Part shown: positions 1 to 64,000 of the stretch, in pieces
Numbering within the stretch: the first letter of the stretch is position 1
Layout of the letters: each line of letters starts with the position of its first letter
Assembly: GCA_964654325.1 (NCBI GenBank)
Contig: CAZZJF010000001.1
Coordinates: forward strand, 6,606 to 70,605
Length of the DNA: 64,000 nucleotides
DNA from: an uncultured Ferruginibacter sp.
GTDB taxonomy: Bacteria; Bacteroidota; Bacteroidia; Chitinophagales; Chitinophagaceae
Direction: 5' to 3'
The notes under the pieces: generated by a model
Databases searched by the model: none
What the model was told of the DNA's origin: nothing
Seen by the model: only the letters and a program-made list of their open reading frames with translations
Made by a program: the position numbers and the translations under genes

Positions 1-929
1 CAACGGGATGCATTGTAACCTTCAGCCACCATATTCATTTCCAACTGGGCGGCTTTAACACTATACCCTTTACCAATCATAGTACCAAACTGACGGTTAC
101 GGCTATACGGCGAATAACAGGTAACGAGTAAATCACCCAGATAAACGGACGCTGCATAATCCGGCCGAGGCGTCTCTGCAGTTGTCTCGGGATGTTGCAA
201 CCTGTTTCCAGGCTGGTTTTGCTGTTGTATAAATGCAGCCATTTCGCGGGCGGCGTTGGCCGTTAGCACACTTAAAAAATTATCTCCGTATTCAAGACCA
301 TGCGCAATGCCGGCTGCCAGTGCATAGATATTTTTCAACACGGCAGCATATTGCACTCCTAACACATCCGGATTGGCCACGGTTTGCACATAAGCAGTTT
401 TAAAGTCGTGGAGCAGCTGATGCTGTGTTTGGGCATCCGTGCCAGAAAACGTCAGGTACGATAATTTTTCGGCCGCAATTTCTTCGGCATGACAAGGTCC
501 CATAACCGTCAGGTAATCAGACAAAGGCACATTGAAATGCTCGGCCAGGTACTCGTGGAGCAACTGATTGCGTTCGGGGAGAATACCTTTTACCGCCGAT
601 AGGATTTTTTTACCGGCAAAGGACTGAGCCGGCAGCGACGACAATACTGTATGGATATAAGCGGACGGTACAACCACAATAAGCACCTCACAGGCATGTA
701 TAACCGAAGCCAGATCAGTGCTCAGGGTCAGCAACGACATATCGAAGCGCGCAGCAGACAGGTATTGCGGATTATGCCCTCTTTTTTGAAAAGCATGGAT
801 TGCCTCCTCGCTGCGATTCCACCAATGAATGGACCGACCATTATCGGTGAGTATTTTGGCCAGCGCCGTGCCCCAGCTTCCACTGCCGATGATGCCATAT
901 TTTTTTTCGGATGTCGATTGATTATTCAC
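1..929 (-). CDS. gpsA: NAD(P)H-dependent glycerol-3-phosphate dehydrogenase (3' end runs off the window)
   Basis: Not in the ORF track; translated by hand from GTG 929. Shows the GIIGSGSWGTALA Rossmann motif and YLGDLLVTCYSPYSRNRQFG...VAEGYNASR; frame is open to the edge. Confidence 0.93.
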   Translation of the reverse strand, partial: MNNQSTSEKKYGIIGSGSWGTALAKILTDNGRSIHWWNRSEEAIHAFQKRGHNPQYLSAARFDMSLLTLSTDLASVIHACEVLIVVVPSAYIHTVLSSLPAQSFAGKKILSAVKGILPERNQLLHEYLAEHFNVPLSDYLTVMGPCHAEEIAAEKLSYLTFSGTDAQTQHQLLHDFKTAYVQTVANPDVLGVQYAAVLKNIYALAAGIAHGLEYGDNFLSVLTANAAREMAAFIQQQNQPGNRLQHPETTAETPRPDYAASVYLGDLLVTCYSPYSRNRQFGTMIGKGYSVKAAQLEMNMVAEGYNASR

Positions 930-980
930 GCGATGCAAGATACAGGGTTATTGAAAAACAAGTTGGATAAAAAGGAATAA

Positions 981-1733
981 TCAGAGTCCGAGTCGCTCCA
1001 CCGCCTTTTGTGCAGCTGCATAGCTGGCGTCTTTCTTACTGAATCCGCTGGCCTCGGCCACCACCTGCCCATCGACGACCGCTGCAATCGTAAACAGCCG
1101 ACGGCCCCGTTCCACGGATTCTGACAGTGTGGTAAAGGCTATTTCTTTGCCGTTTTTGGTGGCCCAGCCGTACAGTCGGTTTTTGATGTTGATATCAATA
1201 CTTTCCAATTCATCGGTAAACAGATAAGGAAGTATGATCCGCTCCTCCACCCATCGGCATGTTTTGGCATAACCATAGTCGAGGTAAACGGCACCAATCA
1301 GCGCTTCCAGGGTATTTCCGAAAATCTGGGAGATGCGGAGTCCATTATCATTCTTATTATACACGGCCAATTTTTGTAGCCCCATCTTCAATGCGATCTC
1401 ATTCAATTTCTGGCGATTGACCATCTTGCTGCGCATTTCGGTCAAAAAGCCTTCATCCTTGTATGGGTATTTACGAAACAGGTAATGGGCAATCACGGTA
1501 CTCAGTACCGCATCGCCCAGAAACTCAAGCCGTTCATTGTTCTGATCGGCACCTTCGCGAACGGACCGGTGACTAAATGCCATTCGATACAGATCGAGCG
1601 AACGAGGAGTAAAACCAAGTACATTCGACAGTTGCCGGGCAAAAGTGCGAAGCTCTTTATTCGTAGTCAGCAATATGTTGAAAAGGCGAATAGCCAAAAC
1701 CAATGGGGCATTAGTGTGTCTAAAAATAAGCAA
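981..1733 (-). CDS. rnc: Ribonuclease III (true start may be somewhat downstream)
   Basis: NERLEFLGDAVL signature, GNTLEALIGAVYLD, C-terminal dsRBD. Confidence 0.96.
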   Translation of the reverse strand: MLIFRHTNAPLVLAIRLFNILLTTNKELRTFARQLSNVLGFTPRSLDLYRMAFSHRSVREGADQNNERLEFLGDAVLSTVIAHYLFRKYPYKDEGFLTEMRSKMVNRQKLNEIALKMGLQKLAVYNKNDNGLRISQIFGNTLEALIGAVYLDYGYAKTCRWVEERIILPYLFTDELESIDINIKNRLYGWATKNGKEIAFTTLSESVERGRRLFTIAAVVDGQVVAEASGFSKKDASYAAAQKAVERLGL

Positions 1734-1779
1734 TTCTGCCTGAACAGTGCGGACACCTTCGAATCAGTTGGCTGGAATA

Positions 1780-2961
1780 TCAGTAAATACGTTCGGTGTG
1801 TAACAGAACCTGCAACACACCCGCTGCGCGCCGCAGCATGACTTTCATGTCGCGATCTGGATCCTGAAACAGGTTTTTGTATTGTTGCAAATCACCGGAA
1901 AAATCGCCATCCACACCGATGACTTCATCGCCGTTTTTCATGCCGGCTTTGTCGGCAGGCGATCCGGGAATCACGTCATCCACTAGAATTCGGTCGTCAA
2001 TCAGGTAAATAGAAAAACCGGAATAGCCATATTCAAACGGATCTGCAAAATGTCGGTTGGGTTTCAGCCAAAGCTCACCGGCCGGATAATTAAAAATAAC
2101 GTAAAAACGACGCATCAATTCATTGCCGATCAGTCCGCCCGTTTTCGGGTATCCAATGACGTTATCGGCATCTCGGAATAAATAGGTAGGCACGCGGTCA
2201 AAAGTCCACGGACCAATTTGCAGCGAACGGATGATTGTCAGTTGCATTTGCCGTTTGCCACCCATTCCTTCGATTTGAGTAAATCGCTTTTTCCGACTGC
2301 CCATCAACAGCGTGCTGTCGTTCACCAATTGCTCCTCGATTAATAAGGCCAGTCCGGCGCCGCTATCCCAATACAGCGGGATTCGTCTTTTTGTTTTGTC
2401 GCGCACCCGAAAAAGTCCGCGGGGCAACGGGTTGGGTTGAATGGGAAACAAAGTACCTCCATCCGGATAAACAATGTGTTCCGATCGGTAAACCTGCAGG
2501 TTGCAACCATCAAAATCCAGTAAAACGGCAAACGACCTAAACCAGGGATATCCCAGCACACCGTCAATCCGTTCGCCATACACAGCCGAGAGATTACTGT
2601 AGTCCTGCACCCGAAACAACATGGGTGGAAACGTAAAGCCATTCAACCGGATCGATTTTGACTCCGCCAAATACTGATTGCCAGTACCACCTATCCCCTG
2701 CACGACGGAATCTGACACGGCGGTTTGCCAACCAAATGCCTTACAGCGATCAGCATCCAGCGAAACCGATCCGCTGCCCGAATCCAAAATAAAATGCAGG
2801 GTATCCGGAATGCCCTCCAGCTGAACCGCTAACAGCACCACGCCCCCGCTCAACATCCTGAATGAAGACTGCGTGAGAGGCGGCTTGGAAGCCTGTGCCC
2901 AACCTACGGAAGAAAGCAGAAGCCAACCAATCGTCAGCCATCCCCGAAAAAACAATGTCAT
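1780..2961 (-). CDS. Exported aspartyl protease (two retropepsin-like lobes) with C-terminal PDZ domain
   Basis: Signal peptide, ILDSGSG and YWDSGAG motifs, GxLG motifs, PDZ (VIPGSPADKAGMKNGDEVIGVDG). Start moved to ATG 2961 because the track's TTG lies within the promoter element. Confidence 0.82.
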   Translation of the reverse strand: MTLFFRGWLTIGWLLLSSVGWAQASKPPLTQSSFRMLSGGVVLLAVQLEGIPDTLHFILDSGSGSVSLDADRCKAFGWQTAVSDSVVQGIGGTGNQYLAESKSIRLNGFTFPPMLFRVQDYSNLSAVYGERIDGVLGYPWFRSFAVLLDFDGCNLQVYRSEHIVYPDGGTLFPIQPNPLPRGLFRVRDKTKRRIPLYWDSGAGLALLIEEQLVNDSTLLMGSRKKRFTQIEGMGGKRQMQLTIIRSLQIGPWTFDRVPTYLFRDADNVIGYPKTGGLIGNELMRRFYVIFNYPAGELWLKPNRHFADPFEYGYSGFSIYLIDDRILVDDVIPGSPADKAGMKNGDEVIGVDGDFSGDLQQYKNLFQDPDRDMKVMLRRAAGVLQVLLHTERIY

Positions 2962-2976
2962 ATATGTACAACCATT

Positions 2977-2990
2977 CAAACGTACCTTTG
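2977..2990. promoter_or_regulatory. Back-to-back Bacteroidota -7 promoter elements sharing one TA
   Basis: CAAACGTACCTTTG reads TACCTTTG on + (2983-2990) and TACGTTTG on - (2984-2977); both match TAnnTTTG. Confidence 0.6.
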
Positions 2991-3021
2991 TTTAGTGATG
3001 TAGTATCAATGATCAATACGT

Positions 3022-4143
3022 ATGAATATAACTGATTTACTGGAACGCGCGCTGCGAATGGAAGATTTATCAGCCGATGAAGGAGTGTTTCTTTTTGAAC
3101 AGGCTCCCCTTGCCGATTTGATGTTTGTGGCCGATACATTACGGCAAAAACAGGTTCCCCACGGAAAAGTGACCTGGCAGATCGATCGCAACGTGAATAC
3201 CACCAATGTTTGTCTGGCCAACTGTAAGTTTTGCAACTTCTACCGGATTCCTGGACATGCAGAGGCCTACATCACCGATATGGATACCTACAAGCAGAAG
3301 ATTGAAGAAACTATCCGCTATGGCGGTGATCAGCTTCTCTTGCAAGGCGGTCATCACCCTGAACTGGGTCTCTCTTTCTATACCAATCTGTTTCGGGAGT
3401 TGAAATCCATGTATCCGAATATCAAGCTACATGCACTGGGTCCACCTGAGGTCGCTCATATTACCAAGCTCGAAAAAAGTACCCATCATGCGGTATTGAA
3501 AGCGCTGAAAGAAGCCGGTCTGGATAGTCTACCGGGAGCCGGAGCCGAAATCCTGAACGACCGGGTTCGCCGGCTGATTAGCAAAGGAAAATGTGGCGCA
3601 CAGGAATGGCTCGACATCATGCATGAAGCACATAAGCTCGATATCACAACCTCGGCCACGATGATGTTTGGCCATGTGGAGACCCTGCATGAGCGCTTCG
3701 ATCACCTGGTATGCATCCGCGACGTACAACACCGGAAACCAGCTGCATCCAAGGGATTCCTGGCCTTTATCCCCTGGACATTTCAGGATGCCGATACACT
3801 GCTGGCCAAAATCCGGGGCGTCAAAAACCTGACCACACCGGAGGAATATATTCGTATGATATCCCTGAGTCGTATCATGCTACCCAATGTGCTCAATATA
3901 CAGGCTAGCTGGCTGACTGTAGGTAAACAAATTGCCCAACTTTGTTTACATGCCGGTGCAAACGACTTCGGCAGCATCATGATCGAAGAGAATGTGGTCA
4001 GTGCGGCCGGTGCCCCTCATCGCTTTACCAGCCGAACCATTCAAGAGGCCATTCGGGAAGCCGGATTCGAACCACAATTGCGCAATCAGCAATATGAGTG
4101 GCGATCCATGCCCGCGATGGAAGAACAGGTAATCAATTATTGA
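3022..4143 (+). CDS. mqnC: Cyclic dehypoxanthinyl futalosine synthase (radical SAM)
   Basis: DRNVNTTNVCLANCKFCNF CxxxCxxC, LLQGGHHP, GANDFGSIMIEENVVSAAG. Confidence 0.88.
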   Translation: MNITDLLERALRMEDLSADEGVFLFEQAPLADLMFVADTLRQKQVPHGKVTWQIDRNVNTTNVCLANCKFCNFYRIPGHAEAYITDMDTYKQKIEETIRYGGDQLLLQGGHHPELGLSFYTNLFRELKSMYPNIKLHALGPPEVAHITKLEKSTHHAVLKALKEAGLDSLPGAGAEILNDRVRRLISKGKCGAQEWLDIMHEAHKLDITTSATMMFGHVETLHERFDHLVCIRDVQHRKPAASKGFLAFIPWTFQDADTLLAKIRGVKNLTTPEEYIRMISLSRIMLPNVLNIQASWLTVGKQIAQLCLHAGANDFGSIMIEENVVSAAGAPHRFTSRTIQEAIREAGFEPQLRNQQYEWRSMPAMEEQVINY

Positions 4144-4209
4144 TCGTAACCTAAACAATGTTTCTGCCCTTAAAAACAGTACCTTCGGAGGACACCAAAC
4201 AGCACATAC

Positions 4210-4869
4210 ATGCAATTCACAATACCATTGAAGGTCATTTTCGTGGCCATTACCCTATTGATTGGCAGCACGTTCTCGATGGCACAATCTTGCATTCAGC
4301 AAGGACCCAATTATTTTGTATGCGGTGTTCCGTCGAATGAGTTTGAATACATGCGGGCTTATTCTACAAATGGAGGGGCACAATTACAATCCAACTGGTG
4401 TTGGGCGGCTTGTGTGCAAATGGTATTGAATTACCATGGATTGCGGGTTGATCAGCGAGAGGTGGTTACCCGAATTTATGGAAGCGTTGAAGCAAACAGA
4501 CCGGCGAATGAACCGCAGATCCTGCGCGCGCTGAGTGGATGGGCTGCTGATTTCCGTGGACGATTCTCAACGATCAATGCCTACGGTGGTTTTACCTCTG
4601 TTCAGGAAATCGTCAATGGCTTGTCAGGCAAATGGCCCTTGATTGTCGGTTTATCGAATCCAAACAGCAATATCGGTCATGCCTACGTGCTGACGGCCAT
4701 TGAGTTCTCAAACCAATACGATATGATGGGTAATATTACCGGTATCATTCCGCACAAAGTAATTTTACGGGATCCCTGGCCCACCAACGAATCCCGGCAG
4801 GAGCTCAGTTGGGCTGAATACAATCGTCGTTGTTTCATGGCTTTGAAAATCTGGGTTACCCGTATGTAA
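4210..4869 (+). CDS. Exported papain-fold cysteine peptidase (C39/C70-like)
   Basis: Signal peptide; QxQSNWCWAA (Cys), GHAYVL (His), LRDPW (Asp). Confidence 0.72.
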   Translation: MQFTIPLKVIFVAITLLIGSTFSMAQSCIQQGPNYFVCGVPSNEFEYMRAYSTNGGAQLQSNWCWAACVQMVLNYHGLRVDQREVVTRIYGSVEANRPANEPQILRALSGWAADFRGRFSTINAYGGFTSVQEIVNGLSGKWPLIVGLSNPNSNIGHAYVLTAIEFSNQYDMMGNITGIIPHKVILRDPWPTNESRQELSWAEYNRRCFMALKIWVTRM

Positions 4870-4898
4870 TCGCTGTTATTTTTGTTTATCGACCCTGT

Positions 4899-5186
4899 AT
4901 GTTCAAAAAAAATCTACTCCGTTTCTTTCTGTTCATTGCCAATGCGGAAGGCATCTCCTACCTCTTGCTGCTGGGACTTGCCGTTCCGTTAAAATACTTG
5001 GCCGGATATCCACAACCGGTGCGGATCATCGGCATGGCTCATGGTGTTTTGTTTGTACTATACATCCTCCTGGCTTTTGCCGTCATGGAAAAATACCAAA
5101 AAGCCATTCGCTGGTTTATGTTGGCGTTTATACTTTCGTTGATTCCTTTCGGAACGTTTTATCTTGAACGAACAATGAAAAAATAG
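4899..5186 (+). CDS. DUF3817-like small membrane protein
   Basis: AEGISYLLLL...IGMAHGVLFVLY...LIPFGTF pattern; start set at ATG 4899. Confidence 0.8.
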   Translation: MFKKNLLRFFLFIANAEGISYLLLLGLAVPLKYLAGYPQPVRIIGMAHGVLFVLYILLAFAVMEKYQKAIRWFMLAFILSLIPFGTFYLERTMKK

Positions 5187-5281
5187 AGTAGCTCATGCCG
5201 CTTCATGGCTTTTGACCATTTGGCAAAAACATACTTTAGGCTTACCTTCCCCATCCAAACCTATCCAAAGCCTAACGAACC

Positions 5282-7069
5282 ATGAGAAAACGCATTGGCA
5301 CGTTGCTGCCCTTTCTTTTATTCTGCAGCATCGTTTCTGCACAAACAATTCCGATTGGGCATTTTACCATCAACCGGATTTCTGCGCCGTATTTTGTTGT
5401 AGACGGTAATAGCCCAGGCACCATTACCAAAGCATACGTTGGATTTGAAGTCAAAAACAATGCAAGCAGTGGAGTTACCTATAACCGACTCACGCTCTCC
5501 ATCACATCTATTACCAGTTCAGTACCTGCACAAACGTACACGGTACTCTCACCAGCCAATGGTCAAACCCAGATTGGCACCCTGGCTCCTGGTGAAAGCC
5601 GCGTTTGTTATTTTTACGTTTCATATCCGGCCAATGTTTCTCCGACCGGAACGTTTAATCTAAAATTGACGGACGCCAATAATGCCAATCTGTTCACCAG
5701 CTTTGCCATTTACAATCGCTCGTCCATCAGTGCGAATGCCGGCGGACTTTCGACACAAAACATCATCAATCAGGATGTTTTGGGCGGTTTTTTTATCAAT
5801 GATGTGACTTATACTGTGGGCAATTCTCAAAATAACGATGAACTCGATTTTCAGGTATCGGTATCTCCTCAGTTTGATCCTACCCGCTTTCGGCTGGTTT
5901 CCACAACGGTCATTTCCAGTACTGTAAACGGTGTCCAAACCGGCACCACCGATAGCTTGTATTTCCGATCAGGAAATGGGGGTAATTCCCAAGCAGTAGT
6001 TGTTCGTTGGAAATTTGTAATTCTCTCTTCTAACTTCACTACCTATCTGCTGCCCTATGCGGGAGCCACCAGTGGCAATACCAATTATAAATATGCGCTG
6101 AACAGCGCCTTAGGCGCCAATGGCACAGCTGTAACCATTACTGCACCCATGTCGGTAAGCATTCAAAAAACAACGGACCAATCCAGTTACTTAACCTGTG
6201 ACACGGCCCAAATCATATCTACCATCAAGAACAATAGTGCTTTTGATATTTCACTTGATAGCATTGTAGATGAATTACCTGCTGGCTTCAGTTATATCGC
6301 TTTGAGTCCAGCGAGTGATATTCAGGAGATTAACTGTATTGTTTCACCGACTGCCGGCCAAATCGGCACACTGGTGTACGCTGGTGGTGTTAGTGCTGCC
6401 AATCCCTCTTTTTTCATCCCTGCCGGTGATTCCATTCAGCTTATTTATACTGCCAAAGCATCTTGTACGCCCGCCAGCAATCTTACCAGCAGTGTGCAAG
6501 CCTATATTGGCACCAACGCGGTCAGTGCCAGTGCCACTGTACAGGTCGTATCGGTTATTCCGGTTCGACTGATTCGATTCGACGGCATAATTCGGGCAAA
6601 TCATCCTGTGCTATCCTGGCAAACGGCTAATGAGTCAGACATTTTTGAATACCAAATACAACGATCCAGTGATCAGCGAGTTTGGATGACTGTCGGTGCT
6701 GTTAAAGCCCAGCTGCGCCCCAGTGCGGTCTACCAATATACTGATGTAACCAGTGTTGCCAGTGATCAATGGTATCGACTCCGTATCGTAGAGGCAAACG
6801 GACGATCTAATTACAGTCGGGTCATTCACGTGAAACATCCCGAGAAAAAAACCGGCATTCAGTTGATGCCAAATCGCACGAACGACCAACACCTTCATAT
6901 AATAGTTGACCAAAAACAATTCATACGAATTATTGATGCCGGCGGTCGTACACTCCTACGTCAGTTTGTTGATGCAAAACCAGGCGTTCAGCGAGTATAC
7001 ATTCCGGGAATTAAAACCGGAATCTACTTACTGATAACATCAGACGGCACACAGTCTTTTTGGTATTAA
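5282..7069 (+). CDS. T9SS-secreted protein with DUF11-like Ig domain
   Basis: Signal peptide; S/T/N-rich beta body; IQKTTD...TIKN...IVDELPAGFSY; VIPVRLIRFDG pre-CTD domain; IIDAGGR..GIYLL CTD. Confidence 0.75.
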   Translation: MRKRIGTLLPFLLFCSIVSAQTIPIGHFTINRISAPYFVVDGNSPGTITKAYVGFEVKNNASSGVTYNRLTLSITSITSSVPAQTYTVLSPANGQTQIGTLAPGESRVCYFYVSYPANVSPTGTFNLKLTDANNANLFTSFAIYNRSSISANAGGLSTQNIINQDVLGGFFINDVTYTVGNSQNNDELDFQVSVSPQFDPTRFRLVSTTVISSTVNGVQTGTTDSLYFRSGNGGNSQAVVVRWKFVILSSNFTTYLLPYAGATSGNTNYKYALNSALGANGTAVTITAPMSVSIQKTTDQSSYLTCDTAQIISTIKNNSAFDISLDSIVDELPAGFSYIALSPASDIQEINCIVSPTAGQIGTLVYAGGVSAANPSFFIPAGDSIQLIYTAKASCTPASNLTSSVQAYIGTNAVSASATVQVVSVIPVRLIRFDGIIRANHPVLSWQTANESDIFEYQIQRSSDQRVWMTVGAVKAQLRPSAVYQYTDVTSVASDQWYRLRIVEANGRSNYSRVIHVKHPEKKTGIQLMPNRTNDQHLHIIVDQKQFIRIIDAGGRTLLRQFVDAKPGVQRVYIPGIKTGIYLLITSDGTQSFWY

Positions 7070-7151
7070 GCCAGACTCGTTTCATCAACTTTTTCAATCA
7101 GGCGGGCACACCTCCATAAATTGGCGGTCTGCCCGTTTATGTTTGTGGTTG

Positions 7152-8015
7152 ATGCATACATATCCCGACCATAGCACCAACGCGTTGTTACTAGATGAGG
7201 ACTTTGAAAACAACCGGCATTCCTGGGAAGAAACCGACAGGGCCACCGCGATGAGCCGGATTTCAGATGGCTGTTATGAAATGATCAACCACACGGAGGA
7301 CGAGTGGCATTTTTATGCCATGCGAACCGGGCTGTGTATTGGCCATGACTTTCTGTTGGAAGCAACCGTTTTGGTAGACCCCTCCTCGAAAACCGGGCAT
7401 GCTGGTCTCATTTGGGGTGTTTCCGATTATTTTGAACGATTCAACCGCTTTGCATTGTCTGCCAGCGGCGAGCGGGTTGTCATCATGCAGGCTGATCGGA
7501 ACAATCGACGCGTATTTCATCGTTTCCGATCGGAAGAACAACCGAATGTGCCCATGCGATCCCCCATCACTTTTTCGATACTGAGGGCCGGCACACACCA
7601 TCATTTTTTCATCAATAGACATCACGTGTGCACCGCACACAATCAGCATTTTATATACGAGGGCAACCAGGTCGGATTCTATCTGGAACCACGTATGCAT
7701 ATCCGATCGACGGCCATTCGAATGCAAGCCCTATCCGGCATCCAGCCACTCCGTATCGAAGACATGCTGAAAAACGGTCAACCAAGGTTTGAAATGAAAA
7801 AACACATCTCCCAGATTATTGAAAAAGAAAAGCAAAACCTTCATCGGCAAGAAGAGTTGATTATTCATGCCCTCACCCTGTTCGCTCATTTACATCCTCA
7901 CCGATTGAATGAAGCAGCCAAACAAGAACTTACCGACAAAATCAGGCGGTTTTTTGAACAAGAGCAACTACTGCTGGAGGAGGATCCCCGTCAATTTCTT
8001 GGCATTGTTTATTAG
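7152..8015 (+). CDS. Hypothetical protein: ConA/DUF1080-like beta-sandwich plus charged helical tail
   Basis: Long ORF; LLDEDFENNRHSW start, GLIWG, VGFYL pattern; no signal peptide. Confidence 0.55.
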   Translation: MHTYPDHSTNALLLDEDFENNRHSWEETDRATAMSRISDGCYEMINHTEDEWHFYAMRTGLCIGHDFLLEATVLVDPSSKTGHAGLIWGVSDYFERFNRFALSASGERVVIMQADRNNRRVFHRFRSEEQPNVPMRSPITFSILRAGTHHHFFINRHHVCTAHNQHFIYEGNQVGFYLEPRMHIRSTAIRMQALSGIQPLRIEDMLKNGQPRFEMKKHISQIIEKEKQNLHRQEELIIHALTLFAHLHPHRLNEAAKQELTDKIRRFFEQEQLLLEEDPRQFLGIVY

Positions 8016-8051
8016 TCGGCCGATAGCTTCACTACCAGTGAAAAAGACCAA

Positions 8052-9062
8052 TCATTCGTAATTGGCCGCCATTTTTTGAATAATCTTTTTCAACGACTGT
8101 CGGAGCGCGACGGGCTTATGAACAATACAATGCGGACCAAAGGCCAATAGCCGTTGATGAAGCTCATGGTTATCGAGGACCAGCAAGGTCACCTTGATTG
8201 CTTGGGGTTTTTGGGCAACAATTTGTTGCGAGGCGTGAATCGGTTCGCGCAGCAGATGTTCATGAAAGGGAGCGGACACAGTCATCTCTACCGTTACCGG
8301 CTTGCCGTCGTTTTCCATGATGCCCACTGCGTATTTGGTAAATGTGTCGTAGGGAAAATCCTGGCGGTATCGTTGGGTAGCGGCATCATAGGAGATCTGC
8401 TCGATGCGATTCAGGGCATACGTGCGATAATCATTCTTCGCCGGCTCCCAGCCTACTACATACCATTTATTTTGATGTTCCCGGAGCAACACCGGCTGGA
8501 TCACTCGCGCCGATTTTTCATTCTTATAGATATTCAGGTATTGAATAGTAGCCAGATGCCGGTTTCTGATCGCATGATACAGGCCCGAGAGCCACTCATA
8601 ACCGGTTTGTGCGGTTGGTGTTTCAAATTGCACCACTTTGTCTTTATACGGATCGTGGGGATTCAATTCAATTTCGAAATGAGCATGAATTTTTTCGATG
8701 GCATCCTTAAAGTTTCGAAAAATGGGCACCTGGGCATATTGATACAGCAGTGAAGCGGCATATTCCAGCGACTCCCACTCCTGGGTGGAAATGTCCAGCT
8801 CCTCGATGGTAAAATCGGGTTCGGTATAATAATAGCCATCCTGCGCACGGCTGTAGGCGATTGGAGCCGAAAGCCCGCCGTCTTCCACCGAACTTTTCAT
8901 GAACCGAATATCTTTTTCAATGGTTGATGGCGAGATGGTCACATGGAGAAAGTCGCTGCAGCGCTTGGCCAGGCGCTGTTTGGACGGAAACCGTTCCTTC
9001 GGATCACGCAAACACCGGTTAATGAAGCGATGTCTTTTCTCAACAGATTTGATCTTTGGCAT
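8052..9062 (-). CDS. WYL-domain transcriptional regulator (wHTH-WYL-WCX)
   Basis: STIEKDIRFM HTH, IQPVLLREHQNKWYVVG, RTYALNRI, LLAFGPHCIVHKPVALR. Confidence 0.93.
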   Translation of the reverse strand: MPKIKSVEKRHRFINRCLRDPKERFPSKQRLAKRCSDFLHVTISPSTIEKDIRFMKSSVEDGGLSAPIAYSRAQDGYYYTEPDFTIEELDISTQEWESLEYAASLLYQYAQVPIFRNFKDAIEKIHAHFEIELNPHDPYKDKVVQFETPTAQTGYEWLSGLYHAIRNRHLATIQYLNIYKNEKSARVIQPVLLREHQNKWYVVGWEPAKNDYRTYALNRIEQISYDAATQRYRQDFPYDTFTKYAVGIMENDGKPVTVEMTVSAPFHEHLLREPIHASQQIVAQKPQAIKVTLLVLDNHELHQRLLAFGPHCIVHKPVALRQSLKKIIQKMAANYE

Positions 9063-9161
9063 AGCGGGATTTCTTCACGAATGTATCCGAAAATTAAACA
9101 CCGGCAACTCTTCTTTTAACAGCTTTTTTTAAACCACCAAAAACTGGAGGTCTGAACCCGG

Positions 9162-9169
9162 TAGTTTTG
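9162..9169 (+). promoter_or_regulatory. -7 promoter element of the WYL-divergent gene
   Basis: TAGTTTTG, exact TAnnTTTG, 17 nt before ATG 9187. Confidence 0.55.
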
Positions 9170-9186
9170 ATCTAAATCATAACAAC

Positions 9187-9571
9187 ATGAAAATCGAATG
9201 CGACAAACAGGCTATCCGGCATTTCAAGATTCATCCAACCACCCGCACGCATTTGCAGGATCAATTTCCTGAGGAAGGACAAACCCTGATTCACTGTTCG
9301 TATGTTTCCAAAGAAATGTATGTAAACGGAGGATTGGTCAACATTTATCCGACTACGTTTCTTCAATCGGATACAGGTTGCATGATCTCGATGCTGGATG
9401 CTCAGTCTATTCCACTAGCCCCCGAAAAGTATTATTTCACGAGATGCGGTCAGCTAAAGCAATTCACCTTATTGTTTCCAAAAATTCCGTCGGACTGGCA
9501 AACGTTTGATTTCATTGAAAAAACGAATACCGGTTAACGATTCCGGGATCTATCACGTTCAACTCTCCTGA
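9187..9571 (+). pseudogene. Conserved Bacteroidota hypothetical gene with a 3' deletion/frameshift
   Basis: Frame 0 stops at TAA 9535-9537 after FIEKTNTG. The +1 frame continues NDSGIYHVQLS to TGA 9569-9571, which resembles the terminus I recall for this family. Confidence 0.55.
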
Positions 9572-9718
9572 TTTATCATCCAAGGTCATAGATTGAATGA
9601 TCCGATCAATCCGTTTCTCCATCTCCGGATTCTTTTTCTGGGCGAAGAGACTTGGCTTAGAACCAAGGATGAAAAAAAATAATACGGGCAGCAATCTGAT
9701 GAGCGACACTCCTGACAT
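9512..9718 (-). pseudogene. N-terminal remnant of a GH3 (BglX-like) glycosidase
   Basis: Signal peptide followed by EMEKRIDRIIQSMTLDDKSGELN, matching the GH3 N-terminal pattern I..LL..MTLEEKIGQLN; ORF ends after about 68 aa instead of about 750. Confidence 0.6.
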
Positions 9719-9944
9719 TCTTTGTTTTTTTAAATGGTGAAACAAGGTATGTTACGAATGGTCAATCAGGTAAAACAGCACCACATCAATAATACATCAA
9801 AAGAAATATCATGTGAATTGACGTAAAAAAAGGCCCAACTTCAATACATCAGTGAAAGGAAAACAAAAGACGTTTAGCCAATTGACTTCGTAAACGGCCG
9901 TACGCTAAATAATTAGAACAGTTGCTTTTGCTGAAATCAAGAAA

Positions 9945-11147
9945 TCAATTCACCTCCTCACTAACCACTTGTCCATCGATCAGTACCCGAATCACATTCG
10001 TGGTATACTCAAACGGATCCCCGTTGTATAGAACGAGATCGGCATCTTTACCAACGTCAATACTACCCACCCGTTTGTCGATACCCAACAACTTGGCTGG
10101 ATGAATGGTGATACATCGAAGCGCATCGGCATGGGATAGTCCGTATGGAATGGCCTGGGCCGCCTCCATAAGGACAATGCGTGTTTTCGGAACATAAGAT
10201 TCAAATCCGCTCTCAATGCTCACCGGAATACCGGCGGCAGTCAAGGTAGCGGCCGTCGACCGGCTCATGTTTAGCATGTCGCCGTCGTGACGGGCCATAG
10301 TGGCATGCAACACCACCTCTGCCCCAGCGGCCTTGATCTCGGGAATTAATCGATACGACTCGGCCGCTCCATCCAACACCAGTTTAAGTCCGAATTCCTT
10401 TGAAAGGCGGATAGCATTCATTATATCGACGGCGGTATTGGCGGTAATCAGTGCTTTGAGCTCTCCTTTCAGCAAGCGAGACAGGGCGTCGAGTTTGATA
10501 TCGAAAGCCGGCCGTTTGGTACTGTCTTTATCCTGCATTTTTTTCAAATAGTCTTTGGCCTTGATCAGTTCAGTGCGCATCATGGCCACTTGTTTGGCGC
10601 GCGTGCCCGGTGATGAAAAATACCAGGAGATATTGGGACCGAAGCTCATAGCCAGCATCGAAGCCGGCACCAGGGTTACCGATTCGGTAGTACCCGGTTT
10701 TGTTTTGACGACCATGGTTTGTCCACTTACCAACGCCCCGATACCATGTCCGGTATGCAGGGTGGTAATACCGTAGCCTCGGGCGACCTGCACGAGTTTC
10801 TCTTCCGGATTATAGGCATCCAGCGCCCGCAGTTCAGGTTGTATGGGCGATGAACGCTCCAGCTGATCCTGATCGACCGGAATATTCAATACGCCGGCCA
10901 TACCGATCACCGTGCGGGCATCAATCAGGCCGGGTGTTACTGCCCGGGCTTTCATAATAGTATATCCGGCCGGTATGGCGAGCTGATCGGCTGAACCAAC
11001 CGCTTCAATTTTACCGTTCTTAACCAGCACAATGCCATTTCGGATAAGCGGAGCCGTTACCGGGAAAACCGAATCAGCTTGTATGGCTATTTGAGCGAAA
11101 CCGGTCTGGCAAAACACCAATGCTAAAAATAATATTCGTTTATGCAT
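9945..11147 (-). CDS. Exported amidohydrolase-fold protein lacking metal ligands
   Basis: PGLIDARTVIG (no HxH), GSIDVGKDADLVLYNGDPF tail, signal peptide. Confidence 0.85.
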   Translation of the reverse strand: MHKRILFLALVFCQTGFAQIAIQADSVFPVTAPLIRNGIVLVKNGKIEAVGSADQLAIPAGYTIMKARAVTPGLIDARTVIGMAGVLNIPVDQDQLERSSPIQPELRALDAYNPEEKLVQVARGYGITTLHTGHGIGALVSGQTMVVKTKPGTTESVTLVPASMLAMSFGPNISWYFSSPGTRAKQVAMMRTELIKAKDYLKKMQDKDSTKRPAFDIKLDALSRLLKGELKALITANTAVDIMNAIRLSKEFGLKLVLDGAAESYRLIPEIKAAGAEVVLHATMARHDGDMLNMSRSTAATLTAAGIPVSIESGFESYVPKTRIVLMEAAQAIPYGLSHADALRCITIHPAKLLGIDKRVGSIDVGKDADLVLYNGDPFEYTTNVIRVLIDGQVVSEEVN

Positions 11148-11173
11148 GACTGTTATTATAGAATGATTGACTA

Positions 11174-12493
11174 TTATTTATCTGTATCGGTTTGATCACC
11201 ATGATGATGGTATTCGTTCCGTTCAGCACTGTATACTCCAAACCCACCGGTTAAGAAGGCCCGATCAGCCGGATTCGAAATATCGTACCGCTTGACCCCC
11301 TCTACCCAGGTTTGTTCCACCATGGTATATAAGCTGAATGGATCACCTGACAGGATAATAAAATCGGCATCTTTTCCTTTTTCCAACGACCCGACTTTGG
11401 AAGACAAATCCATGAGTTTAGCTCCGGTAAGCGTGAGCCCCTCCAGGGCTTTTTCACGACTCATCCCGTAGCGAACCGACATAGCGGCTGTGCGCAAAAA
11501 CAATCGGGAATCTGTTATGCCATCATCGGTATGAAACACCACGGAACAACCCGCTTTCTCTAAGATGCCTCCGGTTTTGAGGGTAAGCTGTGATGCTTCG
11601 AGCTTGCCCCCCGGTGCTTCGATATTAATAATTGAACAGGGTACGCCGGCCTTGGCAATTTCATCGGCCACCAACCAGCCTTCCGACAGATGATGCAAGA
11701 CTGCCCGCAAGCCGAATTCCTTGATGATCCGCAGGGCGGTGAGAATGTCATTGGATTTATGAGTGTGAAAATGCACCATCCGTTTGCCTTCCAACACTTC
11801 AACCAGTGGCTCCATTCGCAGATCGCGTTCCGGCATTTTGGTGCTGTCTTTTCCGGCCTTATCTCGTTTCTTTTTGTAATCTAGAGCTTTCAAATACAAC
11901 TCCCTGACCAGCGAGGCATTCTTTGCCCGGGTTCCCGGAAATCCGCTACTGCCACGCATCGGGTTCGTACCATTGGCCATTTTCATCCCGCCGAAAACGC
12001 CCTTCTCATTCACCAATAGCATATCCTCAATGGTTCGCGCATCGCGCATTTTGATATAAACCGTTTGCCCGCTCATCAAATGCCCGGAGCCGGGCATCAC
12101 ATTAATGGTGGTTATGCCCCCGGCCAATGCTTTTTTGAACCCATCACTGGTTGGATTGATTGCGTCCATCGCGCGTGTATCCGGATTGATTGGACTGGAA
12201 CCATCGCCACCTTCCGGTCCACCCAGGTGCGAATGCGTGTCGACCAAACCGGGCATGATGATTTTACCATTCACTTGGATTACCGTTGCATTAGCCGGCA
12301 CTGGTGTACGTGCATCCCCCACCTGCACGATTTTTCCATCCTGTACAATCAGCGTTCCGGACAGGATGGGTGGTCCGGCAATTGGATAAATCGTTGCTCC
12401 CTGAAAAACGGTTGGCTGTTTTTGCGCCAACGTGGTCATACTACTGAACAGGAGCAGGAGGAGCATCCAAACGGGTGTCGATGGGCTTTGCAT
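11174..12493 (-). CDS. Exported metal-dependent amidohydrolase
   Basis: PGLVDTHSH, GMKMANG, HFHTH, VLHH, HTDD, GSLEKGKDADFIILSGDPF. Confidence 0.9.
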   Translation of the reverse strand: MQSPSTPVWMLLLLLFSSMTTLAQKQPTVFQGATIYPIAGPPILSGTLIVQDGKIVQVGDARTPVPANATVIQVNGKIIMPGLVDTHSHLGGPEGGDGSSPINPDTRAMDAINPTSDGFKKALAGGITTINVMPGSGHLMSGQTVYIKMRDARTIEDMLLVNEKGVFGGMKMANGTNPMRGSSGFPGTRAKNASLVRELYLKALDYKKKRDKAGKDSTKMPERDLRMEPLVEVLEGKRMVHFHTHKSNDILTALRIIKEFGLRAVLHHLSEGWLVADEIAKAGVPCSIINIEAPGGKLEASQLTLKTGGILEKAGCSVVFHTDDGITDSRLFLRTAAMSVRYGMSREKALEGLTLTGAKLMDLSSKVGSLEKGKDADFIILSGDPFSLYTMVEQTWVEGVKRYDISNPADRAFLTGGFGVYSAERNEYHHHGDQTDTDK

Positions 12494-13115
12494 TTGTTTG
12501 ACTTTTTTCTTTTTGTGGAAATAGAATTCCGTGTGTAATGTACAAAATGCCGTTTGAAACAGCCACGGGTCGTTCCCGGATGGCCACTTTATTCAAATAG
12601 GCTTTTCCGTTGAAAAAGACGAATTCAACCGGTTTCCCGGATAACGTTGTGTAAATAGATCCGGATGGCTGTGCCGATAAATCGATCGCGCCTTCCACCA
12701 CATGGTTTAGGAGGATATTTTTTAGGGTGCTGTTCATGGCAGGCTCCGACCACTTCGATAAAACATCCGTTGCCAGTTTTTCAAAAGCCGAATCATCGGG
12801 GATGAAATAGGTACGAGGTCCCACGGTAAACTCTGATTCAAGTCCGGCCGTTGTCACCAACCGGGTGAATTGCTTAAAAAGACCGGTGGATTGCAAATGA
12901 TCCAACACCGGCTGTTCTGTATTGGAAGTGATTGACAAGCCGGTGGCATCCTTCACCGGTTCCGCCTGTTGGCCGGAACGAGATTCGGGAGAGGCCTGTT
13001 CATTGCTGCCGCAGGAAAAAAGCAGCACCAAACACGAAACCAAGAACAGTCTAGGCCTTTTTTCGTTATTCGCCGGTTTACGAAAGCAAGAAAATGTGAA
13101 AATCCTGTTAATCAT
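12441..13115 (-). CDS. Fasciclin (FAS1) domain lipoprotein
   Basis: Lipobox LLFSC; TYFIPDDSAF, ILLNHVV, SNGILYITHGILFP; start uncertain. Confidence 0.85.
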   Translation of the reverse strand: MINRIFTFSCFRKPANNEKRPRLFLVSCLVLLFSCGSNEQASPESRSGQQAEPVKDATGLSITSNTEQPVLDHLQSTGLFKQFTRLVTTAGLESEFTVGPRTYFIPDDSAFEKLATDVLSKWSEPAMNSTLKNILLNHVVEGAIDLSAQPSGSIYTTLSGKPVEFVFFNGKAYLNKVAIRERPVAVSNGILYITHGILFPQKEKSQTNAKPIDTRLDAPPAPVQ

Positions 13116-13259
13116 ACACTTATATACAATTAGCTGTTCGATTTGGTTGCGTTTTTGGCATTTTTTTAAGCAATACTTGTTGAGCTTTGGCAATAGAACC
13201 GCACCGATTTCGTTTGAATAGACGGAGCGTGCCCTTCAAAACGCTAAAAATGAATCCAT

Positions 13260-13415
13260 ATGAAAACCACCCTTTTTTCCAAAACCGGAAACCTGTATTT
13301 AAACTTGTTCCGCTTTTTTAACCGCTTATTACGCCACCCCGACTCCTATCCCGTTAAGTATTACAAAAAAGCAGACCGCTTCCGTAAAAACCGCAAGATG
13401 ACATATAGCATCTGA
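13260..13415 (+). CDS. Possible 51-aa basic small protein
   Basis: Hand-translated ATG..TGA ORF (MKTTLFSKTGNLYLNLFRFFNRLLRHPDSYPVKYYKKADRFRKNRKMTYSI) filling an otherwise empty gap; no homology recognised. Confidence 0.2.
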   Translation: MKTTLFSKTGNLYLNLFRFFNRLLRHPDSYPVKYYKKADRFRKNRKMTYSI

Positions 13416-13451
13416 TACGGAACCGGCGGTGCCTCTGCTCATCGTAATCGA

Positions 13452-16400
13452 TCAACTGAAGAGATATTCAACATCTGATCGGCTTAACGATTTCACAAAT
13501 CCATTTTCGTCGGCGATAAGCTCTTTAGCCAGGGTTCTTTTTTTCTCCTGTAGCTGCAGAATCTTATCCTCGATGGTATCCACACAGATCATCCGGTAGG
13601 CAAAAATATTTTTAGTTTGTCCTATTCGATGGGTTCGATCGATCGCTTGTTGTTCGACGGCTGGATTCCACCAAGGGTCAACAATATATACATAGTCGGC
13701 AGCCGTCAGGTTTAACCCCACGCCACCGGCTTTGAGTGAGATAAGAAAAACCCGGCAGGTATCTTCTTCCTGAAATAATCGGATGGCTTTTTCCCGATCA
13801 CCGGTTGTGGTACTTCCATCAAAATAGGCATACGGAATCTGTAACGCTTCCAGTTGCTTTCGGATCAATCCAAGCATGCCGAGAAATTGGGAGAAAACCA
13901 GCGCCTTGTGTTCCCCGATGTTTTCGGTGATCTCACGGGTCAGCTCATCGAGCTTGATGGACGTGTTCGGATACTTGACATCCTCGTTGAGGATAGCGGG
14001 ACTGTCGCAGATCTGACGTAGTTTCATCAAGCCCTGTAATATAGTAAGCTGCGATTTGTCTATCCCTTGTTGATCGATAGTTCCCAGAATTTTTTCGCGG
14101 AAGGCATTCCGATACGCTTCATAAATCGACCGTTGTTCTTCTTCCATTTCACAAAACAGGATGGTTTCTGTTTTTTCGGGAAGGTCTTTGGCCACTTGTT
14201 CTTTGGTGCGCCGAAGGATGAACGGATGCAATAATTTGCGCAAATGCTCTTTATGTTCCGCTTCGCCGAATTTATCAATTGGTGTAGCAAACTCGTCGCG
14301 GAAATACTCCATACTACCCAGCAATCCGGGGTTCAGAAAATTCATCTGGGCATAAATATCGAAGGTATTGTTCTGCAAAGGCGTACCACTCATGCAGATG
14401 CGGTTTTTGGCAGTCAGCAGTGTAGCTGCCTTGGTTACTTTAGATGAAGGATTTTTGATGGCCTGGCTTTCATCCAGCACGATGTAATCGAAAAACAGTT
14501 GTAAAAACAAGCTGATATCACTGCGCAACGTGCCATAGGTAGTGATCAGAATATTGAACCCGTTCAGCTCCTCCGGTTTACGGTATCGGGCATTGCCATG
14601 GTGTATATGATAGGTGAGCTCCGGTGTAAACTTTCGAACTTCATTCTGCCAGTTGTAAATCAAGGTAGTTGGACAAACCACGAGGGCAAGCAGCTGGCCA
14701 TTCGACTGTCGATACTGCTGCAACATGGTAAGAGCCTGTACCGTTTTACCCAAACCCATATCATCAGCCAGGATTCCACCCCAACCTACTTCATTCAAAT
14801 AATGCAGCCAGTGAAATCCGGCTTCCTGATAAGGACGCAGGACCGGCACTAGGTTTTCGGGCGGTCGACGTTTGGGTATTTTTTTGAAACCCCGCAGCCG
14901 TTCCATTTTTTCATCCAGCGCGAAACTGATTTCCTGCTCATCCCGGTTTTCATATAATTCATCAATGACACTCAGATGATAGCGCGAAAGCCGTAGTTTA
15001 TCTGTTTTCCCGTCGCCAACTTTGAACAGCAATGCATATTTCTTGATCCATTCGTCGGGCAGGATACCAAGTGTTCCATCCCCCAACTGAACAAAGGTTT
15101 GTTTGTCGGCCAGTGCTTTTTTAATATCGTTTATGCCTACCCGTTGACCATCAAAATCGATTTCCACGCGAGCATCGAACCAGTCGAGCCCACTGCTTAC
15201 ATGGATCTGTGTTTTGGGTCGGGCGGTATTGAACTTGAAATGACGCAAGGTTTCAAAACCAAACACCGGCACTTTCATTTCATTCATGGCATCCATGAAC
15301 AGAAAAAACCAGTTTTGTTTCAACACCTCACTGCCGCGTAGATACAATGAGCGACCATCCTGATGCAATGAGAAGGATGAATGCAAGGATTCCAGCGATT
15401 GAAAAAAGGCGTTTTCTTTTTCACGATTCCGGTAGATCAGCAACACTTTGTCATCAATTGGCAAGGTGATGGTATCGGTACCGCCGGCCTTCACATCATA
15501 TCCCTGGTAATTGAAAACCGGTATGAACAGTAAATTCTCGCCCTGTTCCATCAGTTGCAGCTTGATCTCCGGAATGATTCCTTTCACCTCCTTCAGCAGC
15601 GACTTGTCAAACGCCACCTGATAGGTTCGGCTTAACGGTAAGATCTGCTCATGGAGCATTCGGCGCCAGGCTTCGGGTGTATCGGCAACAGTCCCTTTTT
15701 GAAGAAACTCCTCTGAGTGAAGGGCGTCTTCCATTTTATCCCAGGTGAAAAGGGTATGTTGGTGTATGAAAATCAGGTGATGTTCCAGCAGGTTTGCTTC
15801 AAGGGGAACCATGGATGAGCCGGCCTTTACTTGTCCCAGCAACTTCATCACCCCTTTGGCAACCTGCACCTTGTATACCGGATGAAGCATAGACTCGCTC
15901 CATTGGGTGTCTTGCAATTGAGCCGTTACGAATTTCTTGCCGGCTGGCAGCAAAAACACAAACGGGTGTGACGCATGGGTCGTAAAGAGTTTTTTCAATT
16001 TGGGATGCAGATACTCAATAATCAACCGGCGGGTTTCTTCCGGTAACGTATCGCCTTCCTCCTGAATGATATTATCCCAGATAGCACTGAAAGGCGAATT
16101 GCGGGATACAAATTTGTTGATTTCAGACTCCTGCATCTTACGGACCAGTAGCAGCATCGACTGATCCTCCGGCTCCAGTGTATCCAAATCGATATGTTTT
16201 GATAAATCCAGCAGTTCGGTTTTGCCAACATATCGAAGGTTATCTTCATCGGCTTCCCCTTTGATACAGTGTATGGTAAACCCCGGAAATCGTTTGGCAT
16301 CCAGTTGAAAAACAACCCCAATACGGTAACGGACAGACGCTACCACTTTTTCTTTCACAGGCACTCCGACAGGCTGCGCTGATGGAGCAGGCAATGGACT

Positions 16401-17249
16401 TGCCGGCTTTTCGACAGCTATCGGTGTGGCTACCCGTTTGATGGATGGATCCAGTACTTTCAGAAACGGCTTTCCTTCTTTATAGATAAATTCAAATTTC
16501 CCGCTCAGGTCATCTTGCAGACTGTACCCATAAATCTGGAGCAATTTGTTTTTTTCTTTGTCCCAATCTCGTATCGAATCAAAATAATGCGGACCATAGG
16601 CATTGAGCAACTGCAGAAAAAGCAGTGTTTTGTGTTCACATAAGGGATATCGGGCTTCGCTGCAGGAGCAGGATGTATCGAAATTACGCTCCTCATTTTT
16701 ACGAATGATGACCGGAAAGGTAATGTCATTGACTATGAGCTCGGCCTCAACACATTCGTTGGCTGCCCGCAGAATATTTGCTTTTTTGGTACGAAGAATC
16801 GTTTCGGCTTTATCATAGATATCTGGCGACGAGAGCATTTTGATCGACTTCAGGTCAATCTGTTTCATCTTCAGCATGGTATGACGCTGATCAAAATCGA
16901 TATTGAGATTACCCAACATGTTTTTATCGGCCATGTCCTGGAGCCGAAACAAGGCAGCGGCCTCATGGCGGCAGATATCGCCCATGTTATACGGACACGT
17001 GCACCGCATAGACAGCTGGCGCACATCCGTGTATTTCTGAACATTTACTTTATAGAACGTGGCATAGCTGTCATCCTTCACCCGGAATACAATAGTGGAG
17101 GCCATGGGATCATGATCCACCATTTCAATGAAACCGGTTGAATGAATTTTTTTCGCCCGACGAATAACCTCGTCGGAGCCGTTATTGTAGATATATTTTA
17201 GAACTTGGAGTTGTGCCACCGTTGCCTTTTTGGGTTCCTGTCGACACAA
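13452..17249 (-). CDS. SWIM zinc-finger SNF2-family helicase
   Basis: Two SWIM motifs (CTC...CRH, CSC...CEH); LADDMGLGKT, LDESQAIKN, SGTPLQN, SLKAGGVGLNLTAAD, QAIDRTHRIGQ. Confidence 0.95.
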   Translation of the reverse strand: MCRQEPKKATVAQLQVLKYIYNNGSDEVIRRAKKIHSTGFIEMVDHDPMASTIVFRVKDDSYATFYKVNVQKYTDVRQLSMRCTCPYNMGDICRHEAAALFRLQDMADKNMLGNLNIDFDQRHTMLKMKQIDLKSIKMLSSPDIYDKAETILRTKKANILRAANECVEAELIVNDITFPVIIRKNEERNFDTSCSCSEARYPLCEHKTLLFLQLLNAYGPHYFDSIRDWDKEKNKLLQIYGYSLQDDLSGKFEFIYKEGKPFLKVLDPSIKRVATPIAVEKPASPLPAPSAQPVGVPVKEKVVASVRYRIGVVFQLDAKRFPGFTIHCIKGEADEDNLRYVGKTELLDLSKHIDLDTLEPEDQSMLLLVRKMQESEINKFVSRNSPFSAIWDNIIQEEGDTLPEETRRLIIEYLHPKLKKLFTTHASHPFVFLLPAGKKFVTAQLQDTQWSESMLHPVYKVQVAKGVMKLLGQVKAGSSMVPLEANLLEHHLIFIHQHTLFTWDKMEDALHSEEFLQKGTVADTPEAWRRMLHEQILPLSRTYQVAFDKSLLKEVKGIIPEIKLQLMEQGENLLFIPVFNYQGYDVKAGGTDTITLPIDDKVLLIYRNREKENAFFQSLESLHSSFSLHQDGRSLYLRGSEVLKQNWFFLFMDAMNEMKVPVFGFETLRHFKFNTARPKTQIHVSSGLDWFDARVEIDFDGQRVGINDIKKALADKQTFVQLGDGTLGILPDEWIKKYALLFKVGDGKTDKLRLSRYHLSVIDELYENRDEQEISFALDEKMERLRGFKKIPKRRPPENLVPVLRPYQEAGFHWLHYLNEVGWGGILADDMGLGKTVQALTMLQQYRQSNGQLLALVVCPTTLIYNWQNEVRKFTPELTYHIHHGNARYRKPEELNGFNILITTYGTLRSDISLFLQLFFDYIVLDESQAIKNPSSKVTKAATLLTAKNRICMSGTPLQNNTFDIYAQMNFLNPGLLGSMEYFRDEFATPIDKFGEAEHKEHLRKLLHPFILRRTKEQVAKDLPEKTETILFCEMEEEQRSIYEAYRNAFREKILGTIDQQGIDKSQLTILQGLMKLRQICDSPAILNEDVKYPNTSIKLDELTREITENIGEHKALVFSQFLGMLGLIRKQLEALQIPYAYFDGSTTTGDREKAIRLFQEEDTCRVFLISLKAGGVGLNLTAADYVYIVDPWWNPAVEQQAIDRTHRIGQTKNIFAYRMICVDTIEDKILQLQEKKRTLAKELIADENGFVKSLSRSDVEYLFS

Positions 17250-17275
17250 CGATGCGTTGCGAACAGGGCAATTTG

Positions 17276-17283
17276 CAAAAGTA
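17276..17283 (-). promoter_or_regulatory. -7 promoter element for the SNF2 gene
   Basis: TACTTTTG on the - strand, about 27 nt upstream of the start. Confidence 0.55.
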
Positions 17284-17345
17284 ACGGAATTTGATCCACC
17301 TGTAGAAGCACATCGGATCGATTGTGGACAACTTTAAGCGAACGC

Positions 17346-18077
17346 TTACCCGGCAATCAGTTTACCTTCTTTGTAAAGGGGCAGAACCGGCGCCGTGTCT
17401 TCTGTCAAACAATGGCGGATATCCTTTTCCAATCCAAATGAAGACAGCCGTAAATAATGCGAAGCTTCATTGGATTTCATGAATTCAAACAAATCGGGCT
17501 TGGCTTCGCGATAAAGCTGGTGCGCCATTTTGGAGGCATCACAATGGCGGTGAAAATGAGCTCCGATTCGATCAATAACCGCACCGGCAAATAATGTGTC
17601 TTCAAGATTCACGCGGTCTTTCCAGGCGGCGCAACCCAGTAAAACCGGTTTGTTTTCTCGCAGCAAATAATCACAAACCGCCGACAGGTTGGAAAAGGAG
17701 CCGGTAATAATCTGATTAGCATCCCGGGCAAGAGCCATGTGCAAAAGCTTCGTGCCATTGGTGGTCGTTAATACCAGTGTTTTGCCACCAATAAAGGATT
17801 CGGGGTATTCAAACGGCGAGTTGCCGTACTGCAACCCTTCTGCCACTTTACCGTCACGCTCGCCGGCCGTAACAGCAGCCATCTGGGCACCAATCCGGAT
17901 GCATTCCGCTACACTGTCTACCGGCACAACCGCATGGGCTTTGTTATGCAGCGCAGTGGCGATGGTAGACGTTGCTCTCAACACGTCAATGATAACCACA
18001 ATACTGTCGCGGATATCATATAAAGATAGTAACGCCGGGGATAAACAGGTATACAGCGAGGGCTTTTCGGATTTCAT
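17346..18077 (-). CDS. comB: 2-phosphosulfolactate phosphatase family protein
   Basis: VIIDVLRATSTI, GERDG, GNSPFEY, LTTTNGT, LEDTLFAG. Confidence 0.88.
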   Translation of the reverse strand: MKSEKPSLYTCLSPALLSLYDIRDSIVVIIDVLRATSTIATALHNKAHAVVPVDSVAECIRIGAQMAAVTAGERDGKVAEGLQYGNSPFEYPESFIGGKTLVLTTTNGTKLLHMALARDANQIITGSFSNLSAVCDYLLRENKPVLLGCAAWKDRVNLEDTLFAGAVIDRIGAHFHRHCDASKMAHQLYREAKPDLFEFMKSNEASHYLRLSSFGLEKDIRHCLTEDTAPVLPLYKEGKLIAG

Positions 18078-18088
18078 TGCAAATAGTA

Positions 18089-19174
18089 TTAAATAAACGG
18101 CGTTTTCACGATACGGGCTTTGACCAACTGTTCGCGGATGTTGATGTAAATGATTTGTCCGGGAACAGCCAGGTCGGTTCGTACATACCCCATACCAATC
18201 GCTTTGGACAGCGTTGGCGACTGGGTTCCGGATGTCACTTTTCCGATTGGGGCACCGGACTCATCCGTGATGACATGATCATGCCGCGCGATACCACGTT
18301 CGATCAATTCAAAACCAACAAGCTTGCGGGCGGTTCCGTTGGCTTTTTGTTGTTCAAACGTGTCACGTGATTTGAACGGCTTGGTGAACTTCGTGATCCA
18401 GCCCAATCCGGCTTCGATGGGTGATGTATGGTCATCGATGTCGTTGCCATAAAGGCAAAATCCCATTTCAAGGCGCAAGGTATCTCTAGCGCCTAACCCA
18501 GCTGGTTTTAGTCCATATGCCACTCCGGCCTGCATGATGGCATTCCAGATATGGGTAGCCTTTTCGGGGTCCGCGTCAAAATAAATCTCCACACCGCCGG
18601 CACCGGTATAACCGGTTGCACTAATCAGCACATTATCTACGCCTGCAAAAGTTCCTTTAACAAAAGTATAATACGGCAGATTGATTAAATCCATATCAGT
18701 GAGCGGCTGTAACAATGTGGTGGCTTTGGGTCCTTGTACCGCCAATAGCGCCGTTCGTTCTGAGATGTCTTGCATGTCAACGCCATAGTGATTGTTGGCA
18801 CTGATCCAGTTCCAGTCTTTTTCGATATTGCCGGCATTGACAACCAGCATGTAGGCCTTGTTTTCGTCGAGGCAGTAGACCAGCAGATCATCGATGATAC
18901 CGCCTTGATCATTGGGCATACAACTGTATTGTACTTTTCCCTTGGTAAGTTTAGCGGCATCGTTGCTGGTCAGGTCTTGGATAAGTGTCAGCGCTTGCGG
19001 TCCTTTCAGGATAAATTCACCCATGTGGCTCACATCGAACAGTCCGGCTTGTTGGCGAACCGCCTGGTGTTCATCATTGATGCCGGTGTATGAGATGGGC
19101 ATATTGAAACCGGCAAAAGCGGCCATGCGGGCACCAAGTGCTGTGTGTTGCTGGGTAAAGGGTGTTCCTTTCAT
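18089..19174 (-). CDS. gcvT: Glycine cleavage system aminomethyltransferase T
   Basis: [35 protein letters not shown]; start set at MKGTPF. Confidence 0.97.
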
Positions 19175-19217
19175 AATTGGTTGGATGCGTTTGAAAACGG
19201 ATGTTCGTTTTGTGGCG

Positions 19218-19225
19218 CAAAGGTA
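19218..19225 (-). promoter_or_regulatory. -7 promoter element for gcvT-comB
   Basis: TACCTTTG on the - strand. Confidence 0.55.
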
Positions 19226-19335
19226 ATAAATCCAACCGGTGTGGTTTAGCATATCAGCAACCAGCTTGCACCAGCAAGCTAAGTTTGTACAATAGGCTTA
19301 TCATTCCTACATTTGATAAACCCAAACCGGATGTA

Positions 19336-20472
19336 ATGAAAAAAAATATAATCATCGTACTAGCCGCGTTGTTATTGATATCCTGTGGCAGTAAGAAAGG
19401 ATTTTTGGAGCGTGAGAATTCGGACAGAGCCTTACAGGACGCCGTAAAAAAACTACGTAAAGACCCAGATAATGAGGAGGCTAAAACAGCTATTCCACAA
19501 CTCTATAAAGTCATCCGGCAGAAGCACCTTGATAAAATCAACGCTTATACCGGATCTTCCCTGCCAAATAAATGGGAATTGATGGCAGGGGAATACCAGA
19601 TGCTTCAGGACGCCTACGATGTAATTATCAATTCGCCCACCGCATTCCAGTTAGTAACGCCGGAGAGTTACAGCGCCAAACTGCTTGAAATCAAAGAAGC
19701 GGGTGCCGAAGAGGCATACAAGACCGGAATTTCATTCTTCGAAAAACCCGGCCGGGAAAACGCGAAATCTGCCTACAATTATTTTCAAAAAGCAGGCACA
19801 TTCATCCCTGGCTATAAAGATATCAACGACAAGATGCAGGCTGCGTATGATGCCGCTACTGTTCGGGTTACCATTGAACCCACCCAAACCAGTGCCGGTG
19901 TAGGGGGGAATGTATTTGGTGGTATGGGCAACAATGTCAGCAATGAGTTTTTTCAGCAAAACCTGATACGTGATTTACCCGCCAGCAACCTGGCCGGCAA
20001 GTTTTTTACCCCTTCCGAAGCGAGACGCATGAATGTGATTCCGGATTGGACTATTCAATTCACCCTTCGAAGCCTTTCCATTCCCGACCCCACCAACACA
20101 TACTCCACTCGTTCGGTCAATAAGCAGATTCAAGTTGGCACAGACACTGCAGGTCGACCTGTTTATAATACTGTGTATGCTACCTTGCAAACTACCTTGT
20201 CAAAATGTACAGCCCGAGCCACCATTGACATGAACATCCGCCAATTGAATACCAGTACTAATATCGCACTGCGCTCGTTCAACGATACCTACACATGGCA
20301 ACAAAGTATCGCCACGTTTTCCGGTGACCGCCGAGCCTTATCTGATCAGGATTGGGAGTTGATCAACAACAGCGGTATCAATGCGCCCCGAAAACAAGAT
20401 ATTCAAATTGAACTGTATCGAAAAATGTACCCCGATATCCTGCGTGAAGTACAACGACAAATGGCCTGGTAA
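19336..20472 (+). CDS. Conserved helical/TPR-like lipoprotein of unknown function
   Basis: MKKNIIIVLAALLLISC lipobox; helical N-half and beta C-half. Confidence 0.8.
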   Translation: MKKNIIIVLAALLLISCGSKKGFLERENSDRALQDAVKKLRKDPDNEEAKTAIPQLYKVIRQKHLDKINAYTGSSLPNKWELMAGEYQMLQDAYDVIINSPTAFQLVTPESYSAKLLEIKEAGAEEAYKTGISFFEKPGRENAKSAYNYFQKAGTFIPGYKDINDKMQAAYDAATVRVTIEPTQTSAGVGGNVFGGMGNNVSNEFFQQNLIRDLPASNLAGKFFTPSEARRMNVIPDWTIQFTLRSLSIPDPTNTYSTRSVNKQIQVGTDTAGRPVYNTVYATLQTTLSKCTARATIDMNIRQLNTSTNIALRSFNDTYTWQQSIATFSGDRRALSDQDWELINNSGINAPRKQDIQIELYRKMYPDILREVQRQMAW

Positions 20473-20558
20473 ACCCAAAAATACCTTCGGGCGAGGCATC
20501 CTTCAACAAGTGATCAATCGTGTAATTTTTACACTATATTTACCTTTTCGTTTTGTCT

Positions 20559-23500
20559 ATGAAAAAGGTACTAATTGCTTGTTTGTTTTGGGCCTTCTCA
20601 TCACTTGTTGCCAACGCACAAACCACTGATTTCAGAAAAGAGACGATTTATTTTTTGCTGATCTCTCGCTTTTATGACGGCGACAGCACCAACAACCGCC
20701 CAAACGAATGGTGCTCCTATCTCCCAGGGGTCAATAATCCAAATATCACCGATCCGAAAGACGTAACCTGGCGGGGGGACTTTAAAGGCCTCATTGAAAA
20801 ACTCGATTATATCAAGGATATGGGTTTTACGGCTATCTGGATCAATCCGGTAGTCCAGGGACGAAGTCCACTTGATTATCATGGCTACCATGCCTGGGAT
20901 TTCACCAAGGTGGATACGCGGCTCGAAAGCCCTGGCTCATCGTTCAAAGATCTGATAGATGCGGCGCATGCCAAAGGGCTGAAGGTGATGTTGGACATCG
21001 TCACCAACCACAGTGGCCGATATGGTATTAAAGGTGTTAGTGAATTGAAATACAATACCGACCCAACTAAACCCTGGGGGCAAAACAGTGCCGGTCAGCC
21101 CTTGCAGGACAATCCCAACTGGGAATTCGACGGCAGCACGCCAAATCCGGATGATAATAAATTATGGAGCCGGGCTAACCTGGCGAAGATGCCGGCGCCC
21201 TACAATCAGAACCTGGCCAATTACAACTGGCCATCCACCCAATCATTTGTGACCACGAGCGATCCGAATTATTTTCATCACTGGGGGAATGGATTTGTGC
21301 AGGGCTGGGATGATACCACCAATTGCTATAACGGAGCGATCAGTGATGATTGTCCGGACCTGAACACCGGGAGCCGGGCAGTGCAGGATTATTTTTTCAA
21401 TGTATACAAACAGTTTATCGACTGGGGTGTGGATGCTTTTCGTTGGGACACCTATAAGCATATGAACAAGCAAGATGTGATTGCTTTACTCGATCGATTC
21501 AAGGCATACAAGCCGGATCTGTTTGTAGTCGGTGAAGTCGCCCAAAAACGATTTGAACTGCATCCTGTACAGGAACTAAATCCACATTGGTATACCTGGC
21601 GCGGAAATGTCGGCAGCTCCGCATCATCGGGCTCTTCGGTGCTTGATTTTTATGCCGAAGCTACCTTCCACAACACCTTTGAAAACGGGGGTAGTTTCAG
21701 CGGAGTGACCGACGCGGCTCGGTATGATAATTTGTACAATGATCCATCACAGCTGGTTACCTGGCTGGATAATCATGATTTTGGTCCGAACAACGACTGG
21801 AACAGAAGATACAGCGGTTCGGATGAGAATCTGGCAGCCTGCATGAATTTCATGTTCACCTGGCGCGGTATCCCCTGTGTGTATTACGGCACAGAAACCC
21901 GTTTCAAATCGGGTGTTTTTTGCGATCTGCACGATGCTGCTGGCATACGTAAAAGCATAGACGAAACCGGACGAGCCTATTATGGAAACAGCTTCATTGG
22001 CGCTTCGAATCATATCATCTACCGGCATATCAAAAAACTGAATGCCATTCGAAAAGCCATTCCTGCCTTACAAAATGGGAACTGGCAATGGGGAGGTAAT
22101 TATCCATGGAACGGTATCGGATATACCCGCACATCCGGAAGCAGTTTTGTTTGTGTGGGTTTGGCTAAGGACGGATCAGCTTCTTTCAATTTCACCGGCG
22201 TTCCGAATGGCATCTATCGTGATGCGGTAACAGGAAGAGAAGTCAACGTCACCAACGGAACCTTACCCTTTACCGTAACCTCCGGATCGGCAGGTATTTA
22301 CGTGAAAGACGGACCAGGGATGATTGGAGAAAGCGGCGCCGGATTTTTCGAAGCCTGTGCAACCGGCTGCAACAACACCCCTCCTACTGTTACCGTAACA
22401 CCGGTGGGCAGCAATTATACAAATGCCCAAACAGTTTCGATCTCTGCCAGCGGCATCACAGCTCCATATACGATATACTATACACTTGATGGATCGACAC
22501 CAACCATAGCAAGTTCCATCTACAGCGGACCACTATCCATCAGCACTGCCACCACACTCAAAGCAATCGCCAAGGATGCTGCCGGGAGAATTAGTGATGT
22601 AAATGCACAGCGTTACACTTTCGTTTTGCCTAAACCGACGCTGAACATCACACCCATCAGCGGCAACTATACCGATCCAATCACGATTCAGTTCAACCCA
22701 TCGCAAGGCACGCCACCTTATACAATTTATTACACTACCGACGGGTCCACTCCAAACACATCAAGTAGCATCTATTCGACACCATTAGTCATCAATACTG
22801 CAACTACAATCAAAGCCATTGCCAAAGACAGTCGCGACTCCATCTCACCGGTGGTAAGCAGAAGTTATACATTCAATATTCCCAATCCTGTTGTAACCGC
22901 AACGCCATCCGGCGGAAATTTCAACATGGGAAGCGTTCAGGTGGTACTTACTGCCACATCTCCTCGTCAACCTGTTACCATCCACTACAGTACAGACGGC
23001 AGTATTCCAACTGCTTTGAGTCCGATGTATTCTTCACCGCTTACTTTAACAGGAGGAGATCCAGACACGCTTATTTATATCGGTATTGATTCTGAAGGTA
23101 GAATCTCAGAGCCTGATACTTCCATCTACACCTATTATCCCATTCCTGACATCACGGTCTATTTCAAAAGGCCGGCCAGCTGGGGTACCAACATCCGTAT
23201 TCACTACTGGAATGCTCAACCGACCGGTGTATATTCATCTACTACCTGGCCCGGTGTATTGATGACGCAGGAATGCGGCGACTGGTATAAGTTCACATTC
23301 AGCGGTATTACGTCCACGAATCTGATCTTCAACGACGGCGCTGGACGACAGACCTCCGACCTGACAACCACAACAACCCGCTACTACGACAATGGCTGGC
23401 TAACAACGGCACCCAACATTTATACCCCGGTTGCCAACTTTGCCGTCAATCCCGGACTAACCGGAACAGCACCACTAACGGTAACGTTTAATGGCAGCTT

Positions 23501-25046
23501 ATCGACCGCCTGTGCCGGCATAACCGGTTATGTATGGAATTTCGGAAATGGCGCCACCAATACCGGACAAACCCCGTCGGCAACCTATACCGCTGCCGGC
23601 AGTTACCCGGTTACGCTTACGATCACGGACCAGAACGGAGCGACCTCCTCTATCACCCAAACCATCACGGTAAACAATGCCAGCAGTGGATTTTGGGTAT
23701 ACTTTAAAAAACCGTCCACCTGGAGCAATACAGTTCGCGTGCATTATTGGAACAAACAACCCGGAGGCACTGGCACAGCCTGGCCCGGAGATACCATGAC
23801 CCTTCATTGCGGCAACCTGTATAAAAAATATTTCAATGGCACCACATCGGTCAATCTAATATTCAACGACAATGCCGGACGACAAACCATTGAGCTGGCT
23901 GCACATCGCGACATGACCTTCGATGGCAATACGGCTATCTTTGGCGCGCCCACCAATAATGAAACCTTGTTTGCCAATTTTGAAATCAATCCGGCTGTTG
24001 GAAGCAGTCCGCTCACTGCAACCTTCTCTACCAACAGTTTGGTGAACTGTTCAGGTGCTCCGCTTTCATACAGCTGGACCTTTGGTGATGGCAACACTGC
24101 GTTTACAGCCAACCCCACACATACGTATGTATTACCGGGCCGATATACGGTCACCCTGTTCATCACCTCGGGTGGAGGAACAACTGGGGTAAGCACCATC
24201 TCCAAACGGATTGACGTGGGACTCTCAGGTAATCCGGTTAAAATCCATTTCCGAAAGCCAACCACCTGGATCAATACACCTCGTGCTTATTTCTGGAATG
24301 CGACGCCGTCCACCGCCAACACGGCCTGGCCCGGAGCATCCATGACCAGTGAAGGGAACAATTGGTGGTTTTATGAAATTCCGACAGCCCAATGTGCCAA
24401 TCTGGTATTGAATAACAATGCAAGTCCGCAAACAGCCGATCTGTTAAATGTGTGTGGAGAAGTGTGGTATGACAATGGTTGGATCAGCAATCTGGTAACA
24501 AGCGGAACTGTACCGGTTGTTTTACAGTCATTCACCGGGAAACAAAATGAACGCCGACAAAACGAATTGTATTTTCAAACAGCCAGTGAGACAGGTTTAC
24601 GGTATTATGTACTAGAAAAAAGTATCGATGGAACTCAATTCAGTCGTGTGGCGGTGATTCAACCTGGATTCAAATCCAGCAACCAATATCAGTATGTTGA
24701 TGCGGAAACTGGTGAGGTAACCACTTGGTATTACCGCATTCGCATGGTGTTGGATGATGGCATCGACCGATTCAGTAAGACGGTTATGCTGCGTGCTCAT
24801 CAAGCTCCATTGATTGTATTTCCCAATCCGGTTGACGACTGGTTACAATACCGAGTCAATGCCCAACATGCCGTTCGTTTCATTCGTATTTTGGATGCGG
24901 CCGGGAAAACAATCCATATCGAGTCTGTTCAAACTACAACCGGAAAAATTCATCGGGATAAATCCTGGTCTGCGGGTGTTTATCGGATTCAATGGTTGAA
25001 CGAACGCAACGAATTGATTTATGCAGAGACACTCTATTTCAGATAA
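20559..25046 (+). CDS. Multimodular T9SS-secreted GH13 alpha-amylase-family enzyme
   Basis: GH13 catalytic motifs DAFRWDT, VGEV, LDNHD; 3x YYTxDGSxP (CHB_HEX_C/Fn3-like) modules; 3x CBM26-like modules (YFKxPxxW..IHYWN..TxWPG..M); 2x PKD (WxFGxG); PVVLQSF pre-CTD domain; VFPNPV CTD. Confidence 0.9.
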   Translation: MKKVLIACLFWAFSSLVANAQTTDFRKETIYFLLISRFYDGDSTNNRPNEWCSYLPGVNNPNITDPKDVTWRGDFKGLIEKLDYIKDMGFTAIWINPVVQGRSPLDYHGYHAWDFTKVDTRLESPGSSFKDLIDAAHAKGLKVMLDIVTNHSGRYGIKGVSELKYNTDPTKPWGQNSAGQPLQDNPNWEFDGSTPNPDDNKLWSRANLAKMPAPYNQNLANYNWPSTQSFVTTSDPNYFHHWGNGFVQGWDDTTNCYNGAISDDCPDLNTGSRAVQDYFFNVYKQFIDWGVDAFRWDTYKHMNKQDVIALLDRFKAYKPDLFVVGEVAQKRFELHPVQELNPHWYTWRGNVGSSASSGSSVLDFYAEATFHNTFENGGSFSGVTDAARYDNLYNDPSQLVTWLDNHDFGPNNDWNRRYSGSDENLAACMNFMFTWRGIPCVYYGTETRFKSGVFCDLHDAAGIRKSIDETGRAYYGNSFIGASNHIIYRHIKKLNAIRKAIPALQNGNWQWGGNYPWNGIGYTRTSGSSFVCVGLAKDGSASFNFTGVPNGIYRDAVTGREVNVTNGTLPFTVTSGSAGIYVKDGPGMIGESGAGFFEACATGCNNTPPTVTVTPVGSNYTNAQTVSISASGITAPYTIYYTLDGSTPTIASSIYSGPLSISTATTLKAIAKDAAGRISDVNAQRYTFVLPKPTLNITPISGNYTDPITIQFNPSQGTPPYTIYYTTDGSTPNTSSSIYSTPLVINTATTIKAIAKDSRDSISPVVSRSYTFNIPNPVVTATPSGGNFNMGSVQVVLTATSPRQPVTIHYSTDGSIPTALSPMYSSPLTLTGGDPDTLIYIGIDSEGRISEPDTSIYTYYPIPDITVYFKRPASWGTNIRIHYWNAQPTGVYSSTTWPGVLMTQECGDWYKFTFSGITSTNLIFNDGAGRQTSDLTTTTTRYYDNGWLTTAPNIYTPVANFAVNPGLTGTAPLTVTFNGSLSTACAGITGYVWNFGNGATNTGQTPSATYTAAGSYPVTLTITDQNGATSSITQTITVNNASSGFWVYFKKPSTWSNTVRVHYWNKQPGGTGTAWPGDTMTLHCGNLYKKYFNGTTSVNLIFNDNAGRQTIELAAHRDMTFDGNTAIFGAPTNNETLFANFEINPAVGSSPLTATFSTNSLVNCSGAPLSYSWTFGDGNTAFTANPTHTYVLPGRYTVTLFITSGGGTTGVSTISKRIDVGLSGNPVKIHFRKPTTWINTPRAYFWNATPSTANTAWPGASMTSEGNNWWFYEIPTAQCANLVLNNNASPQTADLLNVCGEVWYDNGWISNLVTSGTVPVVLQSFTGKQNERRQNELYFQTASETGLRYYVLEKSIDGTQFSRVAVIQPGFKSSNQYQYVDAETGEVTTWYYRIRMVLDDGIDRFSKTVMLRAHQAPLIVFPNPVDDWLQYRVNAQHAVRFIRILDAAGKTIHIESVQTTTGKIHRDKSWSAGVYRIQWLNERNELIYAETLYFR

Positions 25047-25125
25047 ACATTTCGATAATCAGCTGAACATGGTTTGCTACCAAGAAATGGGTATTATATT
25101 CAAACACCCCATTTCTGTATAATGG

Positions 25126-25606
25126 TCAGTCGGCGGAAAACGAACGAGACATTCGCGTCAAATAAGGCTCTATGGCTGACTTTGAGGCGTTGGGATAGGT
25201 TATGTACAAATCACCAATAAAACTATAGCCAACCGAACGTTTCCAAAACAATATATCCGGTTGACCGTTCAAAACCGGAGATGACAAAATAATCCACTCC
25301 CTTCTTTTTATAGGTAATGTTGATCTCGGATGACGCCAGTGCCGCATCATACAATTCCTCCAACGAATCATCTGTGAAGCGGGATTTATTCAACGAGTGG
25401 AATTCAATGGAAACATTTTTTGCCTGTGTACGAACCTTGTAATCACAATAATCCGGACTCTGATCAGAAAACATGTTGCTGAGTTTCATGTGTGCCGGTA
25501 ATTCAATGGCAAAAGTGCAAGGAGTGTGTTTTATATATGTTGTGGTTTGAGCAAACGGATTCAGCCCAATTAGCAACATGATTATTAAAGTAGAAAGTCG
25601 TTTCAT
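25126..25606 (-). pseudogene. Small exported protein interrupted by a +1 frameshift near 25250
   Basis: The signal-peptide ORF 25606-25223 and the tail ORF ending at 25126 join as ...GFERSTGYI / LFWKRSVGYSFIGDLYITYP... Confidence 0.6.
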
Positions 25607-25680
25607 CAGCTTTTTTTATACTGCGTACTAAAGATAAAATCAAGCGAACACCATAGAATCATTGGAGGGATATGAACGTA

Positions 25681-26286
25681 TCACTTTTCGTCAATCTTCC
25701 ATTCGTTGTCTTCATAAACAAATATGGCTTGGCCACTGATAATTTGGCTTGCGTATTGCATCCATTTTGTCTCATTCATAGTCCAGGCCGATATCCAAAA
25801 ACGAAGCGATTGCTCGTCATTTTTCAGTTTTACTAATGTTTCCTGTTGTTTTTTAGAAAACAAGCCAATCGCTGACTCATACTCCTTTTGATTAATGCAG
25901 GCTGTCAGTCGTGCTGCCGTATAAAGCTGACCCCGTATTTTTTCTTTTTTCAGATTGATGACCTGCCACTCTTTAATCTGATTGCCATGCAGGCTTACAC
26001 GAGCGCTTGTAGCCACCAGTTCATTTTGATCGTTCAGCACGGGAATCAGCTGCCTATTCAACAAGAGCTTTTTGAGCTTATCTTGTTTAGAGTCAACTGA
26101 AATGATCTGACCATATTTATTTGTTTCAATCGTTACGGTTTCATTTTCTATTTTTTCTTCATGAAACTGTTTTTTCAGCAGCCGATGTTCTTGTTTTGTT
26201 ATTTGCTGGGTGGTTTCCGCAATAGATTGAGCCTGTATGATACAGGGAGTCAACAAAAAGATGATTGCCGTAAGCAGTTTATTCAT
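25681..26286 (-). CDS. Exported hypothetical protein
   Basis: Signal peptide; NTF2-like ending FVYEDNEWKIDEK. Confidence 0.7.
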   Translation of the reverse strand: MNKLLTAIIFLLTPCIIQAQSIAETTQQITKQEHRLLKKQFHEEKIENETVTIETNKYGQIISVDSKQDKLKKLLLNRQLIPVLNDQNELVATSARVSLHGNQIKEWQVINLKKEKIRGQLYTAARLTACINQKEYESAIGLFSKKQQETLVKLKNDEQSLRFWISAWTMNETKWMQYASQIISGQAIFVYEDNEWKIDEK

Positions 26287-26602
26287 TGATTCGTAATTTA
26301 TGGGTCGAGGCGAGAAAACGCATTAAAATTATTAATAAAGATAGGTCATCCAAAAATAGCAGAAACCCGACCATGAGCCTTAAATCCACATGATGAGCAA
26401 GATGTCATGATCATCACCAATCAATCGCTAGCTATGATGGGAGCAGCTTTTACCTTCAGCACTTAACCATTTTCAACACCCCTAAGATCCAAATGTAGGC
26501 AAGGCACAAAGCCGATCCCTTCTTTGTTATGTTGTTTTGGGTCGATTGGTGTAGGGCAATGATATTTCACAGCCATTGAACAATTCGGCCGATACGACAG
26601 AA

Positions 26603-27235
26603 TTAATTCAATTCGACCAGTCCATTCAACAACTTATCACAGTCATTGAGATGCTTACCCAGCAAATTCTTGGCGGTGTACGTGATAAATTGAACGGTGC
26701 CATTCGCATTTGAAAAATAATAGCCATAATAGCTAAACTTGACCCCACTCATAGTGCCGTTCATTTGGAGAAAAAGAACGTTCAATCCGTTGACATTTCG
26801 GTACTCTTCTTTCTCGATATACAAATCGGGTGCTACTTTTTTCCCATTTTCCAAAGCAATTACCTTCATCGACTCGAGCGGAATTTCAAATTTTTCGGTG
26901 ATGATCATCGCATACAGTGTGCCATCTTTCATTTCTAGCTCATACTCTGCGTCGGAATTCTCGGTGGCTTTCTTAAAATTCCAGTTTTTCGTATTCAGCC
27001 AAAAACCAACATTTAGTTTTTTACTTTTCAATAAAAAGGATGACGCAGCATCTTTTTTAAAAATTTGGGGATTCGTTGGAATTATATGTTGTGAAGAGTC
27101 CTGGGCTTGAGTATATGCCCAGGTGCCGTCACTATATAACAGAACTTCCTCGCCGGTTTCTGTCACCGCCTTTTTTTGTGCAAATGAGGCACTTATCCAA
27201 AACAGAAAACTTGCAATGAACAGGAGTGAACGCAT
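26603..27235 (-). CDS. Exported hypothetical protein (DUF3157-like N-terminus)
   Basis: Signal peptide then AVTETGEEVLLYSDGTWAY. Confidence 0.72.
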   Translation of the reverse strand: MRSLLFIASFLFWISASFAQKKAVTETGEEVLLYSDGTWAYTQAQDSSQHIIPTNPQIFKKDAASSFLLKSKKLNVGFWLNTKNWNFKKATENSDAEYELEMKDGTLYAMIITEKFEIPLESMKVIALENGKKVAPDLYIEKEEYRNVNGLNVLFLQMNGTMSGVKFSYYGYYFSNANGTVQFITYTAKNLLGKHLNDCDKLLNGLVELN

Positions 27236-27475
27236 AATGATTTAGATTTAGCTTATTATAACAGATTGTAAATGTATGACATTGATTCAAAATAAATCGT
27301 CATCTGATTAGGCATAGGACATGTGAACAGGGTTCCACAACTGGCAATGATTGATCATCATCGAATAAGCATTTCCCTTGATATCTTTCCCGTTTTTTGA
27401 CTTGTGATTCATGGTATGATAGCCAAGAAGGAATGTAGTTTGCTTTAGCACTCGCGCTATAGTTAGTTACATGTT

Positions 27476-29281
27476 TTACTTTACCTCTTGCATGTCCACT
27501 AATCGGTGATACATGCCTTTGAGTGCGATGAGTTCTTCGTGTTTTCCGCGTTCGACAATCTCACCTTTCCGAAGTACAATGATTTCGTCGGCATGCCGGA
27601 TGGTGCTTAACCGATGGGCAATGACGATGGATGTGCGGTTATGCATGAGGTTTTCGATGGCGTCCTGCACCAGCCGCTCACTCTCGGTGTCGAGCGATGA
27701 GGTGGCTTCGTCTAAAATCAAAATAGGCGGATTTTTTAGGACGGCCCGGGCGATCGTCAATCGTTGCCGTTCCCCGCCACTGAGTTTTTGTCCGCGATCA
27801 CCGATATTGGTTTGATACCCGGCTTCTTTCTGCATGATGAACGGATGGGCGTTCGCGATGGTTGCTGCTTTTTCAATGTCTTGCATGGTAGCCGATTCCA
27901 TACCCAGGGCGATATTGCCGGCTATGGTGTCATTGAATAAAATGGGCTCTTGTGTTACGATACTGATATGACTGCGCAATGAATGCAGTGAATAGTCTTT
28001 GATATTGATACCGTCGATCAGCACCGCTCCTTCTGTTACGTCATGAAACCGCGGAATCATGTCGGCGAGTGTGGATTTGCCGGCACCGCTGCTACCTACC
28101 AGGGCTACGGTTTTTCCTTTTTCAATAACCAGGTTGATGTTTTTAAGAATGGGCTGGTCGCCATAGGAAAATGTTACATTTTGAAATTCAATAGCATGGT
28201 TAAAGGCATGCATGCGATGACCATCCGGATTATCATGAACGGTTTCGGGGGCGTTCAGAATCTCATCAATCCGTTGCATGGCTGATGAGCCTTTTTGCAT
28301 ATTGCTAAAAGCACCGGTGATAGATTTGGCCGGATCGATCACGTTATAAAACAGGCCCATATAGGTTAGAAAGAGAGCGCCGTTCATGTCGATCGTGTTG
28401 GTTAGCACCATTTGACCGCCGAACCACAGAATACCAGCAAAAACCAGCACGCCCATAAATTCACTGAGGGGCGACGCCATCTCCCGTTTGTAACTGACTT
28501 TATTCCGTGCGTGCAGAAAATGCGCACTGATACGATCAAACTTATTTCGGATGATGCGCTCGGCATTAAAAGCCTTGATAACCCGTAATCCTCCAAGCGT
28601 CTCATCAATGGTGGCAATGGTTTCGCTGCCAGCTTTAGACACATCCATTGAATCGCGTTTCAGCGAACGCGTGATCGCACTGATGATAAATCCGATGACC
28701 GGCAAGCTGATCAGGATAATGAGTGTGAGGGCAGGATTAATATATACGAGAATCGACAAATTGATTAGGATCGAAAACGGATCTTTGATCCATCCTTCGA
28801 GCGTGCTCATGAACGACACTTCGATTTCATGCACGTCATTGGTCATCCGGCTCATGATATCCCCTTTTTTCTGATCGGTAAAATAGCCGATAGGCAGTTT
28901 CAAGATTTTATTGAATACATCCTGCCGGAGATGATTAATGGCGGTATGTTTGACCGGTACCATCGTGCGAACAGACAGATAGAGGAATAGATTTTTCAGT
29001 AAAATCGACAAGATGATCAACAGGCAAATAATCCCCAGGGCCTGCACCGCGCTACCTTGCTGGATGAGCACGGTCAGTTTCTCGGAAACCCACTGCAACA
29101 TGATATTACTTTGGGTTTTGGGCGTCTGACCGGGTACACTGAACAGCAGCTGCAGGAACGGAAACAGCAAACCGAGCGCCAGTACCGAAAAAACAATGGA
29201 AAGCAGAACAAATAACAGGTATAAGACCAGGGATGATTTGTGTCGTAGCAAGTAAGTAAAGATCCGCGCGTACCGTTTCAT
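27476..29281 (-). CDS. ABC exporter, fused permease/ATPase (MsbA-like)
   Basis: TM domain; GSSGAGKST, LSGGERQR, ILDEATS, IAHRLST; start set at MKRYARI. Confidence 0.93.
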   Translation of the reverse strand: MKRYARIFTYLLRHKSSLVLYLLFVLLSIVFSVLALGLLFPFLQLLFSVPGQTPKTQSNIMLQWVSEKLTVLIQQGSAVQALGIICLLIILSILLKNLFLYLSVRTMVPVKHTAINHLRQDVFNKILKLPIGYFTDQKKGDIMSRMTNDVHEIEVSFMSTLEGWIKDPFSILINLSILVYINPALTLIILISLPVIGFIISAITRSLKRDSMDVSKAGSETIATIDETLGGLRVIKAFNAERIIRNKFDRISAHFLHARNKVSYKREMASPLSEFMGVLVFAGILWFGGQMVLTNTIDMNGALFLTYMGLFYNVIDPAKSITGAFSNMQKGSSAMQRIDEILNAPETVHDNPDGHRMHAFNHAIEFQNVTFSYGDQPILKNINLVIEKGKTVALVGSSGAGKSTLADMIPRFHDVTEGAVLIDGINIKDYSLHSLRSHISIVTQEPILFNDTIAGNIALGMESATMQDIEKAATIANAHPFIMQKEAGYQTNIGDRGQKLSGGERQRLTIARAVLKNPPILILDEATSSLDTESERLVQDAIENLMHNRTSIVIAHRLSTIRHADEIIVLRKGEIVERGKHEELIALKGMYHRLVDMQEVK

Positions 29282-29326
29282 GTATAAAGTATACGCAAAG
29301 TAACTAATTTTACAGAAAAGGGGAAT

Positions 29327-29704
29327 ATGGCCGAAACGAAACGACAGAAGCAAGTAGCTGCAGTGATTGAAAAAGAGATGAACGCGATTTTTCAGCGAAT
29401 GGGACTGGCCACGCTCCATGGCGGACTGGTATCCATTTCGGGCGTGAAGGTAACCCCGGACCTCTATGAGGCCAGGATATACCTCAGTTTCTTTCAGTTT
29501 GAAGATGCGGCCAAAGCCCTGACGCACATTCAGGATCACGCCAAAGAAATCAAAAAAGAGCTCACGGCCCGGGTTCGTCACCAGCTGCGCATCATGCCCG
29601 TGTTACAGTTCTTTAGCGATGACACCCTGGCCTATGTAGATCACATTGAAAAACTCCTGCGCGACATTCAAAAAAACGACGGGACCAACCCATCCGAAAG
29701 CTGA
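29327..29704 (+). CDS. rbfA: Ribosome-binding factor A
   Basis: VKVTPDLYEARIYLS, RIMPVLQFFSDDTL. Confidence 0.93.
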   Translation: MAETKRQKQVAAVIEKEMNAIFQRMGLATLHGGLVSISGVKVTPDLYEARIYLSFFQFEDAAKALTHIQDHAKEIKKELTARVRHQLRIMPVLQFFSDDTLAYVDHIEKLLRDIQKNDGTNPSES

Positions 29705-30933
29705 TGTACCTTCTATTCGCATGGCGCTATTTTCGGTCAAAAAAATCAACCCAGGCCATCAACATCATTGCCTGGGTGACCACCGGCGTCATCGTATTTG
29801 CCACCTGCTGCCAACTATTGGTGCTGAGTGTTTTCAACGGATTTGAAGACTTGGTCAAATCGCTTTACACGTCATTTTACACTGATCTCCGGGTCATTCC
29901 ATCCCACGGAAAAGTCATTCATATAGACTCCGTCGAATGGCGTCGCATCAATCAGATTCAGGGCATCGAATCCATGTCGGGCATTGTGGAGGAAAAAGCC
30001 TTGTTACGTAATGGTGAATTTCAGACCGTAATCCAACTGTTTGGCGTAGACGAAGCTTTTGCATCTGTTTCCGGATTGAATAAAAAAATAATCCACGGTC
30101 AGTACGCAATCGGTGAGCCACTCGAACCTAAACTCATTGTAGGTGCGGGCATCGAATACGCAGCCGGCATACAACTTGATGGCGGATATGGCCCCGATAA
30201 ACCGGCTATCATACTACCCAAACTTAAAATCACGAGTAATGCCCCGCTTGAGTCGATCAGTGAGGGCATTGTGGTGGCTGCCGGCACATTCAGTGTACAG
30301 CAGGAATTTGATGATAAATACGCCGTTACCCATGCGTCCTTTGTTCGGCGGCAAATGGGTATGACGGATAACCAATACAGCGCGATCTGTATCCGCCTGA
30401 AAAACGGGGTAGCTAGCCAGAACGTACAGGATATGATTAGTCAGCTATTGGGTGATAAAGCCATCGTGCAAACAAAATATGAGCAAAACAGTAGTTTGTA
30501 TAAAACAATGCAAACAGAAAAATGGGCGATTTATGCCATTCTAACCCTTATTTTAATTATTGCGGCTTTCAATATGGTGAGCGCCCTGTCGATGTTAATC
30601 CTGGAAAAAAAACAAGATATCGACATACTCCTGAGTATGGGTTCGGGACCATTTCGGATTCAACGAATCTTCACGAATACGGGACTTTTACTAGGAGGCA
30701 TTGGCACTGTTTTAGGCGTTCTGATTGCATTGTTACTATGTATCCTACAACAGCAGTATCATTTGGTTCCAATAACCGGAAATACGTTTTTGATAGACTA
30801 TTTCCCGGTGAAGATAATCTGGACCGACTTGCTGTTGGTGATTGGAAATACTGGCATTATTGTGTTGCTGGCATCCTGGCTTCCAGCTAGAAAAGCAACG
30901 GTTTCCGCTAAGCATCCGTTGAACGAAAGCTAG
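29704..30933 (+). CDS. LolC/E-FtsX family ABC permease
   Basis: LLVLSVFNGFE, IAAFNMVSAL...EKKQDI..L..MG, ASWLPARKA. Confidence 0.9.
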   Translation: MYLLFAWRYFRSKKSTQAINIIAWVTTGVIVFATCCQLLVLSVFNGFEDLVKSLYTSFYTDLRVIPSHGKVIHIDSVEWRRINQIQGIESMSGIVEEKALLRNGEFQTVIQLFGVDEAFASVSGLNKKIIHGQYAIGEPLEPKLIVGAGIEYAAGIQLDGGYGPDKPAIILPKLKITSNAPLESISEGIVVAAGTFSVQQEFDDKYAVTHASFVRRQMGMTDNQYSAICIRLKNGVASQNVQDMISQLLGDKAIVQTKYEQNSSLYKTMQTEKWAIYAILTLILIIAAFNMVSALSMLILEKKQDIDILLSMGSGPFRIQRIFTNTGLLLGGIGTVLGVLIALLLCILQQQYHLVPITGNTFLIDYFPVKIIWTDLLLVIGNTGIIVLLASWLPARKATVSAKHPLNES

Positions 30934-31769
30934 TAATCGCCTACTGTTTCAGGATTTTGAAGAAGCGCTTTTTCTAATTGTTCGTCGTTGGGTGGAACAC
31001 CATGCCACTCATGTGTGCCTTCCATGAAATCAACTCCTTTTCCCATGATTGTTTTCATAAGAATAACTACCGGTTTCTTTTGGCCGCATTTCGCTTTGGC
31101 CTCCGACAGACCAGTCAGTAGGGCTGTCCAATCGTGTCCATCCATATGTAATACCTCCCAACCGAAGGCCTGGAATTTTGCTTGCAAATCGCCCAGTGAG
31201 AGAACGGCATCGGTTGATCCGTCAATTTGTTGACCATTGCAGTCTATAGTAGCGATCCAGTTGTCGATTTTTTGATGAGCGGCGAATAAAATAGCCTCCC
31301 AGTTTTGACCTTCATCCAGTTCTCCGTCGCCATGGAGCGAGTAAACGAGTGTGTTGTCGTTATTCAGTTTTTTGGCGAGTGCGGCTCCGGCTGCGACACT
31401 CATTCCCTGGCCGAGCGATCCGCTTGACATGCGCACACCGGGCAATCCTTCATGGGTGGTGGGGTGGCCTTGTAGCCGACTGTTGATTTTTCGGAAAGTA
31501 GCCAATTCGGCAATCGGGAAATAGCCACTCCGTGCCAGCACGCTGTAAAATACAGGTGAGATATGGCCGTTTGAAAGAAAGAAAACATCCTCCCCGTTAC
31601 CATCCATGTCAAAAGCGGGGTTGTGCTGCATGACGTTGAAGTACAAAGCGGTTAGAAAGTCGGCGCATCCTAACGACCCCCCGGGATGACCACTTTGTAC
31701 GGCGTGGACCATGCGAACGATATCGCGGCGAACTTGGGTGGCCATGTCGGCCAATTGTTGATTATTCAT
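30930..31769 (-). CDS. Transketolase N-terminal (TPP-binding) subunit
   Basis: SGHPGGSL, LSNGH, GSLGQG, GDGELDEGQNWEA. Confidence 0.95.
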   Translation of the reverse strand: MNNQQLADMATQVRRDIVRMVHAVQSGHPGGSLGCADFLTALYFNVMQHNPAFDMDGNGEDVFFLSNGHISPVFYSVLARSGYFPIAELATFRKINSRLQGHPTTHEGLPGVRMSSGSLGQGMSVAAGAALAKKLNNDNTLVYSLHGDGELDEGQNWEAILFAAHQKIDNWIATIDCNGQQIDGSTDAVLSLGDLQAKFQAFGWEVLHMDGHDWTALLTGLSEAKAKCGQKKPVVILMKTIMGKGVDFMEGTHEWHGVPPNDEQLEKALLQNPETVGDY

Positions 31770-31785
31770 ATGTATGGCGGTGGCG

Positions 31786-31793
31786 CAAACCTA
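31786..31793 (-). promoter_or_regulatory. -7 promoter element for transketolase-N
   Basis: TAGGTTTG on the - strand. Confidence 0.5.
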
Positions 31794-31971
31794 CGGGAAT
31801 CCGATTGAAATTCAAATCCAAGTTTCCAACCTGTTTTTGGTGGCTAATTGGCATAAATCGGCTGAATTTTGGTATACTTGCAAGCCGAATCGTGCCGTTG
31901 CTGATCGCTGCGGCGATGACCGTCCCTGTATCGAACGAACGTAGATGCAGACCGGGGCAAAACAAGTGGCT

Positions 31972-33108
31972 ATGGACAATATCATTCTAAGTTCCGGACT
32001 CGCCTTCATCATCTGTTTTTTTTCTATCCCGGTTATCATCCAGGTAGCAAAAGATAAAAAACTATTTGACGAACCCGACGAACGAAAAGTACATAAAAAC
32101 GTTATTCCCACCCTTGGCGGATTAGGCATTTTTGCCGGATTTGCTATAGCATTATTGTTAGGATTTCCGCCCAGCGGCACGATCGAATTACCTTACTTCA
32201 TGGCCAGTTTTTTAGTTATTTTTTTTCTGGGGCTCAAGGATGATATTCTCATTTTGTCGGCTTCTAAAAAATTTATTGGTCAAATCATTGCGGCCATCAT
32301 TTTGGTTCATTTTGCCGAAATCCGAATCGACAACATGCATGGTTTTTTGGGTATACAGGAAATACCGGTATTGGCTTCCACCGTTTTAACGGTGTTCACC
32401 ATTGTTGTGATCATCAATTCCTATAATCTGATTGACGGAGTAGACGGATTGGCTGGTTCATTAGGCTCACTAACGTCCATTGGGTTTGGTATTTATTTTA
32501 CCCTCATTCATCAAATCGGTTACGCTGTAATGGCCTTTGCATTAGCTGCCAGCCTGATCAGCTTCCTGATTTATAATTTCTCACCCGCCAAAATATTCAT
32601 GGGTGATACCGGGTCGTTGTTGGTTGGCATCATTCAATCGATACTGGTGATCCAGTTTATCAAATTGTGTGATTCGTCAAGTGTCCCTTTTCGGATCAAC
32701 GGTGGCCCTGCCATTGGTTTTGCAGCTCTAAGCATACCACTGTTTGACACCCTCCGGGTATTCAGTCAACGCATTGTCAATCGTCGTTCTCCATTCAGTC
32801 CAGACCGAAATCATATACATCACTACCTACTGGATGCAGGGTGCAGTCATTCGCGGATCACGATAACCCTGATTGGCATCAATCTGCTTACTCTTGGTGT
32901 TGCCATCTTACTTCGTGATCTTGGGACTAACTACCTTATAGCTACAATTTTGGGTATCGGGACTGTTTACACCACATTGATTTATCGCTTCAGGCAACAG
33001 ACCATGCTCCGTAACAAAGCAACGAAATCTTCATCGAAAAACGAAAGTGAGATACTTGCTCCTGGTCGCCTGTTTCATTTGCATCCCGAAACCGCCGATG
33101 TCGACTGA
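31972..33108 (+). CDS. Glycosyltransferase family 4 (WecA/TagO-like polyprenyl-phosphate HexNAc-1-P transferase)
   Basis: RKVHKNVIPTLGG, GLKDD, NSYNLIDGVDGL, IFMGDTGS, DRNHIHH. Confidence 0.9.
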   Translation: MDNIILSSGLAFIICFFSIPVIIQVAKDKKLFDEPDERKVHKNVIPTLGGLGIFAGFAIALLLGFPPSGTIELPYFMASFLVIFFLGLKDDILILSASKKFIGQIIAAIILVHFAEIRIDNMHGFLGIQEIPVLASTVLTVFTIVVIINSYNLIDGVDGLAGSLGSLTSIGFGIYFTLIHQIGYAVMAFALAASLISFLIYNFSPAKIFMGDTGSLLVGIIQSILVIQFIKLCDSSSVPFRINGGPAIGFAALSIPLFDTLRVFSQRIVNRRSPFSPDRNHIHHYLLDAGCSHSRITITLIGINLLTLGVAILLRDLGTNYLIATILGIGTVYTTLIYRFRQQTMLRNKATKSSSKNESEILAPGRLFHLHPETADVD

Positions 33109-33151
33109 GGCTTCCCGATTGGATGACGGTTTTGAATGACTAAACATTTAT

Positions 33152-33159
33152 TATTTTTG
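33152..33159 (+). promoter_or_regulatory. -7 promoter element for frr
   Basis: TATTTTTG 19 nt before the ATG. Confidence 0.5.
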
Positions 33160-33178
33160 CCTGAAAATTATAGCTACT

Positions 33179-33739
33179 ATGCCGAGTGCCGACGAGATTA
33201 TACAAGATGCCAGTGCGCACATGAATCGTTCCATTGCCCACCTCGAAGCCGAGCTGTCGAAGATTCGTGCCGGCAAGGCCAACCCGGCTATGCTGGACGG
33301 TATTATGGTTGACTATTACGGAAACCCAACTCCTATCAACCAAGTGGCCAACATATCGGTGCTGGATGCACGCACTATTTCCCTTCAACCCTGGGAGAAA
33401 TCCATGTTACAGGCGATTGAGCGAAGCATCATGGCTGCCAATATTGGTATAACCCCGCAAAATGACGGAAGCAACATCCGATTGTTTCTGCCACCCCTTA
33501 CGGAAGAGCGTCGCAAAGAGCTTGTGAAACGCTGCAACGGGGAAGGTGAACAAGCGAAAGTATCTATCCGCAATATCCGCCGAGACGCGATCGAACAGAT
33601 AAAAAAACAGCAGAAAGAAGGATTGAGTGAAGATGCGGGCAAGGATGCGGAAAAAGAAATACAGGATGCGACCGATCGATACATCGCCCTGGTGGATAAG
33701 CACCTCTCGGCCAAGGAAAAAGAAATCATGGCTGTTTAG
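33179..33739 (+). CDS. frr: Ribosome recycling factor
   Basis: IRAGKANP, VDYYG, PPLTEERRKELVK, IRNIRRD. Confidence 0.98.
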   Translation: MPSADEIIQDASAHMNRSIAHLEAELSKIRAGKANPAMLDGIMVDYYGNPTPINQVANISVLDARTISLQPWEKSMLQAIERSIMAANIGITPQNDGSNIRLFLPPLTEERRKELVKRCNGEGEQAKVSIRNIRRDAIEQIKKQQKEGLSEDAGKDAEKEIQDATDRYIALVDKHLSAKEKEIMAV

Positions 33740-34338
33740 TTTCTGATGATAACAATCGTCAGCATCAACATTGATTTGGTATACCCAACCGTCTTAATTC
33801 ATTGATTCCATTTTAGAGAACCCTCCGAGCTACCGTGATCGCATTCAATCCGTTTGAGCAACTGATGGCTAAAAACTAATTTCTTTAACTCCTGCCACTG
33901 GTTTATGGTTGTGATGTTTCTATTAAAAAGAGACATCACTTTGACCGGTTATTTTTTCTACTCTCATTTGTTTGCTGAATGAATAATACGTTGCAACTTA
34001 ACAACCGTGAGACTTAGGGCTGAATATCGATGTTATTCTTCTTAAGTTATTGGGACGTGTTAGATAGAAGGGCGATTGGTTGCAGACAGCCCAGCCCCCT
34101 GTATCCGCTGTTCAATCAACATACATCAAGCCTGATTGGTTTTCGATTGATACCGATTTTGTCAAAAAGGATTTTGGGCATGCGTTGAAAATCTGTTTTA
34201 AGACAATATGATGTTGTGTTGATAAGGATTTGATGACTATGCTTGAACTTAATATGAATATACCGAGAGGAAATTCTGTTGGGATGGGTGGACATTTCGG
34301 GTGATGGGGTGAGGAAAAAAACGAAATCAACCCGAGGG

Positions 34339-34370
34339 ACCGTTTAAATGGTTTAAACGGTTTAAATGGT
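34339..34370. repeat. Three TTTAAA palindromes at 9-bp period (CCGTTTAAA-TGG-TTTAAACGG inverted repeat)
   Basis: ACCGTTTAAATGGTTTAAACGGTTTAAATGGT read directly from the sequence. Confidence 0.75.
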
Positions 34371-34391
34371 GGTTAGCTTTTATATTGTATG

Positions 34392-34399
34392 TAAGTTTG
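34392..34399 (+). promoter_or_regulatory. -7 promoter element for the GNAT-like gene
   Basis: TAAGTTTG, exact match. Confidence 0.5.
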
Positions 34400-34445
34400 T
34401 ATCATTTTGAATTAGAACAAGCACCCCAAACGATTAACTGAACGC

Positions 34446-35609
34446 ATGAACTTGGTTCCCATTACCCATTCCAACGAACGACTGTTCCTGGACGTTGCGT
34501 TAGCCATCTATCAAAACCATCCAAACTGGATCCGACCACTGGATAAAGACATTCTCGACGTATTCAACCCGGCCAAGAATAAAGCCTTTCGTTTTGGCAA
34601 GGCCGAACGCTGGGTGCTGCAAAATGAACAGAACAAACCCATCGGACGGATCGCCGCTTTTGTCAATGAACGCTATAAATCCAAAGGCGACCGCTGTGCC
34701 GTTGGTGGCATCGGTTTTTTTGAATGCATCAACGACCAGCCCGCCGCCAACCTGTTGTTCGATACCGCCAACCAATGGCTTACCGAACAAGGCGTGGGCG
34801 CCGTTGACGCTCCGATCAATTTCGGAGAACGTGATAAATGGTGGGGACTGCTCGTGGAAGGATTTCAAGAGCCTACCTATGGCATGAATTACCACCTGCC
34901 CTATTACCAATCGCTGTTTGAGTCCTACGGCTTCCGGCCGTTTTTTGACCAATTCTGTTTTGGCCTACGACCTAAAGAACCGCTCTCGCCCAAAATATGG
35001 GAACGTCACGCCCTGATCGCCAAAGACCCGGCTTTCTCAGCGCGACATGCCCAAAAAAATCAACTCGACGCATACGCCATCGATTTCACCACCATCTACA
35101 ACAAAGCCTGGGCAGGCCATGGCGGACTCAAATCGATCTCCAATGAACAAACCAAAAGCATGTTTCAGAAAATGAAACCGGTGATGGATGAACGACTGCT
35201 TTGGTTCGTCTATCACAACAACGAACCCATCGCGTTTTTCATCAACCTGCCCGATCTCAACCAATGGTTCAAATACCTCAACGGCCGGTTCGGCTTGCTG
35301 GACAAGCTTCGATTTCTTTGGATCAAAAAAACAAAACCCAATAAAAAATTTGTGGGACTTGTATTTGGAGTGGTACCGGCTTTTCAAGGCACCGGCGTGG
35401 ATGCCTACCTGATCGGCGAATCAGCCAAGATGATTCAATCTGATGCCCTCCCTTACACCGAATTCGAATTGCAATGGATCGGTGACTTCAATCCGAAAAT
35501 GATCAGTATCGCCAAAAACCTCGGTGACAGCTTCGTATCTCGCAAGCTGATAACCTATCGCCTGATGCTAAACCCCGATATTCCGTTCGAACGCCATCCG
35601 ATTTTGTGA
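34446..35609 (+). CDS. Conserved GNAT-fold protein (YghO-like)
   Basis: GRIAAF, GGIGFFEC, GLLVEGF, MNYHLPYY, FGVVPAFQGTG, WIGDFNPKM. Confidence 0.78.
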   Translation: MNLVPITHSNERLFLDVALAIYQNHPNWIRPLDKDILDVFNPAKNKAFRFGKAERWVLQNEQNKPIGRIAAFVNERYKSKGDRCAVGGIGFFECINDQPAANLLFDTANQWLTEQGVGAVDAPINFGERDKWWGLLVEGFQEPTYGMNYHLPYYQSLFESYGFRPFFDQFCFGLRPKEPLSPKIWERHALIAKDPAFSARHAQKNQLDAYAIDFTTIYNKAWAGHGGLKSISNEQTKSMFQKMKPVMDERLLWFVYHNNEPIAFFINLPDLNQWFKYLNGRFGLLDKLRFLWIKKTKPNKKFVGLVFGVVPAFQGTGVDAYLIGESAKMIQSDALPYTEFELQWIGDFNPKMISIAKNLGDSFVSRKLITYRLMLNPDIPFERHPIL

Positions 35610-35628
35610 TCGTGTGCGCGGTTTCCTG

Positions 35629-35636
35629 TAAATTTG
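35629..35636 (+). promoter_or_regulatory. -7 promoter element for dnaX
   Basis: TAAATTTG, exact match. Confidence 0.5.
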
Positions 35637-35664
35637 ATGCCTGCCTGCCAAAAGGCCCTGAATC

Positions 35665-37443
35665 ATGGATGCATTTGTCGTTTCGGCCCGTAAATACAGA
35701 CCCCAGCACTTTAACACGGTTGTCGGACAGGCCCATATTACAACCACATTAAAGAATGCCATCGCGCAGCAACAACTGGCACATGCCTTTTTGTTTTGCG
35801 GTCCTCGGGGTGTAGGCAAAACCACTTGCGCCCGTATCCTGGCCAAAACCATCAACTGCGAAAAACGCTCGGCCGACGGCGAAGCCTGTGACCGTTGCAA
35901 TAGTTGCACATCTTTTAATCAAGGGACATCATTCAATATCCATGAATTGGATGCCGCCAGTAACAACTCGGTAGAAGGTATCCGCGACCTGATCGATCAG
36001 ATCCGTTTTGCTCCACAGGCTGGAAAATACAAGGTGTATATCGTGGATGAAGTTCACATGCTCTCCCAACAGGCTTTTAATGCGTTTCTGAAAACCCTGG
36101 AAGAGCCGCCACCCTACGCGATTTTCATTCTGGCCACGACTGAAAAACACAAGATCCTGCCAACCATCCTGAGCCGTTGTCAGATTTTTGATTTCAAACG
36201 TATCACCACGAAAGACACCGTAGCGCATTTGCAGGAAATCGCCGACAAGGAAAAGATTACAGCCGAAAAAGCGGCCCTGCACCTGATTGCCCAGAAGAGT
36301 GAAGGATGTATGCGGGATTCACTCAGCATGCTCGATAAGATCGTCAGTTTCACCGAAGGCAATCTGACCTATGCCAACACCCTCGAACACCTGAATATTC
36401 TTGATGAAGATATTTTCTTCCGCATCCTGGAGCAATTACAGGGAGAAGCACTGACAGATGTGTTACTGGAATACGACCAGATTGACCAGAAAGGATTTGA
36501 CGGCGATATTTTTTTAGAGGGCTTCTCCGGTTTCATGCGGAATGTGTTGTTGTCGAAAGATCCTAAAGCCATATCCCTGCTGGATGTATCGGATGATTTC
36601 GAAGCGCGATACAATAAAGCGGCCAACAACACCGAAACATCCTGGCTACTCTCAGCATTGAATATCATCAACGAAACAGCCATTCAATACCGAACTGCCC
36701 GCAATAAAAAATTACTCATCGAACTGGCGCTGATCAAACTCACCTATTTGAAACAAGCCCTCCACCTCACAACGGAATCCGGCAGTGACGTAAAAAAAAA
36801 ACCGATAAGTCAGCCTAAGCCGGTTTCTTTTCGAGCCATAAACAGCATCATTCCGGCTCGTTCTCAAAAGCCCATCATACCTCCGACGTTAACAACCAAT
36901 GCCGGAGCCCGATTGATCATCGAACAACCGCATCCGTCAACGGCAACAGAAAAAATACCCGACCCTAAAAAGCCCACGCCAACCAGTATACCCACACCGA
37001 AACTCGGCTCGTTGCAAAAAATTCGCAGCCAAGTGGCGGGCAATCAAAAAAGCGCAGAAACCGCCATCCCATTGACACGCGAAAAACTGCAGGAAACCTG
37101 GGATGCGTTTGCACGTATGCTGGATGAAAAACAAAACCACTCGGCCGCCAGTAATTTTCGAATGGCTACACTGGACATCCAAGATGAAACGCATTTTTTA
37201 ATCATCACCGACAACGCACTGCAATCAAAATTCATCGAAGCCGAACGTGCTTCGTTGGCACCGATGCTTCAATCCGTCTTCAAAAATCCAAAAATCCAAT
37301 ATCAGCTTACGATCCGAGAAATAGCAGTGGATCCTAACCAACCGAAGCCACTCAACACAAAAGAACATTTCCAGCAATTAGCCACGCGCTACCCCATGAT
37401 CCGCGAGTTAAAAGAGCGATTGAAACTGGAGGTCGGATATTAA
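35665..37443 (+). CDS. dnaX: DNA polymerase III subunit gamma/tau
   Basis: ARKYRP, GPRGVGKTT, ELDAASN, IVDEVHML, LKTLEEPP, SRCQ. Confidence 0.97.
   Translation: MDAFVVSARKYRPQHFNTVVGQAHITTTLKNAIAQQQLAHAFLFCGPRGVGKTTCARILAKTINCEKRSADGEACDRCNSCTSFNQGTSFNIHELDAASNNSVEGIRDLIDQIRFAPQAGKYKVYIVDEVHMLSQQAFNAFLKTLEEPPPYAIFILATTEKHKILPTILSRCQIFDFKRITTKDTVAHLQEIADKEKITAEKAALHLIAQKSEGCMRDSLSMLDKIVSFTEGNLTYANTLEHLNILDEDIFFRILEQLQGEALTDVLLEYDQIDQKGFDGDIFLEGFSGFMRNVLLSKDPKAISLLDVSDDFEARYNKAANNTETSWLLSALNIINETAIQYRTARNKKLLIELALIKLTYLKQALHLTTESGSDVKKKPISQPKPVSFRAINSIIPARSQKPIIPPTLTTNAGARLIIEQPHPSTATEKIPDPKKPTPTSIPTPKLGSLQKIRSQVAGNQKSAETAIPLTREKLQETWDAFARMLDEKQNHSAASNFRMATLDIQDETHFLIITDNALQSKFIEAERASLAPMLQSVFKNPKIQYQLTIREIAVDPNQPKPLNTKEHFQQLATRYPMIRELKERLKLEVGY
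36792..36801 (+). other. A10 slippery tract in dnaX
   Basis: GT-AAAAAAAAAA-CCGATAAGTCAGCCTAA; stops at 36806-36808 (+1 frame) and 36816-36818 (-1 frame). Confidence 0.7.
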
Positions 37444-37541
37444 ACAAAATTCAACAGGTTGGGCGCTTCCTTGCTTTTCAGGCAATCAGTCATCGGTTTT
37501 TTATGCTTTTTGCAGTAATTTCGGGGCTCAAAATGTAAAAC

Positions 37542-38789
37542 ATGGCAGAGGTAATCAGAATGCCCCGCTTGAGCGATACAATGGCGGAAGGTGTGATCGT
37601 AGCATGGAATAAAAAAGTTGGCGACTCGATAAAACCCGGTGATGTGCTGGCCGAGGTGGAAACAGATAAAGCCACTATGGATCTGGAAAGTTATAACGAA
37701 GGCGTTATCCTATATATTGGCGTAGAAGCCGGTAAAGCGGCTAAAGTTGATGGCATCCTGGCTATTGTTGGAAAAGCAGGCGAAGCCTATGAAGCACTTC
37801 TCGACACAGCAGAAAGTACGCCTGCTGCTGAACCAAAAGCAACACCTACACCTTCTGAATCAGTACCCACAGCAACCACAACACAAGCCCCGACACCAGT
37901 AATGACCGCTCCGGCAGTCACATCTGGCGATGACCGCGTAAAAGCCTCGCCACTGGCAAAGAAAATCGCTGCCGATAAAGGCATCGACCTGCGTCAGGTA
38001 TCTGGTTCCGGTGACGGCGGACGAATTACCAAAAAAGATATTGACCAATACACGCCCACTGCGGCTGACACCAGTGCATCAGTTCCTGTTTTCCTGCCTG
38101 TTGGACAAGAAGGACACACCGATATACCACTCACTCAAATGCGCAAAACCATCGCTCGCCGTTTGAGCGAAAGCATGTTTGGAGCGCCCCATTTCTATCT
38201 GAAGATGGAAATCAACATGGACAACGCCATGACCGCCCGTACCGCCATCAACGCGGTCAGTCCGGTTAAAGTGTCGTTCAACGATATGATCATCAAAGCC
38301 TGTGCCCATGCGCTGCGCAAACATCCTGATGTGAACAGCAGTTGGATGAATGATTTCATTCGTCAGAATCACCATATTCACATCGGTTCTGCCGTGGCTA
38401 TGCCCGACGGACTCATCGTGCCTGTCATTCGTTTTGCCGATCAAAAATCACTGGCACAAATCGCATCGGAAGCGAAATCGCTTTATACCAAAGCCAAAGA
38501 GAAAAAATTGCAACCCGCTGAATTTAGTGGCAACACCTTTACCATTTCGAATCTGGGCATGATGGACATCGAAGATTTTACCGCCATCATCAACCCACCT
38601 GACAGCTGTATCCTGGCCGTTGGCCGAATCAAAGAAGTCGTTGTTAAAAAAGACGATGGCTTTGGCGTTACCAATGTAATGAAAGTGACCCTGAGTTGCG
38701 ACCACCGCAGTGTGGACGGAGCCGTCGGCGCCGCCTTCCTACAAACATTAAAAGGCTTTATCGAGAATCCGGTGACGATGCTCGTCTGA
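37542..38789 (+). CDS. pdhC: Pyruvate dehydrogenase E2 (dihydrolipoamide acetyltransferase), one lipoyl domain
   Basis: EVETDKAT lipoyl-Lys, ASPLAKK E3-binding domain, DHRSVDGA. Confidence 0.93.
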   Translation: MAEVIRMPRLSDTMAEGVIVAWNKKVGDSIKPGDVLAEVETDKATMDLESYNEGVILYIGVEAGKAAKVDGILAIVGKAGEAYEALLDTAESTPAAEPKATPTPSESVPTATTTQAPTPVMTAPAVTSGDDRVKASPLAKKIAADKGIDLRQVSGSGDGGRITKKDIDQYTPTAADTSASVPVFLPVGQEGHTDIPLTQMRKTIARRLSESMFGAPHFYLKMEINMDNAMTARTAINAVSPVKVSFNDMIIKACAHALRKHPDVNSSWMNDFIRQNHHIHIGSAVAMPDGLIVPVIRFADQKSLAQIASEAKSLYTKAKEKKLQPAEFSGNTFTISNLGMMDIEDFTAIINPPDSCILAVGRIKEVVVKKDDGFGVTNVMKVTLSCDHRSVDGAVGAAFLQTLKGFIENPVTMLV

Positions 38790-38822
38790 TGATTCCGCTA
38801 TCTGTCAGCAAACCCAAGAAAT

Positions 38823-40058
38823 ATGCCGCATCCCGGGAAACTGTCGATTTCCGATTATACATACGACCTGCCCGAAGAACGAATTGCGCTCCATCCATTG
38901 GCAGAACGCGATAGCTCCAAACTCCTGGTGTACAAGAATCAAACGATTCAGGAGACTGTTTTTCGCGAGCTTTCCGTACATCTTCCTGAAAAAGCGATGC
39001 TTGTTTTCAATGAAAGCAGAGTCATTCGTGCCCGTATCCTTTTTCAAAAATCAAGCGGTTCGTTCATTGAATTGTTTTGTCTGGAGCCGGGCGGCTCTTT
39101 TTCTGATTTTGCTGTTGCTTTGAACGAAAAAGGTAGCAGTATCTGGTACTGTATGGTAGGCGGACTCTCAAAATGGAAAGATCCGGAACTCGTCAGCATC
39201 ATTCAAACAACCAACCGATCGATTCAGTTAACCGCCGTGATTGAACAGCGATTGCCTGACTGTCACCTGATTCGGTTTACCTGGGATGACCCGGATGTTT
39301 GTATGGGAGAAATCTTGGAATGGGCCGGCGACATGCCCTTGCCTCCCTACATCAAACGATCTACAACAGAGAGCGATGCAGACCGCTACCAAACCATCTA
39401 CGCAAAAAGCGACGGATCCGTGGCGGCACCCACCGCGGGACTTCATTTCACAGAACGCGTTTTTGACGCATTGACTAAAAAAGAAATTCAGCGCAGTGCT
39501 GTCGTACTGCATGTTGGAGCCGGTACTTTTCGACCGGTTAAGTCAAAAACCATGCATGATCATACCATGCATGCCGAATGGATAGATGTTTCCATCAACA
39601 CGATACGTCAATGGAAAACACATGAAGGAAAACTTATTGCCACCGGAACGACGTCGTTACGCACGATGGAAACGATATACTGGCTTGGGGTTCGATGTGC
39701 CGTTGAATCAGATACGAAAGACTTTACCATCCATCAATGGGATGTATACGAAGCGCCACTTATTGAGTCAAATCTGTCTCGCCGGGAAGCACTTGAAGCC
39801 CTGGAACATCGAATGACCGACTTGAACATGGATCGGATTTTCATGCAAACAAGCCTATTGATCATGCCCGGCTACCGGTTCCGGATGACGGATATCTTGA
39901 TCACCAATTTTCATCAGCCTCAGTCTACGTTACTCCTGCTGGTAGCGGCGGCCATCGGCGACCATTGGCGTAATGTGTATGATTATGCCTTAAACCATGA
40001 TTTCCGTTTTTTGAGCTATGGAGATGCCAGTTTGCTGTACCTCCACAACATTCTTTAA
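38823..40058 (+). CDS. queA: SAM:tRNA ribosyltransferase-isomerase
   Basis: MPLPPYI, YQTIYA, VAAPTAGLHF, LHVGAGTF, GTTSLR, TNFHQP, FLSYGD. Confidence 0.96.
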   Translation: MPHPGKLSISDYTYDLPEERIALHPLAERDSSKLLVYKNQTIQETVFRELSVHLPEKAMLVFNESRVIRARILFQKSSGSFIELFCLEPGGSFSDFAVALNEKGSSIWYCMVGGLSKWKDPELVSIIQTTNRSIQLTAVIEQRLPDCHLIRFTWDDPDVCMGEILEWAGDMPLPPYIKRSTTESDADRYQTIYAKSDGSVAAPTAGLHFTERVFDALTKKEIQRSAVVLHVGAGTFRPVKSKTMHDHTMHAEWIDVSINTIRQWKTHEGKLIATGTTSLRTMETIYWLGVRCAVESDTKDFTIHQWDVYEAPLIESNLSRREALEALEHRMTDLNMDRIFMQTSLLIMPGYRFRMTDILITNFHQPQSTLLLLVAAAIGDHWRNVYDYALNHDFRFLSYGDASLLYLHNIL

Positions 40059-40089
40059 CTTTCTTTTTCTATCTTAGTGAAATAAGGGT

Positions 40090-41436
40090 ATGCTTGCCGC
40101 TCGTTTCATAATATTTTCTTTAGGCGTTTTGCTAACCATTCTGGTATTCCCCTTGGGTGTACTTGCGCAGTCATTTGAGTATCTTGAAAAGGACACCTAT
40201 TTAAAACCACCCCGAAAAATAGCCGGTATTTATTTTTTGCAGGGAACCCCTGTCAAACTGAATAGCAATAAAGAGGTAGTCATTGGTACATTAAGGGAAG
40301 ACACCTATCTCTATCCACAAGGAAGCATGAGTGGTAATTATTTCAAAGCCGGAAGTGAGGTGGAGTTTAATGCGCAGGGAGATGTTGTTCGAGGTTCATT
40401 AGCAAAGGAACAATACCTGATACCAAACGGCAGTATGTCGGGACAATATTTCATGCCTAACTGCGTAATAACCTTCAATAGCAAAGGCGAAGTATTGCGG
40501 GGGGTCTTATCCAAAAAAGCATACCTGTTTCCGGTAGGTGCAATGAGCGGTCTTTATTTCAAAGCAGGTTGTGCAATTGATTTTTCTGCGAAAGGCGAAG
40601 TCCTGCGAGGCGTGCTGGATGAGCGAAGCTACCTGTTTCCCCAGGGATCAATGACAGGAAAATATTATGAAGCAGGGACTTGGATTGAATTCAACAAAAA
40701 AGAAGTGGTTCAGGCCATACCCCGAAAATGTGATTTCGAAACCTCTATCTTTAAACTGGAAATTGCCAGTCAGCTTCAACAACTTAACGACATCATCAAC
40801 GGCGTCAATACGAACTATGATAAAACAGTTTTGAATGTTTTGCAACGGAACGACTGGAGCAACTGCCTGGCTGTCGTAGATGTTACAGCCAGCATGTATC
40901 CCTATGTCGCCCAAATTTACATGTGGCTGCGGCTGAATCAAGCAAAAAACAGAACCCGCTACTTTGTATTTTTTAATGATGGTGACGGCAAAAGCGATCA
41001 CCTGAAGAAAATGGGAGCCGTTGGCGGCTTGTACGGCATACAACCTAGAAATTTGGACTTATTATTAAATACAATGGCGATTGCGATGAAGAACGGTAAC
41101 GGGGGCGATTCACCCGAAAACGATATTGAAGCAATGATCTATGGTATGAATAAATGTAGCGAATGCACGAATATTATACATATTGCTGATCACAACACCT
41201 CACCAAGAGATATTTCCCTGCTCTCTAGTGTTCGTGTACCCGTTCACGTAATTTCTTGCGGCAATAAAACTGATGCCAACCCTGACTTGATCAACATTGC
41301 ATACAAAACAGGAGGAACGTTTCATACTATTGAAGAGGATATTATCCAATTATCTTCCATGGCCGAGGGTGATATCATCACGATTGGCGGAAAAACCTAT
41401 ATTCTTTCCGGAGGCTCAATCCGGTTAACCCGATAA
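40090..41436 (+). CDS. Exported protein: five 36-aa repeats plus C-terminal vWA-like domain
   Basis: Signal peptide; repeats; VVDVTASM MIDAS-like motif, FFNDGD, GGDSPENDIEA, IAYKTGG. Confidence 0.8.
   Translation: MLAARFIIFSLGVLLTILVFPLGVLAQSFEYLEKDTYLKPPRKIAGIYFLQGTPVKLNSNKEVVIGTLREDTYLYPQGSMSGNYFKAGSEVEFNAQGDVVRGSLAKEQYLIPNGSMSGQYFMPNCVITFNSKGEVLRGVLSKKAYLFPVGAMSGLYFKAGCAIDFSAKGEVLRGVLDERSYLFPQGSMTGKYYEAGTWIEFNKKEVVQAIPRKCDFETSIFKLEIASQLQQLNDIINGVNTNYDKTVLNVLQRNDWSNCLAVVDVTASMYPYVAQIYMWLRLNQAKNRTRYFVFFNDGDGKSDHLKKMGAVGGLYGIQPRNLDLLLNTMAIAMKNGNGGDSPENDIEAMIYGMNKCSECTNIIHIADHNTSPRDISLLSSVRVPVHVISCGNKTDANPDLINIAYKTGGTFHTIEEDIIQLSSMAEGDIITIGGKTYILSGGSIRLTR
40183..40720 (+). repeat. Five intragenic 108-bp (36-aa) repeats
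   Basis: YLxP begins at aa 37, 73, 109, 145 and 181; consensus L....YL.P.G.MSG.YF.AG..I.F...GEV..G. Confidence 0.85.
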
Positions 41437-41446
41437 ATTTCAAATT

Positions 41447-42160
41447 ATGTTTAATCATGTTGCCATTTCCGTATTACTCGTAACCATCTTTTCGTTGAAG
41501 GCGATTTCACAAACAAGCGACCAGGAATTACTGGCAAACGCCGAACATGCCCTGCTAAACTATCAAAACTGCGAAGCAACCGAGGGGAATCTCCGTAAAG
41601 TCAGTGCGTCTGGCCGAACGCAACCTGTGTTCCTGTTACTGAAAGGAAAGTATGCAGAAAACTGTCAGAAAAACACCGATTCAGCGCTTTATTATTACAA
41701 CCTCTACTTACAGAAAATGCCGTCTGATCAGCAGATACAAGCTGCATACAATGCCCTGATTCAAAAAAAGAACGATGAAGCAAAAAAGAGAGACTGCGAC
41801 TTGTGTAAGGGCACCGGATTTAACGATTGGCCCGAAACCTGTAACGCATGCAATGGCAAAAGATATACCGGCACAGAAACATGCAGCAAATGCGAGGGAA
41901 GCGGCAAACGGGATTGTACGTTCTGTGAAGAAGGCATCAACAAATGCCGACCATGTTCCGGATCCGGCTATAACAGCAATAATTATCCTTGCAGCAACTG
42001 TTCCGGCCAAGGAGGCTTTAACTGTTCCGTTTGTAAAGGTATTGGCACTCGCGGTCAGTGTCATTACTGCTGGGGTAAAGGGAAAAAAGATGTCCGATGC
42101 AGTCGTTGTGAAGGAATGGGCAGCTTCAATGTTCGCAAAAAATGCACCTTCCATCCCTGA
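41447..42160 (+). CDS. Exported TPR-like protein with DnaJ-type Cys-rich region
   Basis: Signal peptide; helical N-half; 9 CxxC plus terminal CxxH, most followed by xGxG. Confidence 0.8.
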   Translation: MFNHVAISVLLVTIFSLKAISQTSDQELLANAEHALLNYQNCEATEGNLRKVSASGRTQPVFLLLKGKYAENCQKNTDSALYYYNLYLQKMPSDQQIQAAYNALIQKKNDEAKKRDCDLCKGTGFNDWPETCNACNGKRYTGTETCSKCEGSGKRDCTFCEEGINKCRPCSGSGYNSNNYPCSNCSGQGGFNCSVCKGIGTRGQCHYCWGKGKKDVRCSRCEGMGSFNVRKKCTFHP

Positions 42161-42186
42161 GTAGAAAAGCGGGCGTTTAAAAAAAC

Positions 42187-42952
42187 TCATTTCTCCGTTA
42201 CACCAATAATCACACTGAAAGGACCTCCGGTTTGCTCCCAATCCAATGATGGACAATAAGACTGTGAAATCGCTCCATCCAGATAAAGGGCGTTTACACA
42301 TCCTAATGCCTTGAAATGATTCGCGAAATCATAAAAATTGACCGGACGCTTCGACATACTGAACACCACCGTGTTATCAAGTCTAACGCCTACCCCATTA
42401 CGAATATTGATATTGGATGACCCGTTTACAAACTGAGTATTAATCTGCCTATCAATCAACAGCATGGGCCCTGACTGAATCGCGTATGTCATAGAAGCGG
42501 TTTGCTTAAAGGATCCGGTTTTGACAATACCGGCCTTGTTATCTTTTGTAATGTAAAAAACACCATTCGGTTGTACATAAAAGTTGCCGTATCCATTTCG
42601 TTTATTCAATGGTGTTTGTACGTTATGATCCTGTATGAATAATCCTAGCGGCGTTAGATCTTCCTGAAAAATACCACCAGACTGCATACAACAGGTTGAT
42701 TTGTTGCTTGGCAAGCTCCTCTTTGACCGTTCCGATCCGTTTGTAATGGTCGCCACGACTGTTTTTCCAAAAGAACCGAACAAGGTGTTGTTGAAGATCG
42801 ACCTTGTAGGTAATATAATCAGGATCTGCCGATTGAATAGTGGATGCATCCTCACTATTCGGTGACCCAAATGATAGACGTGATGACTTTTCCGACTGAT
42901 CACAAGCCATCAGCGATAGAATCGTCATAACATAAATAAACGGGTATCGCAT
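42187..42952 (-). pseudogene. Phosphodiester glycosidase (NAGPA/DUF2233/YigE-like) lipoprotein with a 2-nt deletion
   Basis: The lipoprotein ORF ...INLLYAV switches frame to GGIFQEDLTPLGLFI...GNFYVQPNGVF...QSGPML...RNGVG...ALYLDG. Restoring AA between 42679 and 42680 gives YAVNGGIF. Confidence 0.85.
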
Positions 42953-42962
42953 GGTCTTGGCT

Positions 42963-43547
42963 TTAAGGCTGAATGACCACTTGTGTACCGACATTAATAT
43001 ACTGATAAAGATCCTGCATTTCAGTGTACTTGAGTGAAATACAACCATCGGTCCAATTGTAGTTGTAGTCAACCGCCCACTCCTCGGTAGGTCGGGTTCC
43101 GTGAATGGCGATGCCGTTGCCGATTTTAGCTTTTTTGGGTATCACCCCGGCTGCCTTGCGTTGTTCAAATAAAGTATAGTTGGTTGCATTGGGATAATCA
43201 AGCAGCAATTGCGGGCCCCACTTTTTACTGACCGTTTTGAGGATAATCGTGTAGGATCCGTTGGGGGTTCGTTTGTCACCCTCAAATAATTTGTCTCCCA
43301 TATCCTTGCTGCCAAAAACAACCGGATAGGTAGCAAACCAGCCCAGGCTGTCATATACTTTCAGTTCCATATCACTTTTATCTATGACAATCCGATATCC
43401 GGAACGAACCGAATCGTTCATTAATCGCTTTTCAGAAGCGAAGGACGGTGGATTGCTGATGGCCAGACACATGATCAACAAACAACAACCACCTACGGTG
43501 AAAAGGGTATTTTTCAAGTATTTTTTTTGGGAGAGCTTGGTGCGCAT
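42963..43547 (-). CDS. L,D-transpeptidase (YkuD family)
   Basis: IVIDKS, GDKRTPNG, IAIHGT, NWTDGCISL. Confidence 0.9.
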   Translation of the reverse strand: MRTKLSQKKYLKNTLFTVGGCCLLIMCLAISNPPSFASEKRLMNDSVRSGYRIVIDKSDMELKVYDSLGWFATYPVVFGSKDMGDKLFEGDKRTPNGSYTIILKTVSKKWGPQLLLDYPNATNYTLFEQRKAAGVIPKKAKIGNGIAIHGTRPTEEWAVDYNYNWTDGCISLKYTEMQDLYQYINVGTQVVIQP

Positions 43548-44542
43548 AAAAAAAGAAAAGGGGCCATGGGTTTTCCAAAAATAAAAATCAAACCGTTAAG
43601 AAAAAAGTAAATACCCGAACGAGACGATCGCCGGGTGGTATCATAGTAGCCGGATTCTATGCAAAGTTGCCAACCCTGTTTTTCAAAAAGCTGTTGATAA
43701 TATTGCAATGGTAACAATCGTTCTGTCCAGCTCCCGGTAACGGGGTCACAGGTGTTATACGGATCCTCGGGTGGCGTCAGTAGAGAGCCATTATACAAAT
43801 AACAATCCACCGCTTTTTGTACATCTACCAGCGTTAAACCACGTGTGCGTCCAACCCAGTCGCTCAATGCCGGTTCTTCAAACCACTGTTTTAAAAACGA
43901 GGCCCGTGTACTTCGATATCCGGGATGGGAAGGTTCCCCCTTGGTGGGATCGCCCGAAAAGCCTTCCCATTCATCGCGGTGCTGTTGCCGGCGAATAGAC
44001 CGACACTTGACTCTATTGACAGGATTAGCTGCTGTTGTAAAACAACATACCACCGCAGGATGTAATTGCTTCACGGATGCCAGAAAAAAATCAAGATCAT
44101 AGATATGCTCGATCACATCCGCGCCCACCACGGCTTGCACTGGAAACGGCCGATCAACCGGGAGAACAGATAGATTGGTGCCTTCGACAAAAACACATTG
44201 ATCGAGATCAAGTGCATTGGCGAGGTTACAGGCCGCCTCCACAAAATCAGCCTGCGCATCCAGCAAGGTAATATGTCCAAAACCACAATACCGGGCAAAT
44301 AACCCCAGGAGCCCGTTTCCGCAACCAACATCCAGTAAGCCGAGCTGTTCTTTGGGAGCGTCCGTGCGGGCCAAAACCCGTTCCAGCATATCAGCATAAA
44401 TAGTCAGGTAATAGCGGGCGTGTTGTTGCAGGTAGGTAAAATAACCCGAGGCATGTTTGTGCGCACTGACCCTGGTCGGATCCAACTGTTGGATTCGCTG
44501 TTGAAAAGCCGGTATATATGCCGATAATGGCCGCGCTGACAT
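43514..44542 (-). CDS. Class I SAM-dependent methyltransferase
   Basis: [17 protein letters not shown]. Confidence 0.8.
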
Positions 44543-44634
44543 GGTGCTGCAATATTACGGAATCCGGAGCGCCAAGGCATTGGTTCAGGATAATCCATCC
44601 ACTAAACAATCTGTACCTTTACGAAAAAACGGAT

Positions 44635-45831
44635 ATGAACACTGCGTTTGTAGCACGCATACAACAAGAACTTACTGAAATTGAAGCAGCCGGGCTCATG
44701 AAGCGCGAGCGGATCATTGCCAGTGAACAAGGACCGGAGATCCTGGTGAATGGTCAAACGGTGCTTAATTTTTGTGCTAATAATTACCTCGGACTGTCAT
44801 CACACCCCAACGTCGTGGAGGCCGCCAAGCGCTATGTTGATCAGCGGGGATTTGGAATGAGCAGTGTACGTTTCATTTGTGGTACGCAGGACATCCACAA
44901 AACATTGGAGAAGAAGCTGGCCGATTTTCTGGAAACCGAGGATACCATTCTTTATGCGGCAGCCTTTGATGCCAACGGTGGCGTTTTTGAACCCTTATTC
45001 AATGAAGAAGATGCCATCATCAGTGATTCACTGAATCATGCGTCTATCATCGACGGCATCCGCTTATGTAAGGCACAGCGTTACCGCTATGCTCATAACG
45101 ACATGCAAGACCTGGAAGAGAAACTCAAAGAGACACAATCCCTGCGAAGCCGCATCATTGTAACCGATGGTTCATTCAGTATGGACGGCACGATTGCCCA
45201 ACTAGATAAAATATGTGATTTAGCAGACCGCTATGATGCTATTGTGATGATTGACGAGTGCCATTCGTCGGGGTTTTTAGGAAAAACAGGACGAGGCACA
45301 CATGAATACCGCAACGTCATGGGGCGGGTAGATATCATTACCGGCACCCTAGGAAAAGCGCTGGGAGGTGCCAGCGGCGGTTTCACCTCTGGCAAAAAAG
45401 AAATCATTGAAATGCTCCGGCAACGCAGTCGCCCATACCTGTTCAGTAATACGTTGGCACCAAGTATTGTGGGGGCGTCTATAGCCGTTTTGGATATGCT
45501 CTCCGAAACCACTGAACTCCGCGATAAACTGGAGTACAATACGCGGTACTTCCGTGAAAAAATGACTGCGCATGGCTTTGACATCAAACCGGGTGACCAT
45601 CCGATTGTTCCGATCATGCTATATGATGCGGTACTCGCTCAATCATTTGCCACACGTTTACTTGAGGAAGGCATTTACGTGATTGGCTTCTTTTATCCGG
45701 TAGTAGCCAAAGGACAGGCCCGTATCCGGGTTCAGCTCAGCGCTGCCCATACACAAGAACACTTAGATCGTGCCATTGAGGCCTTTGCGCGGGTGGGTGC
45801 CGAACTGGGTGTCATCTCTCCAATTAAATAA
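44635..45831 (+). CDS. kbl: Glycine C-acetyltransferase (2-amino-3-ketobutyrate CoA ligase)
   Basis: [50 protein letters not shown]. Confidence 0.97.
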
Positions 45832-45838
45832 TAACAAT

Positions 45839-46903
45839 ATGATCAAACCATTCATTTGCCTGGCTGTATTGCTCTCGTCAATAGTCGTTCCCGGATCCGC
45901 CCAAAGCAACCGTGATCTTCCGGTTGTATATGCAGAAGGTGGTCAAGGTACACGAGTGGATTATCGAAAAAAAGGAAGCCGCCATGATGAAGAAGGGCCT
46001 TACGCTGACTCCTACTTTACAAATGGCTGTGATCACGGAAACATTGCCTTACGGGCAACAAAAGCCAGCTCCACCCTATCGCCCCAAGGCAAAAATTCAT
46101 ACACAATCAAAAACCTCACCGATTACAGTCCGCTTACCGCTTGGGTTGAGGGCGTTGAAGGCTATGGCATTGGTTCCTTTTTTGAAGTGGTTTGTAACAA
46201 TGTGAATACTATTTTCAACGGCTACCAGTCTTCCCCGCAAAACTGGCTAAAAAACTCGCGGGTCAAAACATTTAAAATCTACATGGATAATCGTCCGCTC
46301 TGTCTTTTACAACTTACCGATGAGATGGGCGAGCAGCGATTTGAGCTTCCCATCGAAAACGACTGGGACGCATCTCATTTATTCCGGTTTGAAATCCTGG
46401 ATGTATACCCGGGATCAACATGGGATGATGTATGTATATCTGAAATCGGAAACCAGGGTTGCTGTATTTTAGCGAGCACGTTTGATCAATATGCCACTGA
46501 CAATACCGTAATGGGCTATGATCAAACAACCAATGCCTTTGAGACGGCCACTATCGATCAATTGACTACCCGTATTCATTTCACTTTGCTAGACATTCAG
46601 GCTGGTGATAATCGTATTCAAATAACAGAAGATCATCCGTTGTTCATACAGGGATTTGGCCCCATGTCTCTGCTTCAATTGAAAAGTATCTGCCAAACCA
46701 GTTCCTATGATGCGTTAGCGGCGGATGGCGTTTATGTGTTGTGCGGAGACGCTAAAAACAAGCCGATTTATACGCGCATTGAAACGATCCGTATCATAAA
46801 AGGCCGTTTTAACACCAAAACCATTCGCGCATTAAATCGGGGGGAGTCCTACCTGATGAGCGGTTTTTTACACCCGGTCCGAAACATTCAAAAATCCAAC
46901 TGA
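45839..46903 (+). CDS. Exported discoidin-like (NADase-type) glycan-binding domain fused to a degenerate Hint domain
   Basis: Signal peptide; TAWVEG..G.GIG, NGYQ..NSRVK, FEILDVYPG..WDDVCISEI; then G-CC, ITEDHPLF and terminal beta strands. Confidence 0.65.
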   Translation: MIKPFICLAVLLSSIVVPGSAQSNRDLPVVYAEGGQGTRVDYRKKGSRHDEEGPYADSYFTNGCDHGNIALRATKASSTLSPQGKNSYTIKNLTDYSPLTAWVEGVEGYGIGSFFEVVCNNVNTIFNGYQSSPQNWLKNSRVKTFKIYMDNRPLCLLQLTDEMGEQRFELPIENDWDASHLFRFEILDVYPGSTWDDVCISEIGNQGCCILASTFDQYATDNTVMGYDQTTNAFETATIDQLTTRIHFTLLDIQAGDNRIQITEDHPLFIQGFGPMSLLQLKSICQTSSYDALAADGVYVLCGDAKNKPIYTRIETIRIIKGRFNTKTIRALNRGESYLMSGFLHPVRNIQKSN

Positions 46904-46904
46904 T

Positions 46905-47612
46905 ATGCACAGAATACTGATAGGCCTGCTGATAACCATCGTCTTCGCAAGCTGTGGCGAGAATCCCAACGACAAAATGATTGTCGGACGATGGAAAAGT
47001 GTATCCTGGCTGGCGGATGGAAGGCCAAAGAACATCAAGATTGATGGTGTGTTCTTTGCGTTCGACTCGCTCGGACAATATACGTTTTGGCAACCAGGCA
47101 ACACGGAGGAAGGAACATATAAAATTGAAAAAAACATGTTGTTTACCAAGGCCAAGGGACAACAGGAAATGATGGTGAAAATTGAACTGCTCACCCTGGA
47201 CAGCTTGGTGCTTGGCATGAATAATGGCGGAACTCCCGAAAAGTTAACCCTGATCAGACATGCCGAACAGCCAGGCAAAATATCCGGTGAAAACAACACA
47301 TACCTCCAGCTCGCTGATAATGGAACCTATCGGCTCAAACCCGGACAACGGGCACAAATCAAGGTGTACGAAAACACATCAACCGGCGCATACTGGCAAG
47401 TATTGAAACCAACCGACTCCGCCATCATCCGAATGCATAGTGATGATTACATACCGGAAAGTAATGATCCCGGAATCGTCGGCGCCGGAGGAACACGCAT
47501 TTATACCATTGAGGCTATGCGCAGTGGAAAAGACAGCCTGGTATTATTTCATGGACGCGAATGGGAACCCGACTCCTGGTCGTTCAGTCGCTACCTGATT
47601 GTGGTTGAATGA
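46905..47612 (+). CDS. Lipoprotein: lipocalin-like domain plus chagasin (I42) protease-inhibitor domain
   Basis: FASC lipobox; IVGRWK lipocalin start; ENTSTGAYW, VGAGG, GREWE chagasin loops. Confidence 0.75.
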   Translation: MHRILIGLLITIVFASCGENPNDKMIVGRWKSVSWLADGRPKNIKIDGVFFAFDSLGQYTFWQPGNTEEGTYKIEKNMLFTKAKGQQEMMVKIELLTLDSLVLGMNNGGTPEKLTLIRHAEQPGKISGENNTYLQLADNGTYRLKPGQRAQIKVYENTSTGAYWQVLKPTDSAIIRMHSDDYIPESNDPGIVGAGGTRIYTIEAMRSGKDSLVLFHGREWEPDSWSFSRYLIVVE

Positions 47613-48249
47613 GCTGTTTCATCCTACGACGGGCGCTTATATACAAATACCACTCCGCGACAGCAACATTGAAAATCCACCCCCACCACGCCACAAACCG
47701 GTAAACATCCATGGGTGGCCAATCGGCCATATTCATGATGCCAAATTTCCAGGCACGCAACGTGAGGGCTGAAAGTGTAAGCGCAAAACTGCGAATCATC
47801 CACTGACGGTGTTGTTTGAATTGTTTCTTAACAGCCGTTTGCCACGCTTTCATTGTTGTGATCAACCAAAGAACAGCCAGCAGAACGAAGGCGGTTTGAG
47901 AGGAAAGTCCACCATTGGCATATAAACCCATAACCAACCCCGAAGGCGCCGCAACGAAAAGAATTGTACAGATATAAACATAACCGATGAACCGATGCAC
48001 CCGCGGATAGGTACGGAGCAGGGTGTTTGAAAATTGGGTGAACCCAGCCAACAACGTGAACATACTGGTATAAACATGAATAAAAAAAGCGAAGCGCCAA
48101 TGCGCGATCCCAATAAAATCTTGCTTGATACGAAGAAAGGCTACATCCGTTTGATATGGAATATATTGCCAGGTAATGCGAAGCATCAGAAAACAGAAAA
48201 ACAGGTATGTGACAATCAATAAATAATCGATATATTTGAAAGACTTCAT
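47584..48249 (-). CDS. DUF2306-like membrane protein
   Basis: FFIHV, HRFIGYVY, HRQWMIRSFALTLSALTLR. Confidence 0.82.
   Translation of the reverse strand: MKSFKYIDYLLIVTYLFFCFLMLRITWQYIPYQTDVAFLRIKQDFIGIAHWRFAFFIHVYTSMFTLLAGFTQFSNTLLRTYPRVHRFIGYVYICTILFVAAPSGLVMGLYANGGLSSQTAFVLLAVLWLITTMKAWQTAVKKQFKQHRQWMIRSFALTLSALTLRAWKFGIMNMADWPPMDVYRFVAWWGWIFNVAVAEWYLYISARRRMKQLIQPQSGSD
48231..48238 (+). promoter_or_regulatory. -7 element for the YARHG gene, located inside the DUF2306 coding sequence
   Basis: TATATTTG, exact match. Confidence 0.45.
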
Positions 48250-48270
48250 TGTTAATGGCCACTAAACAAC

Positions 48271-49041
48271 ATGTATATGCGCAACACACTCATCAGCTCA
48301 CTGGCTCTTTTTTTATTATGTGCCTGTGGCGGGAAAGATACTAATAAAGATGATGTAAACGGTTCCTCCGACAATACAGGTCAACCCAATCAGTTGGATG
48401 CAGAGACCATCGCGGCACAGCAAAACGCAGTCATTGGTTCTTATGTGGGTTATTTTGGCGAAGCGATGATTGATAACAAGATCACGCTATTGATCAACAA
48501 ATGTGAAAACGGCACCGTTAGCGGCCGATCGATTGTTGGCGGCAATGACCGGCCATTCGAAGGTGTTTTTAAAAACGAAAACGGGTTGATCAAAATAGAG
48601 GCCGATGAACCCGGAGATAATCGCTATGATGGTCACTTCTCGATTATTGCCGACCCTGCAACGCCTCATACCATCATGGGTAACTGGAAACCCTTTCAAA
48701 ACACAACAAACCCCAAGAGCTATCGACTTGAACGCAAATCCTTCGTGTATGATCAATCGGTTGGTACGTACCCCGAAGCATCCCAACGATTGTTGAACAC
48801 CGCCGATGTGGAAAATATGACCAAGAGTGAGCTGTCTTATATGCGTAACGAGATTTTTGCCAGACATGGCTATTGTTTTCAAAAAAAAGAATGGCGAAGC
48901 ATGTTTGAAATTGACGACTGGTATGTACCCAACACCGCATCCATTAAAAACCTGCTAACCCCGATTGAAAAGAAAAATATTGCATTGATCCTACGGTATG
49001 AAGAATACGCTACAGAATATGGTGATGAGTATGGCCGCTAA
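48271..49041 (+). CDS. YARHG-domain lipoprotein
   Basis: LCAC lipobox; LSYMRNEIFARHGYCF...F....WY.P, LTPIEKKNI. Confidence 0.9.
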   Translation: MYMRNTLISSLALFLLCACGGKDTNKDDVNGSSDNTGQPNQLDAETIAAQQNAVIGSYVGYFGEAMIDNKITLLINKCENGTVSGRSIVGGNDRPFEGVFKNENGLIKIEADEPGDNRYDGHFSIIADPATPHTIMGNWKPFQNTTNPKSYRLERKSFVYDQSVGTYPEASQRLLNTADVENMTKSELSYMRNEIFARHGYCFQKKEWRSMFEIDDWYVPNTASIKNLLTPIEKKNIALILRYEEYATEYGDEYGR

Positions 49042-49831
49042 TGTCAGACGATTCCCCTTTCTGGGCTTTTTCTTAATAGCTGCCCTATCACCGAATGCAT
49101 CGTTCGGACAAACAACGAATGCCAATCCGCCGGCGGCTGTCCAAAAAATCTTACGATATTACAGCGACTATGTTCATTATGAAAACAATCGGTTTCTTTC
49201 CAAAAGCGGATCGACAGTAGTGTATGATGACGGCAAAAATGACAAGACATACATTGACATGATTGAACGCCCGGATGTAGAAGATCAATTCACATTTGCC
49301 TATCCGATTCCTTCTAAAAAAGCCATACGATATGATGATCCCGGTCGGATCCGGAATGACACCTTCTTCCGCATGATCTACGGACAAACCAAAGAAGCCA
49401 TAGAAGAGAACCTGACAACGATTGAGTGGTGCCCGCGCTTCAACGGAGGTGCCATACGTGTGACACGCATATTGGGGATCGATCAAAAGCTTCAAGCCAT
49501 CTCGGCCGAGCTCGAAAGCCATCCGGAATGGACCGACTGGCTAAAAGGCGGCGCCATCGCGTATGATGCAACACCCAAAAAAAGCTGGAACAGAGCACCT
49601 CACAATCTTGGCTACGCGATCGATCTCTTAATACCCGGTAAACATCATTGGCAGACTGAATGCGGATGTACACTTGAAAATGCTGTCTTAAAAGGGGGCA
49701 ATCGGCTTCCTGACGAATTGATTGCTATCTTTGAAAAAAACGGATTTATATGGGGCGGGAACTGGTATCATTATGAATCCCTGCATTTCGAATACCGGCC
49801 GGAACTGCTCCCCGACCAACCGGTACGTTAA
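49031..49831 (+). CDS. M15-family (D-Ala-D-Ala peptidase-like) metallopeptidase
   Basis: HNLGYAID, IFEKNGFIWGGNWYHYESLHFEYRPEL; start uncertain (49025/49031). Confidence 0.82.
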   Translation: MAANVRRFPFLGFFLIAALSPNASFGQTTNANPPAAVQKILRYYSDYVHYENNRFLSKSGSTVVYDDGKNDKTYIDMIERPDVEDQFTFAYPIPSKKAIRYDDPGRIRNDTFFRMIYGQTKEAIEENLTTIEWCPRFNGGAIRVTRILGIDQKLQAISAELESHPEWTDWLKGGAIAYDATPKKSWNRAPHNLGYAIDLLIPGKHHWQTECGCTLENAVLKGGNRLPDELIAIFEKNGFIWGGNWYHYESLHFEYRPELLPDQPVR

Positions 49832-49842
49832 CCGGAAACACC

Positions 49843-52140
49843 ATGCCGCCATTTCAGTTATATACGATCGGTCTGTTTTTATATTGTTTGCTTACTGTAT
49901 TACCGGCCGATGCCCAGCAAAAAGTTGTTCTTCCGTTCAAATCACTGAAAAAATCAGGCATTACGATAAGTCATACCCCCGGCAAATACGAGCAGGATCT
50001 TCTATTACAGATTCAGATGCCGGATAACATCCGTTTGTCATATACAACCAACGGGTATTATTCAGATAGCATCACTCAATACCTCGCTTCACCAATCAAC
50101 ATCCGGCAAACAACCGCATACACGTGGCGGCTGCATCGCAACGGCCGAGCCACTGATACTTTTTTTTGCGGGACCTATTTGATTCGTGAAAAAACCACAC
50201 TGCCGATCACAACACTGATCATACCCCCCACTTATCTCTTCGATCCGGTTCAAGGCATTTATGTAGGTGGCGGAAAGGTCAATGATGAAAAACCTTGGGG
50301 TAATTGTTGGAAAGACATGGAAGTCCCTGCATTCTTCGAATTTTTTCGGGAAAACGGAGATAACCCGATACATCAACACTGCGGATTGAAAATATTTGGT
50401 GGATATACCCGCGGCAATCCGGAGAAATCCATGAAAGTAACCGCCAAAAAAAAATACGGCCCCGGGAAATTTAAAGGCCGGATTTTTCCGCTTAAAGACA
50501 TTCGAACATTCAACGCGCTTGTTTTACGTGTTTCCGGCAGCGATTTCATGAAAACCCGTTTTCAAGACATGCTTTGTGCATCCCTTGCCGCCGAGATGCG
50601 CATCGACCATATGACCTATCAGCCATCGATCCTGTTTGTCAATGGCGAATATTGGGGTATTCACAATGTTCGTGAAAAAATTGACCTGACCTACCTCGAG
50701 AAAAATCATGGCGCAGACAGCGCCTCCACTGACCTTCTCCATTTTGATGGCGATCGGCTGTTCGGCAGTTCCGTTGCCTATGCGAATATGATTCAGGACT
50801 TTAAAAATCTGGAACCGAACAACCCGCGGTTCATCGAGGAAATAGAGCGTAGGATGGATGTGACGAATTATTTCAACTACATGGTTTTACAAATTTACCT
50901 GGCCAATGTAGACATGCGCGGTAACGTCAAATTCTGGCGAGCCGGAAACCTGGATGGCCGGTTTCGCTGGATATTTTATGACGCCGACTTGGGCTTTCAG
51001 GCGGAAAATCTCAACTTCCTGGCAAAACGAATCAGTCCGGTAGCCACCGACTGGTACAACCCCACCCAAAACACCTTTCTCCTCCGAAAACTCCTGTCTC
51101 ACCCAACGTTGCGTGACCGTTTTATCCGACAATATTGTCTTTTCTCGGCAACCCTACTGAGTGACTCATCCATTCAACAACGAATCAATACCTTTCACAA
51201 CTGGCTAGCCCCGGAAATGCCCAGGCACTTGAACCGCCGAACGTTCAAACAATCCGTCGCAGAATGGGAAAAGCACGTAGAAAATCTTCGCGCCTTTTCA
51301 AGAGTGAGAAATAAAACCAGTATGGCACATCTGGCCGAATGCTTTCAGCTCAAAAAACCCTATCAGCTTCAATTGACCGGCACATCAACCGATAGCCTCA
51401 ATCGAATCTGCATCAATGGGTATCCTTTACCCAGCCGGCAACTCAACGGCACCTTTTTTGGCGAAATACCATTGGATCTGTCTATTCAGCTTAAAAGTCC
51501 ATTTGAACGATTCGTGGGGTGGAGTGATGGAGAGAAGAATCCTCATCGCTCAGTTATTGAACCTAAAAACAGCGTCGTACAGCTCACGGCTAAGTTCGCA
51601 GCGCTTGAGAAATCAACCCACTATCAACAAACGTTCATCAACTGCGTACATGCACAAGTCAATGATACTTCGAAGCCATGGGTTTCCATCCGGTTAGGAA
51701 GCGGTTTGGCATATCCTATCAAGGTTTGGGAAACGGTTTCTGGTTTTCAAGCTCAGATCCAGCAAACAAAATACAGACAGGTGGTCATTGCCGCCGATAC
51801 AAGCCAGTGGCGAAAACAGTTTCCCGACCAGTCAGTCTTCCTTATTCAGGATAGCGGACTTTCCTTCGCTTCCGAAAAAATGCGATTTGGTATAGCTGAC
51901 CGGAATCACTACTTACTGGATAGCGTAGGCGTTCTGTCATCCGGATCAGACACGACGGACTATTCGTACTATGTTCGATCCGAAGCGCAACTGATACCGG
52001 CTGCAAAACCAAACTGGTATTCATCGGAATGGGGTGACGGGCTTTCTTCGGAGGTATTGATGGCTTGGCTGTTTTTAGCGGGCGGTACCAGCTTGGGTGT
52101 CCTGATCGCCCTGTGGCTGATTCGTCGGAAGCGCGTTTAG
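49843..52140 (+). CDS. CotH-family kinase with C-terminal membrane anchor
   Basis: Signal peptide; GLKIFGGYTR, PSILFVNGEYWGIHNVREKID, ANVDMRGNVK, RWIFYDADLGF; ends in a hydrophobic helix plus RRKRV. Confidence 0.85.
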   Translation: MPPFQLYTIGLFLYCLLTVLPADAQQKVVLPFKSLKKSGITISHTPGKYEQDLLLQIQMPDNIRLSYTTNGYYSDSITQYLASPINIRQTTAYTWRLHRNGRATDTFFCGTYLIREKTTLPITTLIIPPTYLFDPVQGIYVGGGKVNDEKPWGNCWKDMEVPAFFEFFRENGDNPIHQHCGLKIFGGYTRGNPEKSMKVTAKKKYGPGKFKGRIFPLKDIRTFNALVLRVSGSDFMKTRFQDMLCASLAAEMRIDHMTYQPSILFVNGEYWGIHNVREKIDLTYLEKNHGADSASTDLLHFDGDRLFGSSVAYANMIQDFKNLEPNNPRFIEEIERRMDVTNYFNYMVLQIYLANVDMRGNVKFWRAGNLDGRFRWIFYDADLGFQAENLNFLAKRISPVATDWYNPTQNTFLLRKLLSHPTLRDRFIRQYCLFSATLLSDSSIQQRINTFHNWLAPEMPRHLNRRTFKQSVAEWEKHVENLRAFSRVRNKTSMAHLAECFQLKKPYQLQLTGTSTDSLNRICINGYPLPSRQLNGTFFGEIPLDLSIQLKSPFERFVGWSDGEKNPHRSVIEPKNSVVQLTAKFAALEKSTHYQQTFINCVHAQVNDTSKPWVSIRLGSGLAYPIKVWETVSGFQAQIQQTKYRQVVIAADTSQWRKQFPDQSVFLIQDSGLSFASEKMRFGIADRNHYLLDSVGVLSSGSDTTDYSYYVRSEAQLIPAAKPNWYSSEWGDGLSSEVLMAWLFLAGGTSLGVLIALWLIRRKRV

Positions 52141-52247
52141 CCTGGCCAACCCATTCCCTGTATTTCTGTACCTTGCATTTGGATTGCTGGCGAGCAGACT
52201 GACAGACTGACCCCAGCATCAGAACCCATAAAAATTGAGATATCATT

Positions 52248-52808
52248 ATGTACAAGTGCTTATTACCCTTCGTGTTGTTAATTGTATTGAGTGCCTGCTC
52301 CAACTCCGATCAACAAGATGTTGGGAATATCTTCCCCTATTTGAAAGCCAATGGCAAATATACCTATGTGGACGCCTCCCGCAAACAGGTGATCACGGGC
52401 GAATATGACGATGCCATGCCGTTTCGCAATGGGGTGGCGGGCGTAACACAAAACGGACAGTCGTTTTACATCAATAAAGAAGGAATAAATATTTTTGGAA
52501 CTTCTTTTCAAAAAGTACGGGCTTTTAAAGATGGTGTAGGTCGGGTGAAAATCAATGATCATTGGGGCGGAATCAATAAAGATGGAAATCTCATTCTCAA
52601 AACCGAATGGGACGATCTGGAAAACTTTAGCGAAGGCATGGCCGCTGTATTGCGAAACGGGAAATGGGGTTATATAGGCAAAGACGGCAAGATCTTGATT
52701 GAACCGCAATTTGACAAAGCAGATGATTTTAAAAATGGTTTGGCCAAAGTAGAATCAGGCTCATCCTATTTTTTCATTAGCAAAGACGGTAAGATCTGGA
52801 AGGAGTAA
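52248..52808 (+). CDS. WG-repeat lipoprotein
   Basis: LSAC lipobox; repeated F.xG.A.V...GKWG.I...G. Confidence 0.9.
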   Translation: MYKCLLPFVLLIVLSACSNSDQQDVGNIFPYLKANGKYTYVDASRKQVITGEYDDAMPFRNGVAGVTQNGQSFYINKEGINIFGTSFQKVRAFKDGVGRVKINDHWGGINKDGNLILKTEWDDLENFSEGMAAVLRNGKWGYIGKDGKILIEPQFDKADDFKNGLAKVESGSSYFFISKDGKIWKE

Positions 52809-52889
52809 TAATAATTTTCTGTTAAGCTGAGCAAGATGCTGTTGTGAGCCGGAATGGATCGCTAGATTTATGGCTTATTCGGTGTGAAC

Positions 52890-53738
52890 ATGCGTTTCAA
52901 TCATTTCATTGTTTATTTACTCGCAATCAAACTAATCGCCTGCCAACAAACCGAGACAATAGCGCCAGTCTTTTCGATACCGACTCGTTCAAATCTGGCA
53001 GCTAACATCACCAAACAAGATTCATCGAAAATCTGTGGCCAAAAAGAGCTGTCAGTTGATCGCACCCATTATGTCTACCTGACTTTTGACGATGGACCCC
53101 ATGCATCGACACCGGATATTGTCAACCTGCTCACTTCCAGAAACGTCAAGAGTAGTTTTTTCATCATCGGCGACCACATAACCCGCTCCGAAAAAAATCG
53201 TTTGATTTATGAATTCCTTAAAAACACACCGAATTGTAAAATGTATAACCATACCCACACCCATGCCATAACCAACGGACAGTATAGTAATTACTACCAA
53301 TATCCAGAAGCTGTGTGGCAGGATATCCATAACAACAAAGTGTTCATGCCTGCCGATGCGCGGATTACGAGGCTACCGGGCACCAATGCATTTCGCATGA
53401 AAAATTATCGTTTCCCATCCAAGGGAGTGGGTGGAAACATGATCCGGTACCTGGATTCCATAAAATCAACCGAAGCGCTGTTGGGTTGGCATTTTGAGTG
53501 GACCAGCCGTGAGAGTACAGATACTGCTGCCGTTTCAGCCATGATAGCAGCCGTAGCTACAGATACTACCCGCCAACATCCCTTTCAACGGCACACTATT
53601 ATACTCTTCCACGATTTCCATTTTAAATCGACCGCCTCACTGAACCTGCTGGCACGTTTCATCGACGAACTTCAAGTCAAATACCATTGTACGTTTAGAT
53701 GGGCTGAGGAGTTTCCTGACATCCACGTGCCGATGTAA
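52890..53738 (+). CDS. Polysaccharide deacetylase (CE4/NodB), probable lipoprotein
   Basis: YLTFDDGP, NHTHTH, RLPG, ILFHD. Confidence 0.9.
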   Translation: MRFNHFIVYLLAIKLIACQQTETIAPVFSIPTRSNLAANITKQDSSKICGQKELSVDRTHYVYLTFDDGPHASTPDIVNLLTSRNVKSSFFIIGDHITRSEKNRLIYEFLKNTPNCKMYNHTHTHAITNGQYSNYYQYPEAVWQDIHNNKVFMPADARITRLPGTNAFRMKNYRFPSKGVGGNMIRYLDSIKSTEALLGWHFEWTSRESTDTAAVSAMIAAVATDTTRQHPFQRHTIILFHDFHFKSTASLNLLARFIDELQVKYHCTFRWAEEFPDIHVPM

Positions 53739-53787
53739 GAAAATGCGTACAATTTTCATACCTTAGAAGCCAAGGTTGTTCATACAA

Positions 53788-54957
53788 ATGAGCGCCGATC
53801 TGCCCATGCAACAGCGCTACTATTCACTCGATGTATTCAGAGGTGCCACTGTAGCGCTCATGATCCTGGTGAATAATCCCGGATCCTGGACAAATGTATT
53901 TCCGCCACTCCGTCATGCCGAATGGCATGGATGTACTCCCACCGATCTCGTTTTTCCGTTTTTTCTTTTCGCGGTTGGGAACGCCCTGGCCTTTACCATC
54001 GACCGCTATCGGCTGATGCCAGCCGGTGCTTTTTTGCGGACAATCAGCCAACGAGCGCTCTGGTTAATCTTAATCGGTGTTTTTTTAAGCTGGTGTCCTT
54101 TTTTTGTGTGGTCGCAAGATCATTGGACATTCAAAGCGTGGGAAGACATACGCTTGTTCGGTGTACTGCAACGCATTGGAATCACCTTCTTCGTGGCGTC
54201 GTTATTTCTCTACTTTTTCAAGCCTGCCTGGGTTTTGGTTATCGCCGGCCTGCTGTTGATGGCTTATTGGGGTCTATGCATTGGATGGGGCCATCCGCCA
54301 GACCCTTATTCTCCAAGCGGTTATTTCGGACATCCGATTGACCTGGCTCTTTTGGGGAAGAACCACTTGTACAAACAGGGGGCCGTTGTGGACCCGGAGG
54401 GACTCATGAGTACCCTTCCGGCCATTGTGCAGGTATGGTTGGGCTACTTTGTTGGAGATTGGATCCGGACAAAGGGGAAAACCTATGAAATGCTTGCCCG
54501 TTTGTTCGTTATCGGATGCCTGTTGACCCTGATCGGTTTATGCTGGAATCAGGTATTCCCGATCAATAAAACGATGTGGACCAGTTCGTACACGGTTTAC
54601 ACGACCGGATTGGCCATATTGGCTTTATCCTGTTTGATTTATTTCCTTGAATTCAGATCGGCAAAAGGAAGCTGGAGTGCTTGCTTCAACGTATTTGGTA
54701 AAAATCCCCTGTTTATTTTTGTCCTTAGCGGATTCCTGCCACGCATAAGCACCCTTATTCAAATCAACACCGGGCGATTTAATGACCAGGGCGAAGCCAT
54801 TTTACTCAATCCGTTTTCATGGCTCTATGAGCATATTTTTAAAAATATAGCGACCGATTTACGAATTGGCTCACTCAGTTATGCTGTTTTTCTGATATTT
54901 GTCTATTGGATGATCGTATTTTGGATGGACAAACGAAAGATTTACATTCGCGTCTGA
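53788..54957 (+). CDS. HGSNAT/DUF5009-like membrane acyltransferase
   Basis: SLDVFRG, HAEWHGCTPTDLVFPFFLF, GVLQRI, DPEGLMST, PINKTMWT. Confidence 0.88.
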   Translation: MSADLPMQQRYYSLDVFRGATVALMILVNNPGSWTNVFPPLRHAEWHGCTPTDLVFPFFLFAVGNALAFTIDRYRLMPAGAFLRTISQRALWLILIGVFLSWCPFFVWSQDHWTFKAWEDIRLFGVLQRIGITFFVASLFLYFFKPAWVLVIAGLLLMAYWGLCIGWGHPPDPYSPSGYFGHPIDLALLGKNHLYKQGAVVDPEGLMSTLPAIVQVWLGYFVGDWIRTKGKTYEMLARLFVIGCLLTLIGLCWNQVFPINKTMWTSSYTVYTTGLAILALSCLIYFLEFRSAKGSWSACFNVFGKNPLFIFVLSGFLPRISTLIQINTGRFNDQGEAILLNPFSWLYEHIFKNIATDLRIGSLSYAVFLIFVYWMIVFWMDKRKIYIRV

Positions 54958-54981
54958 TTTCCGACATCCGAATTGCACCCC

Positions 54982-55752
54982 ATGAATGGAACGTCCTCCG
55001 ATATTGCCACCATTTTGAACTCCATGGAAATACTACCCTTGGAGAAGGCAATCACCATCGACCTGATGGAGCGGTTTGATGAAAAATTTGTGGGCTCAGT
55101 CCAGCATCTGCCCGGAATATTGCGTGGAATCGAAGACCGTTTCATGGTACAGGCCACCGGCACCAAACGATACAGCGAATACAGAACGCTCTATTGGGAT
55201 ACACCTACCCTTGATTTTTTTAAAGACCACAGCCGTGGCAAATCAAAACGGGCAAAAATTCGAAAACGAATCTATACCGAAACCAACACCTCTTTTCTTG
55301 AAATCAAACGAAGCGTATCTGGTAAAACCTTTAAAACCAGGGTTCGTTCCGAATTCAATGAACAATTCACCGAAAGCGACCTCTCCTTCCTCTCGTTGAA
55401 CGGGTTTGATGGAAACAGCCTTGTGCCTATTCTCTACATCGAATATCAACGCATCATCTTATGGGATAAGGCCATGGAAGGACGAATGACCATCGACCTG
55501 GTATTTACGCCCTATCGCCACGAAAAAACCGATATATTTGACAATATTTTTATTTTTGAAATAAAAGGTTCCAGAGCGTATATCAACAAAACCATTCGCT
55601 CCATCGACTTTCCTATTGACCGAAACAGGACATCATTCACGAAATACGGCATCGGATTGATACACAGTATGGACATGGACACCCAAAACGCAAAAGGCCT
55701 CTTTACCATATATAAGAATTTACTGAAACTAAACCAACCGTTCGATGAATAA
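54982..55752 (+). CDS. VTC (polyphosphate polymerase, CYTH-like) domain protein
   Basis: RFDEKF, LYWDT, KIRKRIY, FLEIK, YQR, RMTID, FEIKG, TKY. Confidence 0.88.
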   Translation: MNGTSSDIATILNSMEILPLEKAITIDLMERFDEKFVGSVQHLPGILRGIEDRFMVQATGTKRYSEYRTLYWDTPTLDFFKDHSRGKSKRAKIRKRIYTETNTSFLEIKRSVSGKTFKTRVRSEFNEQFTESDLSFLSLNGFDGNSLVPILYIEYQRIILWDKAMEGRMTIDLVFTPYRHEKTDIFDNIFIFEIKGSRAYINKTIRSIDFPIDRNRTSFTKYGIGLIHSMDMDTQNAKGLFTIYKNLLKLNQPFDE

Positions 55753-56311
55753 CACCGTGATGTTAAGCCACCTGGGAATTGTTTTTTTATTGTTGATCGC
55801 CTATGGCATACTCTACCTGTTGCTGAGGAAAAACACCTTGTATTTCGTTTCTTCCACAATGATTGGCTTGGGAACATTTGCACTCATGTACGTTACCAAT
55901 AAAAATGAAGTGGGCGTGGGTACGGGCCTTGGACTCTTTGCCATTTTTGGCATCCTTCGTTACCGGACGGAACAAGTTCCCATCATTGAAATGACGTACC
56001 TGTTTCTGTCAATAACCATGGCCGTCATCATTGCCATGGCTGACAACTTGATTTTTAGTTTCTCTGAAGCGATCATCACCGACATCATCATCATGGTCTT
56101 GTCGTTGATCTTATTTTTTGTCCATCAACGGAATGAAACAAACGAAGTCGAGGTTCTTGTAGATTCCTTGGATTGGATGCAGTCTACAGAAGCAGAGAAA
56201 ATTAAGTTCCTTCAAGGAAAAACGATGGGTAAAATTACCGGTTACCGAGTCATGTATATTGACTGGCTGAAAGAAACATGCCGTGTGATGGTTACCCAAA
56301 AAGTGCATTGA
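55745..56311 (+). CDS. DUF4956-like membrane protein
   Basis: VGTGLGLFAIFGILRYRTE...EMTYLF; overlaps the VTC gene by 8 nt. Confidence 0.88.
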   Translation: MNNTVMLSHLGIVFLLLIAYGILYLLLRKNTLYFVSSTMIGLGTFALMYVTNKNEVGVGTGLGLFAIFGILRYRTEQVPIIEMTYLFLSITMAVIIAMADNLIFSFSEAIITDIIIMVLSLILFFVHQRNETNEVEVLVDSLDWMQSTEAEKIKFLQGKTMGKITGYRVMYIDWLKETCRVMVTQKVH

Positions 56312-56357
56312 TTATTCATCTCAGTTGTTCGTTTTTTCGTTCGAACAACGTTCGCAC

Positions 56358-57584
56358 ATGCATACTTCAGCCCGATACCATACTGTTTTCAATATCGCCG
56401 TTTTAGCGGCCGGTTTGGGATTTTTCATCGATGCGTTTGACTTATTCCTGTTCAATGTATACCGAATCCCTTCATTGAAAGACCTGCACATTGAGGCAGC
56501 GGATATCCAATCGAAAGGTGAATTTTTATTGGCTGTTCAGATGGCGGGCATGATGGTTGGAGGTATTCTTTCGGGCATGCTGGCCGACCGAAACGGCCGC
56601 GCAACGGTGCTAATGGGTTCAATTGTCCTCTATTCGCTGGCCAATATCGCCAATGGTTTTGTTCAGGATGTTAACACATACGCGATCATCCGCTTTCTGG
56701 CTGGCGTGGGTCTTGCCGGTGAGTTGGGAGCGGGGATTGCGTTGGTAGGCGAAAACATGTCTGCTGAAAAAAGAGGGTATGGAACCATACTGGTTGCTAC
56801 CATGGGTGGTTTAGGCGCCGTATCAGCCGGATTGGCCGCTACGTTTATTCCCTGGCGTTATGCCTTCATCGGTGCCGGCTTCACCGGATTTTTACTTTTA
56901 TTTCTTCGGATGCGTTCGATGGAAACCGGTTTGTTTCAAAAAGTAAAGGCACAACAAATGCCCCGCGGCAGTTTTTGGCTTTTATTCGCATCAAAAAAAC
57001 GCAGTTTACTTTATTTATCATGCATTCTAGTGGGTATTCCCATCTGGTACAGTGTGGGCTTGCTTATAACCCTTTCACCCGAATTAGCCCGGCTGCATCA
57101 ATTGAGCGGTCTGGAACTTGGATTTTGTTTCATGCTATTCCAGACAGGTATTACGCTGGGCGATCTGAGCAGCGGCCTCTTTAGTCAATTCATTCGCTCG
57201 AGAAAGAAAGCCATCCTGTTGTTTATGGGCATGGCCATCACCGGTACTATCCTGCATTTTTTTCAGCTATATCAACAGCACGCCATTGAGTGGACTTCTT
57301 TTCTGATGGGATTGGGCTGTGGCTATCTGTCTGTGTTTGTGACATTAACCGCCGAACAGTTCGGCACCAATTTGCGCGTAACGGCAACGGCAACCGTCAC
57401 CAATTTCATGCGTGGGGCTGTGGTTATTCTGGTCCCGTTTCATCAATGGCTCGAATCGCGCTGGCAGATTACGCTAACTGAATCCCTGATGATAACCGGT
57501 GGATTGGTTTGGCTGTTGGCTTTACTCGGTTTGGCCTACCTGCATGAAACCTACGGCCGAGACCTGGATTTCATTGAATCCTAA
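56358..57584 (+). CDS. MFS transporter
   Basis: About 12 hydrophobic segments; GMLADRNGR, RFLAGVGLAGE, EQFGTNLRVT. Confidence 0.92.
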   Translation: MHTSARYHTVFNIAVLAAGLGFFIDAFDLFLFNVYRIPSLKDLHIEAADIQSKGEFLLAVQMAGMMVGGILSGMLADRNGRATVLMGSIVLYSLANIANGFVQDVNTYAIIRFLAGVGLAGELGAGIALVGENMSAEKRGYGTILVATMGGLGAVSAGLAATFIPWRYAFIGAGFTGFLLLFLRMRSMETGLFQKVKAQQMPRGSFWLLFASKKRSLLYLSCILVGIPIWYSVGLLITLSPELARLHQLSGLELGFCFMLFQTGITLGDLSSGLFSQFIRSRKKAILLFMGMAITGTILHFFQLYQQHAIEWTSFLMGLGCGYLSVFVTLTAEQFGTNLRVTATATVTNFMRGAVVILVPFHQWLESRWQITLTESLMITGGLVWLLALLGLAYLHETYGRDLDFIES

Positions 57585-57632
57585 TGCACGTTGATCCATT
57601 CAACAGAACGGTCGGTGCATGGAAAATTGCCC

Positions 57633-57640
57633 TACTTTTG
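57633..57640 (+). promoter_or_regulatory. -7 promoter element for lutB
   Basis: TACTTTTG 8 nt before ATG 57649. Confidence 0.5.
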
Positions 57641-57648
57641 TACTTGAT

Positions 57649-59037
57649 ATGCACCCTGCTACCACTTCCTTCCTGGAAAAAAGTGCCCGTAAAGCCGCCG
57701 ATCTCGATCATCGTCGTAAAATCTTGTTCAATATCGGCAAATACGATGCCTCTGTAAAAAAAGGCAAGCAACAATTCAGTGATTTGGAAACTGCCCGGAA
57801 GCGTGCGAAAAACATCAAATGGCGTGCGATTGAAACGCTGGATCAGCAACTGGAATCCTTCGAGCTGGCTTTTACCCGTCGCGGAGGTAAAGTAATCTGG
57901 GCAGAAAACGCGCAGCAAGCCATGGATGAAATTTTGCGTATCTGCCAGGCCAAGCAGTGTAAAACACTGGTAAAAAGTAAAAGCATGGTCACCGAGGAAA
58001 TCCACCTCAACCAGCACCTGGAAGCAGCCGGTATCGACAGTGTGGAAACCGATCTGGGTGAATATATTCAGCAACTCGATGGCGAGCCTCCCTATCACAT
58101 TGTTACGCCGGCCATGCATAAAAGTAAAGAAGACGTAGCTGATCTCTTTTCCCGCAAGCTGGGTACCGATCCAAATCTAACCCCTGAACAGCTAACTCAA
58201 GTCGCCAGAAAAATCCTTAGAAAAAAATATGTGCAGGCGCAAGTCGGTGTAACTGGCGCCAATTTCATCCTTAGTGATATTGGTGGCGTGGCAATTACAG
58301 AGAATGAGGGAAACGCACGACTCTCCTGCGCTTTTCCGGAAACCCATATCGTGATCGCAGGCATCGAGAAAGTGATTCCGTCAATAAATGACCTGGCTTT
58401 ATTTTGGCCGCTGCTAAGTACGTTTGGCACCGGTCAACAGCTCACTGTTTACAACACCATCTTGACCGGTCCGCGACAGCGCGGCGAAACCGATGGGCCC
58501 ACCGAAATGATCGTTATTTTACTGGATAACGGACGAACCAATATTCTCAAAGACCCCATTCAGCGTGAAAGTTTATACTGTATTCGCTGTGGTGCTTGTT
58601 TGAATGCCTGTCCCGTGTATAAAAATATTGGCGGCCACAGTTACGAAACAACGTACAGTGGTCCGATCGGCAGTGTGATCACCCCCAATATGGCGGGCAT
58701 GGAATCGTTTAAGCATCTCAGTTATGCTTCTTCACTTTGTGGCAACTGTACTGAAGTCTGCGCCGTTAAGATCAACCTTCACGAACTGTTACTCCATAAT
58801 CGGGCCAATTCTGTAAAAGAGGGCTTGGGACCTTTGTCTGAAAAAATGGCCTGGAAAGCTTGGCGAATCGCCAATCTTTACCGTGGGCTGATGAACAGTG
58901 CGCCCGGACAGGTCAAATCGGCTGTTGTTAATAGACTGTTCACGCAATGGACCAAGCACCGATCCGATTTGTCGTTCAGTTCAAAAACGTTCAATCAGCG
59001 TTGGCAAGAAAAACAAAAAAAAGGCAAGTCCTCCTGA
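57649..59037 (+). CDS. lutB: Lactate utilisation Fe-S protein B (LutB/LldF/YkgF)
   Basis: VKSKSMVTEEI, ETDLGEYI, TENEGNA, CIRCGACLNACPVY, SSLCGNCTEVC. Confidence 0.93.
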   Translation: MHPATTSFLEKSARKAADLDHRRKILFNIGKYDASVKKGKQQFSDLETARKRAKNIKWRAIETLDQQLESFELAFTRRGGKVIWAENAQQAMDEILRICQAKQCKTLVKSKSMVTEEIHLNQHLEAAGIDSVETDLGEYIQQLDGEPPYHIVTPAMHKSKEDVADLFSRKLGTDPNLTPEQLTQVARKILRKKYVQAQVGVTGANFILSDIGGVAITENEGNARLSCAFPETHIVIAGIEKVIPSINDLALFWPLLSTFGTGQQLTVYNTILTGPRQRGETDGPTEMIVILLDNGRTNILKDPIQRESLYCIRCGACLNACPVYKNIGGHSYETTYSGPIGSVITPNMAGMESFKHLSYASSLCGNCTEVCAVKINLHELLLHNRANSVKEGLGPLSEKMAWKAWRIANLYRGLMNSAPGQVKSAVVNRLFTQWTKHRSDLSFSSKTFNQRWQEKQKKGKSS

Positions 59038-59044
59038 CAGGACA

Positions 59045-60367
59045 GTGGCTCCTTTGATACAGGTATTTTGTCATACACGCAGCGCCAGGTTACACTATAT
59101 CTGTGACTGGATCTTTACGGAGCAGTTTCAAATCGATTATGTACTTATTAATTCGATGGAGGCACTCGATCCGAATAATCCGATCATCAATTACACGGAT
59201 TCGCCCATTTCTTATACAGCTATTCATATTTCACCCATTGGACTCCTTGAACAAAACGGTATCCGTTCACAGCCCATAAACAGTTTTCACTATCCATCTT
59301 TTTCAAACCCTGAGAAAAGCACCCCCGCTTTTTTTCAAACCGAAACAGCGGAGTGGTCTTTTGATCTTTTTTCGAGTGTCTTTTATTTGATCAGCCGGTA
59401 TGAGGAGTACACCGAAACAGTCCGGGACGAGCATGGCCGTTTCCCGCATACGCAGTCGTTGGCATACCGGATGAACGTTCTGCACATACCGCTTATTCAG
59501 CATTGGTTATTGGATTTACGATGGCTGATTCAAAACAAATGGGCTGCTGTATCAATGACTATAGCAACCCAGTCGCCGATGATTACCTATGATATCGACA
59601 TGGCTTGGTCGTATTTACACAAAGGCTGGTTGCGTAATCTTTTCGGCTGGCTGAAACAACCTTCACTCAACCGTATTCAGGTTTTAGTTGGAAACAAGCC
59701 GGATCCATTTGATATTTTCGACGACCTGATAGCGCGTCATCAAGAAACAAACACACCGGCGTTATTTTTCTTTCCGGCCGGAAAAAGCCACAACCGATAC
59801 GACAAACATATTTCACCAAATAACCCCGCCCTTCAAAAACGGATCCGTCAAATCGCAAACTATTTTGACATTGGTCTGCATCCTTCCTATTACAGCATGC
59901 AACAGCCTGAGCGCTTGATTGAAGAAAAAACCCGATTGGAACAATCGCTCGAAAAACAAATAATCCGCAGTCGACAACATTATATTCGATTTGCCTTGCC
60001 CGAAACATATCGCTACCTGATTGATGCCGGTATCCGGGAAGAGTATAGTATGGGCTATGGTAGCATCAATGGCTTCAGAGCTTCGACCTCAAGCTCCTTT
60101 CTTTGGTATGACCTGTCAACAGAACGTGTTACGGATTTACGGGTATTCCCTTTTTCGTTCATGGATGCCAATTGTATTTTTGAAGAAAAAATAGATGCCT
60201 CAGCGGCCTGGGACTATTATTGCGCACAGTTGCATCAATGTCAACGAGTGGGCGGAATGCCCGTGTCGATCTTTCATAATCACCTGCTTGCCAATGTATC
60301 CTCATATGTCGAATGGATTGATCTGCATGCGCGTATACTCCGCACTACAGCTCCGGCTCAGCCATAG
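59045..60367 (+). CDS. Polysaccharide-deacetylase-like protein (DUF7033-type)
   Basis: FYLISRYEEY, ITYDIDMA, IGLHPSY, RQHYIRF, GFRASTS, FHN; start set at GTG 59045. Confidence 0.8.
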   Translation: MAPLIQVFCHTRSARLHYICDWIFTEQFQIDYVLINSMEALDPNNPIINYTDSPISYTAIHISPIGLLEQNGIRSQPINSFHYPSFSNPEKSTPAFFQTETAEWSFDLFSSVFYLISRYEEYTETVRDEHGRFPHTQSLAYRMNVLHIPLIQHWLLDLRWLIQNKWAAVSMTIATQSPMITYDIDMAWSYLHKGWLRNLFGWLKQPSLNRIQVLVGNKPDPFDIFDDLIARHQETNTPALFFFPAGKSHNRYDKHISPNNPALQKRIRQIANYFDIGLHPSYYSMQQPERLIEEKTRLEQSLEKQIIRSRQHYIRFALPETYRYLIDAGIREEYSMGYGSINGFRASTSSSFLWYDLSTERVTDLRVFPFSFMDANCIFEEKIDASAAWDYYCAQLHQCQRVGGMPVSIFHNHLLANVSSYVEWIDLHARILRTTAPAQP

Positions 60368-61283
60368 GGGATTCCTTCGGTGTGCTACTTCTTTTTACCA
60401 GATAGACGCCCCCTAACGTAATCAGCGCACCCATCAGGGTTGTCCATGAAATCGTATCCCCGATAAAAAAATAAGCGGTTATCATGGCTACGATGGGATT
60501 GATGTATGCGTACATCGACGAGAGCGCCACGGGCAGGGTTTTCAAGGTGTAAATAAACGCGATGAAACTGAGCACCGAACCGGCCACAACCAGATAGAAC
60601 ACATACGCCCATCCCTCCCAGGTAATCGATGAAATGGGCATCTGTTTCTGAACCAACTGCGAGAGCAGAAAAACCATGGCGGAACCCATCAGCATCTGCC
60701 ATCCCATGGCATAATAGGGATTCATAGGCCGTTTGTTCCTTGATAAAAAAACAGTCCCGAAACTCCAGGACAACAAGGCAGCAACGGAAAGCGTTAATCC
60801 CAGCGCCACCGGCTCTTTGGTATTAAAATTCAGTTGATTGGAAAAAACGAGCGTCACTCCAGCAAGTCCAATAAAAATTCCCAGCATGGTTCCTTTATTC
60901 AGCTTTCGTTGATTGAAAAAAATCCATTCAATCAATACCACACAGAGTGGGTACGTTGCGCCCAGCAAGGAGGCCATACCGGCCGGAATATGATCTAGGC
61001 CCATGGTACTGAGGCCATTGGCCATGACCATCATCAAAACGGACATACCCAATAGCCAGCCGATATCTTTCCATCGGGGAAGGGGTGTTCGCTTCATAAT
61101 CAGAAAGTACCCTAAAAAACAAAGCGCCGCCAGGCATTGACGAATATATGCCAGTTGTAATGCGGGGATACCGGCTTTATCCATAGCCAGTTTACTGACA
61201 GTCCAGGTAGTGCCCCATAATATACAGGTTGCGGCCAGCGCCAGGAGTGAAAGGTGATTTGGTTTATGGGGCGAAGAAAGCAA
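60345..61283 (-). CDS. EamA/DMT family transporter
   Basis: ILWGTTW, two EamA halves, YAYINPIVA. Confidence 0.92.
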   Translation of the reverse strand: MLSSPHKPNHLSLLALAATCILWGTTWTVSKLAMDKAGIPALQLAYIRQCLAALCFLGYFLIMKRTPLPRWKDIGWLLGMSVLMMVMANGLSTMGLDHIPAGMASLLGATYPLCVVLIEWIFFNQRKLNKGTMLGIFIGLAGVTLVFSNQLNFNTKEPVALGLTLSVAALLSWSFGTVFLSRNKRPMNPYYAMGWQMLMGSAMVFLLSQLVQKQMPISSITWEGWAYVFYLVVAGSVLSFIAFIYTLKTLPVALSSMYAYINPIVAMITAYFFIGDTISWTTLMGALITLGGVYLVKRSSTPKESPMAEPEL

Positions 61284-61306
61284 AAAGCGTGTATTCGTTT
61301 ACGTGA

Positions 61307-62824
61307 CTAATGTTTGAAATGACGCATGCCGGTGAGAACCATGGCCAGCTTATGGTCGGTGCAATACCGGATACTGTCTTCATCACGAACCGATCCGCCC
61401 GGCTGGATGAATGCTGATATTCCGGCGGCATGAGCCATACGGACACAATCATCGAAGGGGAAAAACGCATCACTTGCCAGTACGGCATCAGTAAGGTCGA
61501 ATCCAAATTGACGTGCTTTTTCCAGTGCCTGTCGGAGCGCGTCGATACGGCTCGTTTGTCCGCAGCCTTTTCCAATTAATTGTTTATTTTTTACCAATGC
61601 GATCGCATTACTTTTAAGATGTTTGCACACCAGATTAGCAAACTGCAAATCGCCTGTTTCATCTTGGGAACATGAACGGCCACCAACTTCTTTCCATTCG
61701 TTGTAATTACCCTGATCCACTTCTTGCACCAACACGCCATTTAAGATAGATCGGTACATTTGAGTAGACGGGGCCGACTCTTTCAGTTCGAGTAGGATGC
61801 GGTTTTTTTTGACAGATAGTAGTTGAAAGGCCTCCTCTTCAAAAGCCGGCGCTATCAGCACTTCAAAAAATAAATCGCTGATCATCGAGGCAGTTGCTAC
61901 ATCCAGCGGAGCATTACAAATCAGGACACCACCAAATGCGCTTTCCGGGTCGCCGGCCAGGGCTTTTGTCCAAGCTTGCTGAAGTGTTTCGCCCTGAGCG
62001 ATGCCACACACATTGGTGTGCTTAATGATTGCAAATACGGTTTGGTCAAATTCGCGTATCAGTTGAATAGCCGCATCGACGTCTACGAGATTATTGTATG
62101 AAAGTGGTTTGCCATAACGTTGTACAAAAAGGTCTGTCAGGTCACCGTGGAACTCAGCAGCCTGATGGGGGTTTTCGCCGTAGCGCAATGATTGAGATAT
62201 TGTTCCATATGGCGAGGTAAAGGACTGCTTATGAAAATAGTTGGAAATGGCCATATCATAGGCGGTACATACATCAAAAGCCCGAATGGCGAGTTCCCGG
62301 CGTTGTTCCAGCGTGGTTGCTGCTTGTTGAGACTGCAGCAGATTTAGCAAATATGGATACTCATTGCGGGATGCCACGACGGTTACATCGCGATGATTTT
62401 TTGCCGCGGCTCGAATCATGGATGGTCCGCCGATATCGATTTTTTCGATAATGGGAGATTCATCTATAATAGCCTGCGCGGCCATATCACGAACGGTTTC
62501 TTCAAACGGATACAGGTCGACCATGACCAGATCGAACTGTGGGATTCCGTACTGCTGCATGTCTTGCTGATGTGCAGTATCATCCCGTTTGCCAAGGATC
62601 GCGCCAAAAACAAGCGGATGCAGGGTTTTAACCCGACCGCCCAGGATCGAAGGAAACCCTGTAATCGACTCAACCGAGTGGCAGGGTATGCCCAATCCGT
62701 TTACAAAATCGAACGTGCCGCCGGTACTATATATCTGTACGCCATGTTCCTGTAAGGCATGCACAATGGGAGCCAACTCATCCTTATAAAAAACAGAAAT
62801 CAGGGCGGTGCGGATTTTATTCAT
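61307..62824 (-). CDS. purH: Bifunctional AICAR transformylase/IMP cyclohydrolase
   Basis: GGRVKTLHP, IDIGGPSMIRAAAKN, LRYGENPHQ, ASDAFFPF, QPGGSVRD. Confidence 0.98.
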   Translation of the reverse strand: MNKIRTALISVFYKDELAPIVHALQEHGVQIYSTGGTFDFVNGLGIPCHSVESITGFPSILGGRVKTLHPLVFGAILGKRDDTAHQQDMQQYGIPQFDLVMVDLYPFEETVRDMAAQAIIDESPIIEKIDIGGPSMIRAAAKNHRDVTVVASRNEYPYLLNLLQSQQAATTLEQRRELAIRAFDVCTAYDMAISNYFHKQSFTSPYGTISQSLRYGENPHQAAEFHGDLTDLFVQRYGKPLSYNNLVDVDAAIQLIREFDQTVFAIIKHTNVCGIAQGETLQQAWTKALAGDPESAFGGVLICNAPLDVATASMISDLFFEVLIAPAFEEEAFQLLSVKKNRILLELKESAPSTQMYRSILNGVLVQEVDQGNYNEWKEVGGRSCSQDETGDLQFANLVCKHLKSNAIALVKNKQLIGKGCGQTSRIDALRQALEKARQFGFDLTDAVLASDAFFPFDDCVRMAHAAGISAFIQPGGSVRDEDSIRYCTDHKLAMVLTGMRHFKH

Positions 62825-62847
62825 AAAACGGCATTCGTTTAAATCGA

Positions 62848-64000
62848 TTATTCAAAAAGTTCCAGAGCGCCGGTGTTGGCCGGGAAATAATGCGGCAAAG
62901 CTACGGTCTGACAACGGCTTCGCCACCGGTCAATTTTCCACAAGGGCAAGTTGATAAATATTACAAGCGAAGGGTTTGCTTGTGCGATGCGGGTTAGCCA
63001 TTGAGTCGGCGGTTCGCCCAACAGCATGATCCAGTGATAGCCGGTGAGTGTGTCGGGTAATTGTTTTCGTTGGGTATTCAATAAAAGCATAGGTCGTCCA
63101 TTCATCGTCATGCGGATATGTTGTGAAGGGAGATGGATCCGTTTTAACGGATTCTCCGAAAATCCATAATGATGACGGGGGCCTTTGAATGGATCGGACG
63201 TCGTTGTCGCGAATGAGCTGGTATCCGAACACAGATGGACAAACGAGGAGCCGGACAAGACATCCATGGAAAAGCCCCGCTTGCTTTGATGTAAAACGAG
63301 TCCTCGTTGCTGCGCGATGACCCATTGGTCGTGCAAACGAAAAACGCCAAAAACAACAGCCAACCAGATAATCCAAAAAGGACGTTGTCGTTCAATAAAC
63401 CAATCCATGGCAATCAGCATTAGGATTGCAAGGCCTACACTCCAGTCGGGGAAATGAATGTTTGTAATTAAACCACCGGGTAGATCGGCAAACCATGTAA
63501 CAATGGCATTCATCCATTGCAAACCTGTTTTAACCAACCATGTTATCCAGCTATTTATTGGAGCAATGTCCGTCGTAATAAGCATTAGAATCTCTCCGAA
63601 TAACAAAGCGGTAGAGAAGGGCACCACGATCAGGTTTACCGGTAAAAAATACACCGGAAACTGATGAAAATAATAAAGACATAATGGCCATGTTGTGATT
63701 TGTGCCGCGATTGTAACGGATGCCATCTCGCCTGCCTTATTCAACAGAAAATAATTGGATTTCAAATAGCCGGCCAATCGTTTTTGTAACCAACCGATGC
63801 CCACCAGCGCTGCGTAACTCAGTTGAAAACCTACATCCCACAGCAGATATGGATTATACCAGAGTAATAAAAAAGCCGAAGCGGCCAGCATATTGGGCAA
63901 TGATGATTTCTTTTGAACCATTGAACCGACTACGATACAGGTAAACATGACCGCTGAACGAAGCACGGATGCTGATGCGCCTGTAAGCAATGAAAAAATC
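62848..64000 (-). CDS. comEC: ComEC/Rec2 competence protein (5' part outside the window)
   Basis: TGASASVLRS, DVGFQLSY, YYFHQFP, NLIVVP; frame open to the edge. Confidence 0.9.
   Translation of the reverse strand, partial: IFSLLTGASASVLRSAVMFTCIVVGSMVQKKSSLPNMLAASAFLLLWYNPYLLWDVGFQLSYAALVGIGWLQKRLAGYLKSNYFLLNKAGEMASVTIAAQITTWPLCLYYFHQFPVYFLPVNLIVVPFSTALLFGEILMLITTDIAPINSWITWLVKTGLQWMNAIVTWFADLPGGLITNIHFPDWSVGLAILMLIAMDWFIERQRPFWIIWLAVVFGVFRLHDQWVIAQQRGLVLHQSKRGFSMDVLSGSSFVHLCSDTSSFATTTSDPFKGPRHHYGFSENPLKRIHLPSQHIRMTMNGRPMLLLNTQRKQLPDTLTGYHWIMLLGEPPTQWLTRIAQANPSLVIFINLPLWKIDRWRSRCQTVALPHYFPANTGALELFE

Follow-up and report, generated by a model that had tools for sequence, protein, structure and literature searches.

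The linkage of a CotH kinase gene with VTC and DUF4956 genes is widespread and already in print as a gene association, and it was not discovered by the locus described here. They occur as accessory genes at the pel loci of Gram-positive bacteria (Whitfield et al. 2020, bioRxiv 10.1101/768473), and in S. intermedius, where the trio is SIR_1592-1594, Pel production and aggregation persisted when any one of the genes was deleted, a small change being seen in the DUF4956 mutant only (bioRxiv 10.1101/2024.04.20.589940). A polysaccharide deacetylase lies near the trio in Gram-positive Pel loci (bioRxiv 10.1101/768473) and in C. perfringens NELoc-2 (PMC11677781). The VTC of yeast is inactivated by the substitutions R264A/R266A/E426N (PMC9911596).

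We analysed a stretch of DNA of 64,000 nucleotides (the window), in which an earlier note had described a run of eight genes as a candidate polyphosphate-powered system of periplasmic phosphorylation or envelope modification. All eight domain calls were reproduced with Pfam, and the common strand (+), the short gaps and the 8-bp overlap of VTC and DUF4956 were confirmed (the gaps from ORF to ORF along the run are -44, 11, 107, 75, 37, 15 and -8 bp). The run is best explained as part of an accessory envelope island of about 10.5 kb in a freshwater Ferruginibacter-like (Chitinophagaceae) genome, with the VTC-DUF4956 pair and the CotH kinase as its functional core. The features are the following.

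45832-56350, no strand: accessory, allelically divergent island of ~10.5 kb, between an aminotransferase gene (44518-45831) and MFS/LutB-like genes
48231-48238, +: candidate -7 promoter motif TATATTTG, Bacteroidota-type (pattern search), ~33 bp upstream of the YARHG start codon
48271-49041, +: YARHG-domain lipoprotein (Pfam YARHG E=1.4e-21; lipobox LLCAC)
48998-49831, +: exported Peptidase_M15_4, LAS-type zinc peptidase (Pfam E=6.5e-13; signal peptide; motifs HxxGxAxD and ExxH)
49843-52140, +: CotH-fold kinase (Pfam CotH E=3e-42, 145.7 bits)
52248-52808, +: WG-repeat lipoprotein (Pfam WG_beta_rep, four repeats, E=4e-35; lipobox LSAC)
52884-53738, +: CE4 polysaccharide deacetylase lipoprotein (Pfam Polysacc_deac_1 E=4.8e-13, 49.6 bits; also NCBIfam; lipobox LIAC)
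53776-54957, +: NagX/HGSNAT-like transmembrane acetyltransferase (Pfam HGSNAT_cat and NCBIfam NagX)
54973-55752, +: cytoplasmic single-domain VTC (Pfam VTC 58.5 bits against a cut-off of 23)
55745-56311, +: DUF4956 membrane protein (Pfam DUF4956 93 bits; 8-bp overlap of its start with the VTC stop)

By its consensus match alone, the motif TATATTTG may mark the beginning of the co-directional run, and the other matches of the motif are intragenic. A scan for sigma-70 promoters and terminators gave a signal no better than that of shuffled sequence, the sigma-70 model being unsuited to Bacteroidota. No RNA runs containing the locus were found; the runs in which it occurs are freshwater DNA metagenomes. 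Among the 16 proteins encoded between 43.5 and 60.4 kb, Pfam detected no pel or glycosyltransferase families, so a Pel-type locus was ruled out, and a defence island is unlikely, since PADLOC found no defence-system match among ten island proteins.

The VTC protein (259 aa, likely start ATG at 54982) has no SPX domain, no TM/DUF202 channel domain, no signal peptide, no hydrophobic segment and no second Pfam domain. In an alignment of 14 bacterial VTC proteins, R34, K38, R97, R99, E110, K112, K121, R160, R171, E196, K198 and K224 are invariant, and K38, R97/R99, K112, R160, R171, E196 and K224 align with K200, R264/R266, K281, R361, R373, E426 and K458 of Vtc4. The numbers of the Vtc4 tunnel residues K200, K281, R361, R373 and K458 are presumably those of Hothorn et al. 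2009. The intact tunnel motifs proposed earlier are borne out, as every Vtc4 tunnel residue is kept and is invariant in the 14 bacterial proteins. A single-sequence phmmer search of VTC against the PDB returned no match; the profile of the 14 bacterial homologues matches Vtc4 (3G3Q) with E=2e-9. With these Vtc4-like catalytic residues, the VTC of the window would polymerise polyphosphate (polyP) from NTP. TTM enzymes also comprise triphosphatases and cyclases, and we know of no bacterial VTC protein that has been assayed. Because the genome already has a PPK1, VTC would be an extra, specialised enzyme.

DUF4956 adjoins VTC in 50 of 51 Bacteroidota loci, follows it on the same strand in 46 of these 50 and is separated from it by 20 bp or less in 40, and among 251 genomes it was present in all 38 that are VTC-positive (Fisher p=9e-24), DUF4956-like genes without VTC occurring in 39 of the 251. 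VTC and DUF4956 were both detected in the same three of 14 control genomes, and the control searches found VTC, DUF4956 and CotH all in Bacteroides thetaiotaomicron and Corynebacterium glutamicum. Of the 51 loci, about 23 have a CotH gene no more than 10 kb from VTC (0.5-10% expected by chance) and about 28 have none within that distance; CotH was found in 10 of 10 VTC-positive relatives versus 8 of 31 VTC-negative ones (p=4e-5). The recurrent trio named in the earlier note is a real association. In the window, CotH lies 2.8 kb upstream of VTC, with WG, CE4 and NagX in between; the trio is contiguous in L019, a rearranged cluster, and in a contig of P0003, the nearest outside relative, in which there are no intervening genes. 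A locus search with a narrow VTC alignment recovered three loci only, all from Ferruginibacter/Chitinophagaceae MAGs. Among the 150 best of 670 DUF4956 representatives, one DUF4956-TM-CotH fusion protein and no VTC-DUF4956 fusion were seen.

The AF2 model of DUF4956 (pLDDT 87.9) has helices at residues 3-27, 31-53, 58-75, 80-97 and 106-128, followed by a beta-alpha-beta-beta domain, i.e., five TM helices with an ACT-like domain on the cytoplasmic side, and R72 and R74 of its motif GLFAIFGILRYRT are invariant in the alignment. Pfam MgtC is matched by 21 of 42 DUF4956 relatives, weakly (best E=4.2e-6), the window protein itself having no match at E<=1. A Foldseek search of the model against the PDB returned nothing at E<0.2, with weak matches to ACT-domain folds and none to a channel, and detectable homology to the Vtc1/Vtc4 channel was rejected on this ground. 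As modelled, DUF4956 thus appears MgtC-like and not Vtc1-like, which weakens the export role proposed for it earlier. MgtC is a regulator (F-ATPase, PhoR), for which, to our knowledge, no transport activity has been described.

For CotH, a fold search was needed, because single-sequence phmmer against the PDB gave no match and a CotH profile missed 5JD9. Foldseek with the AF2 model (pLDDT 91.2) found B. cereus CotH (5JDA/5JD9; E=5e-15, TM 0.78), which together with the signal peptide and the C-terminal TM helix read from the sequence upholds the view of a membrane-anchored kinase. The protein consists of the signal peptide, a CHB_HEX_C-like beta-sandwich, the kinase domain (about residues 120-500), another two beta-sandwiches and the TM helix followed by RRKRV; because of the signal peptide and the C-terminal membrane anchor, it faces the periplasm. 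N355, D357, N361 and D380 are invariant in CotH homologues, and D357 and D380, invariant in 54 homologues, lie 23 residues apart as do D228 and D251 of B. subtilis CotH, a likeness of spacing only. Five CotH paralogues are encoded in the genome, only one of them beside VTC. The compartments that the earlier reading requires (VTC cytoplasmic, DUF4956 membrane-bound, CotH extracytoplasmic) agree with these sequence features.

Of the 51 loci, 22 have an HlyD-like periplasmic adaptor beside the VTC-DUF4956 pair and 8 have a DUF2490 outer-membrane protein there, which fits the export of something. To that extent the idea of export stands, although the membrane partner shows no similarity to the Vtc1/Vtc4 channel. 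In loci that have HlyD-like adaptor or DUF2490 genes, CotH carries T9SS tails, whereas in the three loci that lack both (the window, the L017 cluster of a near-identical genome, and L019) CotH is membrane-anchored, a correlation that is confounded by phylogeny. The lack of an adaptor or outer-membrane gene in the window island is consistent with CotH staying in the periplasm.

The companion genes are less firmly tied to the trio. WG, CE4 and NagX accompany it in 3 of the 51 loci, in one Chitinophagaceae lineage only, which amounts to about two independent arrangements. In L019, CotH, WG, CE4, NagX, VTC and DUF4956 occur together in changed order with 38-51% identity, the NagX-like gene being on the opposite strand beside CE4; the WG orthologues in L017 and L019 are 74% and 47% identical to that of the window, and those of CE4 55% and 38%, respectively. 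The sequence of CE4 shows the motifs TFDD, HTHTH, RLPG and LFHD, and motif 4 (DxxDW) is not evident in it. The acetyltransferase scores marginally for HGSNAT_cat (22.3 bits against a cut-off of 22) and 141.6 bits (E=3e-41) for NCBIfam NagX, below the equivalog cut-off of 480, and is accordingly to be classed, by score, as a member of the family and not as an equivalog. It is the only copy in the genome, and in congeners the NagX-like copy (54% identity) stands beside ABC-F and MurJ genes; it is the one housekeeping-type copy that the genus has, relocated to the island. M15 adjoins CotH only in L017 and L018 and is absent in L019. A DUF2306 gene (47584-48249) is divergent from YARHG, and the two occur as a pair elsewhere in the congeners L012 and L013 and are absent from the L019 cluster; YARHG is probably a passenger of the island, with the divergent DUF2306 gene as its conserved partner. 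WG, CE4, NagX, M15 and YARHG were all missing from the 48 other VTC loci, and YARHG and M15 were rejected as conserved members of the system on account of this absence and of the pairing of YARHG with DUF2306. The eight genes can thus not be maintained as one conserved system: YARHG goes with DUF2306, M15 is shared with the nearest relatives only, and WG, CE4 and NagX are confined to the 3 loci. Of the wall-substrate partners that had been proposed, CE4 and NagX are kept beside the trio, rearranged, in one lineage; the M15 peptidase is not kept.

The island itself is accessory. Many congeners lack it and have only about 100 bp between their aminotransferase and LutB-like genes, and inserts at this site differ across congeners (0.1-5.8 kb). 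Between the window and L017, DNA identity is 92-98% in the flanks and 58-84% in the island interior, with a sharp break near 56,360, i.e., the island diverges as a single block between near-identical genomes, which is evidence that the whole gene set behaves as a fast-diverging surface cassette. YARHG, M15, DUF2306, a lipocalin/chagasin protein and an F5/8 protein would be its passengers.

Of the readings considered here, a mechanism that accommodates the core and the companions is the likeliest, and we put it forward, as a whole, tentatively. The cytoplasmic, Vtc4-like tunnel enzyme would polymerise phosphate from NTP at the inner membrane face, as its conserved catalytic residues suggest; DUF4956, the obligate and translationally coupled partner, would take the product at the conserved Arg-x-Arg site on the cytoplasmic face and, judged from gene context only, would hand it (or only its phosphoryl groups) across to the periplasmic face. 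There, more speculatively, the periplasm-facing CotH, with beta-sandwich domains of a presumed glycan-binding type, would act on an envelope substrate, the exported phosphate polymer being donor or co-substrate. CE4, the NagX-like N-acetyltransferase and the WG lipoprotein would probably act on the same hexosamine-containing envelope polymer, because they are kept beside the trio in rearranged order. Against this mechanism it counts that CotH is frequent without VTC, that DUF4956 is related to MgtC and that the S. intermedius deletions are mild. We know of no CotH-fold kinase that uses polyP. A more specific version of the mechanism is a long shot: polyP made by the Vtc4-like enzyme at the inner membrane would be handed through DUF4956 to the site of the CotH ecto-kinase, into the periplasm only where CotH is anchored (as here) and onward through the HlyD-like adaptor and outer-membrane protein where it is T9SS-secreted; polyP would replace ATP as donor for envelope glycans or proteins, and the target here would be a hexosamine polymer with its N-acetylation set by CE4 and the NagX-like enzyme.

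The resemblance of DUF4956 to MgtC, seen in the Pfam matches of half of its relatives (21 of 42) and in the five TM helices and ACT-like domain of a model that matches no channel, would be accounted for if there were no export at all. The product of VTC would then stay in the cytoplasm, DUF4956 would be an MgtC-like anchor or regulator with an ACT sensor, there to position or control VTC or to sense its product, and CotH would be independent (using another donor, or being a non-catalytic surface binder as in Mucorales); the genes would be linked because envelope and phosphate physiology are regulated together. In the S. intermedius preprint the pair is interpreted in the same way (bioRxiv 10.1101/2024.04.20.589940), and both the CotH genes of VTC-negative relatives (8 of 31) and the DUF4956-like genes of genomes that lack VTC (39 of 251) agree with it. 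We nevertheless consider this reading somewhat unlikely, as it leaves unexplained the HlyD-like and outer-membrane neighbours of a pair with no further component in the inner membrane, the tracking of adaptor presence with the location of CotH, and the strict dependence of VTC on CotH at the genome level. Were polyP exported as an end product, serving in the periplasm or the matrix as a polyanion to bind cations or cationic, de-N-acetylated glycans, the adaptor and outer-membrane genes beside the pair even where CotH is not nearby (about 28 of the 51 loci) would be expected, as would the recurrence with the trio, in three unrelated settings, of CE4 deacetylases, which create cationic amino sugars; CotH would not be fuelled by polyP but might attach, trim or bind the polymer. 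The presence of CotH in all 10 VTC-positive relatives and the way its location tracks the export parts argue instead for a direct functional tie, and make such an end product quite improbable.

It is unlikely, too, that the run is a mosaic of unrelated envelope genes in a recombination hot spot, in which the unit would be VTC-DUF4956, perhaps with CotH, and CE4, NagX, WG, M15 and YARHG would act alone on peptidoglycan or amino sugars. Such a mosaic would fit the differing inserts at the site in congeners, the pairing of YARHG with DUF2306 elsewhere, the relocated single-copy NagX, the lack of the five companions in the 48 other VTC loci and the trio of P0003 with nothing between its genes. It does not sit well with the return of WG, CE4 and NagX beside the trio in L019 (order and strand changed, 38-51% identity), with the presence of deacetylases near the trio in the Pel loci of Gram-positive bacteria and C. 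perfringens NELoc-2 as well, or with an island that diverges as one block.

If the tentative mechanism is right, the trio may bring phosphate chemistry to the far side of the inner membrane, which bears on how kinases could act outside the cytoplasm, where no ATP is supplied, and on a PPK-independent, export-coupled polyphosphate polymerase in prokaryotes. New here are a lineage with a deacetylase/re-acetylase pair set among the genes of the trio, an arrangement pointing to a substrate that contains hexosamine; the correlation (confounded by phylogeny) of the cellular address of CotH with trans-envelope parts beside VTC-DUF4956; and the evidence for the whole set as a fast-diverging surface cassette.

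Compared with the systems described so far, the locus is nearest to the trio of the pel loci: in both, CotH is exported, VTC is cytoplasmic, DUF4956 is a membrane protein that ends in an ACT-like tail, and a polysaccharide deacetylase lies nearby; the locus differs in that the host is a Gram-negative member of the Bacteroidota, that the set is not contiguous with pelDEA(DA)FG and sits in a hypervariable accessory island, and that CotH is split from VTC by WG, CE4 and the NagX-like gene and is anchored by a C-terminal TM helix, not secreted. With the eukaryotic VTC complex (Vtc4/Vtc3/Vtc1; PDB 3G3Q, 7YTJ, 8I6V) it has in common the conserved Arg/Lys/Glu residues of the tunnel domain and an obligate membrane partner, but its VTC lacks SPX and a DUF202-type TM domain, and DUF4956 is unrelated to Vtc1 in sequence and predicted fold. 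DUF4956 resembles MgtC/SapB (PF02308) in having, as predicted, five TM helices ahead of a cytoplasmic ACT-like domain and in the weak matches of 21 of 42 relatives, and departs from it in its own invariant RxR motif and the obligate VTC neighbour. The CotH of the window shares with the Bacillus spore-coat Ser/Thr kinase (5JD9/5JDA) the atypical kinase fold (TM 0.78), and two of its invariant Asp residues have the spacing of the essential pair of that kinase, whereas it is extracytoplasmic, membrane-anchored and extended by three beta-sandwich domains in a non-sporulating host. The tripartite efflux-type assemblies (HlyD adaptor and outer-membrane duct) beside VTC-DUF4956 in other Bacteroidota have the same VTC-DUF4956 core as the window island, which carries it without an adaptor or outer-membrane gene.

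The eight genes that the earlier note had read as a polyphosphate-powered envelope-phosphorylation system were annotated by ORF listing and by Pfam and NCBIfam scans, and the eight domain calls, the shared strand and the overlap between the VTC and DUF4956 genes were all confirmed. The run comprises:

48271-49041, + strand, YARHG lipoprotein (Pfam)
48998-49831, + strand, Peptidase_M15_4 (Pfam)
49843-52140, + strand, CotH (Pfam)
52248-52808, + strand, WG-repeat lipoprotein (Pfam)
52884-53738, + strand, CE4 deacetylase (Pfam/NCBIfam)
53776-54957, + strand, HGSNAT/NagX-like membrane acetyltransferase (Pfam marginal, NCBIfam NagX)
54973-55752, + strand, VTC (Pfam)
55745-56311, + strand, DUF4956 (Pfam), with an 8-bp overlap at the VTC stop codon

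The NagX-like protein scored 22.3 bits in Pfam (cut-off 22) and 141.6 bits with NCBIfam NagX, which is below the equivalog cut-off. Lipoboxes or signal peptides were read from the sequences of YARHG, M15, CotH, WG and CE4, and CotH ends in a transmembrane (TM) helix followed by RRKRV. The VTC sequence has no export signal, so VTC alone among these proteins is cytoplasmic.

To survey the association, 20 kb were fetched around each VTC match in 10 genomes at order level and 38 at phylum level, which with the window and two related Chitinophagaceae loci (L017 and L019) gave 51 loci that were clustered by neighbour families. DUF4956 adjoins VTC in 50 of them (in 46 loci it follows on the same strand, and the gap is at most 20 bp in 40), and CotH-family genes (four clusters, Pfam-confirmed) lie within 10 kb of VTC in about 23 of the 51, against a chance expectation of 0.5-10%. 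Among 251 Bacteroidota genomes 38 were VTC-positive and all 38 encode DUF4956, while CotH was present in all ten VTC-positive relatives versus 8 of 31 VTC-negative ones (p=4e-5). VTC, DUF4956 and CotH, named in the earlier note as a recurrent bacterial trio, therefore do recur together, both in gene neighbourhoods and in phylogenetic profiles. In control searches all three families were also matched in Bacteroides thetaiotaomicron and Corynebacterium glutamicum. CotH and DUF4956-like genes occur without VTC too. DUF4956-like genes without a VTC match were seen in 39 of the 251 Bacteroidota genomes. Most are partial N-terminal matches belonging to a single family (f40), and a few match strongly over their full length (e.g., G179:C1:2184053-2184577 and G155:C15:260888-261409), which suggests either another partner enzyme or a VTC that has diverged beyond the reach of the Pfam model. 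The window's own genome (2.5 Mb) has five CotH paralogues, one beside VTC and four elsewhere (contig positions C2:26717-29089, C13:16697-17701, C84:4603-5697 and C271:120-812); one relative (G026) has 22 CotH matches.

The tunnel motifs of VTC were found intact, as had been claimed: R34, K38, Y74, D76, R93, K95, R97, R99, Y101, E110, K112, K121, R160, R171, T173, D175, E196, K198 and K224 are invariant in 14 bacterial sequences, the profile of which matches Vtc4 (3G3Q) at E=2e-9. R97/R99 align with Vtc4 R264/R266 and E196 with E426, and the triple mutant R264A/R266A/E426N inactivates yeast VTC (PMC9911596). Unlike eukaryotic Vtc4, the window protein has neither an SPX nor a TM domain. Its genome encodes PPK1, so that VTC is an additional enzyme; no PPK2 was found there. 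At another locus (L044:8100-10433) the VTC domain occupies residues 518-743 of a 778-aa protein, behind an N-terminal region of about 500 aa without a Pfam match, and a normal DUF4956 gene follows.

In the AF2 model of DUF4956 (pLDDT 88), five TM helices are followed by a beta-alpha-beta-beta ACT-like domain; this domain and the invariant R72 and R74 are predicted by the positive-inside rule to face the cytoplasm. Foldseek of this model against the PDB, VTC complex entries included, returned nothing significant. Pfam MgtC is weakly matched by 21 of 42 DUF4956 relatives, a relationship also noted in a Streptococcus intermedius preprint (bioRxiv 10.1101/2024.04.20.589940). Nearly all of 670 DUF4956 representatives are stand-alone proteins of 150-280 aa, with one DUF4956-TM-CotH fusion. 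This metagenomic representative (P0196, 671 aa; DUF4956 at 34-207, a lipobox-like hydrophobic segment, CotH at 318-628) may be a genuine fusion or may result from reading through two neighbouring genes.

The CotH model (AF2, pLDDT 91) matches Bacillus cereus CotH at TM 0.78; across 54 homologues N355, D357, N361 and D380 do not vary, and the 23-residue spacing of D357/D380 equals that of the essential D228/D251 of B. subtilis CotH. Its additional beta-sandwich domains are similar to CHB_HEX_C and lamin-tail modules. Homologues of equal length retain the signal peptide and TM tail; others have T9SS tails.

The claimed eight-gene system has to be reduced: VTC-DUF4956 is an obligate pair with CotH as a frequent partner, and WG, CE4 and NagX are companions in this lineage only. 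Homologues of these three, of M15 and of YARHG occurred, among the 51 VTC loci, only in the window's lineage. The window's VTC clade is small (three proteins in a 5.8-billion-protein collection, three loci among species genomes), and in the nearest relative outside it (48% identity) VTC, DUF4956 and CotH are contiguous. In L019, a more distant Chitinophagaceae locus (VTC 41%, CotH 42% identity to the window), the order is VTC-DUF4956-CotH, two unknown genes, WG (47%), CE4 (38%) and, on the opposite strand, NagX-like (51%), with M23, NlpC/P60, Amidase_3 and PGA_cap genes among the neighbours. CotH, WG, CE4, NagX, VTC and DUF4956 thus stay together through rearrangement, whereas YARHG and M15, previously counted as members, do not and are passengers. 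Congener YARHG genes are divergent from an adjoining DUF2306 gene in the window's layout; this membrane protein/lipoprotein pair (window 47584-49041; L012:9075-10483 and L013:9040-10447 in congeners) occurs there without the rest of the island. The congeners' NagX-like gene is a single copy beside an ABC-F ATPase and MurJ (L063-L068); in the window's genome the ABC-F/MurJ site (C5:1178-3067) lacks NagX and the sole copy is that at 53776-54957.

The closest matches are Ferruginibacter/Chitinophagaceae MAGs that derive from freshwater metagenomes. In a DNA search of 30 congeners the aminotransferase (44518-45831) and LutB-like (57619-59037) genes were usually about 100 bp apart, others having inserts of 0.8-5.8 kb, and VTC was found in none of 24 congeners. 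(As listed, the LutB-like ORF (LUD + 4Fe-4S) shares 140 bp with the next, DUF7033/VimE-like deacetylase ORF, the two together spanning 57619-60367; the true start of the deacetylase gene is probably further downstream.) L017, a near-identical genome fragment, carries at this site a homologous island, ordered YARHG-M15-lipocalin/I42-M15-CotH-WG-CE4-NagX-VTC-DUF4956. Between window 45832-56350 and L017:786-10290 the interior is 58-84% identical in DNA (CE4 55%, CotH 70% in amino acids) and the flanks, including the MFS gene, 92-98%, with sharp breaks at ~45.8 kb (aminotransferase gene end) and ~56.36 kb (DUF4956/MFS junction), so the run sits in an accessory cassette diverging as one block. Divergence of this kind is typical of loci for surface structures, and the alleles look as if the cassette had been replaced or been under diversifying selection, in the manner of capsule or O-antigen loci. 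PADLOC matched no defence family among ten island proteins.

HlyD-like periplasmic adaptors (two clusters, which hhalign links with 98% probability) were found in 22 of the 51 VTC loci, a small lipoprotein in nine and DUF2490 outer-membrane proteins in eight. In 14 loci with CotH plus an adaptor or DUF2490, CotH ends in T9SS sorting tails and is therefore surface-located or secreted; in the three loci with neither (window, L017, L019) it is a periplasmic protein with a C-terminal TM anchor. Such a pattern is consistent with the VTC/DUF4956 product being delivered to whichever compartment CotH acts in, the anchored type being one lineage and the correlation hence not phylogenetically independent. 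In four Bacteroidota loci (L026:8575-9345; cluster c13 in L027, L032 and L037) VTC-DUF4956 immediately adjoins a gene for an SdiA-regulated/phytase-like beta-propeller, which could be a phosphoesterase acting on that product.

As the most likely mechanism we tentatively favour one in which VTC-DUF4956 would couple polyphosphate synthesis to the membrane and hand the polymer over to the periplasmic side, where it would be used by or with CotH; that CotH uses polyphosphate as a donor seems improbable. Our literature search found no paper in which a VTC protein from bacteria, transport by DUF4956 or polyphosphate use by CotH was tested, and the polyphosphate interpretation is a reasonable hypothesis on a trio already known as a gene association. 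A cotH/polyphosphate-polymerase/DUF4956 set (with DUF4832) is an accessory group contiguous with Gram-positive pel operons (bioRxiv 10.1101/768473). S. intermedius strains with a single one of the three genes deleted still produced Pel and aggregated, with a small change in the DUF4956 mutant only (bioRxiv 10.1101/2024.04.20.589940). Clostridium perfringens NELoc-2 contains a glycosyltransferase and a deacetylase besides VTC and CotH (PMC11677781). To these known systems the present locus adds the interleaved CE4/NagX/WG variant, the allelic behaviour of the island and the compartment-matching pattern.
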